DNA of 64,000 nucleotides. It comes from Dehalococcoidales bacterium (GTDB lineage: Bacteria > Chloroflexota > Dehalococcoidia > Dehalococcoidales > RBG-16-60-22). Of the stretch, positions 1-64,000 are shown piece by piece. The translations under genes were made by a program, and so were the position numbers. Within the stretch, counting starts at the first letter, position 1, and every line of letters starts with the position of its first letter. Where the stretch lies: the NCBI GenBank assembly GCA_050014095.1, contig JBEKDZ010000001.1, positions 142,560-206,559 on the forward strand. The letters run 5' to 3'. The notes under the pieces were generated by a model, which saw only the letters and a list, made by a program, of their open reading frames with translations, had not been told where the DNA came from and made no database searches.

Positions 1-1
1 A

Positions 2-1282
<1,281 letters not shown>

Positions 1283-1287
1283 TACAA

Positions 1288-1344
1288 CCGTCATTCCCGT
1301 GAAACTTGTCCCGTACTTGATACGGGAACGGGAATCCAGGAACG
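1288..1344. repeat. 57-nt nested-hairpin repeat, copy A (GTCATTCCCG...CGGGAATCCAG family)
   Basis: ccgtcattcccgtgaaacttgtcccgtacttgatacgggaacgggaatccaggaacg is identical to 1704..1760. The outer stem is attcccg/cgggaat and the inner stem is tcccgta/tacggga. Confidence 0.9.
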
Positions 1345-1361
1345 TAGATAATAGGGCTAGT

Positions 1362-1649
1362 ATGAAATCTGGTTATGTATATATTCTTGCCAGTAAACGC
1401 AACGGCACACTATATATCGGGGTAACCAGCGACCTGATAAAGCGTGTTTATGAACATAAAAATGATTTCGTAGATGGCTTTGCTAAAAAATATAAAGTCC
1501 ATTCATTGGTATACTATAAACAGTGTGATGATATCGAATCAGCTATTTCCGAAGAGAAGCGATTGAAGAAATGGAACAGGAAATGGAAACTCGAATTGAT
1601 AGAAAAAGAAAACCCAAGATGGAAAGATTTATACGAAGATTTATTATGA
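1362..1649 (+). CDS. GIY-YIG nuclease family protein (small stand-alone URI-domain protein)
   Basis: GYVYILASKRNGTLYIGVTSDLIKRVYEHKN is a classic GIY-YIG N-terminus. The track start at 1299 (GTG) lies inside the repeat element, so I use ATG 1362. Confidence 0.8.
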   Translation: MKSGYVYILASKRNGTLYIGVTSDLIKRVYEHKNDFVDGFAKKYKVHSLVYYKQCDDIESAISEEKRLKKWNRKWKLELIEKENPRWKDLYEDLL

Positions 1650-1651
1650 CT

Positions 1652-1680
1652 CTGGATTCCCAATCAAGTTGGGAATGACA
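1652..1680. repeat. short hairpin repeat, inverted orientation (CTGGATTCCC-N-GGGAATGAC)
   Basis: ctggattcccaatcaagttgggaatgaca has the stem attccc/gggaat. It belongs to the same family as 13401, 31265, 33071 and 46651. Confidence 0.8.
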
Positions 1681-1703
1681 GAGAAAATGGAAAAAATTTT
1701 TAC

Positions 1704-1760
1704 CCGTCATTCCCGTGAAACTTGTCCCGTACTTGATACGGGAACGGGAATCCAGGAACG
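1704..1760. repeat. 57-nt nested-hairpin repeat, copy B
   Basis: Base-for-base identical to 1288..1344 and in direct orientation. Together the two copies bracket the GIY-YIG ORF. Confidence 0.9.
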
Positions 1761-1802
1761 CTGATAAAATGACTGGAATGACAAAGCATAGTTAGGAGTA
1801 TA

Positions 1803-2795
1803 ATGCCCGAAATCTACCCTGGCATCCACTGGCTCAAACTGCCCATTACCATGGAGCAGTCGGACCTGACGCACGTTAATGTCTATCTTATCAAAGGCGT
1901 TAAAGGTTATCTCCTCGTCGATTCCGGCTGGAACACCGATGAGTCATTTACTACTTTCCACAACTACCTGCTGAAACACGGCATCGGCTTTCAGGATATC
2001 AAGCAGATACTGGTCACCCATGTTCACCCGGACCATTATGGTATGGCGGGTCGTATTAAGCAGCTCTCCGGCGCGGAGATTATAATGCACTACATTGAAA
2101 AGGACTACATCAGACCCCGGTATATCGATATGAATGAGCTGCTCAACCTGACCGATAAAGCGCTTATTGCTAACGGCGCTTCGGAGAAGGAAATGGAGGT
2201 CTTGAGGGACGCCACCCTGGGATTGGAAAACTATATCGTCCCCACCCAGCCCGATACCACCCTGCACGACGGCGAGACTATCAAAACAGGACTCTTCAGC
2301 TTCCGCGTAATCTGGACGCCCGGGCATTCCTCCGGGCACTTGTGCCTTTACGAGCCGGAGAAAAAAATCCTCCTCTCCGGCGACCATATCCTGCCGAAAA
2401 TCACGCCCAACGTCGGTCTGCACCCGCAGTCCATCGAAAATCCGCTCGGGCGCTATATAGAGTCATTGCAACAGATAAGAAAGCTGGACATCGAGCTGAC
2501 GTTGCCCGGGCACGACCAGCCTTTTAAGAATCCCCGGGCGCGCATCGACGAAATAATTCACCACCATAACAACCGAAACCAGGAGATACTGGGTACGCTG
2601 GAACTCGGCGCCAAAACAGCATATAAAATAGCTCAAGAGATAACCTGGGGCAATAACAGCGGGTGGAACGACCTGCCGCCCTTCCACCAGCGGATGGCCG
2701 TCTTTGAGACCCTCGCCCACCTGGAGATGATGGCGGCGGAAAGCCGCGTGGATAAAGTCTCCCACCGGGGCGTCTTTTACTACGCACAGAAGTGA
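1803..2795 (+). CDS. MBL-fold metallo-hydrolase
   Basis: Has the HxHxDH motif (THVHPDHYG), later His/Asp ligands (TPGHSSGH, SGDHILP) and an RBS aggagt 6 nt upstream. Confidence 0.85.
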   Translation: MPEIYPGIHWLKLPITMEQSDLTHVNVYLIKGVKGYLLVDSGWNTDESFTTFHNYLLKHGIGFQDIKQILVTHVHPDHYGMAGRIKQLSGAEIIMHYIEKDYIRPRYIDMNELLNLTDKALIANGASEKEMEVLRDATLGLENYIVPTQPDTTLHDGETIKTGLFSFRVIWTPGHSSGHLCLYEPEKKILLSGDHILPKITPNVGLHPQSIENPLGRYIESLQQIRKLDIELTLPGHDQPFKNPRARIDEIIHHHNNRNQEILGTLELGAKTAYKIAQEITWGNNSGWNDLPPFHQRMAVFETLAHLEMMAAESRVDKVSHRGVFYYAQK

Positions 2796-2809
2796 TATAA
2801 TAGACCGTA

Positions 2810-3853
2810 ATGAAAAAAATCGGCATTACCACCACCGTTCCGGTGGAAGTCCTGCTCGCTGCCGGCTACCAGCCCATCGACCTGAATAATGTGCTCGTAA
2901 GCGCCCCCGACCCCACCAAGTTCGTCACCATCGCCGAGCGGGACGGCTTCCCTTTAAACTGCTGCGCCTGGATTAAAGGCATCTACGGCGTCTGCCTCGA
3001 TGCCGGCATCGAGGATGTGCTCTGTGTCACCAGCGGCGACTGCTCTAATACCATCATGCTCATGGAGGTCTTGAGGCTCAAGGGTAAGAACGCCCTGCCC
3101 TTCGCCTACCCGGAAAGGCCTAATGAAGAGCAGATGGACTACGTCTTGGAAAAACTAGCCGCGACCTTCGGCACGACGCTGGCAGCCGCCGAGAAAATCC
3201 GCCAAAAGCTTAAACCGTCGCGCGACCTCGCCCTAAAGCTGGACGAGCTTACGTGGAAGGATAATAAAGTCAGCGGCGGGGAGAACCACCTCTGGCTCGT
3301 CTCCACCTCCGACTTCAATGGCGATTATCATAAATATCAACAGGACTTACAGGAGCTGGTAAATGCCTGCGTCAAGCGCCAGCCCTACCGCGTTAAAGAG
3401 ATACGTGTGGGGTATATCGGGGTGCCGCCGGTCTACGCCAGGGAGCTTTACCCCTATATTGAAAAGCACGGCGCCAGGGTGGTCTTTAACGAGGTGCAGC
3501 GCCAGTTCGTCATGCCGTCGGACGGTAAAAACCTCGCGGAGCAATATACCAACTATACCTACCCCTACTCCATCAACGAGCGCCTGGTCGATATCAAGGC
3601 CGAGTTAAAAAAGCGACGCATCGACGGGGTGATTCATTACGTGCAGGCGTTCTGCCACCGCGGCATCGGTGATATCGTCATGCGGAGCGCTATCGACCTG
3701 CCAGTTCTGACGTTGGAAGGCAACGCTGACTTTTTCCTGAACGGGCATGTCAAGACCCGCATCGAGGCTTTTTTGGACATGATAGAGAGAAGACAAAAGA
3801 GGACGGGTAAAAAAATCCAAGACAAACTTCTCTCCCCTGGTGGGAGCGATTGA
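2810..3853 (+). CDS. 2-hydroxyacyl-CoA dehydratase family protein (HgdB/BcrC-like)
   Basis: The N-terminus IGITTTVPVEVLLAAGYQPIDL, Cys-containing blocks (NCCAWIKG, SGDCSNT) and C-terminal DGVIHYVQAFCHRG match my recollection of the HGD-D family. Not verified by search. Confidence 0.55.
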   Translation: MKKIGITTTVPVEVLLAAGYQPIDLNNVLVSAPDPTKFVTIAERDGFPLNCCAWIKGIYGVCLDAGIEDVLCVTSGDCSNTIMLMEVLRLKGKNALPFAYPERPNEEQMDYVLEKLAATFGTTLAAAEKIRQKLKPSRDLALKLDELTWKDNKVSGGENHLWLVSTSDFNGDYHKYQQDLQELVNACVKRQPYRVKEIRVGYIGVPPVYARELYPYIEKHGARVVFNEVQRQFVMPSDGKNLAEQYTNYTYPYSINERLVDIKAELKKRRIDGVIHYVQAFCHRGIGDIVMRSAIDLPVLTLEGNADFFLNGHVKTRIEAFLDMIERRQKRTGKKIQDKLLSPGGSD

Positions 3854-3876
3854 GTGAGGGGGTTTCCCCTTAATTT

Positions 3877-3911
3877 CACCCTCACCCTTACCTCTCCCAT
3901 CGAGGGAGAGG
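3877..3911. repeat. CTCTCCC-loop-GGGAGAG hairpin repeat with CACCCTCACC flank
   Basis: tcaccctcacccttacctctcccatcgagggagagg. The same unit recurs at 13512-13550, 15067-15100, 15478-15499 and 57174-57196. Confidence 0.8.
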
Positions 3912-3975
3912 TGATTTGTGATATGAAAAAGTATTAAAATAGGTGTACCACTAGTTTTTTATAGAGGAGGTTCAA

Positions 3976-4989
3976 TTGAAAACTCGTATCGGCATTAACG
4001 GCTTCGGGCGCATCGGCAGGTTGACCTTAAGGGCTATCCTCCAGCGCCATAAAAACGATATCGAAGTGATGGCAGTCAACGACCTCGCGGATACCAAGAC
4101 CAATGCCCACCTTTTTAAGTGGGATAGCGTTTACGGTCGCTACCCGGGCGAAGTTGCCGCTAAAGATAAATCCATCGTTGTCGATGGGCAAGAAATCCAG
4201 GTAATCTCGGAACGTGAGCCCGCTGCCATACCCTGGAAGGATTATAAAGTCGACATTGTTATCGAGTCCACCGGCAGATTCACCGATGCCGCTAAAGCTA
4301 AAGCCCATACCCAGGGCGGCGCGAAAAAAGTCATTATCTCCGCCCCCGCCGATAACGAGGACGCTACTATCGTGCTCGGCGTTAACGAAGGCACCTACGA
4401 CGCTAAAAAACACACCGTTATATCTAATGCCTCCTGCACCACCAACGGCATCGCGCCGGCGGTTAAGGTGCTGCACGAAACTTTCGGCGTGACCAAGGGG
4501 CTGATGACCACCATCCACTCCTACACCAACGACCAGGTGGTGCTGGATATCGTCCACAGGGATATCCGGCGGGCTCGCGCTGCCGCCCTGAACATGATAC
4601 CCACCTCTACCGGCGCCGCCAAACTGGTGGGTAAGCTAATCGCTGGACTGGAAGGCAAGATTCATGGCTACTCCATGCGCGTGCCTACACCCACCGTCTC
4701 CGTTATCGACTTCGTCTGCAATACGCAAAAAGACGTCACTGTCGAGCAGGTCAACGAGGCGTTCAAGAAAGCCGCCGCGGGACAATATAAGGGCATCATC
4801 GAGTACTGCGAAGAAAAGCTGGTCAGTATGGACTTCAAGGGCAACCCGCATAGCTCTATCATCGACGCCCCCAGCACCATGGTCATCGGCGGGAACATGG
4901 TTAAAATCCTCGCCTGGTACGATAATGAGTGGGGCTATTCCTGCCGTCTCGGCGATTTGGTGGTCTATATCGCTTCTAAGGGTCTTTAA
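3976..4989 (+). CDS. gap: type I glyceraldehyde-3-phosphate dehydrogenase
   Basis: INGFGRIGR NAD-binding motif, catalytic SNASCTTN, WYDNEWGY near the C-terminus, and a TTG start with gaggagg RBS. Confidence 0.97.
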   Translation: MKTRIGINGFGRIGRLTLRAILQRHKNDIEVMAVNDLADTKTNAHLFKWDSVYGRYPGEVAAKDKSIVVDGQEIQVISEREPAAIPWKDYKVDIVIESTGRFTDAAKAKAHTQGGAKKVIISAPADNEDATIVLGVNEGTYDAKKHTVISNASCTTNGIAPAVKVLHETFGVTKGLMTTIHSYTNDQVVLDIVHRDIRRARAAALNMIPTSTGAAKLVGKLIAGLEGKIHGYSMRVPTPTVSVIDFVCNTQKDVTVEQVNEAFKKAAAGQYKGIIEYCEEKLVSMDFKGNPHSSIIDAPSTMVIGGNMVKILAWYDNEWGYSCRLGDLVVYIASKGL

Positions 4990-5055
4990 AGAAACCTAGA
5001 GCACCCCACGATGCCAAAAATCCTTATACTATTTGCGAATTTTTGTTCGTAATAA

Positions 5056-5085
5056 TTGACATTACGTCAAATTTGTACGTAAAAT
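5056..5085 (+). promoter_or_regulatory. candidate sigma70-type promoter of tubulin-like gene 1
   Basis: TTGACA (5056-5061), an 18-nt spacer, then TAAAAT (5080-5085). The -35 region forms the palindrome TTGAC-N5-GTCAA. Confidence 0.45.
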
Positions 5086-5114
5086 GGAGTACTAATCCTA
5101 GCGAAAAGTGAACC

Positions 5115-6290
5115 ATGAAACTAATTATTATCGGTATTGGACAGTGCGGCGGCAGAATCGCCGATGAGTTCGCCCGACTGAATAAAAGAGCGCACTCCTC
5201 ACACGGACTTAATATAATTACCGGCGCTTTTGCCGTTAATACCGATATCGCCGACCTTAGCGGTTTAGTCACCATCAAATCCACTTACGAGCGCATCCTC
5301 ATCGGCAACCAAAAAACGCAGGGTCACGGCGTCGGGAAAATCAACGAGTTGGGCGCCGAGATCGCCCACGAAGATGCCGATAAGGTTATCGAGGCAATCA
5401 GAAACACCGAAGGTTTTGCGGAAACCGATGCCTTTTTACTTACCGCTAGCGGGGCAGGCGGCACCGGCTCCGGCGCGATATCCGTAATCACGAAGCAGAT
5501 AAAAGAGCGCTATGTAGATAAACCGGTCTATAACCTCATCGTCCTTCCCTTCGAGCACGAAATCGTTACCGAGGATAGGACGGTTTATAATGTGGCTACC
5601 TGTCTTAAGTCCAGCTATCTTGTAGCTGATGCTATCTTTTTAGTGGATAACCAGCGGTTCGTGATGAAGGACTCCCCGCTTACCGCTAACCTCGCCCAGA
5701 TAAACCAGATGATTGTTAATCCGTTTTTTAATCTCCTCTGCGCCGGCGAGGAGAAAAAGCCCCAGTTCATCGGTGCTAAAATTCTCGATGCCGGTGACAT
5801 TATCCAGACACTGGTTGGCTGGACCGCCCTCGGCTATGGCCAATCGCAACCCCCTAAATCTAAATTCTTTTCGTCTAATGCCTCCCACGACTTTCGTGAT
5901 AAAGCCTCGGAAACCCAGCGGGGAACCTATGCCCTTGATGAGGCTATCAGCAATCTTTCCGTCAAGTGCAATCCGCTGGACTCCAAGCGCGCGCTATATA
6001 TTGTGTCCGCGCCATCTAAAGATATCAATGTTGAACTGGTCAAAGAACTCGGCACTTATATTAAAAACATCGCGCCTGAAGCGATTATCCGCAGCGGCGA
6101 CTACCCGAGAGAAAAAGGCAACCTTGATGTCACGTTAATCCTCTCGGAAATGAGTGATATGGAAGCAGTGAGGAGCTATTTCACCAAAACAATCGATCTT
6201 ATCGCTGAACTCAAGAAACGGCAGGAAGGTATGGTAAACGTACAGCGAGGGATTGATATCTCGATAAAAGACATCCCATCCCTGTTGTAG
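5115..6290 (+). CDS. tubulin/FtsZ-superfamily GTPase, CetZ/tubulin-like (paralog 1)
   Basis: T1 loop GIGQCGGRIA, tubulin signature SGAGGTGSG, GHGVGKINELGAEIA, VDNQR, T7-like ILDAGDIIQT, and a C-terminal KDIPSLL peptide. Confidence 0.85.
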   Translation: MKLIIIGIGQCGGRIADEFARLNKRAHSSHGLNIITGAFAVNTDIADLSGLVTIKSTYERILIGNQKTQGHGVGKINELGAEIAHEDADKVIEAIRNTEGFAETDAFLLTASGAGGTGSGAISVITKQIKERYVDKPVYNLIVLPFEHEIVTEDRTVYNVATCLKSSYLVADAIFLVDNQRFVMKDSPLTANLAQINQMIVNPFFNLLCAGEEKKPQFIGAKILDAGDIIQTLVGWTALGYGQSQPPKSKFFSSNASHDFRDKASETQRGTYALDEAISNLSVKCNPLDSKRALYIVSAPSKDINVELVKELGTYIKNIAPEAIIRSGDYPREKGNLDVTLILSEMSDMEAVRSYFTKTIDLIAELKKRQEGMVNVQRGIDISIKDIPSLL

Positions 6291-6371
6291 TTTTATTTTT
6301 CAAAAGAGTCGGAGCGTTTTTTTCCGTTTTAACTAAACCGCGTAAAATATACCCTTGGCTATTGACTCTAA

Positions 6372-7925
6372 CTATTTTTCAGTATCTTCGTTTTTCGGGT
6401 TTTTGGGTTTTGGTTGGTCTGACTTTTGCTTCTTGGTTTCGTACATCTTTGAAAGAATTTCCAGGCGCTCGGCCATTTTGCTTTTTGACTCTTTAGGCTC
6501 ATCTTTAGAAGCCGCATCGGATGCTTCTTTCTGTGTTTTATCGCCTCTGCCCGTTTTATCCAATCTCTCCATGAGTCTCTTAAGAGCATCTATTTCTGTT
6601 TTGCTGTCTTCAATAACGGGTCGATTAACCCCCTTGGGACTCTCCCTTAGCTCATCAATCGGTTCTTTCTTTTGACTCTGTTTCAAAGCATCTTGGTAGG
6701 GCTTTAACGATGCGTCAACACTTTCTTTGGAAATATGTCTGGTAGCTTCGACACGGCTAACCGCATCCTGGAACGCCGTCATGGATAGTCCGGCAACCTC
6801 CCTCGCCACCTTGGCTGATGCCTCCGTGGCGTCTTTAACGGCTTTTATCGTCCTATCAGCCGATACCTGCGCATCTCGAACTAACGCCTCCGCCACTTCA
6901 CGGGCTTCCTGTACCGCTGCCTCCGTCGCTTGCTTTGTTTCGCGGCTTATTTGCTCCGCACGGGCGATAGCCTCCTCGGTGGCATTTATCGTAGCTTCGG
7001 TCGCCTTACGGGCATCTCGAGCTACTTCTTCAACCTTTTTAATGGTTTCTTGGGTCAATTTGTTCGCTGCGTCGAAAGCCTCTTCATTTTCCTGGCTGAT
7101 TGCCTCAATTCGATCCATCGTTTCGTTCGCCGATTTCTGGGCAGTCTCGGCAAGCTCTCGGGAAGTCTTGCTAAGAACCTCCGCCCGCATAACGGCTTCC
7201 TCCGCCAACTTGGCGGCTGTTTCTACAGTTTTTCGGCTAAATTCGTTGATTTTATCTGCCCGGGCGTTGGTTTCCTTGGCGACTTTATTAGTTACATCGG
7301 CTGCATCCTGGGCTTCTCTGGCCATATGCTCCGCTCGTGCGGTAGCTTCCCGCGCCATTTTCACCGATTCTTCGGCAGCTGCCAGCGACGTTTTCACCGA
7401 TACTTCAACGATATTCATCGCCTTTTCAGATACTTCTTTGGCAGATTCCGCTATTCTCTTGGCTTCGCGGCTTATCTCCTCGATACGGGCCAAACCGTTT
7501 TGTGATAGCGCTAGTGCAGATTCGGCTGCATTCATAGCATCCTGACCGATTTTTTCCGCGCGGGCGATAGCCTCTTGGAAAGTCTTCACCAGCGCTTCCG
7601 CCGTTTCCTTTGGTCTTTTAGCAACATCCTCTGCCTTCTTGATAGCTTCGTCAGCGGCTCTTAAGGTTGCTACCATAGCTTCTTTTGAAGACTGGCTTAT
7701 TTTTTCCGCCCGGTCGATGGCTTCCTGAACAGCTTTTGTAGAGGCATCGGCGCTTGTCTTGACTTCTTTTTCGATATGCTCAAGCTGGCGCATGGCATCC
7801 TTGGCAGCCTCGATTGGTTTCTCGGTTGCCTCTTTGCTCTCCTCGTTTAAAGCTTCAGCCTTGTCTATCGCCTTTTCGAGGTCAGTGTCTTTACCTTTGT
7901 TCTCTTCCGGTAATTCTGGAGACAT
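6372..7925 (-). CDS. Ala/Glu/Lys-rich helical-repeat (coiled-coil-like) protein, 517 aa, no TM segment
   Basis: This is the longest ORF in the region, with RBS gaagggtggg upstream. It has 13 in-register 25-residue repeats (Glu at residues 24, 49 and so on to 324) and a Lys-rich tail. Confidence 0.7.
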   Translation of the reverse strand: MSPELPEENKGKDTDLEKAIDKAEALNEESKEATEKPIEAAKDAMRQLEHIEKEVKTSADASTKAVQEAIDRAEKISQSSKEAMVATLRAADEAIKKAEDVAKRPKETAEALVKTFQEAIARAEKIGQDAMNAAESALALSQNGLARIEEISREAKRIAESAKEVSEKAMNIVEVSVKTSLAAAEESVKMAREATARAEHMAREAQDAADVTNKVAKETNARADKINEFSRKTVETAAKLAEEAVMRAEVLSKTSRELAETAQKSANETMDRIEAISQENEEAFDAANKLTQETIKKVEEVARDARKATEATINATEEAIARAEQISRETKQATEAAVQEAREVAEALVRDAQVSADRTIKAVKDATEASAKVAREVAGLSMTAFQDAVSRVEATRHISKESVDASLKPYQDALKQSQKKEPIDELRESPKGVNRPVIEDSKTEIDALKRLMERLDKTGRGDKTQKEASDAASKDEPKESKSKMAERLEILSKMYETKKQKSDQPKPKNPKNEDTEK

Positions 7926-8085
7926 TACCCACCCTTCTAAATTACTATCTTATATTAGCATAAGCCGTTATTAGACTAATTATATTATTCAAGCGTCACT
8001 TTTTCAATAAAGATACAGTATTTATTTTAATATCCTGACTATTTCAATTACAGATTTGGGAAACACATTTTTATATTACGAGCAA

Positions 8086-8114
8086 TTGACTTTATGACGC
8101 TATTATATTATGCT
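8086..8114 (+). promoter_or_regulatory. candidate promoter of tubulin-like gene 2
   Basis: TTGACT (8086-8091), a 17-nt spacer, then TATGCT (8109-8114). The AATTGAC-TTA-G context resembles the 5056 promoter. Confidence 0.4.
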
Positions 8115-8163
8115 AAAAATAACACGACTTTATAGAAAAATAACGCTGAATTTGAGGTGAACT

Positions 8164-9336
8164 GTGAAACTAGTAGTTGTAGGACTAGGACAATGCGGCG
8201 GTAGAATCGCCGATGAGTTTGCCCGACTTAATAGTAGAGCCCGTGTCCAGCGTAATATGGAAATTATTACAGGTTGTTTCGCCGTGAATACCGATGCTTC
8301 TGATTTATTAGGATTGACCAGCATCCCCAAAGACCACCATCACCGCATCCTTATCGGCGGCCGTAAAACCGGCGGTCATGGCGTGGGCAAGATCAACGAG
8401 CTAGGCGCGGAGATAGCCAAAGAAGACTCTGATAAAATAATCGAGAATCTCCGCAATATCAAGAAATTCTTTGAAACAGATGCCTTCCTGCTTGTCGCCG
8501 GTACAGCAGGCGGTACCGGTTCCGGAGCTGTTTCCGTCGTCACGCAGCGTCTGAAGGAGCGTTACTTCGATAAGCCGGTATGGAACCTGCTCATCCTGCC
8601 TTTCGAACATGAAGAATCGACCGAAGAAAGGACGGTATTCAACGTAGCCACCTGTCTCAAATCCTGCTATTCGGTCGCCGATGCTGTTTTCCTGATTGAT
8701 AATCAAAGATACGTCAGAAAAGACTCTTCCATCCAGTCCAACCTTACCAAGATTAATCAAATGATTGTCGCCCCGTTCTATAATATCCTTTGCGCCGGTG
8801 AAGAGAAAAAATCCAAATATATCGGCTCCAAACTGCTCGATGCCGGCGATATCATCCAGACCGTGGTCGGCTGGACGGCCATCGGCTACGGCAAGACCGC
8901 CCAACCGGTATTTAAAATGCCCGAATTTGGGGATGACTACCGTAAGAAAGGCATGGAAATCCAGAAAGGTATCCGGGCGATGGATGAAGCCATCAGCGAG
9001 CTATCAATGAGATGTAATCCTGCCGAAGCGCGACGGGGTTTATACCTGGTCTCCGGTCCTCCTAAGGATATGAGCATCGACATGATCAAAGAAATCGGTG
9101 ATTATATGAGAGATATCGCCCCGGAAGCCATCATACGTAACGGCGATTATCCCCGGGATAGCGGCGTGGTCGATGTCACCATTCTCTTTTCCGAGTTTTC
9201 CGATGTCGAGAAGGTCAGGAACTACTATGTCCGCTCCTCCGACCTTATTCCCGAGTTCAAGAGACGGCAGGAAGTAACCGAAGACAAGTTAAGGTCTCTG
9301 GAAGATGCCTCCAAGGATATTCCTTCGCTGCTGTAA
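8164..9336 (+). CDS. tubulin/FtsZ-superfamily GTPase, CetZ/tubulin-like (paralog 2)
   Basis: GTG start with gaggtga RBS. Carries GLGQCGGRIA, GTAGGTGSG, GHGVGKINELGAEIA, IDNQR, LLDAGDIIQT and C-terminal KDIPSLL. It is collinear with paralog 1. Confidence 0.85.
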   Translation: MKLVVVGLGQCGGRIADEFARLNSRARVQRNMEIITGCFAVNTDASDLLGLTSIPKDHHHRILIGGRKTGGHGVGKINELGAEIAKEDSDKIIENLRNIKKFFETDAFLLVAGTAGGTGSGAVSVVTQRLKERYFDKPVWNLLILPFEHEESTEERTVFNVATCLKSCYSVADAVFLIDNQRYVRKDSSIQSNLTKINQMIVAPFYNILCAGEEKKSKYIGSKLLDAGDIIQTVVGWTAIGYGKTAQPVFKMPEFGDDYRKKGMEIQKGIRAMDEAISELSMRCNPAEARRGLYLVSGPPKDMSIDMIKEIGDYMRDIAPEAIIRNGDYPRDSGVVDVTILFSEFSDVEKVRNYYVRSSDLIPEFKRRQEVTEDKLRSLEDASKDIPSLL

Positions 9337-9363
9337 AAAATAATTAGAAACTAATGAGAGCTT

Positions 9364-9393
9364 AGGGGGGCATCAAAAACCCCCCTTCTTTTT
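9364..9393 (+). terminator. rho-independent terminator after tubulin-like gene 2
   Basis: Stem agggggg/cccccct with a 9-nt loop, followed by tcttttt. Confidence 0.6.
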
Positions 9394-9404
9394 CGCTTCA
9401 CATT

Positions 9405-9508
9405 GTCATTGCGAGGGCGAAGCCCGTGGCAATCTCATTGATATATTTTGTACTATCGTGGGGATTGCCACGTCGTCTCGATTTTATCGAGACTCCTCGC
9501 AATGACGG
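9405..9508. repeat. pair of GTCATTGCGAGG...GGCAATC hairpin repeats in opposite orientation
   Basis: gtcattgcgagggcgaagcccgtggcaatc (9405-9434) and gggattgccacgtcgtctcgattttatcgagactcctcgcaatgacgg (9461-9508). A third copy lies at 32833-32870. Confidence 0.7.
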
Positions 9509-9557
9509 TAAAATTTTTCTTGGGTAATAAAGCTTTTTGGAGTATAATAAAGCCATA

Positions 9558-11168
9558 ATGGCTTCTCAAGTATTTTATCGTAAGTGGCGCCCGCAACTTT
9601 TCTCGGAAATACAGGAGCATGTGGCTAAAACGCTGCTCAATGCTCTGGCTACCGAGCGGGTCTCTCATGCCTACCTTTTCTGCGGTCCCCGCGGCACCGG
9701 CAAAACCAGCACCGCCCGCATTCTGGCGAAGGCAGTTAACTGCCTTAACAACGGCAAAGGCGAGCCCTGCAATCAATGCGATATGTGCCAAGCCATTACC
9801 GAGGGCAGAGCTCTCGATGTTATTGAAGTGGATGCCGCCAGCAATACCGGCGTCGATGATATCCGCAACCTGCGGGAAAAGGTGAACTATGCCCCTAACC
9901 AGGCGCGGAAAAAGGTCTACATCATCGATGAAGTCCATATGTTGAGCACCAGTGCCTCGAATGCCCTGCTCAAAACGCTGGAAGAGCCGCCGCCTCATGT
10001 TATGTTTATCCTGGCTACCACCGAGGTGCAAAAGCTCCTGCCGACTATCCTCTCCCGCTGCCAGCGGTTCGATTTCCACCGCCACACGCTAACAAATACC
10101 GTAGCCGAGCTAAACCGCGTCTGCCAAGGCGAAGGCATTAAAGCCCAAACGGAAGCCTTAAAGCTCATCGCCCGGGCGGCAACCGGCAGCCTGCGCGATG
10201 CCCTGAATCTTTTACAACAGCTTAATACCTTCTACGGCAACGAGCTTGAACTCCATCATGCGCAGGCAATGCTCGGCATCTCCGGCGACCGTCGCTCCAG
10301 AGAGCTGGTTAACCACATCATCAATAAAGACACCGCCGCCGGGATTACCACGCTTAATAACGTAAATAATGACGGACTCGACCTGCGCCAGTTCCACCGC
10401 GAACTGGTGGAATATTTAAGGCTGCTGCTCCTCGTTAAAACCGGCTCCAGCGAGTCTATCGAGCTTACGGAAGATGATATTAAAGAGCTTAAGGAGCTGG
10501 CGAACAAAGCCACGCTGGCTCAAATATTAAAAGCCGTCAAGCGTTTCGGGCAGCTTGAGCTTAACCTCGATAACTATGCCACCCTCCCACTAGAGCTGGC
10601 GATAGTTGATTCTATCCTCCCGGATGCCGAAGCAAAAGAAGAATCCGTCCGCCGCTTGGAACCCGAACCGTTATCCCGGAAAACACCCCCCAAAGTATCC
10701 CCACCGCCACCCGAACAAAAAGCAGTTCGGCCGGAAGAGAAAAAGACCCCCAACCCCGAGCAACCGCCCAAATCAACGGTCGTAGAAAAACCCACTCCTC
10801 AAAAATCAACGGGGGTGGAAGCCGACCCCTTGACCACCGGCAACCCCATCGCCCAATTACAGAGCCAGTGGAGCAAGATGATTAACGAGGCGCCGGACGG
10901 CATGGGCAAGACCCCGGCGGCTGCCTTGCTGCGAAGCGCCCGACCCAAAGAAATAGCGGACGACGTTCTGGTGTTATCTTTTAAATACCCCATGCATAAA
11001 GAAAACATGGAAAAAATGGAAAATCAAAAAATGGCGGAGAAAATCGTGAGCAGCTTTATGGGGCGTCCCTGCAAAGTTCGCTGCGTTTACGAACACGAAA
11101 ACAACCACCTGGTCAAAGCGGCTTTAAAGATGGGCGCCCGTGTTATCGATACGGAGGAAACAACATGA
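9558..11168 (+). CDS. dnaX: DNA polymerase III subunit gamma/tau
   Basis: Walker A GPRGTGKTS, zinc module CNQCDMC, DEVHML, SRCQRF and a Pro/Lys-rich linker. I prefer ATG 9558 over the track's TTG 9537. Confidence 0.95.
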   Translation: MASQVFYRKWRPQLFSEIQEHVAKTLLNALATERVSHAYLFCGPRGTGKTSTARILAKAVNCLNNGKGEPCNQCDMCQAITEGRALDVIEVDAASNTGVDDIRNLREKVNYAPNQARKKVYIIDEVHMLSTSASNALLKTLEEPPPHVMFILATTEVQKLLPTILSRCQRFDFHRHTLTNTVAELNRVCQGEGIKAQTEALKLIARAATGSLRDALNLLQQLNTFYGNELELHHAQAMLGISGDRRSRELVNHIINKDTAAGITTLNNVNNDGLDLRQFHRELVEYLRLLLLVKTGSSESIELTEDDIKELKELANKATLAQILKAVKRFGQLELNLDNYATLPLELAIVDSILPDAEAKEESVRRLEPEPLSRKTPPKVSPPPPEQKAVRPEEKKTPNPEQPPKSTVVEKPTPQKSTGVEADPLTTGNPIAQLQSQWSKMINEAPDGMGKTPAAALLRSARPKEIADDVLVLSFKYPMHKENMEKMENQKMAEKIVSSFMGRPCKVRCVYEHENNHLVKAALKMGARVIDTEETT

Positions 11169-11473
11169 TGAATAAAAATATGATGCAGCAGGCGCAAAGA
11201 CTCCAGGCGCAGCTACTTAAGGCGCAGGAAGAGCTGGCTAATCTTAATGTTGAGGCAAGCTCCGGCGGCGGCGCGGTTACCGTGGTGATGAATGGCCAGC
11301 TGCAGATACAGTCGGTGAAAATCTCTAAAGAGGTCGTCAATCCGGAAGACGTGGCAATGCTGGAGGATTTGGTCCTGACCGCCGTTAAAGAGGCACAGGC
11401 TAAAGCACAGGAAGCCGCCTCTAAAAAAATGGGCGCGCTAACTGGAGGACTAAAGATACCGGGATTGATGTAA
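11165..11473 (+). CDS. ybaB: YbaB/EbfC family nucleoid-associated protein
   Basis: About 100 aa, overlaps the dnaX stop (ATGA) and sits in the typical dnaX-ybaB-recR position. MMQQAQRLQAQL and GGGAVTVVMNG fit the family. Confidence 0.9.
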   Translation: MMNKNMMQQAQRLQAQLLKAQEELANLNVEASSGGGAVTVVMNGQLQIQSVKISKEVVNPEDVAMLEDLVLTAVKEAQAKAQEAASKKMGALTGGLKIPGLM

Positions 11474-11478
11474 CGACT

Positions 11479-11565
11479 GTCATTCTGGCGAATGCCAGAA
11501 TCCATTTTGAAAATTCTTCATTTACTCTGTCATTAAGTGGATTCCAGCCTACGCTGGAATGACAC
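11479..11565. repeat. two GTCATT...GGAATGAC-family hairpin repeats
   Basis: gtcattctggcgaatgccagaatcca (11479-11504) and gtcattaagtggattccagcctacgctggaatgacac (11529-11565). They lie between ybaB and recR. Confidence 0.75.
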
Positions 11566-11589
11566 CACAAAACAATAAAAGGAGCACCA

Positions 11590-12204
11590 GTGTCCAAACA
11601 AGACCCCATCCCCGCTAGCGACGCTATTGGCAGGCTGGTACAGGAGTTTTCCAAGCTCCCGGGCATTGGGCCTAAAAGCGCCCAGCGTATTGTTTTTCAC
11701 CTGCTGCGTTCTCCGGACGAAAAAGCCAAAGCCCTCGCCGAGGCGCTGGTCTCGCTTAAGCAGCGGGTCAACCTCTGCTCCGTCTGCTGCAACGTAACGG
11801 AGAGCGACCCCTGCTCCATCTGCCGCAATCCCCAGCGTGATATTTCACAGGTCTGCATTGTCGAACAGCCGCAGGATATCCTGGCTTTAGAGCACACCGG
11901 CGCCTATAAAGGACTTTACCACGTCCTCCACGGCGCAATCTCCCCCACCGAGGGCATCGGCACGGATAACATAAGAATCAGGGAGCTGCTCGCCCGCTTC
12001 CAGAGCAACACGGTCAAAGAGGTTATCCTCGCCACCAACACCAACATGGAAGGCGAGCAGACCGCCATGTACCTCTCCCGCGTTATCACCCCTCTCGGCA
12101 TCAAGGTCACCCGCCTTGCCCGCGGCCTCCCTTTTGGGACCGAGCTGGAATATGCCGACGACGTTACGCTTACGAGGGCTTTAGAGGGACGCCAGGAGTT
12201 TTAG
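11590..12204 (+). CDS. recR: recombination protein RecR
   Basis: N-terminal HhH, C4 zinc finger [16 protein letters not shown], and Toprim domain ([18 protein letters not shown]). Confidence 0.95.
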
Positions 12205-12210
12205 GCAAAA

Positions 12211-12280
12211 TCCCTCTTAATCTCCCTTTTTTAAAGGGAGAAATCAGCCTCCCTCTTTATAAAAGAGGGATAGAGGGAGA
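12211..12280. repeat. cluster of CTCCC/GGGAG hairpin repeats
   Basis: tctcccttttttaaagggaga (12221-12241) and ccctctttataaaagaggg (12251-12269). Confidence 0.75.
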
Positions 12281-12354
12281 TTTTGTCACCCATGTCAGAC
12301 CCGCGTGAATTGGTGTGATATAATACGGATGAAAGCCTTATAAGGAAGTGGATT

Positions 12355-12519
12355 ATGAAAACATTCACAGCTTATGTAGAAATGGATGAAGAAATGGGAC
12401 TTTACATCGGTATCGTGCCGGGGATTCCAGGCGCGCATACCCAGGCAGCTACGCTGGATGAACTGCGAACCAATCTTAAAGAAGTCCTGGAATTGTGCCT
12501 TCAAGAACATAATAACTAA
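12355..12519 (+). CDS. HicB-family (UPF0150) antitoxin-like protein, 54 aa, no HicA partner seen
   Basis: Missing from the track because it is under 60 aa. MKTFTAYVEMDEEMGLYIGIVPGIPGAHTQAATLDELRTNLKEVLELCL matches the HicB N-domain pattern. RBS aaggaag lies upstream. Confidence 0.7.
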   Translation: MKTFTAYVEMDEEMGLYIGIVPGIPGAHTQAATLDELRTNLKEVLELCLQEHNN

Positions 12520-12533
12520 TATATAAGAAGTTT

Positions 12534-12560
12534 AAGAGGGGCAAAGCCCCTCTTTTAATT
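12534..12560 (+). terminator. terminator-like hairpin after the hicB-like ORF
   Basis: aagaggggcaaagcccctctt followed by ttaattt. Confidence 0.5.
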
Positions 12561-12614
12561 TCTCCCCCTCTCTGCTAGCGGAGAGGGGGAACAAGGGGGA
12601 GAGGTTAGCTAACC

Positions 12615-13397
12615 ATGTCAGACCCGCGTGAGTATCAAACAGAAGCCATCGTCATTAAAAAGACGAAGCTGGGCGAGGCGGATAGCATCCTCACCTTCTT
12701 TACCCTCCACCTCGGCAAGATACAGGGCTTTGCCAAGAGCCTGCGCAAACCCAAGAGTAAAATGGCGGGCCACCTTGAGCTGCTCACCTACAGCGCGGTG
12801 TCTTTTTCACGGGGTCGCGGCAGTATTGATACTATTACCGGCGCCCAGACCATCAACGCTTTTTTGCCCCTGAAAAACGACCTCTGGCTGACTTCGTGCG
12901 GACTCTATGTCTCCGAGCTTATCAACCAGTCCACCGCCGAGCACCAAGAGAACTACGGGCTGTTTCAACTGATGCTGGAGACGCTTAATCGGCTCTGCGA
13001 GGCAGAGAACAAGGAGCTCGTCCTACGCTATTTCGAGCTGCACCTGCTGGAAAGTGTCGGCTACCGTCCCCAGCTTAAGGAATGCGTTACCTGCCACCGC
13101 CCCTTAGACCCCACCACCAACTATTTCAGTCCCACCGCCGGCGGCATGCTCTGCCCCGATTGTAATTTGAATCAGCCGTTTTCTTATCCCCTATCCGTCA
13201 ACGCCCAGAAAGTCCTCCGGCTTTTACAGTTTGAGGACTTTTCCGCCGCCCGACTGAAAATCGATTCCGAGCTTGCCCGCGAGATGGAAAACGTTATCGG
13301 CGGCTACTTTAGGTACCTGTTGGAAAAAGAAGTCAAATCCGCCGCCTGGCTCGATGCCTTAAGGGAACAAAGACTACAGTTTAAGCGTACGACTTAA
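12615..13397 (+). CDS. recO: DNA repair protein RecO
   Basis: N-terminal OB fold (EAIVIKKTKLGEADSILTFFT), zinc motif CVTCHR...CPDC, and a length of 260 aa. Confidence 0.9.
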   Translation: MSDPREYQTEAIVIKKTKLGEADSILTFFTLHLGKIQGFAKSLRKPKSKMAGHLELLTYSAVSFSRGRGSIDTITGAQTINAFLPLKNDLWLTSCGLYVSELINQSTAEHQENYGLFQLMLETLNRLCEAENKELVLRYFELHLLESVGYRPQLKECVTCHRPLDPTTNYFSPTAGGMLCPDCNLNQPFSYPLSVNAQKVLRLLQFEDFSAARLKIDSELAREMENVIGGYFRYLLEKEVKSAAWLDALREQRLQFKRTT

Positions 13398-13400
13398 AAC

Positions 13401-13640
13401 GTCATTCCCGCGAAAGCGGGAATCCAGTTTATCTCCCCCTTTGAAAAAGGGGGTTCACCCTGAAGGCTCACCCTGAAGGGATTAAGGGGGATTTTAAGGA
13501 AACACAACAACTTCACCCTCACCTAGCCTCTCCCATCAAGGGAGAGGAACGAACGAGGTAAGATTAGAATTTTTCCGTCTTCTCTCCCCTTGTGGGAGAG
13601 ATAAGAGTGAGGGGAATTTTCAAGATTTATTAGAAGATAG
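13401..13640. repeat. array of mixed hairpin repeats
   Basis: Contains gtcattcccgcgaaagcgggaatccag, tccccctttgaaaaaggggg, ttcaccctgaagg twice, cctctcccatcaagggagagg and tctccccttgtgggagag. Each unit recurs elsewhere in the window. Confidence 0.8.
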
Positions 13641-13667
13641 TCTTTTCAAATCAAGCTAGAAAAAGCC

Positions 13668-14906
13668 CTATTTTATTACCTTCGCCCCAACGTATTTATG
13701 TAAAACTTCCGGCACAGCGATAGACCCATCAGCCTGCTGGTAGTTCTCCATGACGGCAATCATTATCCGCGGCAAGGCTAAACCCGACCCGTTAAGCGTA
13801 TGGACGAACTGGGGCTTGGCATCCGGTCCCGGACGGTATCTAATATTAGCCCGTCGCGCCTGGAAATCACCGCAGTTGGAGCAGGAGCTGACCTCGAGCC
13901 ATTCCTCGCAGCCCGGCGCCCAGACGTCGATATCGTAAGATTTCGTGGAAGCAAAACCGATATCGCCGGTGCAGAGTAAACGGATACGATAAGCTAACCC
14001 CAGCTTCTGGCAAACCTCCTCGGCGTCATGGGTAAGCTTTTCCAGCTCGTCGTTGGATGTCTCCGGCGCGACGAATTTATAAAGCTCCACCTTATCGAAC
14101 TGGTGTCCTCTTTTTATGCCGCGCGTGTCCTTGCCGGCGGACATTTTCTCACGGCGGAAGCAGGCGGTATAAGCGCAGTAATAAATGGGCAGGTCTTCTG
14201 CGGTGAGGATTTCATCGCGGTGGAGGTTGGTGAGGGGTATTTCCGCCGTCCCCACAAACCAATAGTCCTCCTCAGCGTCATGGTAGATATTCTCGGCGAA
14301 CTTGGGCAGCTGCCCTGCCCCGACCATACACTCCCGCTTGACCATGTAAGGCGGGTAAATCTCTTTATAGCCGTGCTCGCCGGTATGCAGGTCGAGGAAA
14401 AAGGTGATTAAGGCGCGCTGCAGCCTGGCGCCCATCCCCTTGAGTACATAAAAGCGCGTGCCGGAAAGTTTAACCCCCCGCTCGAAGTCGATGATTTTCA
14501 GATTTTCGCCCAGCGTCCAGTGCGGCGCTGGCTTAAAGTCGAACTTCTTGGGCTCGCCCCAGGTGCGTATGTTTACATTTTCCGTGTCGTCCTTCCCCAA
14601 TGGGACATCGGGTTGAGGGATATTTGGTATCTGAAGGAGGAGTGCCTCGAGCCAGGAGTCTAGTTTATTGACTTCATCTTCCAGGTTTTGTATTTCGGTA
14701 CGGAGGGCGCGACCTCTCTCCTGCGCTTTTTCCCGCTCTTTAGAGATGGTTTTTCTCTCCTGGCGTAAGCCGTCCAGCTTAACGATGTTCTGGCGGCGTA
14801 AAGCGTCGAGGCGTAAGATTTCATCAATCGGCGCGCTATCGTGTCGATTTTCGATTGCTTTTTTAACGAGGTCGGGATTTTCCCTGATAATTTTTATGTC
14901 AAGCAT
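13668..14906 (-). CDS. serS: serine--tRNA ligase
   Basis: N-terminal coiled-coil arm and class II motifs (FRREKMSAGKDTRGIKRGHQFDKVE, GSGLALPR). Confidence 0.97.
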   Translation of the reverse strand: MLDIKIIRENPDLVKKAIENRHDSAPIDEILRLDALRRQNIVKLDGLRQERKTISKEREKAQERGRALRTEIQNLEDEVNKLDSWLEALLLQIPNIPQPDVPLGKDDTENVNIRTWGEPKKFDFKPAPHWTLGENLKIIDFERGVKLSGTRFYVLKGMGARLQRALITFFLDLHTGEHGYKEIYPPYMVKRECMVGAGQLPKFAENIYHDAEEDYWFVGTAEIPLTNLHRDEILTAEDLPIYYCAYTACFRREKMSAGKDTRGIKRGHQFDKVELYKFVAPETSNDELEKLTHDAEEVCQKLGLAYRIRLLCTGDIGFASTKSYDIDVWAPGCEEWLEVSSCSNCGDFQARRANIRYRPGPDAKPQFVHTLNGSGLALPRIMIAVMENYQQADGSIAVPEVLHKYVGAKVIK

Positions 14907-15066
14907 GGGTTTATTCCTCGGTTTTTAACCCTATCCTCTTTATCCTACAGGTTAACCCTGAAGGGCTCCGCCCCTCTTAGACGCCCCATAGGTAGTTATT
15001 ACCAGTATCGCTTGCCCTTGACGAAGCTGTCAAGTCCCGACTTCTTGTATTTTTATATCTCTTAAA

Positions 15067-15453
15067 TTATTCCTCTCCCTTGACGGGAGAGGCTAGGTGA
15101 GGGTGAACTCTTTGTTTTAGAATTTCTGTAATAGTATATAACACTCCCTCTGTGTTTTGTAGAACATCATTATTCCAGAATCTTAAAACCCGATAACCCT
15201 TTTGCTCTAACAAGCGAGTCCTTTGCTCGTCTCGCTCTTTATTAGGTGTTTCGTTATGTTGACCGCCATCAATTTCAATAATCACCTTTTTCTCAAAACA
15301 AACAAAATCAGCGATATAATCTCCAACCTGTTGCTGCCGGCGGAACTTAGCTCCTTCCAGTTGCCTGTTACATATTTTATACCAAATGACCGTTTCGGCT
15401 TCGGTCTGCCTTGCTCGTAGCCCTTTGGCCAAGTTTGTTAGGGCATTTTTCAT
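15067..15453 (-). CDS. DUF559 (Vsr-like) endonuclease domain protein
   Basis: ETVIW, FRRQQ, YIADFVC, IIEIDGGQH, DEQRTRLLEQKGYRVLRFWNNDV. The C-terminal HPHLASPVKGEE is read out of a hairpin-repeat unit. Confidence 0.85.
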   Translation of the reverse strand: MKNALTNLAKGLRARQTEAETVIWYKICNRQLEGAKFRRQQQVGDYIADFVCFEKKVIIEIDGGQHNETPNKERDEQRTRLLEQKGYRVLRFWNNDVLQNTEGVLYTITEILKQRVHPHLASPVKGEE

Positions 15454-15477
15454 TTTATTTTACCCCCTCACCTTAAT

Positions 15478-15499
15478 CCTCTCCCGCGGTGGGGAGAGG
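15478..15499. repeat. CTCTCCC-loop-GGGAGAG hairpin repeat
   Basis: cctctcccgcggtggggagagg, preceded by ccccctcacc. Confidence 0.75.
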
Positions 15500-15556
15500 A
15501 GACGGGAAAAGGGATTTATCCACCTTGAGTAATCTTATCTTCATACGTTTCAAGTT

Positions 15557-15973
15557 TTAACCAAGTACGCCTATAGTATAAAGTTTTTCTACATTTAAGT
15601 CGCAATGAATAATTTCAATCCGATGCGGAAAAGGACATCCTTGCCATCGCTTTAATAATTTCGATGCCATTTCTTGATCAGTAAGAATCATGACCCGGTG
15701 TGCTTCACCTGACCAAAGAGTTAACCATAACAATTCTGTGGAGGCTCTGTCTTGTCCTCCTGTATTATTTGACCCACTCTTATTCTTCCATGGACTAGTT
15801 GTTATTCCACCAATGAACTTATCGAGCGCAAAAAGGTCAAATTTATGTGTGGAGTTTTTACCTATTGGAAGTTTTGTCTCATTATCCTTTACTTCTACCT
15901 GATATTGTTTTTTAAAAAGGTGACGTGCGTCTCTTTCTGCTTGTCTTTTTTGTGCAATTTCTTCATGAGTCAC
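15557..15973 (-). CDS. hypothetical protein (138 aa), AT-rich, possibly nuclease-fold
   Basis: A GTG start 5 nt after the lysS stop, with gaggggt RBS inside the lysS 3' end. The rest of the track ORF (up to 16138) overlaps lysS out of frame. I recognised no family. Confidence 0.5.
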   Translation of the reverse strand: MTHEEIAQKRQAERDARHLFKKQYQVEVKDNETKLPIGKNSTHKFDLFALDKFIGGITTSPWKNKSGSNNTGGQDRASTELLWLTLWSGEAHRVMILTDQEMASKLLKRWQGCPFPHRIEIIHCDLNVEKLYTIGVLG

Positions 15974-15978
15974 AATGT

Positions 15979-17460
15979 TTACCCCTCTTTCTCCCTCAAC
16001 TGCGGGAACAAAATAACTTCTCTTATCGACTGCTGGTTGGTCAGCAGCATCACCAGCCGGTCGATGCCGATGCCCAGACCGCCGGTGGGAGGCATGCCGT
16101 ACTCCAGAGCCGTTAAAAAGTCCTCGTCGATGGTCCATTTCTCGGCGTCGTTGCCATGCCGCTCCTGCATTTGCTCGATAAACCTCTCTCGCTGCAGCAG
16201 GGGGTCGTTAAGCTCGGAATAGGCGTTGCCTAGCTCCAGACCGCCGGCATAAGGCTGGAAACGCTCCACCACTCTCTCTTCGCCGGGTTTGTTCTTGGCT
16301 AATGGCGACATGGAGACCGGATAATCGCAAACGATGGTCGGCTGGATGAGCTTCGGCCGAACTGTTTTCAATAACTCATCGACCAGTTTGGGCCAGCTCT
16401 TTTTAGGGTCGACCTCAATTTTTTTTGAACGCATTTTTTCACGCAGCCCATCAGCGGTGGGATAAACCACGAAGTCGATACTTGTATATTCTTTAATAAC
16501 GTCCCGCAGGGTAACGTGACGCCAGGGAGGTGTTAACTTGATAGAATTTTCGCCATATTTGATCTTCGTCACACCCAGCACCTGCTGCGCTACGAATGGC
16601 ACCATTTCCTCTACCATCTTCATCACGTCCATATAGTCGGCATAAGCCTCGTAGCTTTCCAGCATAGTGAACTCCGGGTGATGTTCTGTATCAAAGCCCT
16701 CGTTGCGGAAATCCCGCCCTATCTCGTAGACTTTATCAAATCCGCCGATGATTAATCTTTTAAGATGCAGCTCGGTAGCGATACGCAGGTATAAGTCCCG
16801 GTCGAGCGCGTTATGGTGGGTGATGAAGGGGGCAGCTAATGCGCCGCCCGCCGCCGATTGCAGCACCGGCGTTTCTACCTCGATAAAGCCATGCTCGTCG
16901 AGGAACTGGCGTACGGCAGTGATAATTTTACTCCGCGTCTTTAAGACATCCTTGACCTCCACATTGGCAATAAGGTCGACATAGCGCTGACGGTAGCGTA
17001 GCTCGACATCGCTCAAGCCATGCCATTTTTCCGGCAACGGCCGTAGCGATTTCGAAAGCAGAATAAAGTCAGTAACGGAGATTGTTGGTTCGCCGGTGCG
17101 GGTGCGTAGTAATGTGCCTTCTACCCCTAAAATATCGCCGATATCCAAATCTTTAAAGAGATCCTGCTTGTCTGTTTTATAATTAGCCGTTTGGAATAAA
17201 AGCTGTATCTTGCCGGAGCCATCGCGGATATCGACAAAAGAGGCTTTGCCCATTTTCCTCACCGCCATAATCCTCCCCGCCACGCTAACTGACTTTGATT
17301 TTGCCTGGGGCTTTTTTTCCTGCTCTTCCAGCTTTTTTATAGCCTCCTGCGCCGTGTGCGTTTGCTCGAAGCGGTTAGGATAGGGGTTTATACCGCTGGT
17401 GCGGAGTCGCTCCAGCTTTTGTTTTCTCTGCTCGTTAATATCATCTAATCTTGATGGCAT
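15979..17460 (-). CDS. lysS: lysine--tRNA ligase (class II)
   Basis: OB anticodon domain, class II motifs (FRNEGFDTEHHPEFTMLE, GGLGIGIDRLVMLL), 493 aa. Confidence 0.97.
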   Translation of the reverse strand: MPSRLDDINEQRKQKLERLRTSGINPYPNRFEQTHTAQEAIKKLEEQEKKPQAKSKSVSVAGRIMAVRKMGKASFVDIRDGSGKIQLLFQTANYKTDKQDLFKDLDIGDILGVEGTLLRTRTGEPTISVTDFILLSKSLRPLPEKWHGLSDVELRYRQRYVDLIANVEVKDVLKTRSKIITAVRQFLDEHGFIEVETPVLQSAAGGALAAPFITHHNALDRDLYLRIATELHLKRLIIGGFDKVYEIGRDFRNEGFDTEHHPEFTMLESYEAYADYMDVMKMVEEMVPFVAQQVLGVTKIKYGENSIKLTPPWRHVTLRDVIKEYTSIDFVVYPTADGLREKMRSKKIEVDPKKSWPKLVDELLKTVRPKLIQPTIVCDYPVSMSPLAKNKPGEERVVERFQPYAGGLELGNAYSELNDPLLQRERFIEQMQERHGNDAEKWTIDEDFLTALEYGMPPTGGLGIGIDRLVMLLTNQQSIREVILFPQLREKEG

Positions 17461-17506
17461 ATCTGATACCTACCTGCATAAATCTCATCAGAAGCCGTCT
17501 GAAAAC

Positions 17507-17608
17507 GTCATTCTGAGGGAGCGAAGCGACCGTGAGAATCCCAGATTCGGATATACTTGAAGCTATGAACCTCCCCCAACCGAGATCCTTCACTTCGTTC
17601 AGGATGAC
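17507..17608. repeat. two GTCAT(T/C)CTGA...family hairpin repeats in opposite orientation
   Basis: gtcattctgagggagcgaagcgaccgtgagaatccc (17507-17542) and gatccttcacttcgttcaggatgac (17584-17608). The second is the reverse complement of the unit at 48829-48853. Confidence 0.75.
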
Positions 17609-17750
17609 AATTCAAGATTTTCGGACAGTTTCGTTCAAAATCATTATAAGTTATCTGCGCATGATGGTAAAGGGCAAGCTGACATCCGGCTGCTCACGGG
17701 AGCATTTTTGTAACAATTGCCAATTTTGAGAAATTTATCGCTTTTGCCAC

Positions 17751-17779
17751 TTGACACAATTGTTTATTTCCTATATGAT
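17751..17779 (+). promoter_or_regulatory. candidate promoter
   Basis: TTGACA, a 17-nt spacer, then TATGAT. Followed by RBS aaaggagg and ATG 17822. Confidence 0.5.
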
Positions 17780-17821
17780 ACCTAGTAATTCTATGTATTT
17801 CATTAAAGGAGGTATCATCTA

Positions 17822-18202
17822 ATGCGCGTTCTCGGTATCATTGTCCTTATCCTGGGTCTGGTTGGAGTTGTCTTCGGCATCGTCTTTCTTCCCATGGCCA
17901 ACTCGGCGGAAAATGAAATTACCACCCAGGTAGCCCCGCTTACGCTCGATCAGGTAAGCCCCAAATACGATCAGGTCACAGCTGCATTTAATAAACAGAT
18001 GGCAGCTGAAGAGCCCCAGATACAAGCAGGAAAAGCCTTACCTAGCGCCATATATAACTACTATGCCGCACAAAGAGCTTTATTGGGTTTGGCAAAAGCC
18101 AATCTGGGCACCGTCACTCTCGTTAGATTCCTTGGCATCGTTAACATCTGCGTGGGCGTAGGTCTGGCTGCTGCCGGCTTCTACCTATACCGCAAAGCTT
18201 AA
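17822..18202 (+). CDS. small membrane protein (two predicted TM helices)
   Basis: Strong RBS and hydrophobic N- and C-terminal segments (VLGIIVLILGLVGVVFGIVFL, FLGIVNICVGVGLAAAGFYL). Confidence 0.55.
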   Translation: MRVLGIIVLILGLVGVVFGIVFLPMANSAENEITTQVAPLTLDQVSPKYDQVTAAFNKQMAAEEPQIQAGKALPSAIYNYYAAQRALLGLAKANLGTVTLVRFLGIVNICVGVGLAAAGFYLYRKA

Positions 18203-18241
18203 AAACACACTAAGAAAATAAACAATAGAATAGCGTCATAT

Positions 18242-18292
18242 ACGCCTCACCGACGTAATAACTACAACTTACCTCCGTCGGTGAGGCGTTTT
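18242..18292 (+). terminator. rho-independent terminator
   Basis: A 14-bp stem acgcctcaccgacg/cgtcggtgaggcgt followed by a T run. Confidence 0.65.
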
Positions 18293-18365
18293 ACGACTAT
18301 ATAGCATTTTATTCCACTTCTCTGTATAATACTCTCGAAATAATCATTCCAACAGGAGTAAGCCA

Positions 18366-18638
18366 ATGCCAGCTAAACAATATGAAGTCGTCATTAAACT
18401 GATATCCAACCAGCACCCTTGCCATTCCGGCCATAAAATCGGCGACGAATGGGTTTTCGATTATTTTACGCCGGCACACATGTGCGGTATGGCTTATAAC
18501 ACTATCTATCCGGTCGCTCTAGCTTTAAGTATCGGCGGCACTTTCCCCTGGCAGGAAGACCCGGACGTTATCAACATCGCTTGCCCGGATGGCGAAGTGC
18601 ATAACATTTTCGAGCTCCGCCGCCGTGAAAAGAAATAA
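18366..18638 (+). CDS. TIGR04076-like small Cys/His protein
   Basis: 90 aa with CHSGHKIGDEW, HMCGMAYN, GGTFPW and CPDGEVHNIFELRR, as I recall for TIGR04076. An extended -10 tgtataat sits at 18323-18330. Confidence 0.55.
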   Translation: MPAKQYEVVIKLISNQHPCHSGHKIGDEWVFDYFTPAHMCGMAYNTIYPVALALSIGGTFPWQEDPDVINIACPDGEVHNIFELRRREKK

Positions 18639-18663
18639 GCCGTTGTAACCCCCTTTTCCCACC

Positions 18664-18715
18664 CCTGGATTCCCGCTCCCGTATCAAGTACGGGACAAGT
18701 TTTGCGGGAATGACG
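18664..18715. repeat. inverted third copy of the 57-nt nested-hairpin repeat
   Basis: cctggattcccgctcccgtatcaagtacgggacaagttttgcgggaatgacg is the reverse complement of 1288-1344 with about 3 mismatches. Confidence 0.85.
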
Positions 18716-18813
18716 CGGGTATTTTTAGTAACTTGCCTCTACTGTTAGCTGATAACTATAAACTAATTAATATTAACTTCCCCTCCTCCCGCCTCCCACG
18801 TTATAATATTTAT

Positions 18814-19929
18814 ATGCGCCGTTTCACTCCACCTTCGTGGGTCTCAATCCCGCTCTGTCTGGCGGCGATTAACCTGCTTTCTAACTATGCCGTAGAAACC
18901 TCGAATGTCTTCATCGCCCTTTATGCCCAGGAAAAAGGCGCCTCGAACTTACAGGTAGGTTTTATCGCCGCAGCATCTGGCATTGCTTTTCTGATTTCTT
19001 CATTCCTGTTTGGCAGATTATCCGATATTCATGGCAGGATGAACTATATACGTATCGGACTCGGCTTAACGGCGGTGGCGTATCTCACACAGCTGCTCGC
19101 CCAAACGCCAATGACCCTACTGGCCGCTAGAGCTTTTATCGGGTTCGGACTTGGTATCAACTCATCGGTCATAATGGCTTATACCTATGAAAACCAGCGG
19201 CAAATTGGCAGTTTCATCTCTTACGGCGCCCTGGGATGGCTCATCGGTGCGGTGACGGCACTCATTTTAAAAAACTACGCTTCTTTATTCATCGTCAGCG
19301 CTGTCATGGCTTTTTTTGCCTTCCTGATATCTTTTCTCCTCAAAGAAAAAGCCACGGAACGTATGAAGGTCGCCATGTTCCCGGTAGCGCTGATAAAGGC
19401 CGACTACAAGTTATACCTCGCCTTTTTCTTAAGGCAGCTGGGGGGTAATGCCATCTGGACCATCTGGCCGCTCTATCAGGCCGGCATCGGCGCCACGAAA
19501 GTGTGGATAGCCCTCGTAGAAGTGACCAATATGTTAGGACAAATCGTGTTTATGCGTCTTATCGAGAGATTCAATCCAGCCAGGATGTTCCAGGCAGGCC
19601 TTCTTTTTTCGGCTGGCATCTTCATCGCTTACGGCTTAGCCAACCAGTACTGGCAGCTTATACCCATTCAGTTAGTGCTGGCTTTTGCCTATTCCAGCAT
19701 GTTTGTCGGCGCGCTAAGCTATCTTTTAAGACGACATCCGGAGTATGGCACTACCTCCGGCCTGATGAACTCGGTCAATGCGCTCTCCGGCATGTTCGGA
19801 CCCTTTATCGGGGGCGCTGTCTCTCAAGTCTGGAGCTACGCTACATTGATGTACGTTGGGGCGGGTATCACTCTCCTCGGCTCGCTGACCGCGCGGGGAC
19901 TAAAATTACCTAAAACAACGGGAAAGTGA
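18814..19929 (+). CDS. MFS transporter
   Basis: About 12 hydrophobic segments and the MFS loop motif GRLSDIHGR. I prefer ATG 18814 to the track's TTG 18733. Confidence 0.85.
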   Translation: MRRFTPPSWVSIPLCLAAINLLSNYAVETSNVFIALYAQEKGASNLQVGFIAAASGIAFLISSFLFGRLSDIHGRMNYIRIGLGLTAVAYLTQLLAQTPMTLLAARAFIGFGLGINSSVIMAYTYENQRQIGSFISYGALGWLIGAVTALILKNYASLFIVSAVMAFFAFLISFLLKEKATERMKVAMFPVALIKADYKLYLAFFLRQLGGNAIWTIWPLYQAGIGATKVWIALVEVTNMLGQIVFMRLIERFNPARMFQAGLLFSAGIFIAYGLANQYWQLIPIQLVLAFAYSSMFVGALSYLLRRHPEYGTTSGLMNSVNALSGMFGPFIGGAVSQVWSYATLMYVGAGITLLGSLTARGLKLPKTTGK

Positions 19930-19970
19930 TAGAATAAACCAGTAAATTTTTTGCTTCAAGGAGAAAAGAA

Positions 19971-20780
19971 ATGACTGATAAGGGGATTTTTGATCTCTCT
20001 GGAAAGGTAGCTCTCGTTACCGGCGCCAGCCGCGGCTTGGGTAGAGCCTTCGCCGAGGCGATGGCGCAGTTCGGGGCGGATGTGGCTTGCGTGGGACGCG
20101 ATGAAGCTAAACTGGCGGAAACGCTAAAAATTATCAGTAAATACAAGCACCGCGCCATTGTCATCAAAGCCGATGTAACTCAAGAAGACGAAGTGAAAAA
20201 TATGGTGGCGGAAGCAGTTAAAAAGCTAGGGAAAATCGATATCTTTTTCAATAATGCCGGCATCGCCCGACCGCCAACCAGGATACATGAAACACCTACC
20301 GAGGACTGGCTCGCGGTTATCAATACCAATTTAACCGGCGCTTTCCTGGCATTGAAACATGTCCTGGCGCATATGGTGAAGAATAAAAAAGGCTCTATTA
20401 TCAATATTTCTTCCATCGCCGGGCTGCGTGCCGAGGTGCCAGAGGTTGGACCCGCCGCCTACGGAGCTGCCAAGGCAGGCGTTATTCTCCTCACCAACAT
20501 TGCCGCCATGGAATACGCTAAAGACGGCATCCGCGTTAACTGCATCGCCCCCGGGATGCACAAATCCGAGCTAGGCCGCAATAATCCGGGACCTCGTCCG
20601 CCGAATATGCCGGATATGGATAAATATATTAACGCCTACTGCGCCGCGGAAATCCCCATGGGCCGTATGGCGGAGGCAAGCGAGCTGGCGGGTCTGGCAG
20701 TCCTGCTGGCTTCCGATGCCTCCAGCTATATCACCGGCCAGGTCTTTGTCGAGGACGGCGGCCAGTCTGCTAGATTATAG
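19971..20780 (+). CDS. SDR family oxidoreductase (FabG-like)
   Basis: TGASRGLG cofactor motif, NNAG, and the catalytic S...YGAAKAG triad. Confidence 0.9.
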   Translation: MTDKGIFDLSGKVALVTGASRGLGRAFAEAMAQFGADVACVGRDEAKLAETLKIISKYKHRAIVIKADVTQEDEVKNMVAEAVKKLGKIDIFFNNAGIARPPTRIHETPTEDWLAVINTNLTGAFLALKHVLAHMVKNKKGSIINISSIAGLRAEVPEVGPAAYGAAKAGVILLTNIAAMEYAKDGIRVNCIAPGMHKSELGRNNPGPRPPNMPDMDKYINAYCAAEIPMGRMAEASELAGLAVLLASDASSYITGQVFVEDGGQSARL

Positions 20781-20823
20781 GACCCATGGCTTCTTTGGGA
20801 AGACACAGTTAATCAAGATGCCC

Positions 20824-20852
20824 TTGTTATTGGGGTTGCCGTAAGGTAAAAT
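20824..20852 (+). promoter_or_regulatory. candidate tRNA promoter
   Basis: TTGTTA, a 17-nt spacer, then TAAAAT. It ends 12 nt before the tRNA 5' end. Confidence 0.4.
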
Positions 20853-20863
20853 CTTAAAGTCTG

Positions 20864-20951
20864 GGAGGGGTGTCCGAGTGGCCTATGGTGACGGTCTTGA
20901 AAACCGTTGTCCTTCTTTGAAGGACCGTGGGTTCGAATCCCACCCCCTCCG
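20864..20951 (+). tRNA. tRNA-Ser (anticodon UGA)
   Basis: Acceptor stem ggagggg/cccctcc plus discriminator G. Anticodon stem acggt/accgt with loop cuUGAaa. Long variable arm gtccttc-tttg-gaaggac. T arm gtggg-ttcgaat-cccac. No encoded CCA. Confidence 0.9.
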
Positions 20952-21035
20952 TTTACCCCGAGCGAGCGAAGTCGAGGGGCTTATACCTACGCTAAAGCTA
21001 AGGCTGGCAAGCCCAATCGATACTGAAATATTGAG

Positions 21036-21473
21036 ATGAAAAATTTTAGTTTAGACCAATGCATCATTAAGTCCGGTTATGCTAATATGGATTTTGCTAA
21101 AGTAACTACGATGCTGTCAAAGGCATATTGGAGCACAGGCATAAAAATAGATGAAGTAAAAAAAGGAGCGTCGAACTCCGCTTTAATGATGGGCGTCTTT
21201 TTTAATAATGGGCAAATTGGATATGCCAGAGTGATTTCCGATAAAACAAGATTTGCCTATATACTTGATGTTTTTGTAGAGGAAAATTACAGAAAAAAGG
21301 GTGTCGGGCAATTAATGATAAATGACATCCTTAAAAATAATGACTTGAAAAATGTATATCAGTGGTTATTGATAACCAGAGATGCCCATGGTGTTTATAG
21401 TAAATCAGGATTTAAACCATTAAGTAATCCAAACAACTGGATGGAAATTAAAAAAGAACGACCCGCGAGATGA
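21036..21473 (+). CDS. GNAT family N-acetyltransferase
   Basis: Acetyl-CoA motif A (VFVEENYRKKGVGQLM). The gene is visibly AT-rich. Confidence 0.8.
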   Translation: MKNFSLDQCIIKSGYANMDFAKVTTMLSKAYWSTGIKIDEVKKGASNSALMMGVFFNNGQIGYARVISDKTRFAYILDVFVEENYRKKGVGQLMINDILKNNDLKNVYQWLLITRDAHGVYSKSGFKPLSNPNNWMEIKKERPAR

Positions 21474-21480
21474 CGCTCAA

Positions 21481-21969
21481 ATGATTACGATAGTAAAACT
21501 CAATGAAGACCGCTGGCAGGACTACCGGGACTTACGACTGGAATCCCTGAAAAACGAGCCGATTGCGTTTTCCAGCTCCTATGAGGAAGAACAACCAACC
21601 CCCGAAAATATCTGGCGGGAAAGAATAAAAAATATCTGGTTTGCCATAGATAATAACAAACCAATCGGTCTGGCTGGTATCTTCCGTAATAATCGACTGA
21701 AAACAAATCATGTGTGTGAAATGTACGGCGTATATCTCCGTAAAGAATACCGCGGACAAGGCATAGGCAAAAAATTAATCGAGACCGTTTTAGCGGAAAT
21801 CCAAAACCTTAAGGGAATAAAGATAATTAACGTAGGGGTTAATCCTACGCAAAAAGCCGCCAAACACCTATACAATCAACATGGTTTTAAAACCGTTGCG
21901 CATTTTAAAAACTGGATGTGTGTTAATAGTAAATTCTATGACGCATTGATTATGGAAAAGCATCTGTAA
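21481..21969 (+). CDS. GNAT family N-acetyltransferase
   Basis: VYLRKEYRGQGIGKKLIE motif A and a C-terminal YNQHGFK. AT-rich. Confidence 0.85.
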   Translation: MITIVKLNEDRWQDYRDLRLESLKNEPIAFSSSYEEEQPTPENIWRERIKNIWFAIDNNKPIGLAGIFRNNRLKTNHVCEMYGVYLRKEYRGQGIGKKLIETVLAEIQNLKGIKIINVGVNPTQKAAKHLYNQHGFKTVAHFKNWMCVNSKFYDALIMEKHL

Positions 21970-22182
21970 CCCTGTATGATAAAGAGGAAAATCCGTAAAG
22001 CCATCACCGGCAGCGTCCTTGTTGACCGTGCCCGCGCGGTTTACCGCTTTAAGGAATCCGGTCATAAAGGCGCCTATACCATGCTGGATGTCCCGCCGGC
22101 GCTGTATAGTCCCCACTCGGGCGAGACGTTAAGGAGCAGATATACTTTATTGGTTATTGGGATTTTCTCCCCTACCAACCCC

Positions 22183-23802
22183 CTAGTGTTCCAATAACTT
22201 AACTTTGTTCAACATAACGCTACCCATGGCGTTAGGCTCAAAGCCTTGAACGTAAGGCTTTACTAATATATAGTTCCGCCCGAACCATAGCGGCAGAACA
22301 GGGGCATCATCCACCACCATCTGCTCTGCCTGCTGATACATTTTCAGGCTTTTATCAGTATCCTGCTCCAGTGCCGCCTTATCCAGTAAAGCGTCCAGCG
22401 CAGAATTAGAGTAGCCGCCGTAGTTATTTTCAGCACCGCTGTGGAAAAGCATATCTATAAAGTCCTGCGGGTGAGGATAATCAGCTATCCATCCCATATC
22501 ATATATATTGTCCAGTTCTTCTTTAAGGTGGTAGATGTATCTGTCCGACTCCAGCTGTCTCACCTTTACCTCCACCCCTAAATTCTCCCGCCACTGCTCA
22601 ATAATCGCTTCCCATGCTTGAGATATCTCTCCGCCGTAGCCGGCGGTCGTCCAGGTGATAGGCGGCAGATTTGCCACACTCCCGTACTTGGAAGCGGCAA
22701 TCAGCTCCTTAGCTTTTTCAACGTTATACTCCGGTCCAACCAGGTTGGCATTATAGCCGGGGATGCCGGGCGGTAAAATGCCGTCGGCGCGCTGTACCAT
22801 GTTGCGGAACGTCAGGTTAATTATCTTGTCTCTATCGATGGCCATGATGAAAGCCTTACGCACATTCACATCATCGAAAGGGGGCTTGGAGATATTAAAA
22901 CCTATCCAGTTGAAGCTCAACACCGGTGAGGTATGATATTCGTTATAGAAAGGTCCTGCTTTATCGGTAATCCTATCGATATAGGTGGAATATACACCGG
23001 CGACATCTATCTGGCCGGTTTCATATAAATTCATCTCATTCCCGGTATACATCTGGAACTCGACAAATTCTAGGCTGGCCATCTGACCGTAGTATCTGTT
23101 ATTCCTTTCCAGTACCAGTAATTTGCTCTGCTGCCATTCCTTGAGTTTAAAAGGTCCGGTGCCGTTAGGCTGTCGCCACCAGTCTTCACCTTGAGCCACG
23201 TTGTTTTTATCCACCACCATCGCCGTTGAATAAGTCAGTTTGGAGAGAAAATAAGACTTAGGTGCATCGATTGTCACCTGCAGCGTATAGTCGCTAATTA
23301 CCTTTACGCCGCTGATTTCTTTAGCTTTGCCCTCCACCACTTCTTTGACCCCCATAATATCACCGAGGTAAGTGCCAGCCACTGTCGAACCGGTCGCCGG
23401 GTCGCAGGCGCGCTCCCAGGAATATTTAAAGTCATCTGCCGTTACCTTTCGCCCGTCCTGGAACACTACATCCTCCCGCAGATGGAAGGTGAAGGTGCGG
23501 CTATCCTGACTGGTATCCCAATTCTTGGCGATATCCGGCGCCGGTTCCAGATTATCATCGAGTTTCACCAGCCCGGAGAATATTTGCATAATGTACTCAT
23601 GAGAACCAGCGTCGGCCGATAAGGCCGGGTCGAGCGTGGTGGGGTCGTCGCCCATTAGCTTTAAAGTGCCGCCGCCGGTAATCGTCGGTGTTGGTGTTTC
23701 TATAACTGTTACCGAGCATGTGCGGGCGTATAAAACCACACAGGCTATTAAAGCAACTGTTAGACAGGCTATAAATATCAGTAAAAACTTTTTAATCATC
23801 AT
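22183..23802 (-). CDS. ABC transporter substrate-binding protein, family 5 (peptide/nickel type)
   Basis: N-terminal signal/anchor helix, 539 aa, and typical blocks (DPA..D, FTFHLREDVVFQDG, NYGGYSN). No permease or ATPase gene is adjacent. Confidence 0.9.
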   Translation of the reverse strand: MMIKKFLLIFIACLTVALIACVVLYARTCSVTVIETPTPTITGGGTLKLMGDDPTTLDPALSADAGSHEYIMQIFSGLVKLDDNLEPAPDIAKNWDTSQDSRTFTFHLREDVVFQDGRKVTADDFKYSWERACDPATGSTVAGTYLGDIMGVKEVVEGKAKEISGVKVISDYTLQVTIDAPKSYFLSKLTYSTAMVVDKNNVAQGEDWWRQPNGTGPFKLKEWQQSKLLVLERNNRYYGQMASLEFVEFQMYTGNEMNLYETGQIDVAGVYSTYIDRITDKAGPFYNEYHTSPVLSFNWIGFNISKPPFDDVNVRKAFIMAIDRDKIINLTFRNMVQRADGILPPGIPGYNANLVGPEYNVEKAKELIAASKYGSVANLPPITWTTAGYGGEISQAWEAIIEQWRENLGVEVKVRQLESDRYIYHLKEELDNIYDMGWIADYPHPQDFIDMLFHSGAENNYGGYSNSALDALLDKAALEQDTDKSLKMYQQAEQMVVDDAPVLPLWFGRNYILVKPYVQGFEPNAMGSVMLNKVKLLEH

Positions 23803-23932
23803 CTTTAAATTAGCTCCCTAAATTCAATATAGCATAAACCCGTTCACCCCGCACAACGCAACCAATACATTTGAATTATTTCAGCCGCCAACATATAATC
23901 ATTAGCGAACATCAATTAGATAAGGAGAAAAA

Positions 23933-24397
23933 ATGATACCGAAAGAGTATGCTAAATACTATAAAGGCAAGCCCGTAGCGGACTTCACCAAGCTCTACCC
24001 GCAGCTTACCGCCAAGTCCTTCCACATCTGGGGACATGAGTGGAATTCCGGTTACCGTATGGACTGGTTCTGCGTCACCGAGCCGTTCCTGATGATTAAC
24101 GACCCCCATACCCACGACTTCGACCAGTTCTTAGCCTTCCAGAATGCGGATGCCACCCATGTCAATGATTTCGATGCCGAGGTCTGGCTTTATCTGGGCG
24201 AAAAAGGTAAGCAGAAAAAACTGGTTATCACAGAGAGCTGCTTCGTCCATATTCCGAAGGGCATGGTACATACGCCGCTGGAGTTCAGAATCATCCGCAA
24301 GCCCATCGTTTTCATGGATATCGCGTTGACACAAGATTACGTACGCGTGCCGGAAGACAAAACCAAGCCGATTATGCGAGAACGGCACGAACGTTAA
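23933..24397 (+). CDS. hypothetical protein, possibly cupin-like
   Basis: Good RBS (aaggagaaaaa). His-containing strands (DPHTHDFDQF, GMVHTP) are reminiscent of cupins. No firm family call. Confidence 0.45.
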   Translation: MIPKEYAKYYKGKPVADFTKLYPQLTAKSFHIWGHEWNSGYRMDWFCVTEPFLMINDPHTHDFDQFLAFQNADATHVNDFDAEVWLYLGEKGKQKKLVITESCFVHIPKGMVHTPLEFRIIRKPIVFMDIALTQDYVRVPEDKTKPIMRERHER

Positions 24398-24437
24398 ACC
24401 TAAAAACTAAAACCTACTTCATCAAGCGGGAAGAGCT

Positions 24438-25148
24438 TTAAAACAACCCTTCCCTTTTCAGACTGGTATAGCTCTTCCCGCCGATTATTATGTGGTCGAG
24501 CACATCTATCCCCACGACTTCCCCCACCTGCGCCAGCCTTTTTGTTAGCGCGATATCGTCTTCAGAAGCTTCAGTATCACCAGACGGATGATTATGGGCA
24601 AAGATTACCGCTGCTGCGCTGGCGGAAATCGCTTCCTTAAATACCTCCCGCGGATGCACCACGCTGGTATCCAGGCTGCCGATGGATATCTCCGCCACCC
24701 GGATAAGCTGGTTGCGGGTATCAAGCAGTATTGCCAGAAAATATTCCTTCTTTTTATCCTTAAGCCTCCCCATCACCAGGTTGGCGATAGCTTCGGGCGT
24801 TTTTAGCGGCGTTTTATCCGCCGCCTCCGAATAGCCTTCGACACGGTTTGCCAGCTCAACGGCGGCTATTATCTGGGAGGCTTTAGCGATGCCGATGCCC
24901 CTCACCTGTGAGAGCTCCTCAAGCGATGCCGCCGCGATGCCTTTAAGTCCCCCGAACTGCTTTAGCAGACGCTGCGCCGTTACCATGACCGATTCCCCGG
25001 AGATGCCGCGTCCCAGTATCAGGGCCAGTATCTCCTGGGCAGATAAAGCCTCCACCCCCATTCTCTGCAGTCTTTCGCGGGGCCTATCAGCGACCGGCAA
25101 ATCATGAATCGTCATCGATTTTGGCTTGGGGGCATCATGCCTTTTCAT
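24438..25148 (-). CDS. radC: RadC-family JAB/MPN domain protein
   Basis: N-terminal HhH region (RPRERL, ELSQVRGIG) and JAMM motif HNHPSGD. Confidence 0.9.
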   Translation of the reverse strand: MKRHDAPKPKSMTIHDLPVADRPRERLQRMGVEALSAQEILALILGRGISGESVMVTAQRLLKQFGGLKGIAAASLEELSQVRGIGIAKASQIIAAVELANRVEGYSEAADKTPLKTPEAIANLVMGRLKDKKKEYFLAILLDTRNQLIRVAEISIGSLDTSVVHPREVFKEAISASAAAVIFAHNHPSGDTEASEDDIALTKRLAQVGEVVGIDVLDHIIIGGKSYTSLKREGLF

Positions 25149-25372
25149 AATGCCTTAGTCTAGCACCCTGCTTTGATTATGGCAAGACTATCCGGACAAC
25201 CATCACCATTTTTTGGGTGAATACTGAGTGTCAACCACCAATCGATTTGATGGTGCGTTGTTACCAGAATAAGGGTTTACTGGATTTATTAAAAACACCG
25301 TTATTAATATTATCAGGATAGGTAGCGATGGTAAGCTAGATAAATTGAATTACCTCTAACTTAAGGAGAAAA

Positions 25373-25582
25373 ATGCTTTGTTTAATCCGGTCTAAAGCCT
25401 GTAAAAGATGCGGCGGCGACCTCTCAATAGAGTGTGATGTCTATGGCGTATTTATCGAGTGCATCCAGTGCGGCGCCACGTGGAATAGAAACGACCTGAA
25501 GCTCGCCGATCTTCAGAAAAGTATAAAAACCCTCAAAACGGTAGATGTAAATCCCCTCACCACCACCTCCCCCAAAAGATAG
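25373..25582 (+). CDS. small zinc-ribbon protein
   Basis: CKRCGG...CIQCG pair of CxxC knuckles with RBS aaggaga upstream. Confidence 0.5.
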   Translation: MLCLIRSKACKRCGGDLSIECDVYGVFIECIQCGATWNRNDLKLADLQKSIKTLKTVDVNPLTTTSPKR

Positions 25583-25596
25583 ATATATTTTTATTT

Positions 25597-26706
25597 TTAG
25601 CTACCGTATACCGCTACCGGTTCAGTACGCCACAAAGAATTCAACTCGTCCATATTAAAGCAATAAACCTTTAATAAAGCCTCATTATAGCCGCTGCCCT
25701 GCTTAAAAACATTGAGCAGCTCAAACATCTTCTCCCGTCCGTATTCATTGATAAGGTAAGATACAATCTTGTAGCTTTCGGCGTAGGCCAGCACCGCCTG
25801 GTTATAATCGGTGGGGAACGGACTGCATAAGCTTTGGACCGTTAAGAATGAATGATTGGCGTCGGCGCTAGACAATGCCAGGACAAAGGATAGCTCCAAA
25901 GTGCCCTCGGAAAACATCGCCATGCCCTCATTAAGCCATAACGGCAGATAATTGTATGGATTTGAGGTAACCTGATACAGTACCATATGGGTCAGCTCGT
26001 GGGCAATGGTGCGTTTACCCCAATCGACCTCATCCTGCGATGTCCCGATGCCGATGGCAATAGTGCCGTATTCTGAAAAAGCCACCCCGCCCGTCCAATC
26101 CTGCGCATCAATCATCGCCCCCTGTAAATCGGTAGCATTGGCATAGATATACAAATTCACCGAGCTTTCCAGCTCGGCGCCGGTATTATCCGCCAGTCTG
26201 GTCAGCGCCGTTTGTGCCGCTGCCATCAGCTCTCCGGCAAATGATTCGTTACCGCTATACCAATGGAGCGTTACCTGCCCCTCCTGGATTGTCTTCCAGT
26301 CATAGCGATTATCTTCGAGATGGATAACACTCGGTATTGTCTCAATTCGGCTGCCGGAGGCATCGGCCACGGTTAGCCAATAAGTTATGTTTGTTCCTGG
26401 CGGCAGCGTCCCGGTTCGTCTCAAGTCCAGGACCCATTGCGTTTCCACCTTTTTCGCCGGCACGAAGGTGATATAGGCTTCGGCAACAACTTGAGCATAA
26501 GACTTACGTTCGACGGTATAATGCAGGCGGATATCGGTAATATTAACATCACTTTCGGCGGAGATGCTGATGATGACACTGGTCGGGAAATTTACCACCG
26601 CCAAGCTAGGGGATACAACTAATCCGCTGCTGGCCTGTGCCGTGACAGGAACTAATAAAACCAGCAACGATATTGCTGCCAGGACTATAAATATTTTTTT
26701 CTTCAT
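25597..26706 (-). CDS. secreted peptidase MA-like zinc metalloprotease
   Basis: Signal peptide (LLVLLVPVTAQA), HExxH (HELTHM) and downstream NEGMA. Its start overlaps the prfB stop (ATGA). Confidence 0.7.
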   Translation of the reverse strand: MKKKIFIVLAAISLLVLLVPVTAQASSGLVVSPSLAVVNFPTSVIISISAESDVNITDIRLHYTVERKSYAQVVAEAYITFVPAKKVETQWVLDLRRTGTLPPGTNITYWLTVADASGSRIETIPSVIHLEDNRYDWKTIQEGQVTLHWYSGNESFAGELMAAAQTALTRLADNTGAELESSVNLYIYANATDLQGAMIDAQDWTGGVAFSEYGTIAIGIGTSQDEVDWGKRTIAHELTHMVLYQVTSNPYNYLPLWLNEGMAMFSEGTLELSFVLALSSADANHSFLTVQSLCSPFPTDYNQAVLAYAESYKIVSYLINEYGREKMFELLNVFKQGSGYNEALLKVYCFNMDELNSLWRTEPVAVYGS

Positions 26707-27804
26707 TGTTCTTTCCTACCCATTATTGACCTTAAATAGGCATTGATAAAACCATCCAACTCGCCATCAAGCACGGCTTCGGTATTGCTCGTCTCAAAGT
26801 CCGTGCGGTGGTCCTTGACCATACGGTAGGGATGCAAAACGTAGCTCCTGATTTGATTACCCCACCCCGCATCGATACGCTTCCCTTTTATTTTAGCTTT
26901 TTCCGCTGCCTGTTTTTCAATCTCCAGCTCCAGGAGGCGAGCCCTCAATATTTTGAAGGCGAAATCCTTATTCATGTGCTGTGAGCGTTCGCTCTGGCAG
27001 GAAACGACGATACCCGTCGGCAGGTGTGTAATCCTGACGGCGCTGCTCGTTTTCTGCATATGCTGTCCGCCGGGCCCGCTGGAACGGAAAGTCTCCATCT
27101 TAATATCTTCCGGTTTGATGTTGACTTCGATATCGCTTTCGGCTTCGGGCAACACCTCCACCAGGGCAAACGAGGTGTGCCGCGCATGGTCGGAGTCGAA
27201 GGGTGAAAGCCGCACCAGCCGGTGCACGCCGTGTTCCGACTTTAAGTAGCCGACGGCGTACTCGCCTTTTATGGCGATGACCGTTCTTTTTATACCTGCC
27301 TCATCCCCCGGCGAGGTATCCAGTATCTCGGTTTCGAAGCCGCGGCGTTCCGCCCAGCGCAGGTACATGCGCATTAGCATCTCCGCCCAATCCTGCGATT
27401 CCGTGCCCCCCGCCCCGGCGTGTATCGTTATAATCGCGTTTCGTGCGTCGTATTCGCCACGAAAAGCCAACTGAAACTCAAACTCATCGACCTGTGAGTC
27501 GAGTTCAACCAACTCTTTGTCCAATTCCCCCAGTAAAGCCTCATCTGATTGCGATATTGCCGTTAACTCGGCGATATCCGCCAGTTTCTTTTCCAGTCCA
27601 CGCCACCGCTGCACCGTCCTCTTCTTTTCCGCCAGCTGGCGCATTACACCCTGGGCACTAGTCTGGTCCTGCCAGAAATCGGGCTGGGCGGACTGCTTTT
27701 CCAGTTTACCGATTTCCTTTTCTATATTTACGACGTCAAAGATGCTCCACGGCCATGGCGACCCGGCTCTGTAAATCTTTGAGCTTTTCTGTTAAGTCCG
27801 TCAT
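26703..27804 (-). CDS. prfB: peptide chain release factor 2, needs +1 programmed frameshift at CTT TGA C (27735-27741)
   Basis: ORF0 runs from ATG 27804 through 22 codons (MTDLTEKLKDLQSRVAMAVEHL) to an in-frame TGA at 27736-27738. The +1 frame continues DVVNIEKEIGKLEKQSAQPDFWQD into the track ORF 26703..27644. SPF and GGQ motifs are present. Confidence 0.95.
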
Positions 27805-27824
27805 ATTCCCTCTTTTTAATGAGA

Positions 27825-28529
27825 CTAATATTTTACTCCAGCTCGTGCTAAGTCATTTTTGATTTTTAAGTTGCCCCCCGCCGCCTGGTGCGCCAGCCGC
27901 GTGGGCTCTGGTAACCGATAGCCACGGCAACACGCCACAACCCATTCCATTGCCGAATTTAATTCAATCATGTGGCCGATGGATACATAAAGCGGTTTCA
28001 CGCCGGCTCTGGTGCGCAGTACCGCCCCGATAACCTCGCCATTATCCTTAAGCTCCTTATAGCTTCCGGCTTCGTTGCCCGGTATTTCATGCTCCCCGCA
28101 TAAACGCGACTTGGCGCAGCCGATGGTGGGTAAACCTAATAGCAGCCCCAGATGCGAGGCGATGCCGAAACGGCGCGGATGAGCGATGCCCTGCCCGTCC
28201 ACCATGATGATATCCGGCGTAAGCGTTATTTTTTCAAATGCCGCCAGTATTAACGGCGCTTCCCGGAACGAAAGCAGTCCTGGTACGTAAGGGAATTCTA
28301 TGCGGTCCATCACTACCTGTATTTCCGCAATCTGTAGGTCGGGATAGCTTAAGACCACCACCGCGCCGGTGCCCCTCTTACTAAATCTATTTACCGAGAT
28401 ATCGACGCCGGCAATAAAACGCGGGGCGTTTATTTTACCAGCACGGCTTACTTCTCCCGCCAGTTCCATTTGAATCGCCATCGCTTGTTTGGTGGTCACC
28501 CGCCACCCGTGCCGGCTTATTATCCGCAT
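27825..28529 (-). CDS. nfi: endonuclease V (deoxyinosine 3' endonuclease)
   Basis: AGVDIS, YVPGLLSFRE and DGQGIAHPRRFGIASHLG. I prefer ATG 28529 to the track's TTG 28565. A tataat sits just upstream of it. Confidence 0.9.
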   Translation of the reverse strand: MRIISRHGWRVTTKQAMAIQMELAGEVSRAGKINAPRFIAGVDISVNRFSKRGTGAVVVLSYPDLQIAEIQVVMDRIEFPYVPGLLSFREAPLILAAFEKITLTPDIIMVDGQGIAHPRRFGIASHLGLLLGLPTIGCAKSRLCGEHEIPGNEAGSYKELKDNGEVIGAVLRTRAGVKPLYVSIGHMIELNSAMEWVVACCRGYRLPEPTRLAHQAAGGNLKIKNDLARAGVKY

Positions 28530-28652
28530 ATATTGATTATAGACATAGCCAGAAAGCGTTAGCAACAGCTAGCAAGACTTAATTTGCGCCGGACGGAAAA
28601 TATGCTACAATGGCAAAACGAACGAGAATCTTAAGAAAATGGAGACGCTTTT

Positions 28653-29264
28653 TTGCCGTATACGATACGCCCTATGATAAAAGAGGATATCGACCAGGTA
28701 AACGAAATCGACCATGAAGCCTTTCCATCTCAATGGCCGCCAGCCAACTATCGGCAGGAGCTGCAAAACAAAATAGCTCATTATCTCGTCGCCTGTGACG
28801 ACACAAAAACAATAGATGCTCCGACGGCTACAGCTCCAAGAAAATTCAGTTTTCTTTCCTGGCTACTGCCGCAGCACAAGCGCCGACTTTCTCCAGAGAT
28901 TCCTCATCAATATATTGTCGGCTTTTCCGGAATTTGGATGATGGCTGGTGAAGCCCATGTGACCAATCTCGCGGTACGCCGTTCGTACCAGGGCAAAGGA
29001 CTCGGTGAGCTGCTGCTTATAGCCACCATCGACCTATCCAGTGAGCTTAAAGCCAGCTTTATGACGCTGGAGGTGCGAGCTTCGAATCTTGTGGCGCAGA
29101 GCCTCTACAGCAAATATGGCTTCGTGCAGATGGGCATACGCCGCGGCTACTATCTAGATAACCATGAAGACGCCATCATCATGTCCACCGATACGCTAAA
29201 CTCTCCGTCATTCAAGGAGCATATCCGCCAGCTAAGAGAAGACTTGAAGAAAAAACTCGCCTAA
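28653..29264 (+). CDS. rimI: ribosomal-protein-alanine N-acetyltransferase-like GNAT (RimI family) with a ~40-aa insertion
   Basis: IDHEAFPSQWP, LAVRRSYQGKGLGELLL and YSKYGF. There is an extra segment (DDTKTIDAPTATAPRKFSFLSWLLPQHKRR) between the N-terminal and core motifs. Confidence 0.7.
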   Translation: MPYTIRPMIKEDIDQVNEIDHEAFPSQWPPANYRQELQNKIAHYLVACDDTKTIDAPTATAPRKFSFLSWLLPQHKRRLSPEIPHQYIVGFSGIWMMAGEAHVTNLAVRRSYQGKGLGELLLIATIDLSSELKASFMTLEVRASNLVAQSLYSKYGFVQMGIRRGYYLDNHEDAIIMSTDTLNSPSFKEHIRQLREDLKKKLA

Positions 29265-29346
29265 TTATTTGCCCCTTTGCCCCCTGGCCATTTTATGCTA
29301 GAATTATCATCTAGGGGGACTTGAGGAACCAAGGAGGAACACGACG

Positions 29347-30102
29347 ATGTCTGGTCATTCTAAATGGTCTAAGATAAAGCACCAAAAAGGCGTTGACGAC
29401 GTTAAGAGGGGCAACCTCTTTACCAAACTAACAAGAGAAATCATCATCGCCGCCAAAGAAGGCGGCGGCAGCCCGGACACAAATTTCCGCCTGCGTCTGG
29501 CGGTCCAGAAAGCGCGCGATAGTAATATGCCCATGGAAAATATCGACCGGGCTATTATGAAAGGTACCGGCGGCGCTGAAAGCGGCAGCTTTGTAGAGAT
29601 GACACTGGAAGGCTACGGCCCCAACGGTATAGCCATTATGGTCAGCGCCATGACCGATAACCGCAACCGCACCGTACAGGAAGTGCGGAGTTCCTTTACC
29701 AAGCACGGCGGAGCCCTCGGCGAGAACGGCTGCGTGTCCTGGATGTTCAAGTCCCGCGGCGTTATTACCATCAATGTAGAAAAAGATAAAGAAGAAGAGT
29801 TGGAGTTAACCGCCATCGACGCCGGCGCAGAGGACGTGCAAACCCAAGGCGGCGTTATGGAAGTATATACCAAGCCGGATACCCTGGAAAAAGTCCGGGC
29901 CGCACTAGAAGCAGCGAAGATTAAGGTAGAATCCAGTGAGCTGCAAATGGTTCCCGAGACTATGGTCACCCTCGATGAAAAAGGCGCCACGCAGGCCTTA
30001 AAACTCCTCGATAGGCTGGAAGAACTCGACGACGTACAGAACGTCTACAGTAACGTGGATATACCGGATTCCGTCATGGCCGCCATCCAGGCCGCCTCAT
30101 AG
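29347..30102 (+). CDS. yebC: YebC/PmpR family DNA-binding transcriptional regulator
   Basis: MSGHSKWSKIKHQKG start and a length of about 250 aa. It sits directly upstream of ruvC-ruvA. Confidence 0.95.
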   Translation: MSGHSKWSKIKHQKGVDDVKRGNLFTKLTREIIIAAKEGGGSPDTNFRLRLAVQKARDSNMPMENIDRAIMKGTGGAESGSFVEMTLEGYGPNGIAIMVSAMTDNRNRTVQEVRSSFTKHGGALGENGCVSWMFKSRGVITINVEKDKEEELELTAIDAGAEDVQTQGGVMEVYTKPDTLEKVRAALEAAKIKVESSELQMVPETMVTLDEKGATQALKLLDRLEELDDVQNVYSNVDIPDSVMAAIQAAS

Positions 30103-30117
30103 TTTTAAGAACATGAA

Positions 30118-30624
30118 ATGAAAATATTAGGCATCGACCCGGGCACGGTGGTGATGGGTTGGGGCGTTATCGAGGGCGAAGATAATGACCTTGCCCTGGT
30201 CGATTTCGGTGCGATAACCGTCCCCGAAAAATCCCCCATGGGCGAAAGACTGAATCGCCTTTACCAAGAACTCCTCAAAGTAGTCCAGCGCTACAAGCCC
30301 GATGCTGTTGCCGTGGAGCAGCCTTTCGTCGCTAAGAATGTTAGAACAGCGCTGGCTATCGGCCGTGCGCAGGCCATCGCCCTCCTCGCCGCAGCTAATC
30401 AGGAAATTCCCGCCTTTGAATACACCCCCGCGCAGGTCAAGCAGCGGGTCGCCAACTACGGCGCCGGCAGCAAGGAGCAGATTCAGGAGATGGTGCGCCT
30501 CCAGCTCGGCCTGGCGGAAGTGCCCCAGCCCAACGATGCCGCCGATGCTCTGGCGGTCGCCATCTGCCACGCACAGGAGATACATATAAATAGCCTACTG
30601 ACAAGACAGGGAGGCCCGCAATGA
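30118..30624 (+). CDS. ruvC: crossover junction endodeoxyribonuclease RuvC
   Basis: ILGIDPG, VAVEQPF and the C-terminal DAADALAVAICH catalytic Asp. Confidence 0.95.
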   Translation: MKILGIDPGTVVMGWGVIEGEDNDLALVDFGAITVPEKSPMGERLNRLYQELLKVVQRYKPDAVAVEQPFVAKNVRTALAIGRAQAIALLAAANQEIPAFEYTPAQVKQRVANYGAGSKEQIQEMVRLQLGLAEVPQPNDAADALAVAICHAQEIHINSLLTRQGGPQ

Positions 30625-31205
30625 TGGCCAGTTTGAGCGGCAAGATAGAGAGTTTAAGCAGCGACGCGGCGATTATCGACGTGGGGGGTGTGGGCTTTAG
30701 GGTCTATATGCCCACCTCCTCCCTGTCCACCATCGGCAGGCCGGGCGATACGGTGAAGGTCTATACCCACATGCATGTACGGGAGGACAACATCGCCCTG
30801 TACGGCTTCCCTTCCGCCGAGGAGCTCTGGCTCTTCGAGACGTTGCTGGGCGTGACGGGACTGGGACCCAAGCTGTCGCTCGCCATGCTCTCCGCCTTAA
30901 CCCCCGACCAGATAACCATGGCTATCGCCACCGGCAGCGTGGACATGCTGGACATGATACCCGGCATCGGCAAGAAGGTGGCGAACCGTATTATCCTGGA
31001 GCTTAAGGAAAAGATAGGCGCGGGGTGGGTCATCACACCAGCTACACAGGCGACCCAGGAAAACGCGGACGTGCTGGCGGCGCTGACCACTTTAGGCTAC
31101 TCCGCTGGTGAGGCTGTGAAAGCGGTAGCCGCTTTACCCACCGACCCGAAGCTCAAGCTGGAGGAGAAGGTCAAGCTGGCTTTGCAGTACCTGGGGAGTA
31201 AGTGA
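30621..31205 (+). CDS. ruvA: Holliday junction branch migration protein RuvA
   Basis: OB domain (VGGVGFRVYMP), HhH pairs (GVTGLGPKLSLAML, IPGIGKKVANRI), and a C-terminal domain III. Confidence 0.95.
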   Translation: MMASLSGKIESLSSDAAIIDVGGVGFRVYMPTSSLSTIGRPGDTVKVYTHMHVREDNIALYGFPSAEELWLFETLLGVTGLGPKLSLAMLSALTPDQITMAIATGSVDMLDMIPGIGKKVANRIILELKEKIGAGWVITPATQATQENADVLAALTTLGYSAGEAVKAVAALPTDPKLKLEEKVKLALQYLGSK

Positions 31206-31210
31206 GAGAG

Positions 31211-31291
31211 TTTACAGTTTTCAGTTAACAGTTTACAGTAGGGGCAGGTTACCAACCTGCCCGCGTCATTCCCGCGAAAGCGGGAATCCAG
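31211..31291. repeat. TTNACAG heptamer run + two hairpin repeats
   Basis: tttacag ttttcag ttaacag tttacag (31211-31238), then gggcaggtt-acc-aacctgccc (31242-31262), then gtcattcccgcgaaagcgggaatccag (31265-31291). Confidence 0.8.
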
Positions 31292-31303
31292 GGGAGGGGA
31301 AAA

Positions 31304-31750
31304 ATGAAAGCATCGGAAGGGAAAATCGGGCGGGTATTTGTCTTAAGACTTGAAGACGGCGACATGGTGCCGGCTTGTATCGAGGAATTTGCAGCAAAAA
31401 AAGCCATAAAAGTGGGCCACGTTATCCTAATCGGGGGGATTGGGGGCGGACAGGTGGTCGTGGGACCGCGGGACTCTCAAGAAATGCCGCCCGACCCCGT
31501 TCTGCTCACCGTCGACGGCGCGCACGAGGTGGAGGGTTTAGGCATTATCGCGCCGGATAAGGACGGCAAGCCTGTTTTGCATATCCACGCTTCTCTGGGG
31601 AGAGGTGGGAGGACTTTAACCGGCTGCCTGCGCCCGGGCGTTAAAACCTGGCTGGTGGGCGAGGCGCTTATTTACGAGATACTGGGGGCCAACGTAAAAA
31701 GGCTGCCGGATAAACGGAGCGGGTTTAACCTGATGGAGATGTTGAAATAA
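31304..31750 (+). CDS. PPC (DUF296) domain DNA-binding protein
   Basis: GRVFVLRLEDGDMV, GGIGGGQVVVG and LHIHASLG fit my recollection of the DUF296/PPC fold. Confidence 0.7.
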   Translation: MKASEGKIGRVFVLRLEDGDMVPACIEEFAAKKAIKVGHVILIGGIGGGQVVVGPRDSQEMPPDPVLLTVDGAHEVEGLGIIAPDKDGKPVLHIHASLGRGGRTLTGCLRPGVKTWLVGEALIYEILGANVKRLPDKRSGFNLMEMLK

Positions 31751-31993
31751 TTATTTTGGTAACGTGGAGATAGCAGTTTGTAACAATTGTAATAATTCAG
31801 GCCACAATGCTGCTAATACCATACCTACAATTACTGCCTCTATCCTTTTAGTAACAAAGGTTAATCCTGCACTGCCAAAAAGAAATATTAAAGGAATTCC
31901 TGTATAAATAATCCATTCTATTTGAGTGACTGCTCCCCAGATTAGTCCGATGATAGTAAGGATAGATCCGACAACTAAAAAAATTCCTTTCAT
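31751..31993 (-). CDS. small membrane protein (80 aa, 3 hydrophobic segments)
   Basis: AT-rich with RBS gtgaggtag upstream. Its stop abuts the DUF296 stop with no spacer. Confidence 0.5.
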   Translation of the reverse strand: MKGIFLVVGSILTIIGLIWGAVTQIEWIIYTGIPLIFLFGSAGLTFVTKRIEAVIVGMVLAALWPELLQLLQTAISTLPK

Positions 31994-32077
31994 TTTTCTA
32001 CCTCACTTGTTCGTCGTTTTTAAGCGGAGGGTAGGTAGCATCCCCTCCGCTTAATATGACTACATTATGTATGTTAC

Positions 32078-32329
32078 TTAACGATTGCCATAGGTTTGCG
32101 TTAATTCATGACAAGGAATGCATAACGCTTCACAATTTGATAAAGTATCCGGGCCACCAGCAAGCACAGATACAATATGATGTGCATGCCATTGACCGTT
32201 CCGGTTGAAAGTACTAGGACACCTTCCACCATGATGAGGTGCGTTCAATCCATCGTGTTGCCTATGACACTCACAACGTCCGCCTGATCTACTAAAAGCC
32301 TGGTCCTTTACTGCCTCTGAAAATGCCAT
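32078..32329 (-). CDS. minimal stand-alone HNH endonuclease (83 aa)
   Basis: GGRCECH...WHAHHIVSVLAGGPDTLSNCEALCIPCH is a complete HNH/zinc-finger core. Confidence 0.8.
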   Translation of the reverse strand: MAFSEAVKDQAFSRSGGRCECHRQHDGLNAPHHGGRCPSTFNRNGQWHAHHIVSVLAGGPDTLSNCEALCIPCHELTQTYGNR

Positions 32330-32493
32330 ATATCACTCACTTTCTCAAATACTCGTCTACGGGAGGTAATCGATAACCTACTTGACTCTTTGGGCAACCC
32401 CGTGATACAATTCCCCTGTTTCTACTTAGTCCCCATAGGACGGCATATGAAACCTCTTGGCTACCGCTAGGGGGTTTCATGCTTTATATAACT

Positions 32494-32521
32494 AAAAAAA
32501 CCTCCAATTTCGGAGGCTTTT
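32494..32521 (-). terminator. bidirectional-looking terminator hairpin
   Basis: An A7 run, cctcc-aatttc-ggagg, then cTTTT. On the minus strand the stem is followed by T7. Confidence 0.4.
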
Positions 32522-32679
32522 GAGGTTACATTACCGATAAAAGGTAGCAACAACTAACCTACAAAAGCCTTCTCCTTTCTTTTGTTGTTTCGCAAACGCA
32601 ACATATACGCTTGTTTCACTTTTATTAAACACCCAATCCCGAGAAAATGTCAATAGTTATTGAAACTTTTTTTCCTTAA

Positions 32680-33100
32680 TTCTTCTTTATCCTCCCCCTT
32701 CCTTTGGTAAAGGAAGGGGTTAAGGGGGTGGGGGTTAAAAACTCCCTCATTCCCTCTTTACGAAAGAGGGACAAGCGATCCTCTCCCTTTCGTAAAGGGA
32801 GATAAAGAGGGTTTTTAAATATCAAACAGGCAGTGAGATTGCTACGTCACTTCGTTCCTCGCAATGACAATGAAGAAAATCTCGCTTAATCCCTTCAGGG
32901 TGAACCCTCCTTTATAAGGAGGTAGACGGGTAAAGGGGCGGGGGTGGCAAAATCCTTCTCCATCTCCCTTTTCGAAAGGGAGACGATGTCACTTTACTTC
33001 TTCAATCATCATCTTAAACCTCACGTTTGTCCCCCTTTGAAAAAGGGGGAATAAGGAGGATTTTTGAGTGCTGGATTCCCGATCAAGCCGGGAATGACGG
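32680..33100. repeat. dense array of about 10 hairpin repeats from all families
   Basis: Units include ccccttcctttggtaaaggaagggg, ccctctttacgaaagaggg, tctccctttcgtaaagggaga, gagattgc...gcaatgac and ccttcagggtgaacc. Also cctcctttataaggagg, tctcccttttcgaaagggaga, tccccctttgaaaaaggggga and ctggattcccgatcaagccgggaatgacgg. Confidence 0.8.
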
Positions 33101-33128
33101 AGAGCGGAAAGAAGTGGGCTTATCCCAC

Positions 33129-33157
33129 TTGACATTTTATCCCACATATTATAATAT
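33129..33157 (+). promoter_or_regulatory. candidate promoter of the toxin-antitoxin pair
   Basis: TTGACA (33129-33134) followed by tataatat (33150-33157). AT-rich palindromes downstream could serve as an operator. Confidence 0.4.
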
Positions 33158-33222
33158 AACTAATATGATATTGTATTTTTTAATATATAAAAAATATATA
33201 TAAGGTATAGTTAGGTAAATAT

Positions 33223-33504
33223 ATGGCAATAGCAATAAAATTTAAAGATTTCGTCAGGATTTCAAAGGGAGTTAAGCCGGACAATAAAAAGCGAGTGGTC
33301 TTGCCTAAGCAAGTAGTGGGGGAAGACATCACATTTAATATATACCACAACAGCCTGGGACAGATACTCTTAGACCCGCAAATAACCATTCCGGCGTCCG
33401 AGGCATGGCTCTTTAAAAATCCCAAGTCTTTAAATTTAGTCCGGCAGGGTCTGGCTGATGCCGCCAACGGCAAGCTATCAAAAGTCGACCTTAAGTCTTT
33501 ATAA
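33223..33504 (+). CDS. AbrB/SpoVT-like antitoxin candidate
   Basis: KRVVLPKQVV resembles the looped-hinge-helix motif. The ORF is 93 aa and lies 12 nt upstream of a toxin-like ORF. Confidence 0.55.
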   Translation: MAIAIKFKDFVRISKGVKPDNKKRVVLPKQVVGEDITFNIYHNSLGQILLDPQITIPASEAWLFKNPKSLNLVRQGLADAANGKLSKVDLKSL

Positions 33505-33515
33505 GGTTAAGCGTT

Positions 33516-33809
33516 TTGTTTAAGCTTATTTGGGTGGATAAAGCCAGGGAAACGTATAACTCACTTAAAGCTAATCCATCAGATAAAGCGCGCTATAATG
33601 CCATTAAGAAAACCCTTTTATACCTCGCTCAAAATCCCCGCCACAATAGCCTCCAGACTCATCCTTTTTCAAGTTTACAGGGACCTAACGGCGAAAGAGT
33701 GTTCGAGGCATATGCCCAACAGAAAACACCTGCAGCCTATAGAGTGTTCTGGTATTATGGTTCAACCAGAGGCACAATCGTGATATTGGCCATTACTCCT
33801 CACCCGTAA
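33516..33809 (+). CDS. RelE/ParE-superfamily toxin candidate
   Basis: 97 aa with a C-terminal AAYRVFWYYGSTRGTIVILAITPHP, typical of RelE/ParE-type toxins. TTG start. Confidence 0.55.
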   Translation: MFKLIWVDKARETYNSLKANPSDKARYNAIKKTLLYLAQNPRHNSLQTHPFSSLQGPNGERVFEAYAQQKTPAAYRVFWYYGSTRGTIVILAITPHP

Positions 33810-33928
33810 TAACCCTTCCATCTTTTACTTTTGATTTGTGGTTTTGAGATTTAAAATTGTGACTTTTATTACAGAATATTGTGCTACAATACTATAAACT
33901 AAAACCATTAAATATAGCGAGGTGAAAT

Positions 33929-34138
33929 ATGCAAATCAGCGCGCGCAACGTCCTCAAAGGCAAGGTAAAAAAGGTCACGCCGGGAGCCGTCAACTCGGAA
34001 ATTATCCTTGAAGTAGCCGGCGGCGTGGAAATGGTCTCTATCATCACCAAGTCCTCCGCGGAACGGCTGGGACTCAAACCCGGCAAAGAAGTCTACGCCA
34101 TCGTCAAAGCTTCCAACGTCATGATAGGTATTGATTAG
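33929..34138 (+). CDS. molybdopterin-binding (Mop/TOBE) domain protein
   Basis: MQISARNVLKGKVKKV...SEIILEV...AIVKASNVMIG is the canonical 69-aa Mop fold. Confidence 0.85.
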   Translation: MQISARNVLKGKVKKVTPGAVNSEIILEVAGGVEMVSIITKSSAERLGLKPGKEVYAIVKASNVMIGID

Positions 34139-34144
34139 TAAAAT

Positions 34145-34260
34145 CTCCCTTAATCCCTCCTTACGAAGGAGGGACAAACAATCGTCTCCCCTTCGTAAGG
34201 GGAGAGAAGAGAGGGATTTTAGAGTGCGAATTTCCTTTCCCCTTGGCAATGACATCAGGC
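34145..34260. repeat. hairpin-repeat cluster
   Basis: ccctccttacgaaggaggg (34155-34173), tctccccttcgtaaggggaga (34185-34205), and a ttggcaatgac fragment. Confidence 0.75.
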
Positions 34261-34394
34261 CTGTACACCTCGATACACCTTGATACACCTTGGTATGGGA
34301 AAAAACCCTCACCCAAATAAATGTTATCCCCGTTGTCCATTCCGCCTCCCCGTCGGTATACTTTAAGTAGAAAACACTTGCACCGGGGGGCTAG

Positions 34395-34643
34395 ATGCCA
34401 GCTAACACTTATTTTCTATTTGCCATCTTCTTGCTGTTCTGTCTCTGGGCAGTTATCGCCTTCAGCGTGCACATCCTCAAGCCCCTCCAGACGCGCTGGG
34501 CAGTTAATCAAGCCCGCAGGATGGTTGCCGACGGTAAAGTAAAACACGACTGGCAGTTCCGCAACGTCTATCGCATGCTGGCGACCTCTAAAGACGACCT
34601 CGAAGCTGCCAAGCTCTGGCAGATGCTGGATAGAATGAAATAA
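34395..34643 (+). CDS. small membrane-anchored hypothetical protein
   Basis: An N-terminal TM helix (YFLFAIFLLFCLWAVIAFSV) followed by a charged helix. Confidence 0.45.
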   Translation: MPANTYFLFAIFLLFCLWAVIAFSVHILKPLQTRWAVNQARRMVADGKVKHDWQFRNVYRMLATSKDDLEAAKLWQMLDRMK

Positions 34644-34818
34644 TCGACTTAATCATTGTCTCCTTAGCCAAGGGGGCCGGCGCAGACTCCGGGACCTAAT
34701 ACTAAAAAAAGAGGTATTCCCGGCAAGGCGCCGACCCCCTGTTTTATCCTGAGCGCCAGCCGAAGGATTATTTCCATTGCTTCCTTTATGGTATATACTT
34801 AAATAAGAGGTGCATTCG

Positions 34819-34941
34819 ATGACATTGGTATATATCATTATCGGAGGGGTAGTGGGGGGAGGTTTGGGCTGGCTTTTCGACCGGGTGACCAGACGCGAGC
34901 AGCCGGAGGCAGCTGCTATCGATTCTCAACCCCGCACTTGA
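34819..34941 (+). CDS. small TM peptide (40 aa), ORF continues in frame past TGA to 35031
   Basis: RBS aagaggtg lies 7 nt upstream. A Gly-rich TM segment (VYIIIGGVVGGGLGWLF) is present. A second TM-like segment follows the in-frame TGA. Confidence 0.35.
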   Translation: MTLVYIIIGGVVGGGLGWLFDRVTRREQPEAAAIDSQPRT

Positions 34942-35120
34942 GGGAGACCAAACACCTGTCCCTGGTCAGGGACGCTCTACGGCATTTTCCTGGGGGTAAT
35001 CGGATCTGCCTTGATTATTACCAACATTTAACCTTTCTTCTGCACCCGCAGATATTGTATCCTTTGAGTCGAAAGATTATACTTTTTAAGAACTAATATT
35101 TCCCCTTGCGGAGGCAGCCG

Positions 35121-35594
35121 ATGGCAGAAAGAAATAAACCGATAACCAAAGGCGAAGCGGCGCCGGACTTTACTCTTAAAGACCAAGAAGGCAAAAATTT
35201 TAAACTCTCCGACCAGACCGGTAAAAAGGTCCTCCTTTCCTTCCATCCTTTAGCGTGGACGGGTGTCTGCACCGCGCAGATGAAGTCGCTGGAAGCAAAC
35301 TACGAGGCAATAAAAGCGCTAAATACCGTGCCCGTAGGCTTGAGTGTAGACGCGGTGCCGACCAAAAAGGCATGGTCCGATAACATGGGGCTAAAACAAT
35401 TAAGAATTCTATCTGATTTCTGGCCGCACGGAGGGGTGGCTAAAGCTTACGGGCTTTTCCGCGAGCACGGCGGCACTTCCGAGAGAGCCAACGTCATCGT
35501 TGATGAGAAGGGTAAGGTGGCCTGGGTCAAGGTCTATGAAATCAGCCAGCTTCCACCCATCGTTGAAGTGATAGACACGTTGAAAAAGCTTTAG
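35121..35594 (+). CDS. peroxiredoxin (AhpC/TSA, Bcp-like)
   Basis: APDFTL, FHPLAWTGVCT (peroxidatic Cys) and VDAVPTKKAW. ATG 35121 has a ggagg RBS. Confidence 0.9.
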   Translation: MAERNKPITKGEAAPDFTLKDQEGKNFKLSDQTGKKVLLSFHPLAWTGVCTAQMKSLEANYEAIKALNTVPVGLSVDAVPTKKAWSDNMGLKQLRILSDFWPHGGVAKAYGLFREHGGTSERANVIVDEKGKVAWVKVYEISQLPPIVEVIDTLKKL

Positions 35595-35671
35595 CTACAA
35601 GATAGCATTATTTTTTATCCGGGGTGGGGTAATAGCGGCGGGGATTAGAACTTCTGTGCTATAATATAACT

Positions 35672-37678
35672 ATGTCACAATTCAAAATCGTCTCCGATTT
35701 TCAAATGACCGGCGACCAACCCGAAGCGGTGGATAAGCTGGTGGCGGGACTGGAAAAAGGCTATAAGCAGCAGACCCTGCTGGGCGTCACCGGTAGCGGT
35801 AAGACCTTCACCATGGCGAACGTCATCGAGAAGGTGCAGCGTCCCACGCTGGTCATCTGCCATAACAAAACCCTCGCCGCCCAGCTTTCCAGCGAGTTCA
35901 AGGAGTTCTTCCCGGATAACGCCGTGGAATACTTCGTGAGCTATTACGACTATTATCAGCCGGAGGCATACATCCCGCAAAAAGACCTCTACATCGAGAA
36001 GGACGCCGATATCAATGAGGAAATTGATAAGCTACGTCATGCCGCCACTCACGCCCTCCTTTCACGGCGGGATGTGCTCATCGTGGCGTCCGTCTCCTGT
36101 ATCTATGGACTAGGTGAGCCGGGTGAATACCAGGGATTCGTCGCCACGCTCAAGAAGGGTCAGCATTACGGTCGGCAGCAGCTTTTGCGTCAACTCGTGG
36201 ACATGCAGTACGGTCGCAATGAAATGGATTTATCCCGCGGGAAGTTCCGCATCCGGGGCGATACATTAGAGATTCAGCCCGCTTACGAGGAGCTGGCGCT
36301 GCGCATCGAGTTCTTCGGGGACGATATCGAAAAAATCATGTCCCTCGACCCGCTGACCGGGGAAATCCTGAAAGAGTTAGACGAGGTGAGTATTTTCCCC
36401 GCCAAACACTTCGTGACCTCCCGCACGATGATGACCAAAGCCATCGAGGCGATACGCGTGGAGCTGGCAGAACGACTTAAAGAGCTGAACGCGCAGGGCA
36501 AGATAGTGGAGGCGGCGCGCCTCCAAGCCCGCACGGAGTACGACCTGGAAATGATGATTGAGGCAGGCTACTGCTCCGGCGTGGAGAACTACTCGCGGCA
36601 CCTGGCTGGCAGGCCTGCCGGCAGCTCGCCATCCACCCTGCTGGACTATTTCCCCAAGGATTTCCTGCTTTTCATCGACGAATCGCACATGACCCTGCCG
36701 CAGATACGGAGCATGTACCGCGGCGACCGCTCGCGTAAAGAGACGCTCGTGGAATATGGTTTCAGGCTTCCCTCCGCCCTCGATAACCGCCCGCTGAACT
36801 TCGAGGAGTTCCAAACGTGCATCAACCAGGTAATTTTTACCTCGGCGACACCCGCGGAGTTCGAGTACCAGCACAGCCAGCAAGTGGTGGAGCAGCTGGT
36901 CAGACCGACCGGGCTTTTGGAGCCGACTATCGAGGTCAAGCCGACCAAGGGGCAAATCGACGACCTGCTGGAGCAGATAAGGAGTCGGGTGGATAAGGGC
37001 AGTCGCTGCCTCGTCACCACGCTCACCAAGCGCATGGCGGAGGAGCTCGCCGACTACCTAGTCGAGATGGGCGTCAAGACGCATTATCTCCACTCGGAGG
37101 TGGATACGCTGGAGCGGGTGGAAATCTTGAGGGATTTGCGTCTCGGCGTGTATGACGTCGTCGTCGGAATCAACCTCTTGAGGGAGGGACTAGACCTGCC
37201 GGAGGTGAGCCTGGTCGCCATCCTCGATGCGGATAAAGAGGGCTTCTTGAGGTCGAGGTGGTCGTTAATCCAGACGATGGGCCGGGCGGCGCGCCATATC
37301 GACGGGCACGTGATAATGTACGCGGACACGATAACGAAATCCATACGCGAAGCCATCGACGAAACGATGCGGCGGCGCAAGATTCAGGAGGACTTTAACC
37401 GGGAGCACGGCATCACGCCGCAGGGCATCCGCAAAGCCGTAAGGGACATCACGGAGCGTGTCAAGGCGGCGGTCGTGGCAGAAAAGAAGGGTGAGTACAT
37501 AGCAGCCCCCACCACCCGCGAGGATATAGCCCGGCTGGTGCGCGACCTGGAGACGCAGATGAAACAAGCCGCCAAAGCGTTGGAGTTCGAGAAGGCGGCG
37601 CTGATAAGAGACAGGATTATCGAACTACGTAAGGAAATAGTGATTGAAGATGGACAGCAGTTTGCCCGCAAACGATAG
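35672..37678 (+). CDS. uvrB: excinuclease ABC subunit B
   Basis: [12 protein letters not shown], helicase motifs, and a C-terminal UVR domain ([15 protein letters not shown]). Confidence 0.98.
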
Positions 37679-37822
37679 CGACGCCATCCTGCCGCGGAAA
37701 GACCGTGAAGCCAAGCTGCGCAAGAAAAAACAGAAGATAAAGCAGCACGGCAAGGGCCTGGGGAAGATTTACAAGGATGCTATGGAGAAGAGGATAAAAT
37801 AAAACAAAAGTTCTGAAAATGC

Positions 37823-37851
37823 TTGAAAATTACATATTACAGATGTATACT
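37823..37851 (+). promoter_or_regulatory. candidate promoter of the TcmP/DUF5131 pair
   Basis: TTGAAA, a 17-nt spacer, then TATACT. ATG 37862 follows only 10 nt later with no SD, so the mRNA may be nearly leaderless. Confidence 0.45.
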
Positions 37852-37861
37852 CTCAATCAAG

Positions 37862-38699
37862 ATGGTGTTAAAAATTTGATGAAATAGGTTACTGGTCTGA
37901 AATAAAATTATCAATTATTGAAAAGTACTCTTCAGCTTATACAAAAGCGTTTTCAGGTGCCAATTATCATTATCTTCATCACGTCTATATAGATGGTTAC
38001 GCAGGTTCCGGTACACACATATCAAAAACGACTAAAAAAGAAATACGTGGAAGTCCGCAGATTGCACTAGACACTAAACCTCCTTTTAAAGAGTTTTATT
38101 TTATTGATATTAATGGGGACAAAGTAGCTGAATTAAATAAAATAACAGCAAACCGGCCTGAGGCCCATATCTTAGAAGGTGACTGCAACAAAAGACTACT
38201 AACAGATGTATTTCCGAAAGTTAAATGGGAAGACTACCGAAGAGGGCTCTGCTTACTTGATCCATATGGTTTACACTTGAATTGGGAAGTGATCAAAACT
38301 GCGGGGCAAATGAAGAGCATTGAGATATTCTTAAATTTTCCCTTGATGGACATGAACCGAAATGTTTTTTGGAGACATCCAGAAAAAGTTGACCCTGCAG
38401 ACATAAAACGTATGGATTCTTTTTGGGGAGATAAATCTTGGAGAGAGGTTGTATATTACCAAACTCCAAATCTTTTTGGAGAAGCTATAGACAAGAAAGA
38501 AGATAATAGAACGATAGCACTAGCCTTTCAGAAACGGCTTAAAGATGTAGCAAAATTCAAATTTGTCCCAGACCCAATACCTATGCGTAATTCTATCAGG
38601 AATATTGTGTATTATCTATTTTTTGCTTCTAATAATAAAACAGGAGAAAATATTGCAAAATACATCTTTACTAAATATCGTGATCGAGGGATGAGATAA
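37862..38699 (+). CDS. tcmP: three-Cys-motif partner protein TcmP-like (RsmD-like methyltransferase fold), start disrupted by a 1-nt frameshift in an A5 run
   Basis: The frame is open from 37872 (KFDEIGYWSEIKLSIIEKY...IDGYAGSGTH...LLDPYG) with no ATG/GTG/TTG before 38277. ATG 37862 reads MVLKI then stops. Removing one A at 37870-37874 fuses them to MVLKFDEIGYW. Confidence 0.7.
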
Positions 38700-39433
38700 T
38701 GTCATTATCCACCGCCATTGAATGGACAGACTCTACATGGAATCCTGTGACAGGCTGCACAAAAGTAAGTTCAGGGTGCATGAACTGCTATGCAGAACGT
38801 TTGGCATTACGTTTACAGGCTATGGGAAATCCAAGTTATAAAAATGGCTTCTCTGTAACTTTACATGAAGACGCACTAACTCTCCCATTAAAATGGAAAA
38901 AACCACAGACGATATTTGTTAATTCAATGAGTGATTTATTCCATGAGAATATCCCCCTAGAATTTATCTTACGCGTGTTCGATATTATGCGCCGCGCGGA
39001 TTGGCATTGTTTTCAGATACTGACTAAAAGGTCAGAAAGAATGTTAGAATTGAGTCCGCGACTGCCTTGGGTATCAAATATCTGGATGGGTATAACAGTA
39101 GAAGCAGAAAATTACATGTATCGTATTGAACACCTTAAAGGAACTGGCGCGGCGGTTAAATTCTTATCCCTTGAACCGCTTCTTAGCCCCATCAATAATC
39201 TCTCTCTAGCCGGAATAGATTGGGTTATTGTTGGTGGAGAATCCGGTCCAAATGCCAGACCAATGAAAAAAGACTGGGTTGTTGATATTAGAAATCAATG
39301 CCAAAATAAAAACGTACCATTTTTCTTTAAACAGTGGGGTGGGATTAACAAGAAAAAGGCAGGCAGAGAACTCGACGGGCGTATATGGAGTGAAATACCA
39401 TCTCTTTTACCCAACGCTCAATTATCTTTTTAA
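38699..39433 (+). CDS. DUF5131 (phage Gp37/Gp68) family three-Cys-motif protein
   Basis: IEWTDSTWNPVTGCTKVSSGCMNCYAE (Cx6Cx2C), VGGESGPNARPM and FFFKQWGG. The start overlaps the tcmP stop (TAATG). Confidence 0.9.
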   Translation: MSLSTAIEWTDSTWNPVTGCTKVSSGCMNCYAERLALRLQAMGNPSYKNGFSVTLHEDALTLPLKWKKPQTIFVNSMSDLFHENIPLEFILRVFDIMRRADWHCFQILTKRSERMLELSPRLPWVSNIWMGITVEAENYMYRIEHLKGTGAAVKFLSLEPLLSPINNLSLAGIDWVIVGGESGPNARPMKKDWVVDIRNQCQNKNVPFFFKQWGGINKKKAGRELDGRIWSEIPSLLPNAQLSF

Positions 39434-39518
39434 TTTCTGCCCCCCTTTTCTTCCCAATCCTTCTCCTCTTCGCGTCTCTTTCCACTTCTTTGCCCTGTGG
39501 TATACACCACACTTATGG

Positions 39519-39655
39519 TTATGTCAATCGGTGAAGCATGATTCTCAATAAAGTCCCATATTTATGTAATCTTAATATTTGCCATATGGCGAATTTATAT
39601 TATTTATGTCAATCTTTATATTCAGTTGGTAAGCTTAACATAGATTATTGACATA
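39519..39655. promoter_or_regulatory. four TTATGT(C)AATC boxes at about 43-nt spacing (three direct, one inverted)
   Basis: Boxes at 39519-39529, 39562-39571 and 39604-39614, plus inverted attgacata at 39647-39655. The last overlaps a TTGACA -35-like hexamer. A palindrome gccatatggc lies at 39581-39590. Confidence 0.35.
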
Positions 39656-39707
39656 GCATCGCCGGTAATTTAATAGTTTTTACATGATGCTTTCAGGAGT
39701 GAGTGAA

Positions 39708-39845
39708 ATGGAAAATAAAGAAAAAAGCAGAGAAAAGGTATTAGTTCCGGTTCGTCACCATAAGCCTACCCAGGAAAAGGAACACGTGGAGGAACAAAAT
39801 AAGGCGAGAGCCTGGAAGATGCCGAGGCGTTGGCACACCTATTAA
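39708..39845 (+). CDS. small basic ORF (45 aa), hypothetical
   Basis: aggagtgagtgaaATG gives a good SD. The product is MENKEKSREKVLVPVRHHKPTQEKEHVEEQNKARAWKMPRRWHTY. It ends 21 nt before the regulator gene. Confidence 0.3.
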   Translation: MENKEKSREKVLVPVRHHKPTQEKEHVEEQNKARAWKMPRRWHTY

Positions 39846-39866
39846 AGTGAAGGTGGAGATATAAGG

Positions 39867-40607
39867 GTGGAGAAGACAAAACTTAATATAATAAAGCTCT
39901 ACACGGTGGAAGAGGATAAGATATATCCTGACTTATGCAGGGCTGTCCTCCAATTAAAAGAGCCAATAGAATTATTGGGGGTCTTAAATAGTCGCGATAT
40001 TGGTACCTTAAGGAAAACTGTGTTGACTCTTGCTCCCGATGTGGTATTAGTGAGTATTAAGAACCTTAAAGCAGATATCGTCAAAGAATTAGAACAAATT
40101 CATACGGACTATCCTAAAATGGGGATAGTCCTTGTGTTTGGGTTCTGTAATGCTCAAGATATCGAGCAATTACGCCGGCTGGCCCTAATAAAAAGTGGGG
40201 GAGGCATAGCACTTTTTCTAAAACGACCACCAGATAGAATGGAGTGGTTATGTATGGCTATATCAGCCGTCAGTCAAGGTCAGTTTATCCTTGACGCACC
40301 ACTTGCCGCCTTTATGTTCGCCGAGAAACCAGGACCTGCATTCCTGAAACAATTCACTCCCAGGGAGTTAGAAATTCTGAACTTGCTGGCGAACGGGTAC
40401 ACGAACTTGGCAATAGCGGGAGCCCTTTACATCGATAATAAGACAGTAGAGCATCACTTAAATAACATGTATAGTAAGCTTAAAGAAAATTATGAATTTG
40501 GTCAAAAGCATCTAAGAGTCAGCGTGGCGAAGCTATACTTGGACGCGATAGGTGATTCAGGTGGCGGAAAGAACTTGATTATTCGCAGTTCAGTTAATCA
40601 GATGTAA
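39867..40607 (+). CDS. LuxR/NarL-family regulator with degenerate (pseudo-)receiver domain
   Basis: C-terminal HTH TPRELEILNLLANGYTNLAIAGALYIDNKTVEHHLNNMYSKL. The receiver-like N-domain has Ser63 (PDVVLVSIK) where the phospho-Asp is expected. GTG start with RBS. Confidence 0.8.
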   Translation: MEKTKLNIIKLYTVEEDKIYPDLCRAVLQLKEPIELLGVLNSRDIGTLRKTVLTLAPDVVLVSIKNLKADIVKELEQIHTDYPKMGIVLVFGFCNAQDIEQLRRLALIKSGGGIALFLKRPPDRMEWLCMAISAVSQGQFILDAPLAAFMFAEKPGPAFLKQFTPRELEILNLLANGYTNLAIAGALYIDNKTVEHHLNNMYSKLKENYEFGQKHLRVSVAKLYLDAIGDSGGGKNLIIRSSVNQM

Positions 40608-40755
40608 TGCTAGGATACATTTTGCGTGTTTGTTGGACAGGTTGAAATAAACAAAGTGTTATCTTGTAAAAGCTAGTTTACACCCCCCAGATTGTTTTGT
40701 TATACTAAAAGTCTAAAGGTTGCATCAACGCTAATTTTCAATGGGGGTTTACGAG

Positions 40756-41592
40756 ATGACCATAAAAATCGTTACCGATACCACCGCCGACCTGCCGCCT
40801 CAATTAGCCAAGGAACTCGGTATTACCATGGTGCCGGTCTATCTGCGTTTTGGCGATGAGGTCTTCCGCGACGTGGTGGACATTAGCCAGGACGAGTTTT
40901 ACCGTAGGTTACTGCATGACCCCATACATCCCAGCACCACCCAGCCCGCTCCGCAGGATTTTATCGATGTCTACAGGGAGCTAAGTAAAAAGGCCGAAGG
41001 GATTCTTTCCATTCATGTATCCAGCAAGCTAAGCGGCACCTATAATGCGGCGTTACGCGGCAAGGAAGCCGTAGGAAAAGTATGCCCTATCGAGGTGATT
41101 GACTCACAAGTAGTCACGATGGGTCTGGGGCAGCTTGCGATAGCGGCTAATGCGATGGCGCAGTCCGGCAAGAGCTTGCAGCAGATCGCCAAAGAAGTAA
41201 AGCAAATGATTCCCAGCATCCATATACTGGGACTCCTCGATACACTCAAATACCTGGCTCTTGGCGGGCGTATCGGCAAGATGCAGGCGCTATTAGGCTC
41301 GGTACTAAATATAAAGCCGATGTTGACCATAAAAGACGGGGTACTGGCGCCGACCGGCCGGGCCCGCAGTCGCGCCAAGGGCATCGACATCCTGGTTGAC
41401 TATGTGAAAAATGCGTCAGATATTCAGGATTTAGCGGTGGTGTATAACACTACGCTTGAAGAAGCAAAAGCCCTCATCGGGCGACTGGGTTCGATATTCA
41501 ATGAAGCCCAGATAAAGTTAGCCAGGCTGGGACCGGCGCTGGGAGTCCACACTGGGCCAGGCATATTACTGGTAGCTCTCCGGGGAAAATAA
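40756..41592 (+). CDS. DegV family fatty-acid-binding protein
   Basis: MTIKIVTDTTADLP, STTQPAP, HVSSKLSGTY and GPALGVHTGPG. Confidence 0.9.
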   Translation: MTIKIVTDTTADLPPQLAKELGITMVPVYLRFGDEVFRDVVDISQDEFYRRLLHDPIHPSTTQPAPQDFIDVYRELSKKAEGILSIHVSSKLSGTYNAALRGKEAVGKVCPIEVIDSQVVTMGLGQLAIAANAMAQSGKSLQQIAKEVKQMIPSIHILGLLDTLKYLALGGRIGKMQALLGSVLNIKPMLTIKDGVLAPTGRARSRAKGIDILVDYVKNASDIQDLAVVYNTTLEEAKALIGRLGSIFNEAQIKLARLGPALGVHTGPGILLVALRGK

Positions 41593-41661
41593 CAGACCGT
41601 TTGACAAACCCCCTAAAAAAGCCTATCATAATCCAAACTCTCAAGTCGCAAGGAGGTGCTT

Positions 41662-42219
41662 ATGCCAGAACAAATTCGTAAGCAAAGCAACAAAGAGGCA
41701 GATGCGCAAGCCCAAATGCGTGAGCAAATGAACCAAAGCCTTAAGCAGACAACCCGGATGGTCATTCATCAGCAAATCAGCCATGAGTTTCAGCAGGCAT
41801 CCCGACTGGATACTAAAATCTCGGTCATCTCCATCGTCGTTACGCTGATACTGTTCACCATCGCCATGATATTTGCCGAGAGCACCACTGGCTCAATTAC
41901 CGGCATACTGGGCGGCATAAAATCCCGGGTATTCAATGTCGCGCCGACCATTATCTTGTTCGTCTGCATCGCGGCTATCGTAGCGATTAACTGGTACTCC
42001 GTGTGCACGCTGCTGAACAACAAAAAGCAAAGGGCGAAGCTAAATAAAGGCTTGACTAAACTCTATAAAGACGAAGGCGTGGATAAGTATTACGACGGCT
42101 CGATTTTTAAAGGCTACGAGACGAGGTACAATCTCTTCGCGATTATCTTGGCAACGGTGGGGGCGGTCAGCGTTATCGCGCCGCTGGTGATTTTTATCGA
42201 TAAGCTTATCGAGATGTAA
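41662..42219 (+). CDS. hypothetical membrane protein
   Basis: aaggagg RBS before ATG 41662 and three hydrophobic segments after a Gln-rich N-terminus. Confidence 0.5.
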   Translation: MPEQIRKQSNKEADAQAQMREQMNQSLKQTTRMVIHQQISHEFQQASRLDTKISVISIVVTLILFTIAMIFAESTTGSITGILGGIKSRVFNVAPTIILFVCIAAIVAINWYSVCTLLNNKKQRAKLNKGLTKLYKDEGVDKYYDGSIFKGYETRYNLFAIILATVGAVSVIAPLVIFIDKLIEM

Positions 42220-42280
42220 CTAAATAAAATAAGGGGCAAAGTCCCTCGGTTTTACTCGGGATAAAGCGGGGAGGGAGGGT

Positions 42281-42604
42281 TTACCCCCCCTCCTTTTTCC
42301 TCTCCGTCTCTTTCTGTCGTTTTCTCTCCAGTCTTTCCAGATCTCTCTTTACCTTGTCCTCGCCGATGGGGTGGAACTTGCGCGCCGCCCATCTGCCGAC
42401 AAAGAAGTTCCAGCGGTAGTTCTTCAGGTCCTCCCAAACATCATATTCCTCGGCGAAGCGCTCGGCTTCCGTTGTCGATTTATTAGCCTCCGCTTTCTCC
42501 CCTTGCGTCAGCACGATGCCGTGGCGCTTGCGGGCGGCATCCAGCTCCTCCTCATCAGCGCTCTCCCCGGCGAATATCTTTTTAATAAGTGAGAAAAATC
42601 CCAT
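42281..42604 (-). CDS. hypothetical charged protein with amphipathic N-terminus
   Basis: MGFFSLIKKIFAGE start with RBS aagg upstream. No family recognised. Confidence 0.45.
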   Translation of the reverse strand: MGFFSLIKKIFAGESADEEELDAARKRHGIVLTQGEKAEANKSTTEAERFAEEYDVWEDLKNYRWNFFVGRWAARKFHPIGEDKVKRDLERLERKRQKETERKKEGG

Positions 42605-42801
42605 GGCAGCCTTCTTTCTTACAGTGTTTACGCCCTATGTATACAACATGGGAGCAGGGTTGTCAATGGCGCGTAATTTATCAGTTATCAGCCCACAGTT
42701 GACAGCGGGGTGAAAAGGGGGATGTATTTTGACAAAAGTGTATAAAATGACTCTAAATTACGCTAAAAGACACATCGTCTTAATATTCTTTTGTCCTACC
42801 A

Positions 42802-42830
42802 TTGACAGATATAACGTTATAGTGCATAAT
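42802..42830 (+). promoter_or_regulatory. candidate rpsP promoter
   Basis: TTGACA, a 17-nt spacer, then CATAAT. Confidence 0.55.
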
Positions 42831-42872
42831 AGTGACCGTAAAAGCGCTAAAAACTAGAAAGTCAAGGAGTGC

Positions 42873-43142
42873 ATGTTAAAAATCAGACTACGCCGCATGG
42901 GAGCCAGGGGACAACCCAGCTATAGAATGGTCATCGTTGATAGCCGGGCACCCCGGGACGGGGCATTCGTGGAAATTATCGGACATTATAACCCGAGGAC
43001 CGAACCGGCAACCATCGCCATTAAAGAGGAACGAGCCCTGCACTGGCTTAAGCAGGGCGCCCAGCCGACAGACACCACTGCCAGACTACTAGGTAAGGCA
43101 GGTATCATGGACAAATTCAAACCAGTCAAGGAGAAGTCATGA
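42873..43142 (+). CDS. rpsP: 30S ribosomal protein S16
   Basis: [30 protein letters not shown]. Confidence 0.97.
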
Positions 43143-43366
43143 AAGACCTAGTTGTGTACATCGCCAAGAGCATCGTCAACAACCCGGACGCAGTGAATGT
43201 CGTCGAGGAGACTAACGAAGAGGGTATCACGCTTAAACTAAGCGTGGCCGATGAAGACAAGGGCAGAATCATCGGCAAGCAAGGCCAGATAGCCCAGGCA
43301 ATGCGTACTTTGCTGAGGGTAAAAGCCGCTAAAGCCCAGACCAGAGTAAGATTAGAAATAATGTAG
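43139..43366 (+). CDS. KH-domain RNA-binding protein (YlqC/UPF0109-like)
   Basis: GxxG motif [10 protein letters not shown], 75 aa, overlaps the rpsP stop (ATGA). Confidence 0.85.
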
Positions 43367-43475
43367 CCTAATCCCCCAAATAACCTAAAAAGGGGAGGCG
43401 GGGAGGTAAAACTCCCTGACCAACATACCGCCTGCACTTCTGCTAAAGAACAGGCACAGAGAATAGCGACAATCT

Positions 43476-43512
43476 AAAAAGCCCCGGTTATATCATCGGG
43501 GCTTTAGGTTTT
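43476..43512. terminator. bidirectional terminator between the KH gene and atpC
   Basis: An A5 run, agccccg-gttatatcat-cggggct, then ttaggttttt. Confidence 0.6.
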
Positions 43513-43525
43513 TACATCAAGAACT

Positions 43526-45359
<1,834 letters not shown>

Positions 45360-45385
45360 CTATACTTTGTTACGCCATGCCACCC

Positions 45386-45414
45386 CTGGATTCCAGCCTT
45401 CGCTGGAATGACGG
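45386..45414. repeat. hairpin repeat inside the atp operon (atpG-atpD gap)
   Basis: ctggattccagccttcgctggaatgacgg. Confidence 0.8.
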
Positions 45415-45421
45415 TTAAATA

Positions 45422-46276
45422 TTATTCTAACGCCACCACCCCACCGGTTATGTCCAAAAGCTCACGGGTAATGGACTCCTGTCTTGCCTTGTTATAAAGC
45501 AGAGTTAAATCGCCAATAAGCTCGTTAGCGCTATCGGTAGCATTGCGCATCGCCACCATGCGGGCCGACTGCTCGCTGGCGATGGACTCCAATATGGCGT
45601 GGTATATTTCCATCTCTACAAAGCGGGGCAGCAGGCTGCCTAAAACCGCCTCGGCGCCCGGCTCGTAAATATAATCAACGTTCTGCCCGCCGGGAATCGG
45701 TGCCGGTTGGACGGGCAAGAGCTGCTTCATCACAGGCTTCTGCACCATGGTGGAAATAAAATGGGCATAAGAAATATACACCATATCGATAATACCCCTG
45801 GTGAACTCTTCGATGACGATATTGGAAACAGGGAGGGTATCGAGATAACCTGGCTGGTCGCTCAACTGGGTAAACTCGGCGCACAAGGTGCAGGCGTTAC
45901 GCACCGAGAAATCGCGTCCTTTACGCCCGACGGCCACCACTTCAACCGGTACTTTCTGCTGGAGGATAAAGCTAGCCAACTGCCGGTTCAGGTTAGCATT
46001 AAGCCCCCCACACAACCCTCTATCCGGGGTGATATGCACCACGGCTATTTTCTTAATGTCCCGGCTCTGTAAGAGCGGGTGCTGCAGACCGATATCCGGC
46101 AGCGCCGCCAGGTCGGCAATAACCTGCTCTATCTTCTCGGCGTAAGGCCGCCCCGCCAGTCCCCGCTCCTGCGCCTTGCGCATCCTGGAGGCGGCTATCA
46201 TCTCCATGGCGCGGGTGATTTTAGCGATGTTCCGGACGCCTCTAATACGGCGGCGAACTTTACGAATATCGGGCAT
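45422..46276 (-). CDS. atpG: F0F1 ATP synthase subunit gamma
   Basis: IRKVRRRIRGVRNIAKITRAMEMIAASRMRKAQ start and a C-terminal ITRELLDITGG. Confidence 0.95.
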   Translation of the reverse strand: MPDIRKVRRRIRGVRNIAKITRAMEMIAASRMRKAQERGLAGRPYAEKIEQVIADLAALPDIGLQHPLLQSRDIKKIAVVHITPDRGLCGGLNANLNRQLASFILQQKVPVEVVAVGRKGRDFSVRNACTLCAEFTQLSDQPGYLDTLPVSNIVIEEFTRGIIDMVYISYAHFISTMVQKPVMKQLLPVQPAPIPGGQNVDYIYEPGAEAVLGSLLPRFVEMEIYHAILESIASEQSARMVAMRNATDSANELIGDLTLLYNKARQESITRELLDITGGVVALE

Positions 46277-46279
46277 GGG

Positions 46280-46630
46280 TTACTTCTTCCCCTTCTTTAT
46301 AGCGTCTAAAGTCTCTCTCGCGGCTGGATAATGCTTAATAACAGCCTCTAGTTTGGCGCACGGGTAGGATACGCAATACCCGCAGTTTTCCAGGCCTTTT
46401 TCCACAGCGCAGGTGCGTATTTCACACATGGAGCAATGACCCATTTTCACACCTTTGGAATTGCAGCCGGTGCAGTTAACAGCCGAGGCTGGCATTACGG
46501 GGATATTGTACTGCTTGGCCCACTTTTCGGCCTGCGCCTGGCGCAGTTTATCATCGTTTTTAACGGTGGCGATATAGGCGCCGCATTCGGAGCAGACCAG
46601 TCCGCAGTAGGCAATCATTTTTTCAGCCAT
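46280..46630 (-). CDS. DUF3795 Cys-rich protein inserted between atpA and atpG
   Basis: YCGLVCSECGAY, CTGCNS and CSMCEIRTCAVEKGLENCGYCVSYPCAKL. A strong ggagg RBS is present. The stop lies 3 nt before the atpG start. Confidence 0.8.
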   Translation of the reverse strand: MAEKMIAYCGLVCSECGAYIATVKNDDKLRQAQAEKWAKQYNIPVMPASAVNCTGCNSKGVKMGHCSMCEIRTCAVEKGLENCGYCVSYPCAKLEAVIKHYPAARETLDAIKKGKK

Positions 46631-46650
46631 TTAACATCCTCCGCTTAACC

Positions 46651-46720
46651 GTCATTCCCGACCTGATCGGGAATCCAGGGGGTAAAAGGGTGTGGATTCC
46701 AGCTTTCGCTGGAATGACGG
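46651..46720. repeat. two hairpin repeats in opposite orientation (atpA-DUF3795 gap)
   Basis: gtcattcccgacctgatcgggaatccaggg (46651-46680) and tggattccagctttcgctggaatgacgg (46693-46720). Confidence 0.8.
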
Positions 46721-46726
46721 TACTAA

Positions 46727-48238
46727 TTACTTACCAAATCCCTGCTTAAACTCCTGAATCGCTTTTTTCAGCTTTTCTTCGGCGTCGGCGCTTAAGTCTT
46801 TAGTCTTGGCGATGGATTCACCGACCTCTCGATAGCTTGCTTCGATAAAACGGTAGAACTCCGTGTCAAAAGCGGCAACTCTGCCCAATGGTATATCGTC
46901 CAGGTGGCCGTTGATAACGGCATAAAGTATCATCACCTGTCTTTCCAGCGGCACGGGTACGAACTGCCCCTGTTTTAAGACTTCCTGGATGCGCAGGCCC
47001 CGCTCCAGTTGGGCGCGGGTGGCTTTATCGAGCTCGGCGGTGCCGAACTGGGCGAATGCCGCCACCTCACGGTACTGCCCCATGTCCAACTTGAGCCGGC
47101 TCGCCACCTTCTTCATCGCCGGAGTCTGGGCTTTACTGCCCACGCGTGATACGGAGATGCCCACGTTCAAGGCCGGTTTGATGCCGGCGTTAAACAGGTC
47201 CGACTCCACGTAAAGCTGGCCATCAGTAATAGAAATAACGTTGGTGGGGATATAGGCGGAGACATCGCCAGCCTGCGTTTCGATAATCGGCAGCGCCGTC
47301 ATCGAGCCGCCGCCATATTCTTTAGCGTATTTCGCGGCTCGCTCAAGCAGGCGGCTGTGTAGATAAAACACATCCCCAGGGTAAGCCTCACGGCCCGGCG
47401 GCCGACGCAATAATAATGAAAGCTGACGGTAAGCCCAGGCGTGCTTGGAAAGGTCATCATAAATAATCAAAACGTCTTTGCCCTGCTCCATGAACTCCTC
47501 GCCCATGGCGCAGCCGGCATAAGGAGCTAAATATTGCAAAGCCACGGAGTCCGCCGCACTGGCGGCAACGACGATGGTATGCTCCATAGCGCCGTAATTA
47601 TTCAAAGTCGCCACCACGCGCGCCACCTGCGATACCTTCTGGCCGATAGCCACATAAATACAAATCAGGTCGCCGCTTTTTTGATTGATAATCGCATCCA
47701 AAGCGATGGCGGTTTTACCGGTAGAGCGGTCGCCGATGATAAGCTCACGCTGTCCCCTGCCGATGGGGAACATGCTGTCCACGGCTTTAATACCGGTCTG
47801 AACCGGTGTATCCACCGGGGCGCGTAAGACAACGTTAGGGGCGACGCGCTCAATGGGACGGGTCTTTTCCGTCTTTACCGCTCCCTTGCCATCCAGAGGA
47901 CGCCCGAGCGAGTCGACGACACGACCAATCATCGCTTCGCCCACGGGCACTTCCGCGATGCGTCCGGTGCACTTGACCTCATCGCCCTCTTTGATGCCGG
48001 TATAATCACCTAAAATTACGGCGGAGACGCTATCCTCTTCGAGGTTTAAAGCGATGCCGATAACATCATTGGGGAACTGTAACAGCTCGTTATACTTAGC
48101 GGAAGCCAGGCCGTGAATCCTGGCGATGCCGTCGCCTATCTCAATAACGGTGCCGACATCCACCATGGTCACCGCCGTGCCGAACTGTTCAATCTGCTGT
48201 TTTAATATAGAAACGATATCTTCGCCCCGTGTTGCCAT
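46727..48238 (-). CDS. atpA: F0F1 ATP synthase subunit alpha
   Basis: P-loop GDRSTGKT, 503 aa. Confidence 0.98.
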
Positions 48239-48264
48239 AGGCGTTGCCTCCTAATTACACTGAA

Positions 48265-48807
48265 TTATACTTTTCCCCCGCTCACCAACTCTTTTTTTAA
48301 AGCCAATAGTTTGCTGCTGGTGCTGCCGTCCAGCAGCTTGCCGTCCACCCTGACGACCAAACCGCCCAAAATAGCCGGGTCTACCTGCGACGATATTTCC
48401 ACCCTGGCATCCATCAATTCGCCCAACTTAGCTGCCAATTTATTCTTCTCTTTATCATCGATAGGAACGGCAGTGATAACGTCCGCCGCTTTTATCCCGC
48501 GATGTATATTAAGCAGGCGCTGATACTCTTGCGCGACTTCCCCGATGATTCCGATAGCCGAGCGGGATATCAAAAGCAGTGTAAGGTTTATTGCCAATGG
48601 GTTGATGGCGCCCAGACGCTCCGCTAGAAAACGGGATTTATCCTCAAGTTTAATCTTCGGACTCTCCAGCGCGGCGAGCAAATCGCCTTCGCTAACGGCA
48701 GCGACGACCTTATGTAGGTCGGTCTGCCACCGCTCTAGTTCGTTTTTCTCCAGCGCTATCTCAAATATCGCTTGAGCGTAGCGCCGGGCATTCGCCTTTT
48801 TCGCCAT
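48265..48807 (-). CDS. atpH: F0F1 ATP synthase subunit delta (OSCP)
   Basis: Its position between atpF and atpA, a length of 180 aa, the YAQAIFEIA start and DGSTSSKL near the C-terminus. Confidence 0.85.
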   Translation of the reverse strand: MAKKANARRYAQAIFEIALEKNELERWQTDLHKVVAAVSEGDLLAALESPKIKLEDKSRFLAERLGAINPLAINLTLLLISRSAIGIIGEVAQEYQRLLNIHRGIKAADVITAVPIDDKEKNKLAAKLGELMDARVEISSQVDPAILGGLVVRVDGKLLDGSTSSKLLALKKELVSGGKV

Positions 48808-48828
48808 AATTCGTTATCAACCTTTGAT

Positions 48829-48900
48829 GTCATCCTGAACGAAGTGAAGGATCCGTAATCACTAACGGACTCTTCGGTCGTTTCACTCCCTCAAGAGTGA
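48829..48900. repeat. hairpin repeats in the atpF-atpH gap
   Basis: gtcatcctgaacgaagtgaaggatc (48829-48853, reverse complement of 17584-17608) and tcactc-cctcaa-gagtga (48883-48900). Confidence 0.75.
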
Positions 48901-48908
48901 CATCGATA

Positions 48909-49418
48909 CTATTCTTTTTTCAGGGAAGCGCTTTCTTCCAGTACCTTTTCGATAAGCTCGCGGTGCTCCTCTTTATCCAAGGATTTCTCGATAACCTTGC
49001 CTGCTGCCAGCACTGTTAAATCGGCGAATTCGCGGCGTACATCATTAACCGCGGCATCGCGCTCCTGGTGGATTTCCGAGCGCGCCCGTACGATGAGCTT
49101 TTCCGTCTCCCTTTTCGCGTCTTCCTCCGCCTTTTGCTTTATCTCCTCACCCGCCTTAATCGCGCGGGCGATTCTCTCTTGTCCCTCGCGACCGGCTTGT
49201 TCCAGCTGCTTTTTAAGCTCCTTTTCTGTTTTAGCCGATTGTGTCTTAACGGCTTCCGCCTGCTCCAGGCTGTCTTTCACCCGCTTGGAGCGCTCATCGA
49301 GCATACGCATCAGCGGCTTATAGGCGACAAAGCGTAAGAGCACCAGCAGGATGATAAAGGTTACCACCTGCGTTAAGAGCACTCCCCAGTTGATACCCAA
49401 TTCAGATATACCACCCAT
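48909..49418 (-). CDS. atpF: F0F1 ATP synthase subunit b
   Basis: A single N-terminal TM helix followed by a long charged helix. The operon position fits. Confidence 0.85.
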   Translation of the reverse strand: MGGISELGINWGVLLTQVVTFIILLVLLRFVAYKPLMRMLDERSKRVKDSLEQAEAVKTQSAKTEKELKKQLEQAGREGQERIARAIKAGEEIKQKAEEDAKRETEKLIVRARSEIHQERDAAVNDVRREFADLTVLAAGKVIEKSLDKEEHRELIEKVLEESASLKKE

Positions 49419-49454
49419 ATGAACCCCCTTGGTTGTTTACCTTAACGGGATTTT

Positions 49455-49574
49455 CTATGCGCCTGCTGGCATCGTCAGGATAGCATGAATCAGTATACCG
49501 GCAAAGACGATGACGCCGACGATTACCGCCCCGATGATAATCGATATGAAATTAGGTAATCCTTCGTTTTCCAT
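49455..49574 (-). CDS. 39-aa single-TM peptide between atpE and atpF (hypothetical)
   Basis: MENEGLPNFISIIIGAVIVGVIVFAGILIHAILTMPAGA with a gggggt RBS-like element 5 nt upstream. It is below the track's size cutoff. Confidence 0.3.
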   Translation of the reverse strand: MENEGLPNFISIIIGAVIVGVIVFAGILIHAILTMPAGA

Positions 49575-49618
49575 ATTTACCCCCATAATATTTACATTTT
49601 CCCAATTTGTCAGCCCGA

Positions 49619-49849
49619 CTAGAATACAAAGCCGAGCAATATCGCCACAACCAGGGCATAAATGGCAATGGCTTCCGCCATAGCAATGGCTAACAGCATA
49701 TTGGTAAATATGGGACCTCTTGCTTCCGGATTGCGCGCCAAGCCCTGCATGGCGCCATAGCCAAGAATACCGATACCCAGTCCGGGTCCTAATGACCCCA
49801 ACCCCATGACGAGACCGATGGCGAGCATTTTCATGGTTCCTGCATCCAT
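49619..49849 (-). CDS. atpE: F0F1 ATP synthase subunit c
   Basis: A two-TM hairpin with loop ARNPEA and the carboxylate helix AMAEAIAIYALVVA. Confidence 0.95.
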   Translation of the reverse strand: MDAGTMKMLAIGLVMGLGSLGPGLGIGILGYGAMQGLARNPEARGPIFTNMLLAIAMAEAIAIYALVVAILLGFVF

Positions 49850-49893
49850 TTTATATTCCTCCTTAAAATTATTGAATTAATATCTCTAAAGTC

Positions 49894-50865
49894 TTAATGC
49901 GACTCCGCTTCATGTGAGGTAACCGCCATCGTGGCAAAGACAAGCGTTAAGATACTGAAGACCAGTGCCTGTACCAGACCGACGAGAAGCTCGAAGCCAT
50001 AGATTGCCCAGTTTAACGCCAGCGGCAGTAAGAAAGCTCCGATAAGCACCAGTATCTCCCCGGCAGTCATATTGCCGAAAAGACGAAAAGTAAAACTGAT
50101 AAGACGGATAAGCATACTCAAGAACTCCAGCCCGCCGACGAAGATATTGACCACACCGGAGAAAATATCCATGACGTTTATTTTACCCTTAAAAACCCGC
50201 CCGACGCTCCGGATAAAAGGCCCGAAGTTAAAATACTGCTTCAGCCAGCCGGTCCCCAGCGCCTTAAGCCCATAATAAGATACGAAGAAGAAAGAGACGA
50301 TAGCTAAAGCCAGCGGGGTATTCAAATCCGTGTTGGCGCCACGTAAAAGCTCATGTTCGCCACCGCCAGTATTTAATAAAATAGAACCGAAGCCGGGGAT
50401 AAGGCTTAACCAGGCGTTAAACGCCACAAAGAGAAAGATGGTGCAAACTACCGGGAAAAATTTACGCACGTTTTCCTTACCGGCAACGCTTTCACAGAGG
50501 TCATAAACCCAACCGAGGATGAACTCGAAGACCGTTTGCACCCTGCCGGGCACCAACTTCATGCGGCGGGTTATCAGCCAGCTAACGAGGACCAGGAAAA
50601 TAACGGTTATCCAGCCGGCAAGGATAGTATTGGTAATAGGAATGCCGAACACGGTAAAGAGTTGCGGTGCCGCGAGATGGATTTGCGGTTTTTCCACCAC
50701 CAGCCAGGAAGGGAACTCAATATGGATTCCGAAGCGCTCCATCAATCCCTGCCCGATGGGACCAGCCAGCAAACCGATGAAGACGATAGCGATGGCAATA
50801 ATGCCAACAATAATTAATATGGGAAACGAGCATCCCAGGCAGCCGCGTTTCTTAGGCCCGGTCAT
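49894..50865 (-). CDS. atpB: F0F1 ATP synthase subunit a (with long N-terminal extension)
   Basis: Conserved Arg helix FRLFGNMTAGE, 323 aa. Confidence 0.9.
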   Translation of the reverse strand: MTGPKKRGCLGCSFPILIIVGIIAIAIVFIGLLAGPIGQGLMERFGIHIEFPSWLVVEKPQIHLAAPQLFTVFGIPITNTILAGWITVIFLVLVSWLITRRMKLVPGRVQTVFEFILGWVYDLCESVAGKENVRKFFPVVCTIFLFVAFNAWLSLIPGFGSILLNTGGGEHELLRGANTDLNTPLALAIVSFFFVSYYGLKALGTGWLKQYFNFGPFIRSVGRVFKGKINVMDIFSGVVNIFVGGLEFLSMLIRLISFTFRLFGNMTAGEILVLIGAFLLPLALNWAIYGFELLVGLVQALVFSILTLVFATMAVTSHEAESH

Positions 50866-51104
50866 GAGCCGTTCTCCTTATTTTTTTGTTCGTTAATGAT
50901 ACCCCGAATCATGTGGTAGACTCCATAAACGGCTACTACAATACCAGCCACCAGGCCTATAATCATGAATAACGGTTCTTTACCACCCAACCACCAGCCT
51001 AATAGTGCCCCGCCGACGATGCAGGTCGCTATATAAAAACCAACACCGGTCAACCTTAATGCCGGTATCCATTTATCCATACCGACTCGCTGCTCCCGAC
51101 ACAA
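50862..51104 (-). CDS. AtpZ/AtpI-like small membrane protein
   Basis: Two TM helices (GVGFYIATCIVGGALLGWWLG, IIGLVAGIVVAVYG). It overlaps the atpB start. The true start may be ATG 51080 rather than TTG 51104. Confidence 0.65.
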   Translation of the reverse strand: MCREQRVGMDKWIPALRLTGVGFYIATCIVGGALLGWWLGGKEPLFMIIGLVAGIVVAVYGVYHMIRGIINEQKNKENGS

Positions 51105-51273
51105 AAGTATAATAGCAGAATCTAACGCAAAGGGTCAAAATTTAGTGCAATATAAGAAGAAGTTTGGCTGTGCTTATAAAAACGCGCACGTGACATCATT
51201 ACACGTATAATTTTGAGTAATGATTTTTCTCCGTCGTGACGCCGCTATTTCCTTGATGGTTGACAAGAACTAA

Positions 51274-51570
51274 CTATATTTTCTTACCCTTGAACGGCGA
51301 GGAGCCAAAATTGCCGGCTTTAACCTCGCCGGAGATATCGTTGCCTGTAACTTTGCCGGTATATTCCAGCTTCATCTGCCCCATGGGGCTGGATATATCA
51401 GTGTCCCATGTTACTACATCTCCTTTAACCGTACCCGTGAAGTCATTTTTACCAAAAGCGCTTTCTGCCGTGCCGCTTAATTTGTCACCGGCCGTTTTAA
51501 GAGTCAATGTAGCTTCCTGTTTTCCCATCGGAGTATCAATTTCGATTTTATAAGTACCGTCAATAGCCAT
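51274..51570 (-). CDS. small beta-rich hypothetical protein (98 aa)
   Basis: ATG 51570 has a ggaggg RBS. It shows an internally duplicated pattern (DTPMGKQEATLTLK / SSPMGQMKLEYTGK). The track start at 51609 has no RBS. Confidence 0.5.
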   Translation of the reverse strand: MAIDGTYKIEIDTPMGKQEATLTLKTAGDKLSGTAESAFGKNDFTGTVKGDVVTWDTDISSPMGQMKLEYTGKVTGNDISGEVKAGNFGSSPFKGKKI

Positions 51571-51643
51571 AGTGTCCCTCCATATCGTTAGTAGTAAAGA
51601 CGTTTTCAACGCATATTAGCATCGCAGCACATCATTGTCAAAT

Positions 51644-51672
51644 AAAAAGAGCCCCGATATAATCGGGGCTCT
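51644..51672 (-). terminator. rho-independent terminator after the bifunctional nuclease gene
   Basis: On the minus strand, agagccccg-attatat-cggggctct is followed by ttttt. Confidence 0.6.
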
Positions 51673-51697
51673 TGAATATCTGCAATTTATTAATCGG

Positions 51698-52255
51698 CTA
51701 GGACTTTCGTTTATCGAAATCGTCCAAATCGAGGGTATTGATGAAGTCGTAAAAAGCGGACATTTTCTTCTTCATCTCTTCATCATTAACCTTGGTGTGC
51801 TTGCCTTCAACCAGTTCCTTATCATCGAAGATAGGTTTGCCCGTTTCGCCATCCAGCAGGATGCCCGCTTTATCCAGCACCGATTCGTCGGCATAAATAG
51901 GCACGCCCGTTCTCACGGCGAGGGCAAGCGCATCGCTGGGGCGGGAATCGACTTCCATCTGCTTCCCGGACGTATCGATGATTACTTTAGCGAAAAAGGT
52001 ATCGTTTTTAAGGTCGTTGACGATAATAGAGTTGACTACTCCCCCGAGGGTATCGATAACCGAGTTGAGCAGGTCGTGCGTCAGCGGGCGGGGCACGGCA
52101 ACTCCCTGAAGCTTGACGGCAATGGCATCCGCTTCCGCCGGACCTATCCAGATGGGTAAGTAACGGTCTGACACTTTTTCCTTCAGAATCACCACGCGCT
52201 GGTAGTTCATCAGGCTAACCCGGATGCTATCAATAGTCATTTCAATCATAGGCAA
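51698..52255 (-). CDS. bifunctional nuclease (BFN/DUF151) family protein
   Basis: RVVILKEKVSDRYLPIWIGPAEADAI, PRPLTHDL and DSRPSDALALAVR. Confidence 0.8.
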   Translation of the reverse strand: MPMIEMTIDSIRVSLMNYQRVVILKEKVSDRYLPIWIGPAEADAIAVKLQGVAVPRPLTHDLLNSVIDTLGGVVNSIIVNDLKNDTFFAKVIIDTSGKQMEVDSRPSDALALAVRTGVPIYADESVLDKAGILLDGETGKPIFDDKELVEGKHTKVNDEEMKKKMSAFYDFINTLDLDDFDKRKS

Positions 52256-52533
52256 ACCTCCCTTCCCCCTTTTTCTTATCCTGGTATTTTTAATTCTAAA
52301 CCCGAATTATCTGCCCTGTCAAATAAATATTTCGTAAATATTTTGCCTCAAAGCCAATAACAATGACATAAAACGCCTTTTCCACTCCTCTGATACCGCC
52401 CCGCTTAAGAGTTCAAGCATATACCTCTTAAAAAATGGGAGTTTTTTGTTAAGCATTTCGGGGCTACTTTGTTGTTCTCCCTTGTTTCACGCCCCCATAA
52501 TATGAGCGCTGGCAAATTTTTTAAAAGGTTTGG

Positions 52534-52562
52534 TTGAAAAACATGAATAAAATTGCTATAAT
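52534..52562 (+). promoter_or_regulatory. candidate ppsA promoter
   Basis: TTGAAA, a 17-nt spacer, then TATAAT. The track's TTG start at 52534 is this -35 hexamer. Confidence 0.5.
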
Positions 52563-52614
52563 GAACCATCATCCTGCCTCGTTTCAATCCCAAAATATTA
52601 ACGGAGGACAACGT

Positions 52615-54864
52615 ATGCGACAGAGTTCCAAGGCGGTAGTCTGGTTCAATGAAGTTACCAAGAAAGACATACCCATCGTCGGGGGGAAAGGCGCTAACCT
52701 TGGCGAAATGACTAATGCCGGCATCCCCGTACCCCCCGGTTTTATCGTCACCGCCTCTGCCTACTTCGATTTCATCGAAAAAGCCAACCTTCATGATAAA
52801 ATTAAGTCCCTCCTCGACCCGCTCGATATTCAAGATAGCAAACAGCTCCAGGAAGTCGCCCTCAAAGTCCAAAAGCTCATCACCGATGCCCCGATACCCA
52901 AAGAAACCGCTAAAGCAATCGAGCAAGCTTACGTGAAAATGGGTAAGGGGCTGGTGGCGGTACGCTCTTCCGCCACAGCCGAAGACCTGCCGGAGGCATC
53001 TTTCGCCGGGCAGCAGGCAACCTTCCTTAATATCGAAGGTGAAAAAGACGTCGTTAAAGCCGTGCAGGACTGCTGGGCGTCACTCTTCGGAGCACGCGCC
53101 ATCTTCTATCGCCAGGAACAGGGCTTCGAACATTTTAAGGTCGGCATTGCCGTGCCCGTACAGCGCATGGTGCAGTCCGAATCATCCGGCGTCATGTTCA
53201 CCATCGAGCCCACGACGAGCAACAAAGAGGAAATCACTATCGAGGCCGTGCTGGGACTGGGTGAAATGATTGTCTCCGGGGATGTAACTCCGGACCATTA
53301 TACCGTGAATAAAAAGGATGTAAAAATACTATCCAAGCAAATTAAAAAACAAGAGTGGAAGCTGGTCAAGGAAGCCGGCGCCCACGGCAAAGATGAAAAT
53401 ATAAAAATTAATCTTACTAAAGAAGAGCAGGCAAAACAGAAAATAACCGACGATGATATCCTCTTCCTGGCAAAAATCGGTAAAACGCTGGAAGAGCACT
53501 ATGATTTCCCGCAGGACGTGGAATGGGCCAAGGAAAACAGCAAAATCTACATCGTCCAGACCCGCCCGGTAACGACTATTAAGAAAGGCAGAGTATCCTC
53601 ACACGATATCGATGCTATCGCGCTTCTATCCGGAGCGCCGGCCAGCCCCGGCGTCGCCTCGGGTCCCGTGAAAATCGTCCCCGACCCCTCCCAGATTGAT
53701 AAAGTCCTTCAAGGCGATATCCTGGTGGCGGAAATGACCACGCCAGATTTCGTCCCCGCGATGAAGCGTGCGGCGGCTATTGTTACTGACCGCGGCGGCA
53801 GAACAGCGCATGCCGCCATCGTCAGCCGCGAATTGGGTATACCTTGCGTGGTGGGTACGGAAAAAGCTACTGCAACTCTTATAGATGGACAAATCATTAC
53901 TGTGGACGGCAGCAATGGTAAAGTCTACCCCGGCAAAATCGAAGTTAAGACCGATATTAAAATTCGCGCCCGCGGCGAGGTCAAGACCAAGACCAAGCTC
54001 CTGGCTAACCTCGCGCAGCCGGAAATCGTCGACCGCATAGCGATGAGAGATGTCGACGGTATCGGTCTCTTGCGCGCCGAGTTCATGGTCGCCGAAATCG
54101 GCGAGCACCCCAGCTATATGATTGAACAGGGACGCGGTCAGGAGTTCGTCGATAAATTAGCTGTCGGTCTAACCAAATTCGCCAAGGCTTTCCATCCTCG
54201 CCAGGTGGTCTACCGCACCAACGACTTTAAGTCCAACGAATATAAAGCGCTCAAGGGCGGCGAGAAATACGAGCAGGACGAAGAAAATCCGATGATCGGC
54301 TACCGCGGCGCCTCGCGTTATATCACAGATATCGCAACCTTCAAGCTCGAGCTTGATGCTATCAAAAAAGTCCGCGAAAAATACGATAACCTGTGGGTGA
54401 TGATTCCCTTCGTGCGCACGGTTTCTGAGATGGCCAGCACCATAAAAATCATGGAGGAAGAGGGACTCAAGCGCTCCGCCAACTTTAAGCTCTGGATGAT
54501 GTGCGAGGTGCCTTCTAACGTTATCCTGCTGGAGAAATTCATTGCCACCGGCATCGACGGCATCTCCATCGGCTCTAACGACCTTACCCAGCTGACGCTC
54601 GGGATCGATAGAGATAGCGCCAAGCTAGCCGCCAGTTTTGACGAGCGCAACGAAGCCGTGATGATTTCCATCGAGAAGGTCGTTCGCACCTGTAAAGAGA
54701 AGGGCGTTACCTGCTCCATTTGCGGTCAGGCTCCTAGCGTCTATCCAGAGATTACGCAAAAGCTGGTGGAGTGGGGCTGCACGAGCATCAGTGTCAGCCC
54801 GGACATGATTGACGTCACCCGTGATATTATCGCCGAAGCGGAGAAAAAATTGGGTATTAAATAG
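52615..54864 (+). CDS. ppsA: phosphoenolpyruvate synthase
   Basis: N-terminal ATP-grasp (GGKGANLGEM), phospho-His domain (GGRTAHAAIVSRELGIP), and a PEP-utilizer TIM barrel (GSNDLTQ). ATG 52615 has a ggagg RBS. Confidence 0.95.
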   Translation: MRQSSKAVVWFNEVTKKDIPIVGGKGANLGEMTNAGIPVPPGFIVTASAYFDFIEKANLHDKIKSLLDPLDIQDSKQLQEVALKVQKLITDAPIPKETAKAIEQAYVKMGKGLVAVRSSATAEDLPEASFAGQQATFLNIEGEKDVVKAVQDCWASLFGARAIFYRQEQGFEHFKVGIAVPVQRMVQSESSGVMFTIEPTTSNKEEITIEAVLGLGEMIVSGDVTPDHYTVNKKDVKILSKQIKKQEWKLVKEAGAHGKDENIKINLTKEEQAKQKITDDDILFLAKIGKTLEEHYDFPQDVEWAKENSKIYIVQTRPVTTIKKGRVSSHDIDAIALLSGAPASPGVASGPVKIVPDPSQIDKVLQGDILVAEMTTPDFVPAMKRAAAIVTDRGGRTAHAAIVSRELGIPCVVGTEKATATLIDGQIITVDGSNGKVYPGKIEVKTDIKIRARGEVKTKTKLLANLAQPEIVDRIAMRDVDGIGLLRAEFMVAEIGEHPSYMIEQGRGQEFVDKLAVGLTKFAKAFHPRQVVYRTNDFKSNEYKALKGGEKYEQDEENPMIGYRGASRYITDIATFKLELDAIKKVREKYDNLWVMIPFVRTVSEMASTIKIMEEEGLKRSANFKLWMMCEVPSNVILLEKFIATGIDGISIGSNDLTQLTLGIDRDSAKLAASFDERNEAVMISIEKVVRTCKEKGVTCSICGQAPSVYPEITQKLVEWGCTSISVSPDMIDVTRDIIAEAEKKLGIK

Positions 54865-54890
54865 ACTTTTTTAGCTTATAATGCTATTGT

Positions 54891-54923
54891 AGGGGCGGAC
54901 ATAAAACCGCCCCTCTTTGTTTT
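54891..54923 (+). terminator. rho-independent terminator after ppsA
   Basis: aggggcgg-acataaaa-ccgcccct followed by ctttgtttt. Confidence 0.6.
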
Positions 54924-55003
54924 AAGGAGGATGATTTGATTTTCTTCTAAGGCTTTAATGATATAATGTAATTATGTAAGCATACAGAAAAAGGAGAGGG
55001 AAG

Positions 55004-55804
55004 ATGAACAAAAAGAATTTGTGGTTGATATTTAGTTTACTTAGCATTATCGCTTTCATCTCCACATCATGCGGAACAACTATCACCATAACTGTACCTT
55101 CAACATCAACGTCAGCGACTTTAACGCAATCACCGACACCTTCCCAGACATCGACACCTACCCAGACACAAACACCTACCCAGACACCAACACCTACACA
55201 AACACCTACCCAGACACCAACACCTACACAAACACCTACCCAGACACCAACACAAACACCAACACCGACACCAACAGCGAATGTTACAACCGAAATATAC
55301 GATTTTGAAAAACAACAAACGGCCTTGCCCAGCGGCTTTCAAGCAGGCTTAGGCGCAGTAACCACTAATGCTTCTACTCCAAAGGTTTGGAGTAATTATG
55401 AGATAGATAACGTAATGTCATATTCAGGTAACAAATCATTTAGTTTATCAGGCAATAGGTCTACAAATAGCTGGTACTTTATTTACAAACAAATGCTTAC
55501 AAACTATGACGGTATCTATATCTCGTACGTTGTAAAAGGGGACAACATTAGTCAAGAAGATGACCAGTTCCAGGATTGTTATCTCGGCTTCATGTTCACG
55601 GATAGTAGTGGAAACAAGACATTTAAAAGAAATTCTTATAGCGGAACATTCGATTGGAGTCAAGGCGAACTCCGTTTAAGCTCCGCCGAACTCAAATCCG
55701 TTAGAGACAACGGCTCCAGAGTTGATTTCGTTATCTTTTTAGCTATGTCGGGGGAACTCTGGGTAGATGATTTGAAATTTGAGTTTACATCGTTGAATCC
55801 ATAG
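55004..55804 (+). CDS. secreted or lipid-anchored protein with Pro/Thr/Gln linker and a ~170-aa beta-rich C-domain
   Basis: Signal peptide ending FISTSCG (lipobox-like), a (TPTQ)n linker, and a C-domain of unknown family. Confidence 0.6.
   Translation: MNKKNLWLIFSLLSIIAFISTSCGTTITITVPSTSTSATLTQSPTPSQTSTPTQTQTPTQTPTPTQTPTQTPTPTQTPTQTPTQTPTPTPTANVTTEIYDFEKQQTALPSGFQAGLGAVTTNASTPKVWSNYEIDNVMSYSGNKSFSLSGNRSTNSWYFIYKQMLTNYDGIYISYVVKGDNISQEDDQFQDCYLGFMFTDSSGNKTFKRNSYSGTFDWSQGELRLSSAELKSVRDNGSRVDFVIFLAMSGELWVDDLKFEFTSLNP
55145..55277 (+). repeat. in-frame tandem repeat (30-nt unit) encoding the TPTQTP linker
   Basis: cagacaccaacacctacacaaacacctacc at 55181-55210 is repeated exactly at 55211-55240, with degenerate copies on both sides. 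Confidence 0.85.
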
Positions 55805-55910
55805 GCGAGATAACACGTCATGAGTAACTTTTTCTATCTCTCGAGATGTTATTGGTTAGTTTGGCTATAATAACAAGTGTTTTATTAGGACGGCAAAGAT
55901 ATCAAGAGGC

Positions 55911-56987
55911 TTGCACTTTCCGTTTCTAACTGCTAAAAATAAGTCAGTGATTGAAAAACTAAACGTCCGCCAGCTTACCGAGGAGAGAGAAGCAAGCCTT
56001 TCGCCCCATGCCGCGCAAAGCCTCCTCTCGAAAGGCAGGCTACGCCCGGAAGAACCCGACCCCATCCGCACCGCCTTCCAGCGCGACCGTGACCGCATCA
56101 TCCACTGCAAGTCCTTCCGCCGCTTAAAACACAAGACGCAAGTGTTTATCGCCCCCCTCGGCGATCATTACGTTACCCGGCTCACCCATACGCTGGAAGT
56201 ATCGCAAATCGCCCGCACCATCGCCCGGGCTTTGAACCTCAACGAAGATTTGACCGAAGCCATTGCCCTGGGGCATGACCTGGGACATACGCCCTTCGGG
56301 CACTGGGGGGAAGACACGCTTAATGAGCTTTACGATAAGGGCTTCCGTCATAACGAGCAGAGTCTGCGTATCGTCGACCTGTTGGAAAAGGACGGGCGGG
56401 GACTTAATCTAACCTGGGAGGTGCGGGACGGCATCGTCAATCACTCCAAATCAGAGGTAACCGTCCTTGGCAAAGACTGGGGGGAGGTGGGCACTTTAGA
56501 AGGGGAGGTCGTTAAGATTTCCGATATGATAGCTTATATCAACCACGATATCGGCGATGCCGTACGGGCTGGTATTCTTACTGAAAACGATTTACCCCCT
56601 GCCGCCATCAAGGTGCTGGGCAGCTCTCACTCGCAGCGTATCAACACCATGGTTATCGATATCGTACAAAGCTCGTGGGACGTGCGCGTAAGTGATATAA
56701 TTAATAAGAAACCCACGATTAAAATGAGTCCCACGGTGCTTGCCGCCGCTGATGAAATGCGTGAGTTTCTTTCGGCACGTGTTTACACTCCGAGCATAGA
56801 AAGCGCCGAAGCCGCCAACGCTAAAAATGTGGTGGTGTTCCTCTGGCAGTATTTTAACCAGCACGCGGATAAACTACTGGCGGAGTACCGCCTCCATGCC
56901 GATACTACCGAGCGGGGGATAGTGGACTATATCGCTGGTATGACCGACCAGTATGCGCTAAGGCTGGCGGGAGAGCTGAACAGGTAA
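55911..56987 (+). CDS. dGTPase-like HD-domain triphosphohydrolase
   Basis: RTAFQRDRDRIIH, THTLEV and HDLGHTPFGH. The exact start is uncertain (TTG 55911). Confidence 0.9.
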   Translation: MHFPFLTAKNKSVIEKLNVRQLTEEREASLSPHAAQSLLSKGRLRPEEPDPIRTAFQRDRDRIIHCKSFRRLKHKTQVFIAPLGDHYVTRLTHTLEVSQIARTIARALNLNEDLTEAIALGHDLGHTPFGHWGEDTLNELYDKGFRHNEQSLRIVDLLEKDGRGLNLTWEVRDGIVNHSKSEVTVLGKDWGEVGTLEGEVVKISDMIAYINHDIGDAVRAGILTENDLPPAAIKVLGSSHSQRINTMVIDIVQSSWDVRVSDIINKKPTIKMSPTVLAAADEMREFLSARVYTPSIESAEAANAKNVVVFLWQYFNQHADKLLAEYRLHADTTERGIVDYIAGMTDQYALRLAGELNR

Positions 56988-56996
56988 AGGGCGTTT

Positions 56997-57200
56997 AAGA
57001 GGGGTGAACCCCTCTTCCTAACAAGTCTCCCTCTCCCTTGATGGGTTCACCCTGAAGGTTCACTCTGAAGGGAGAGGGCAGGGTGAGGGTGAAAATTAAG
57101 TGTAACCCCCTCACCCCGTATCAAGTACGGGTTCACCCTGAACGGTTCACCGTGAACGGGGCAAGCTCTTAATCCTCTCCCACAGAGGGGAGAGGAAAGG
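56997..57200. repeat. hairpin-repeat array
   Basis: Contains aagaggggtgaacccctctt, tctcccttgatgggttcaccctgaaggttcactctgaagggagaggg, ccccgtatcaagtacggg (the inner hairpin of the 57-nt repeat) and cctctcccacagaggggagagg. Confidence 0.8.
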
Positions 57201-57216
57201 ATTTGTATAAAGTAAA

Positions 57217-57831
57217 ATGATTACCATCATCGATTATAATGCCGGCAACATCAGAAGCGTCCTGCGTGCCTGCGCGGAGGTGGGGGCGGAAGCTTTTACC
57301 ACCAGCGACCCCACTCTCGTGGCTAAAGCCAAGAAAATCATCTTCCCTGGTGTCGGTGCGGCGCCCAGCGCCATGAAATACTTACAAGAAACGGGACTGG
57401 ACGCGGCACTCAGAAACGCCTTTAAAGCGGGCATACCAATATTGGGGATTTGTCTGGGGGCGCAGATAGTCCTCGATAGCTCCGAGGAAGGACCACAAAA
57501 ATGCCTCGGCTTAGTGCCGGGCAAAACCGTCCGCTTTAAACTCAAAGACAAAACCCTCAAGATACCACACATGGGCTGGAACGAGGTTAAGGTTGTCAAG
57601 CCCCACCCCCTGCTGGAAGGTATTAAAGCAGGCGATGAGTTCTACTTTGTCCACTCTTATTATCCCAATCCGTCGTTAAAAGAAAACATTTACGCCATCG
57701 CCGATTATGGCGGGGATTTTTGTTGTGCGTTAGGGTATAAAAACCTTTTTGCCACTCAATTCCACCCGGAAAAGAGCGGCCGGCTCGGACTGGAGTTATT
57801 GGAGAGGTTTACGAGGTGGGAAGGGAAGTAA
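57217..57831 (+). CDS. hisH: imidazole glycerol phosphate synthase, glutamine amidotransferase subunit
   Basis: PGVGA, catalytic GICLGAQ, FVHSY and QFHPEKS. Confidence 0.95.
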   Translation: MITIIDYNAGNIRSVLRACAEVGAEAFTTSDPTLVAKAKKIIFPGVGAAPSAMKYLQETGLDAALRNAFKAGIPILGICLGAQIVLDSSEEGPQKCLGLVPGKTVRFKLKDKTLKIPHMGWNEVKVVKPHPLLEGIKAGDEFYFVHSYYPNPSLKENIYAIADYGGDFCCALGYKNLFATQFHPEKSGRLGLELLERFTRWEGK

Positions 57832-57897
57832 ACAGTTGACAGTAGACAGTAAACAGTTGGTGGGGTGGGTACTGTAAACTGAAAACTGTTAACTGTT
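57831..57897. repeat. palindromic heptamer array: 4 x (A/G)ACAGT(T/A), an 11-nt G-rich loop, then 4 x (A/T)ACTG(T/A)(T/A)
   Basis: aacagtt gacagta gacagta aacagtt | ggtggggtggg | tactgta aactgaa aactgtt aactgtt. It lies between hisH and hisF. Confidence 0.8.
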
Positions 57898-57912
57898 AAC
57901 TAAAGGAAAACA

Positions 57913-58692
57913 ATGTTAAGCAAAAGATTAATCGTCTGTCTCGATGTCCGCGGCGGCAAACTCGCCAAGAGTGTCAAGTTCGTCGATACGAAAGATATCG
58001 GCGACCCCGTGGCTAAAGCCCGCCAGTACTATAACGACGGAGTGGATGAGCTTGTTTTCTACGATATCACCGCTTCGCGGGAAAATCGCGATATTATAAT
58101 CGACCTGGTGGAAAAAGCCGCCTCGCAAATATTTATCCCCTTCTCGGTCGGCGGCGGCATCCGCTCCGTGGGAGACGCTACCAAGCTGCGTAATGCCGGC
58201 GCGGAAAAAGTTAATGTGAACACCGCCGCCGTCAAACGCAAGGAATTGATAACAGAAATAGCGGACGCGATAGGTTCGCAGAGCACCATCCTCTCCATGG
58301 ATGTCCGCCGCACTAAAGCCAGCCAGGAAATCCCTTCCGGCTATGAGATAGTCATTAACGGCGGCGTAACACCCACCGGCGTCGATGCTTTATGGTGGGC
58401 AAAGGAAGGGGAAAAGCTTGGAGCGGGTGAGCTCGTCATCAACTCCATCGATGCCGACGGCACCAAGAACGGCTACGAGCTTAAGCTCACCCGGCTCATT
58501 GCCGACGCCGTCAGTATACCGGTCATCGCTTCGGGCGGGGCGGGCAAGCCGGAGCACCTTTATGAAGTGCTCACCGAAGGTCATGCCGATGCCGCTCTGG
58601 TAGCCTCTATCGTCCACTATGGAGAATACACCTGCCGCCAGCTTAAGGACTACCTGCATAGTCGCGGTATAAAAATGCGCATGAACTATTAA
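57913..58692 (+). CDS. hisF: imidazole glycerol phosphate synthase, cyclase subunit
   Basis: [27 protein letters not shown] and ASGGAG. Confidence 0.97.
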
Positions 58693-58706
58693 GTCGATAA
58701 TCTACC

Positions 58707-59198
58707 ATGCAAAATCCAGTCGAAGCCTATATCGATATCGAGACCACCGGTCTCATGTATGGTGCCAGTGAAATCACGGTGGTCGGTATCTACCTCTGCC
58801 GCGACAATGAGACCGACTTCGTGCAGCTCGTCGGCAGGGATATCACCGCCGACGCCATTTTAGAAACTCTCGAAGGCGTGGAAATTATCTATACCTATAA
58901 CGGCAGCCGTTTCGATTTGCCTTTTATACGGTCGCAGTTCGGCATCGATTTAGCCTCTCTTTACCGCCATCGCGACCTCATGTACGACTGCTGGAGTAAG
59001 AACCTGCATGGCGGACTCAAGGGTGTGGAAAAACAGGTGGGTATAGCGCGCAATTTGCCGGATATGAATGGTCGAGAGGCTATAAAGCTCTGGTGGCAAT
59101 ACGTCGATTCCTTTGACCTCGACGCCCTGAATATGCTTTGCGAATATAATAAGGAAGATGTGGTCAACCTTAAGACACTGCGGGATATCTTGATTTAA
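58707..59198 (+). CDS. RNase H-like (YprB-type DEDD exonuclease fold) domain protein
   Basis: YIDIETTGL, YNGSRFDLPF and EYNKEDVVNL. Confidence 0.7.
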   Translation: MQNPVEAYIDIETTGLMYGASEITVVGIYLCRDNETDFVQLVGRDITADAILETLEGVEIIYTYNGSRFDLPFIRSQFGIDLASLYRHRDLMYDCWSKNLHGGLKGVEKQVGIARNLPDMNGREAIKLWWQYVDSFDLDALNMLCEYNKEDVVNLKTLRDILI

Positions 59199-59360
59199 AC
59201 CAAATTTCCCACACCCTACCTATTTGGTTATTGTATACCTCGGCTTCGCTCGGTACGAGTCTTGTATCTTGGAATTTCCCTCTCCTAGAGGCGTGAGCTT
59301 GCCCTATTTTAGTGCTATAATAAGAATGCGGAAAACCTTGGTATAAAGAGGAGATTTTTC

Positions 59361-60314
59361 ATGAACGACGAACTCAAGGTATTCACTGGTAACGCTCACC
59401 CGGAACTGGCAAAGGCGATAACAAAATCGCTGCATATACCACTTGGCAAGTGCGAGGTAACCCAATTCAGCAACGAAAACACCTTCGTGCGCGTTCTAGA
59501 AAATGTGAGAGAGCGAGATGTTTTTATCGTCCAGCCTATTTCATCGCCGGTCAATAGCCATATCATGGAGCTTCTTATCATGATTGACGCTATGAAGCGC
59601 GCCTCCGCCAGACGTATTACCGCCGTCATGCCCTATTACGCTTATGGTCGTTCGGATAAAAAAGACCAGCCCCGTGTCCCCATCACCGCCCGCCTGATAG
59701 CCGACCTGCTCACCGTAGCTGGCGCTAACCGCGTCTTGACCGTCGACCTGCATAAAGCCCAGATTCAGGGATTCTTCAATATACCCGTCGATGAGCTGAC
59801 CGCTTTTCACCTGTTGACTGACTACTTTAAAAAGAATAAAAAGGAAGCGATAAAAAACATGGTAGTCGTGGCCGCCGATTTCGGTATCACCAAGCAGGCA
59901 AGGGATATCGCCGCCTGGATGAAGAAACCGCTGGCTATCATGGAAAAAAGACGCATCGGTAACAAAGATAAGACCGAGCTACTAAATGTTATTGGTGACG
60001 TTGATGGCAAGAATGCCCTCATCGTCGATGAAGAAATCGATACTGCTGGTTCACTTGTCAGCGTCGTTGACGCCCTGGTTGCACGCGGCGCTAATGAAAT
60101 TTATGCCTGCTCCACCCACGCTGTTTTCTCCGGAGATGCGATAGAGAAAATAGCCAATTGCAAGGTAAAAAAAGTTGTCGTTACTAATTCTGTTCCTATC
60201 CCTCCGGGAAAAATAAGCGATAAAATTGAAATTATCCCCATCGCTCCTCTGCTCGGCGAAGCTATCAAGCGCATCCACACCGGCCAATCCGTAGGAGCCA
60301 TGTTTGAAAAGTAA
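59361..60314 (+). CDS. prs: ribose-phosphate diphosphokinase
   Basis: VFTGNAHPELA, YYAYGRSDKK, DLHKAQIQGFF, and a PRPP loop VDEEIDTAGS. Confidence 0.97.
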   Translation: MNDELKVFTGNAHPELAKAITKSLHIPLGKCEVTQFSNENTFVRVLENVRERDVFIVQPISSPVNSHIMELLIMIDAMKRASARRITAVMPYYAYGRSDKKDQPRVPITARLIADLLTVAGANRVLTVDLHKAQIQGFFNIPVDELTAFHLLTDYFKKNKKEAIKNMVVVAADFGITKQARDIAAWMKKPLAIMEKRRIGNKDKTELLNVIGDVDGKNALIVDEEIDTAGSLVSVVDALVARGANEIYACSTHAVFSGDAIEKIANCKVKKVVVTNSVPIPPGKISDKIEIIPIAPLLGEAIKRIHTGQSVGAMFEK

Positions 60315-60526
60315 CGAAAAAATGGTAGAAGTCTATCATGCTTACAACGCTATGGAGGCGCAGGTCATTAAAAGCCTGCTGGAAAGTTTTAATATTCCCT
60401 GTTTTCTCAAGTCCAACGCCGCCCCCTCCGTCCATACCTTTACGATGGACGGTATGGGCGAGGTGAAAATCATGGTTTTAGAGTCTCTGGCAGAAAAAGC
60501 CAGAGAACTGATTGTGAGTAAAGATA

Positions 60527-60534
<8 letters not shown>
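60304..60534 (+). CDS. DUF2007-like small protein
   Basis: 76 aa, overlapping both the prs stop and the secA start. The pattern YHAYNAMEAQVIKSLLESFNIP resembles DUF2007. Confidence 0.55.
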
Positions 60535-63484
<2,950 letters not shown>

Positions 63485-63515
63485 GAGGAGGGGGAGGAGA
63501 AATGGGGATTGTTTT

Positions 63516-64000
63516 ATGAAGAAACCCAGTAGAAAAGAACTGGTGATAGATTTTTTAAAAAAACATTTGAATGAAAGAATACATAATCAAGAACTAAGGA
63601 ATCTTTCTGGGTTGAACGATGTACCTAGAACCCTTCGACTTTTAAGACAAGAAGGATGGCAAATCAATGTACTTGGTGATGGTAATGTAATATTAACTTC
63701 ATTAGAAAAACTAGAAGCTCGCGGAATAAGAAAAGCTATTAGTGAACGTACAAGGTATGAGGTATTTAGCAGGGATGACTTTAAATGCCAAGGCTGTGGA
63801 CGAGGGATTGATGATGGTGTAAAGCTAGTCGTTGATCATATGCTTCCAGTTGATTGGGGAGGTACTAATGATATATCCAATCTTCAGACTTTGTGTCATG
63901 AATGTAACCAAGGCAAACAGGCTTGGTTTAAGTCTATCCCACCCCAAAACATGAAGGATATAATTGATAAACCAACGGTTGAACAAAGGATTGAGGCATT
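63516..64000 (+). CDS. HNH endonuclease with N-terminal HTH-like domain, 3' end cut by window edge
   Basis: The ORF is open to the window end and so is absent from the track. FKCQGCGRG...VVDHMLPVDWGGTNDISNLQTLCHECNQGK is an HNH core. The region is visibly AT-rich. Confidence 0.75.
   Translation, partial: MKKPSRKELVIDFLKKHLNERIHNQELRNLSGLNDVPRTLRLLRQEGWQINVLGDGNVILTSLEKLEARGIRKAISERTRYEVFSRDDFKCQGCGRGIDDGVKLVVDHMLPVDWGGTNDISNLQTLCHECNQGKQAWFKSIPPQNMKDIIDKPTVEQRIEA

Follow-up and report, generated by a model that had tools for sequence, protein, structure and literature searches.

Two probable CetZ-family GTPases and a conserved helical repeat protein encoded between gap and dnaX in a Dehalococcoidales bacterium

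Introduction

What is a pair of tubulin-like genes, set on either side of a gene for a long helical protein, doing in a Dehalococcoidales bacterium (Chloroflexota)? The locus lies in a 64,000-nucleotide stretch of DNA (the window), which a preliminary description made from the sequence alone had read as encoding a duplicated non-FtsZ, CetZ-like pair with a dedicated helical partner, noting that CetZ is described as archaeal. CetZ has indeed been described as archaea-specific (PMC9856176, PMC11621097), but sparse CetZ-like sequences, matching a CetZ C-terminal HMM at ~1e-10, had already been mentioned in Dehalococcoidia (Santana-Molina et al. 2023, PMC9871819). That Chloroflexota-Dehalococcoidia 'CetZ-like' group is almost certainly the same protein family as the two GTPases, here called paralogs A and B; the passage concerned is one sentence with no analysis, in which the A and B orthogroups, their helical partners, the C-terminal tail and the family size are not described. 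The orthogroups and their partner genes appear so far undescribed.

Results

The two GTPase reading frames and, on the opposite strand between them, a 517-aa frame are all present as claimed (Table 1). End-to-end alignment of A with B gave 242 identical positions out of 392 (62%; 80% positives, 3 gaps), in line with the roughly 60% estimated earlier by eye, and the similarity is far above chance expectation. All of the motifs quoted for both proteins were found at matching positions, with starts in A/B at 9/9 (GQCGGRIA), 70/71 (GHGVGKINELGAEIA), 115/116 (GGTGSG), 178/179 (DNQR) and 224/225 (LDAGDIIQT).

Table 1. Features of the A/B locus, in window coordinates
Feature	Position	Strand	Basis or remark
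gap	3976-4989		neighbour on A side
Putative sigma70-like promoter of A (TTGACA, 18 nt, TAAAAT)	5056-5085	+	11/12 consensus positions; consensus match only
Paralog A, probable CetZ-family tubulin-superfamily GTPase, 391 aa	5115-6290	+	Pfam, PDB, AF2, Foldseek, tree
Terminator-like hairpin after A	6310-6326	+	stem-loop then T run; pattern match only
Helical repeat protein CC, 517 aa, conserved partner of A	6372-7925	-	25-residue periodicity, AF2, synteny
Putative sigma70-like promoter of CC gene (TTGAAA, 17 nt, TATAAT)	7979-8007	-	11/12 consensus positions
Putative sigma70-like promoter of B (TTGACT, 17 nt, TATGCT)	8086-8114	+	9/12 consensus positions; consensus match only
Paralog B, probable CetZ-family tubulin-superfamily GTPase, 390 aa, GTG start	8164-9336	+	Pfam, tree
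dnaX	9537-11168		neighbour on B side

Both proteins matched Pfam Tubulin (1.2e-31 for A, 1.1e-32 for B) and CetZ_C (5.2e-16 and 2.3e-16) above the cut-offs, CetZ_C at 59-60 bits with a cut-off of 21.6. The FtsZ equivalog (NCBIfam TIGR00065) gave only 51 and 61 bits against a cut-off of 295, and no match to Pfam FtsZ_C was found in A or B. With phmmer against the PDB, CetZ1 scored 149 bits, any FtsZ at most 49 and tubulins ~38, the best match of A being CetZ1 (4b46, 1.8e-42) over the full length. In Foldseek, too, the AF2 model of A (pLDDT 94.2, pTM 0.90) had CetZ1 (TM 0.94, rmsd 1.8) as its top match, with CetZ2 and Methanosaeta CetZ next and every FtsZ ranked lower; by sequence and fold alike the nearest solved relatives are Haloferax volcanii CetZ1 and CetZ2 (PDB 4B46 and 4B45) and Methanosaeta thermophila CetZ (3ZID). 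In a neighbour-joining tree A and B fell together with Haloferax CetZ1/CetZ2, apart from the two FtsZ outgroups (100% bootstrap), the bacterial CetZ-like sequences forming a clade of their own (82-84% bootstrap) with only 29-34% identity between A/B and the archaeal members. The family numbers more than 5,000 database proteins.

A and B each have a complete GTP pocket (T1 GQCGG, T4 GGTGSG), the acidic residue of T7 and a C-terminal domain of CetZ type. D228, among the motifs conserved over 21 diverse members, corresponds in the alignment to CetZ1 E218, a catalytic residue whose replacement (E218A) abolishes CetZ1 function (bioRxiv 10.1101/2024.04.08.588506). The profile, PDB, fold and tree comparisons all place the pair outside canonical FtsZ, and A and B are very probably CetZ-family cytoskeletal GTPases.

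The intervening frame, CC, is rich in Ala, Glu and Lys (45% in sum), and its highest 19-residue Kyte-Doolittle mean of 0.6 indicates that there is no transmembrane segment, both as had been stated. Changes peak at third codon positions (227 versus 95 and 58), showing that the minus-strand frame is coding. CC carries ~15 copies of a 25-residue repeat (lag-25 autocorrelation 1.09; shuffle maximum 0.19), and the period is present in 11/11 homologs tested. Single-sequence AF2 predicted three long helices (8-101, 106-250 and 255-396), followed by a disordered linker and a conserved C-terminal helix, KMAERLEILSKMYETKK. No Pfam family scored above cut-off, and Foldseek gave no match at E<=0.001. As a long helical non-membrane protein found with a filament-forming GTPase, CC invites comparison with EzrA, ZapB and eukaryotic MAPs, a works-like analogy with no sequence or fold relationship detectable by Pfam or Foldseek; to our knowledge, the 25-residue repeat does not occur in them. 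A lattice of one repeat per subunit is unsupported, since a 25-residue helix spans ~3.75 nm and the CetZ1 subunit spacing is 4.2 nm.

Beyond the window, 17 related loci on contigs that span the arrangement also have gap, A, CC, B and dnaX in this order, with A identities of 61-87%; the names attached to homologs and syntenic loci are Dehalococcoidales, Dehalococcoidia or Chloroflexi. With the arrangement found in relatives, the pair outside the FtsZ clade and the GTP-binding and T7 residues retained, the overall interpretation of the preliminary description is supported.

The A orthologs form one clade and the B orthologs another (100% bootstrap each), and the two orthogroups keep different company. 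Wherever the contig extends far enough, the A-type gene in the loci examined is followed by convergent genes for the repeat protein and/or small160, a ~160-aa helical protein; CC adjoins an A-type gene at all loci of sufficient length. Seven loci whose flanks are unrelated have nothing but the tubulin, small160 and CC in common, and a second tubulin is absent within range. small160 stands beside A in most relatives and is absent from the window, having been lost in its subclade. B lies directly 5' of dnaX wherever downstream sequence exists, including four loci (L038, L040, L062 and L063) with a single B-type gene between gap and dnaX and no CC. The tree has the same pattern, A-type tracking small160/CC and B-type tracking dnaX. 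Type A is evolutionarily locked to the rod-like repeat protein, and type B to the site just 5' of dnaX. The helical partner proposed earlier is thus conserved, but its linkage is to paralog A, not to the pair as a whole; this synteny suggests that CC is probably a functional partner of A.

Several loci have B but neither A nor CC, so the 'bracketing' may be a matter of position, and the triad could in part be an accident of gene order, with A and its helical partners, and B beside dnaX, independent and B unrelated to CC. The lone B genes, the seven loci with A, small160 and CC, and a separate promoter-like site for each gene are consistent with such a reading, which we nevertheless consider somewhat unlikely given that adjacency is kept in the 17 related loci, that CC and B are divergently arranged over a 239-bp intergenic region and that A and B have 131 conserved columns and an identical tail in common, so that they could share partners or co-polymerise.

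A and CC, being convergent with separate promoter-like sites, are not an operon. A TTGAC box followed by TAAAAT was found upstream of A orthologs at 16/17 loci examined, and a TTGAC box upstream of B orthologs at 17/17; the putative CC promoter, a consensus match only, lies 54 nt before the CC start codon (7925). Terminator-like sites in the region do not exceed the shuffled expectation in number. The 5' regions of A and B, previously taken to be paralogous, do have short elements in common, namely the -35 box (TTGACA or TTGACT), a Shine-Dalgarno sequence (GGTGA) and the surroundings of the start codon. These are conserved among A orthologs and, independently, among B orthologs, but the two regions do not align beyond them; the elements are consensus signals for expression, and paralogy of the DNA cannot be demonstrated from them.

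The neighbours gap and dnaX were confirmed, and the surroundings are chromosomal housekeeping genes, including dnaX-ybaB-recR. No division genes adjoin the locus by neighbour annotation, and tblastn of E. coli FtsZ and FtsA against the window gave no match (FtsZ at 1e-3). Dehalococcoidales have lost dcw genes and, as published at order level, peptidoglycan, keeping mraZ-mraW-ftsA-ftsZ and an S-layer-like wall (PMC10608941). On this order-level literature, the host's canonical FtsZ is presumably encoded elsewhere and coexists with A and B.

Both proteins end in KDIPSLL, invariant in both orthogroups, and [KR]D[IL]P[ST]LL closes nearly all 116 family members. As a sequence it resembles the docking tails of FtsZ (DIPAFL in E. 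coli) and of CetZ1, whose LESLF is needed for rod formation (bioRxiv 10.1101/2024.04.08.588506). The M-loop is hydrophobic-basic in A and B, with a conserved pattern (hydrophobic, K/R, x, P/F, F ... DFRxK).

In D. mccartyi, disc-shaped cells from pure culture had abundant btf_0551 ('FtsZ/Tubulin GTPase') and abundant btf_0548, a hypothetical protein encoded nearby; in barrel-shaped cells from co-culture these two were reduced or not detected, and canonical FtsZ dropped too (PMC8163811). This joint fall in slowly dividing cells, the likeness of KDIPSLL to the FtsZ C-terminal peptide and the loss of the wall-synthesis part of the divisome in Dehalococcoidales (PMC10608941) could mean that A and B are extra division proteins, helping FtsZ to build or constrict its ring like archaeal FtsZ1/FtsZ2, with the tail docking on FtsA or SepF. 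We judge this unlikely, as A and B are CetZ-type and not FtsZ-type (Pfam, equivalog, Foldseek, tree), known CetZs act on shape and are dispensable for division (PMC9856176), and division genes do not adjoin the pair; moreover, because CetZ1 also has a hydrophobic tail, a KDIPSLL-type ending is not FtsZ-specific.

The paralogs have remained adjacent in many genomes and their subtrees mirror one another, as might be expected of an obligate heterodimer whose two chains polymerise together in the way of alpha/beta-tubulin or BtubA/BtubB; a BtubA/B-like heteropolymer had been raised as a possibility in the preliminary description. We consider an obligate heterodimer improbable: only two differences are fixed between the orthogroups (S327N and F356Y), no alpha/beta-tubulin-like asymmetry was seen, each protein has its own full GTP pocket and T7 acid, and many loci hold only one tubulin type within range. 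Least credible is a DNA-segregation system of the TubZ/PhuZ type (plasmid and phage tubulins, which like A and B are bacterial non-FtsZ members of the superfamily), for although replication and recombination genes adjoin and one PHROG of unknown function matched weakly (1.5e-5), Pfam Tubulin_2 (the TubZ-type model) scores 16.5, below its cut-off of 27, tblastn against 72,556 plasmids matched only haloarchaeal CetZ genes (31-34% identity), neither the PHROG nor the plasmid comparison yielded a plasmid or phage relative, the locus has no TubR-like adaptor, the context is chromosomal, and A-type genes also occur away from dnaX.

Discussion

In the manner of CetZ1 and FtsZ, each paralog of a CetZ pair would polymerise head to tail with GTP, the T7 loop of one subunit completing its neighbour's active site. 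Such filaments would run under the membrane of peptidoglycan-free, S-layered cells, held there through the M-loop and/or by partners docking on the KDIPSLL tail, and CC would bind, bundle or anchor the A filaments. They would organise cell shape or the envelope rather than drive division, a role that we put forward tentatively, by analogy with Haloferax, where CetZ1 controls the plate-to-rod shape change (PMC9856176), and from the one D. mccartyi proteomics correlation. Taken as a whole, this explanation (CetZ pair, submembrane filaments, shape or envelope role, CC as partner) is the one we favour, by a modest degree of confidence. It points to an archaeal-style cell-shape skeleton beside normal FtsZ in a wall-less bacterium.

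Archaeal CetZ is the closest known system. It has the same two-domain architecture (Tubulin plus CetZ_C) and is the best match in sequence and fold; in both systems T1 is GQxGG, the T7 acid falls at the alignment position of E218, the M-loop is hydrophobic and the C-terminus is a short hydrophobic tail, and both have multiple paralogs per genome in an S-layered host without murein. The differences are the bacterial host, Asp for Glu in T7, DIPSLL for LESLF in the tail, and the conserved helical partner genes; the word 'coiled' is absent from the text of an archaeal cetZ neighbourhood survey (PMC9856176). Canonical FtsZ has the superfamily fold, the GGTGSG signature and a C-terminal peptide resembling DIPxFL in common with A and B, but its T1 is GGGGxN instead of GQCGG, and A and B fail the equivalog, are without FtsZ_C and do not lie beside ftsA or mraZ. 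BtubA/BtubB of Prosthecobacter are likewise an adjacent tubulin-superfamily pair in a bacterium also having FtsZ; they are distant in sequence (~38 bits) and tubulin proper rather than CetZ, with BtubC as partner in place of a helical repeat protein, and A and B have no sign of heterodimer-type asymmetry.

Extra superfamily genes beside canonical FtsZ are also known as FtsZl1 and FtsZl2, for which that coexistence led to the prediction of a role outside division (Makarova and Koonin 2010, PMC2875224). FtsZl1 is without recognisable T6-H7 elements, has a coiled-coil domain of its own and is linked to vWA genes, and FtsZl2 is proteobacterial with a 300-aa C-terminal region (PMC2875224), whereas in A and B the T7 loop is full, CetZ_C is present and no vWA gene is adjacent.

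Identity of the two paralogs

The three open reading frames of the triad, namely the tubulin-superfamily paralogs A and B and the repeat protein encoded between them, lie exactly where the preliminary description had placed them as a proposed non-FtsZ cytoskeletal module, with two tubulin/CetZ-like GTPases bracketing a helical-repeat protein. Aligned end to end, A and B are 62% identical and 80% similar, with three gaps, in line with the ∼60% estimated by eye, and every motif quoted for the pair was found in both proteins at corresponding positions. The middle ORF, said to lack a transmembrane segment, is 45% Ala, Glu and Lys and has no membrane-spanning hydrophobic stretch. The flanks are housekeeping genes, as described, with enolase (eno), a GIY-YIG protein, a metallo-β-lactamase, an HGD-D protein and gap upstream of A, and dnaX, ybaB, recR, recO and serS downstream of B. 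Division genes had been reported absent nearby, and tblastn searches with E. coli FtsZ and FtsA returned zero matches in the window.

Coordinates of the triad, of other features of the window and of features in related loci (prefix L; positions without a prefix are those of the window)
Feature	Position	Strand	Remarks
Paralog A	5115-6290	+	391 aa
Repeat protein	6372-7925	-	517 aa
Paralog B	8164-9336	+	390 aa, GTG start
ORFs antisense to the repeat-protein gene	6355-6675, 6727-7545, 6930-7505 (within 6355-7545)	+	
GIY-YIG nuclease-type gene	1299-1649	+	small, stand-alone; between eno and the metallo-β-lactamase gene
DUF559 (Vsr-like) nuclease-type gene	15067-15453	-	small, stand-alone; between serS and a class II aminoacyl-tRNA synthetase gene
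tRNA-Ser (anticodon TGA)	20864-20951	+	
Low-GC stretch	31750-35100		GC 0.42; short ORFs only, none with a Pfam match
Low-GC stretch	38000-40000		GC 0.385; 140-aa ORF without a Pfam match, and the DUF5131 gene
DUF5131 gene	38699-39433		
small160 (examples)	L004:2884-3366, L022:6619-7131, L065:7242-7739	-	
Third CetZ-like paralog group	L034:4763-5851, L039:4763-5848, L102:10001-11176, L021:7567-8778		
Bacterial 16S rRNA gene	L021:4561-7071		two Rfam matches, 4561-5239 and 6145-7071
LAGLIDADG-like ORF	L021:5267-5872		in the 16S rRNA insertion
CetZ-like gene among transposase genes	L020:1-17257		P0148 type, 418 aa

Both paralogs match the Pfam Tubulin family (PF00091; 1.2e-31 for A and 1.1e-32 for B, 111-114 bits against a cut-off of 33), and the [AGS]GGTG[SAT]G signature is present as GGTGSG at residue 115 of A and 116 of B. 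For the CetZ_C family (PF21011), where the cut-off is 21.6, they scored 59.0 and 60.2 bits over positions 2-175 of the 180 in the profile. Neither paralog passes the FtsZ equivalog model (NCBIfam TIGR00065, cut-off 295.2), their scores of 51.2 and 61.1 bits coming from the N-terminal half only, and FtsZ_C (PF12327), which canonical FtsZ has, is missing from their Pfam matches; this profile comparison had been proposed in the preliminary description. Searching all PDB sequences with phmmer gave Haloferax volcanii CetZ1 (4b46, 1.8e-42, full length), CetZ2 (4b45) and Methanosaeta CetZ (3zid) as the top matches, with 149 bits for CetZ1 and 114 for CetZ2 against 49 for the best FtsZ, ∼38 for tubulins, ∼38 for BtubB and 25 for BtubA. 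An AlphaFold2 model of A, built on an alignment of 55 sequences, reached a pLDDT of 94.2 and a pTM of 0.90, and Foldseek ranked 4b46, 4b45 and 3zid first to third, ahead of every FtsZ (CetZ1: TM 0.94, rmsd 1.8 Å). The T7 residue D228 of A, nearly invariant among 21 diverse bacterial members, aligns with CetZ1 E218. CetZ1 function is blocked when this catalytic residue is mutated (bioRxiv 10.1101/2024.04.08.588506).

A neighbour-joining tree, with CetZ1 and CetZ2 sequences taken from the phmmer PDB alignments, separated all CetZ-like sequences (Haloferax CetZ1/2 and the bacterial clade) from two FtsZ outgroups at 100% bootstrap. The bacterial sequences formed one clade (82%), whose place among the archaeal groups received <20% support in this tree of CetZ-like sequences and the two FtsZ outgroups. 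The paralogs do not nest within canonical FtsZ, nor have they lost GTP-binding or T7 residues, GGTGSG and D228 both being retained. By the Pfam, FtsZ equivalog, PDB and fold results, and with the tree setting them apart from the FtsZ outgroups, A and B are CetZ-family proteins and not duplicated FtsZ. Their neighbours (eno, gap, dnaX, ybaB, recR, recO) also differ from those of canonical FtsZ, which sits with ftsA or mraZ-rsmH in a dcw remnant. Two further FtsZ-like groups have been described: FtsZl1, which lacks T6-H7 elements, is fused to a coiled-coil domain and has vWA as a neighbour, and the proteobacterial FtsZl2, with a 300-aa α/β C-terminal region (PMC2875224). A and B differ from both in having a complete T7 loop, CetZ_C, a length of 390-391 aa and no vWA neighbour, FtsZl1 being compared by its description.

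Expression signals

The preliminary description also regarded the 5' regions of A and B as paralogous. A shared -35 box, GGTGA ribosome-binding site and start codon were recovered, and no alignment extends beyond them; paralogous DNA was accordingly rejected, the likeness coming down to promoter and Shine-Dalgarno consensus elements. Among relatives these elements are kept separately 5' of the A orthologs and 5' of the B orthologs, and they resemble consensus signals for expression. A, the repeat-protein gene and B have a promoter-like site each. In five related loci (L006, L007, L013, L022, L023) a perfect palindrome, CGCAATTGCG, lies immediately before the B promoter, ∼60-70 nt 5' of the B-type start codon, with the variant ACGCAATTGCGT in three of the five. 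The -35/-10 spacer of A-type promoters holds a related sequence, TTGCGGAATTGCG, in L007, L010, L011, L013, L022 and L023. Neither is evident in the window itself; from their positions, the two could form a candidate site for a shared regulator.

The repeat protein

The sequence of the repeat protein is periodic at 25 residues (the autocorrelation at lag 25 is 1.09, and shuffled sequences reach at most 0.19), a period found likewise in 11/11 homologs tested, whose lengths of 520-765 aa differ mostly by whole repeat blocks. These homologs were gathered from syntenic loci; a search with the full protein gave one weak match and missed the query itself, the low-complexity composition defeating the word index. 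Of the substitutions relative to relatives, 227 are at third codon positions and 95 and 58 at the other two, which at the level of sequence confirms that the minus-strand frame is a real gene under purifying selection, and the protein evolves faster than A. The long antisense ORFs over this gene are by-products of its biased repeat composition.

Conservation is highest in the first ∼220 residues, in a block ahead of the tail and in an amphipathic helix at the C-terminus, KMAERLEILSKMYETKK. A single-sequence AlphaFold model of moderate confidence (pLDDT 68) contains three long helices (residues 8-101, 106-250 and 255-396) with predicted breaks at two places, a conserved KRPK motif and the vicinity of residue 252; beyond them come a linker predicted to be disordered and, at the C-terminus, short helices. 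Matches above threshold were absent from Pfam, NCBIfam and PHROG alike, and Foldseek with the model returned nothing at E<=0.001, the weaker matches being generic long helices. As modelled, the repeat protein best fits the description of a helical cytoplasmic rod, with no family to which it can be assigned. CetZ1 subunits are reportedly spaced 4.2 nm apart along the filament; one repeat per filament subunit is unsupported, a 25-residue helix measuring ∼3.75 nm. The published survey of archaeal cetZ neighbourhoods makes no mention of a coiled-coil partner (PMC9856176).

Conservation of the arrangement

The order gap, A(+), repeat protein(-), B(+), dnaX was found at 11 genome loci, those long enough to hold it, and at six metagenome loci (L022, L023, L029, L032, L037 and L046), so that the triad is far from being confined to the window. 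Most triad loci carry small160, a gene for a helical protein of ∼145-176 aa, between A and the repeat protein; it is missing only from the window, where positions 6291-6371 do not contain it, and from its four closest relatives. Since these five loci form one subclade, small160 was probably lost once, within it. The small160 protein has a conserved core, PLDEV..AERAYAAYMDAERQVAKAY, and a conserved C-terminal RDETIEQAWQIYSKIAR, and matches no Pfam family.

With their gene contexts marked, 116 family members fell into two orthogroups in a larger tree. A-type genes are followed, wherever the contig reaches, by convergent small160 and/or repeat-protein genes; B-type genes lie directly 5' of dnaX. 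Furthermore, seven loci with unrelated flanks share only the A-type tubulin, the repeat protein (7/7) and small160 (4/7, by protein clustering), and distant homologs (<=56% identity) are solitary. From these orthogroup contexts and unrelated-flank loci, the robust linkage is that of A with the helical proteins, and the bracketing by two tubulins is a lineage-specific yet stable juxtaposition of the A/helical unit with B-dnaX. It is possible, if less likely than not, that B works independently of A and its partners: in four loci (L038, L040, L062, L063) the interval from gap to dnaX holds a single B-group tubulin and lacks the repeat protein, to be set against the stability of the juxtaposition elsewhere.

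Distribution and host background

A matches more than 5,000 database proteins; those with names come from Dehalococcoidales, Dehalococcoidia or 'Chloroflexi bacterium RBG', and some are already labelled 'tubulin-like protein CetZ'. The family in Dehalococcoidia is on record through a passing mention in an earlier paper (PMC9871819). Among library clusters of 50% identity, only 820 reach E<=0.001, and the closest named non-bacterial relatives there are Nitrososphaerales archaea (∼31-34% identity). A single-protein scan of genome contigs reached close relatives only, 13 Dehalococcoidales loci and one Verrucomicrobiales FtsZ; the 13 syntenic loci come from Dehalococcoidales or Dehalococcoidia MAGs. 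Wider sampling came from a metagenome scan queried with an alignment.

In one published study (PMC10608941) the dcw genes for wall synthesis are missing from Dehalococcoides mccartyi and from every high-quality Dehalococcoidales genome examined; the wall is S-layer-like, and mraZ-mraW-ftsA-ftsZ stay together. Because ftsA-ftsZ is kept across the order in that study, a canonical FtsZ is expected elsewhere in the genome of the window.

CetZ-like paralogs of a third group share ∼40-44% identity with A and B. One of them, from Dehalogenimonas sp., stands alone in its locus; L034 and L039 each have a third-group copy directly 5' of the B-type copy, between gap and dnaX. In L021 the CetZ-like gene lies beside a bacterial 16S rRNA gene split by a ∼900 bp insertion. 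A second bacterial phylum, with a candidate-phyla-radiation host suggested by the split 16S, was dropped, as the same clade holds the Dehalogenimonas protein. In L020 a CetZ-like gene of another clade sits among resolvase, IS605 OrfB/TnpB-like and IS66 transposase genes, and from this context some family members may travel with mobile DNA.

Possible function

A, B and nearly all of the 116 relatives end in [KR]D[IL]P[ST]LL, and KDIPSLL is invariant in the triad clade (12/12 A and 11/11 B sequences). This tail resembles the DIPAFL near the C-terminus of E. coli FtsZ, where the C-terminal peptide docks FtsZ on FtsA and ZipA. The anchor of archaeal FtsZ is SepF (PMC8178401). A second likeness is to LESLF, the tail that CetZ1 requires to form rods (bioRxiv 10.1101/2024.04.08.588506). 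Two relatives, P0122 (499 aa) and P0128 (480 aa), have an extra ∼100-residue C-terminal region around and beyond the PSL motif, so that the tail is internal in some family members. The region matching the CetZ1 M-loop has low model confidence and a conserved pattern of hydrophobic and basic residues. It is reminiscent of the hydrophobic M-loop tip of CetZ1, reportedly needed for assembly at the envelope.

Family membership, GTPase motifs, synteny and tail conservation are established here, and from them polymerisation, association with the membrane, interaction with the partner and the shape role are inferred. The best-supported reading is a CetZ cytoskeleton in a bacterium with an archaeon-like envelope. 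A and B would form GTP-dependent, membrane-proximal filaments that organise shape or envelope alongside FtsZ-based division, and the repeat protein, with small160 in relatives, would serve as an accessory factor of the A filament. In D. mccartyi an 'FtsZ/Tubulin GTPase', btf_0551, and the nearby hypothetical protein btf_0548 are abundant in normal disc-shaped cells and reduced or undetected in barrel-shaped co-culture cells (PMC8163811). These proteomics, in which FtsZ fell as well, lend indirect support to a shape role, btf_0548-0551 being known here from the published description alone; D. mccartyi sequences do not appear among the matches listed.

A bolder and still tentative proposal is that the CetZ-type cytoskeleton is the main shape-determining system of Dehalococcoidales, which lost peptidoglycan and have an S-layer, with the disc shape of Dehalococcoides as the example. 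The DIPSLL tail would tether the filaments of A and B, and helical rods particular to the lineage (the 25-residue-repeat protein and small160) would organise them, in a system probably acquired by ancient transfer from archaea. If true, these bacteria would have an equivalent of the Haloferax CetZ system, equipped with accessory proteins of its own that were unknown before.

An auxiliary role for A and B in division seems unlikely: the FtsZ-like tail would suit it and D. mccartyi FtsZ also fell in the co-culture experiment (PMC8163811), set against a neighbourhood free of division genes. An obligate A-B heterodimer is more doubtful still, in spite of the stable pairing of the genes, since A and B share 131 conserved columns, with two fixed differing positions and the T7 acid in both, and show none of the asymmetry of the α/β-tubulin heterodimer. 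Nothing in the sequences suggests an α/β-type division of labour; homopolymers and mixed A/B polymers are possible. A role in DNA segregation is very improbable, as A and B are set apart from plasmid- or phage-borne TubZ/PhuZ by subthreshold Tubulin_2 scores (PF13809; 16.5 and 14.8 bits, cut-off 27), plasmid matches to haloarchaeal CetZ genes only, a weak PHROGs match to a family of unknown function, and a neighbourhood with no TubR-like adaptor.

Significance

A and B are not a new protein family, being CetZ members by sequence and structure. In current reviews CetZ is the third branch of the tubulin superfamily and specific to archaea (PMC9856176, PMC11621097), and how it works is still poorly understood. 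The family as now described has archaeal (euryarchaeal) hosts and that of A and B is a Dehalococcoidales bacterium; this is a matter of distribution and not a molecular feature, and we read it as a wider host range of CetZ and no bar to membership. The papers searched do not describe how large the bacterial family is or how it divides into orthogroups, nor do they describe the FtsZ-like tail or the helical partners conserved with A. The family crosses a domain boundary, with several orthogroups in one bacterial order, and Dehalococcoidales independently lost the murein wall and gained an S-layer, which would tie CetZ to the type of cell envelope and not to archaeal ancestry. The 25-residue-repeat rod and the small helical protein supply conserved candidate partners, and the system would offer an explanation of how Dehalococcoidia without a wall, among them Dehalococcoides, which is used in bioremediation, hold a defined disc shape. 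For a cytoskeleton specialist the surprise would be moderate.

Other features of the window

Two stretches of low GC, against ∼0.50 elsewhere, may be foreign islands. Small nuclease-type genes stand alone at two places among the housekeeping genes, and the tRNA-Ser gene is the sole RNA gene found in the window by Rfam and ARAGORN.
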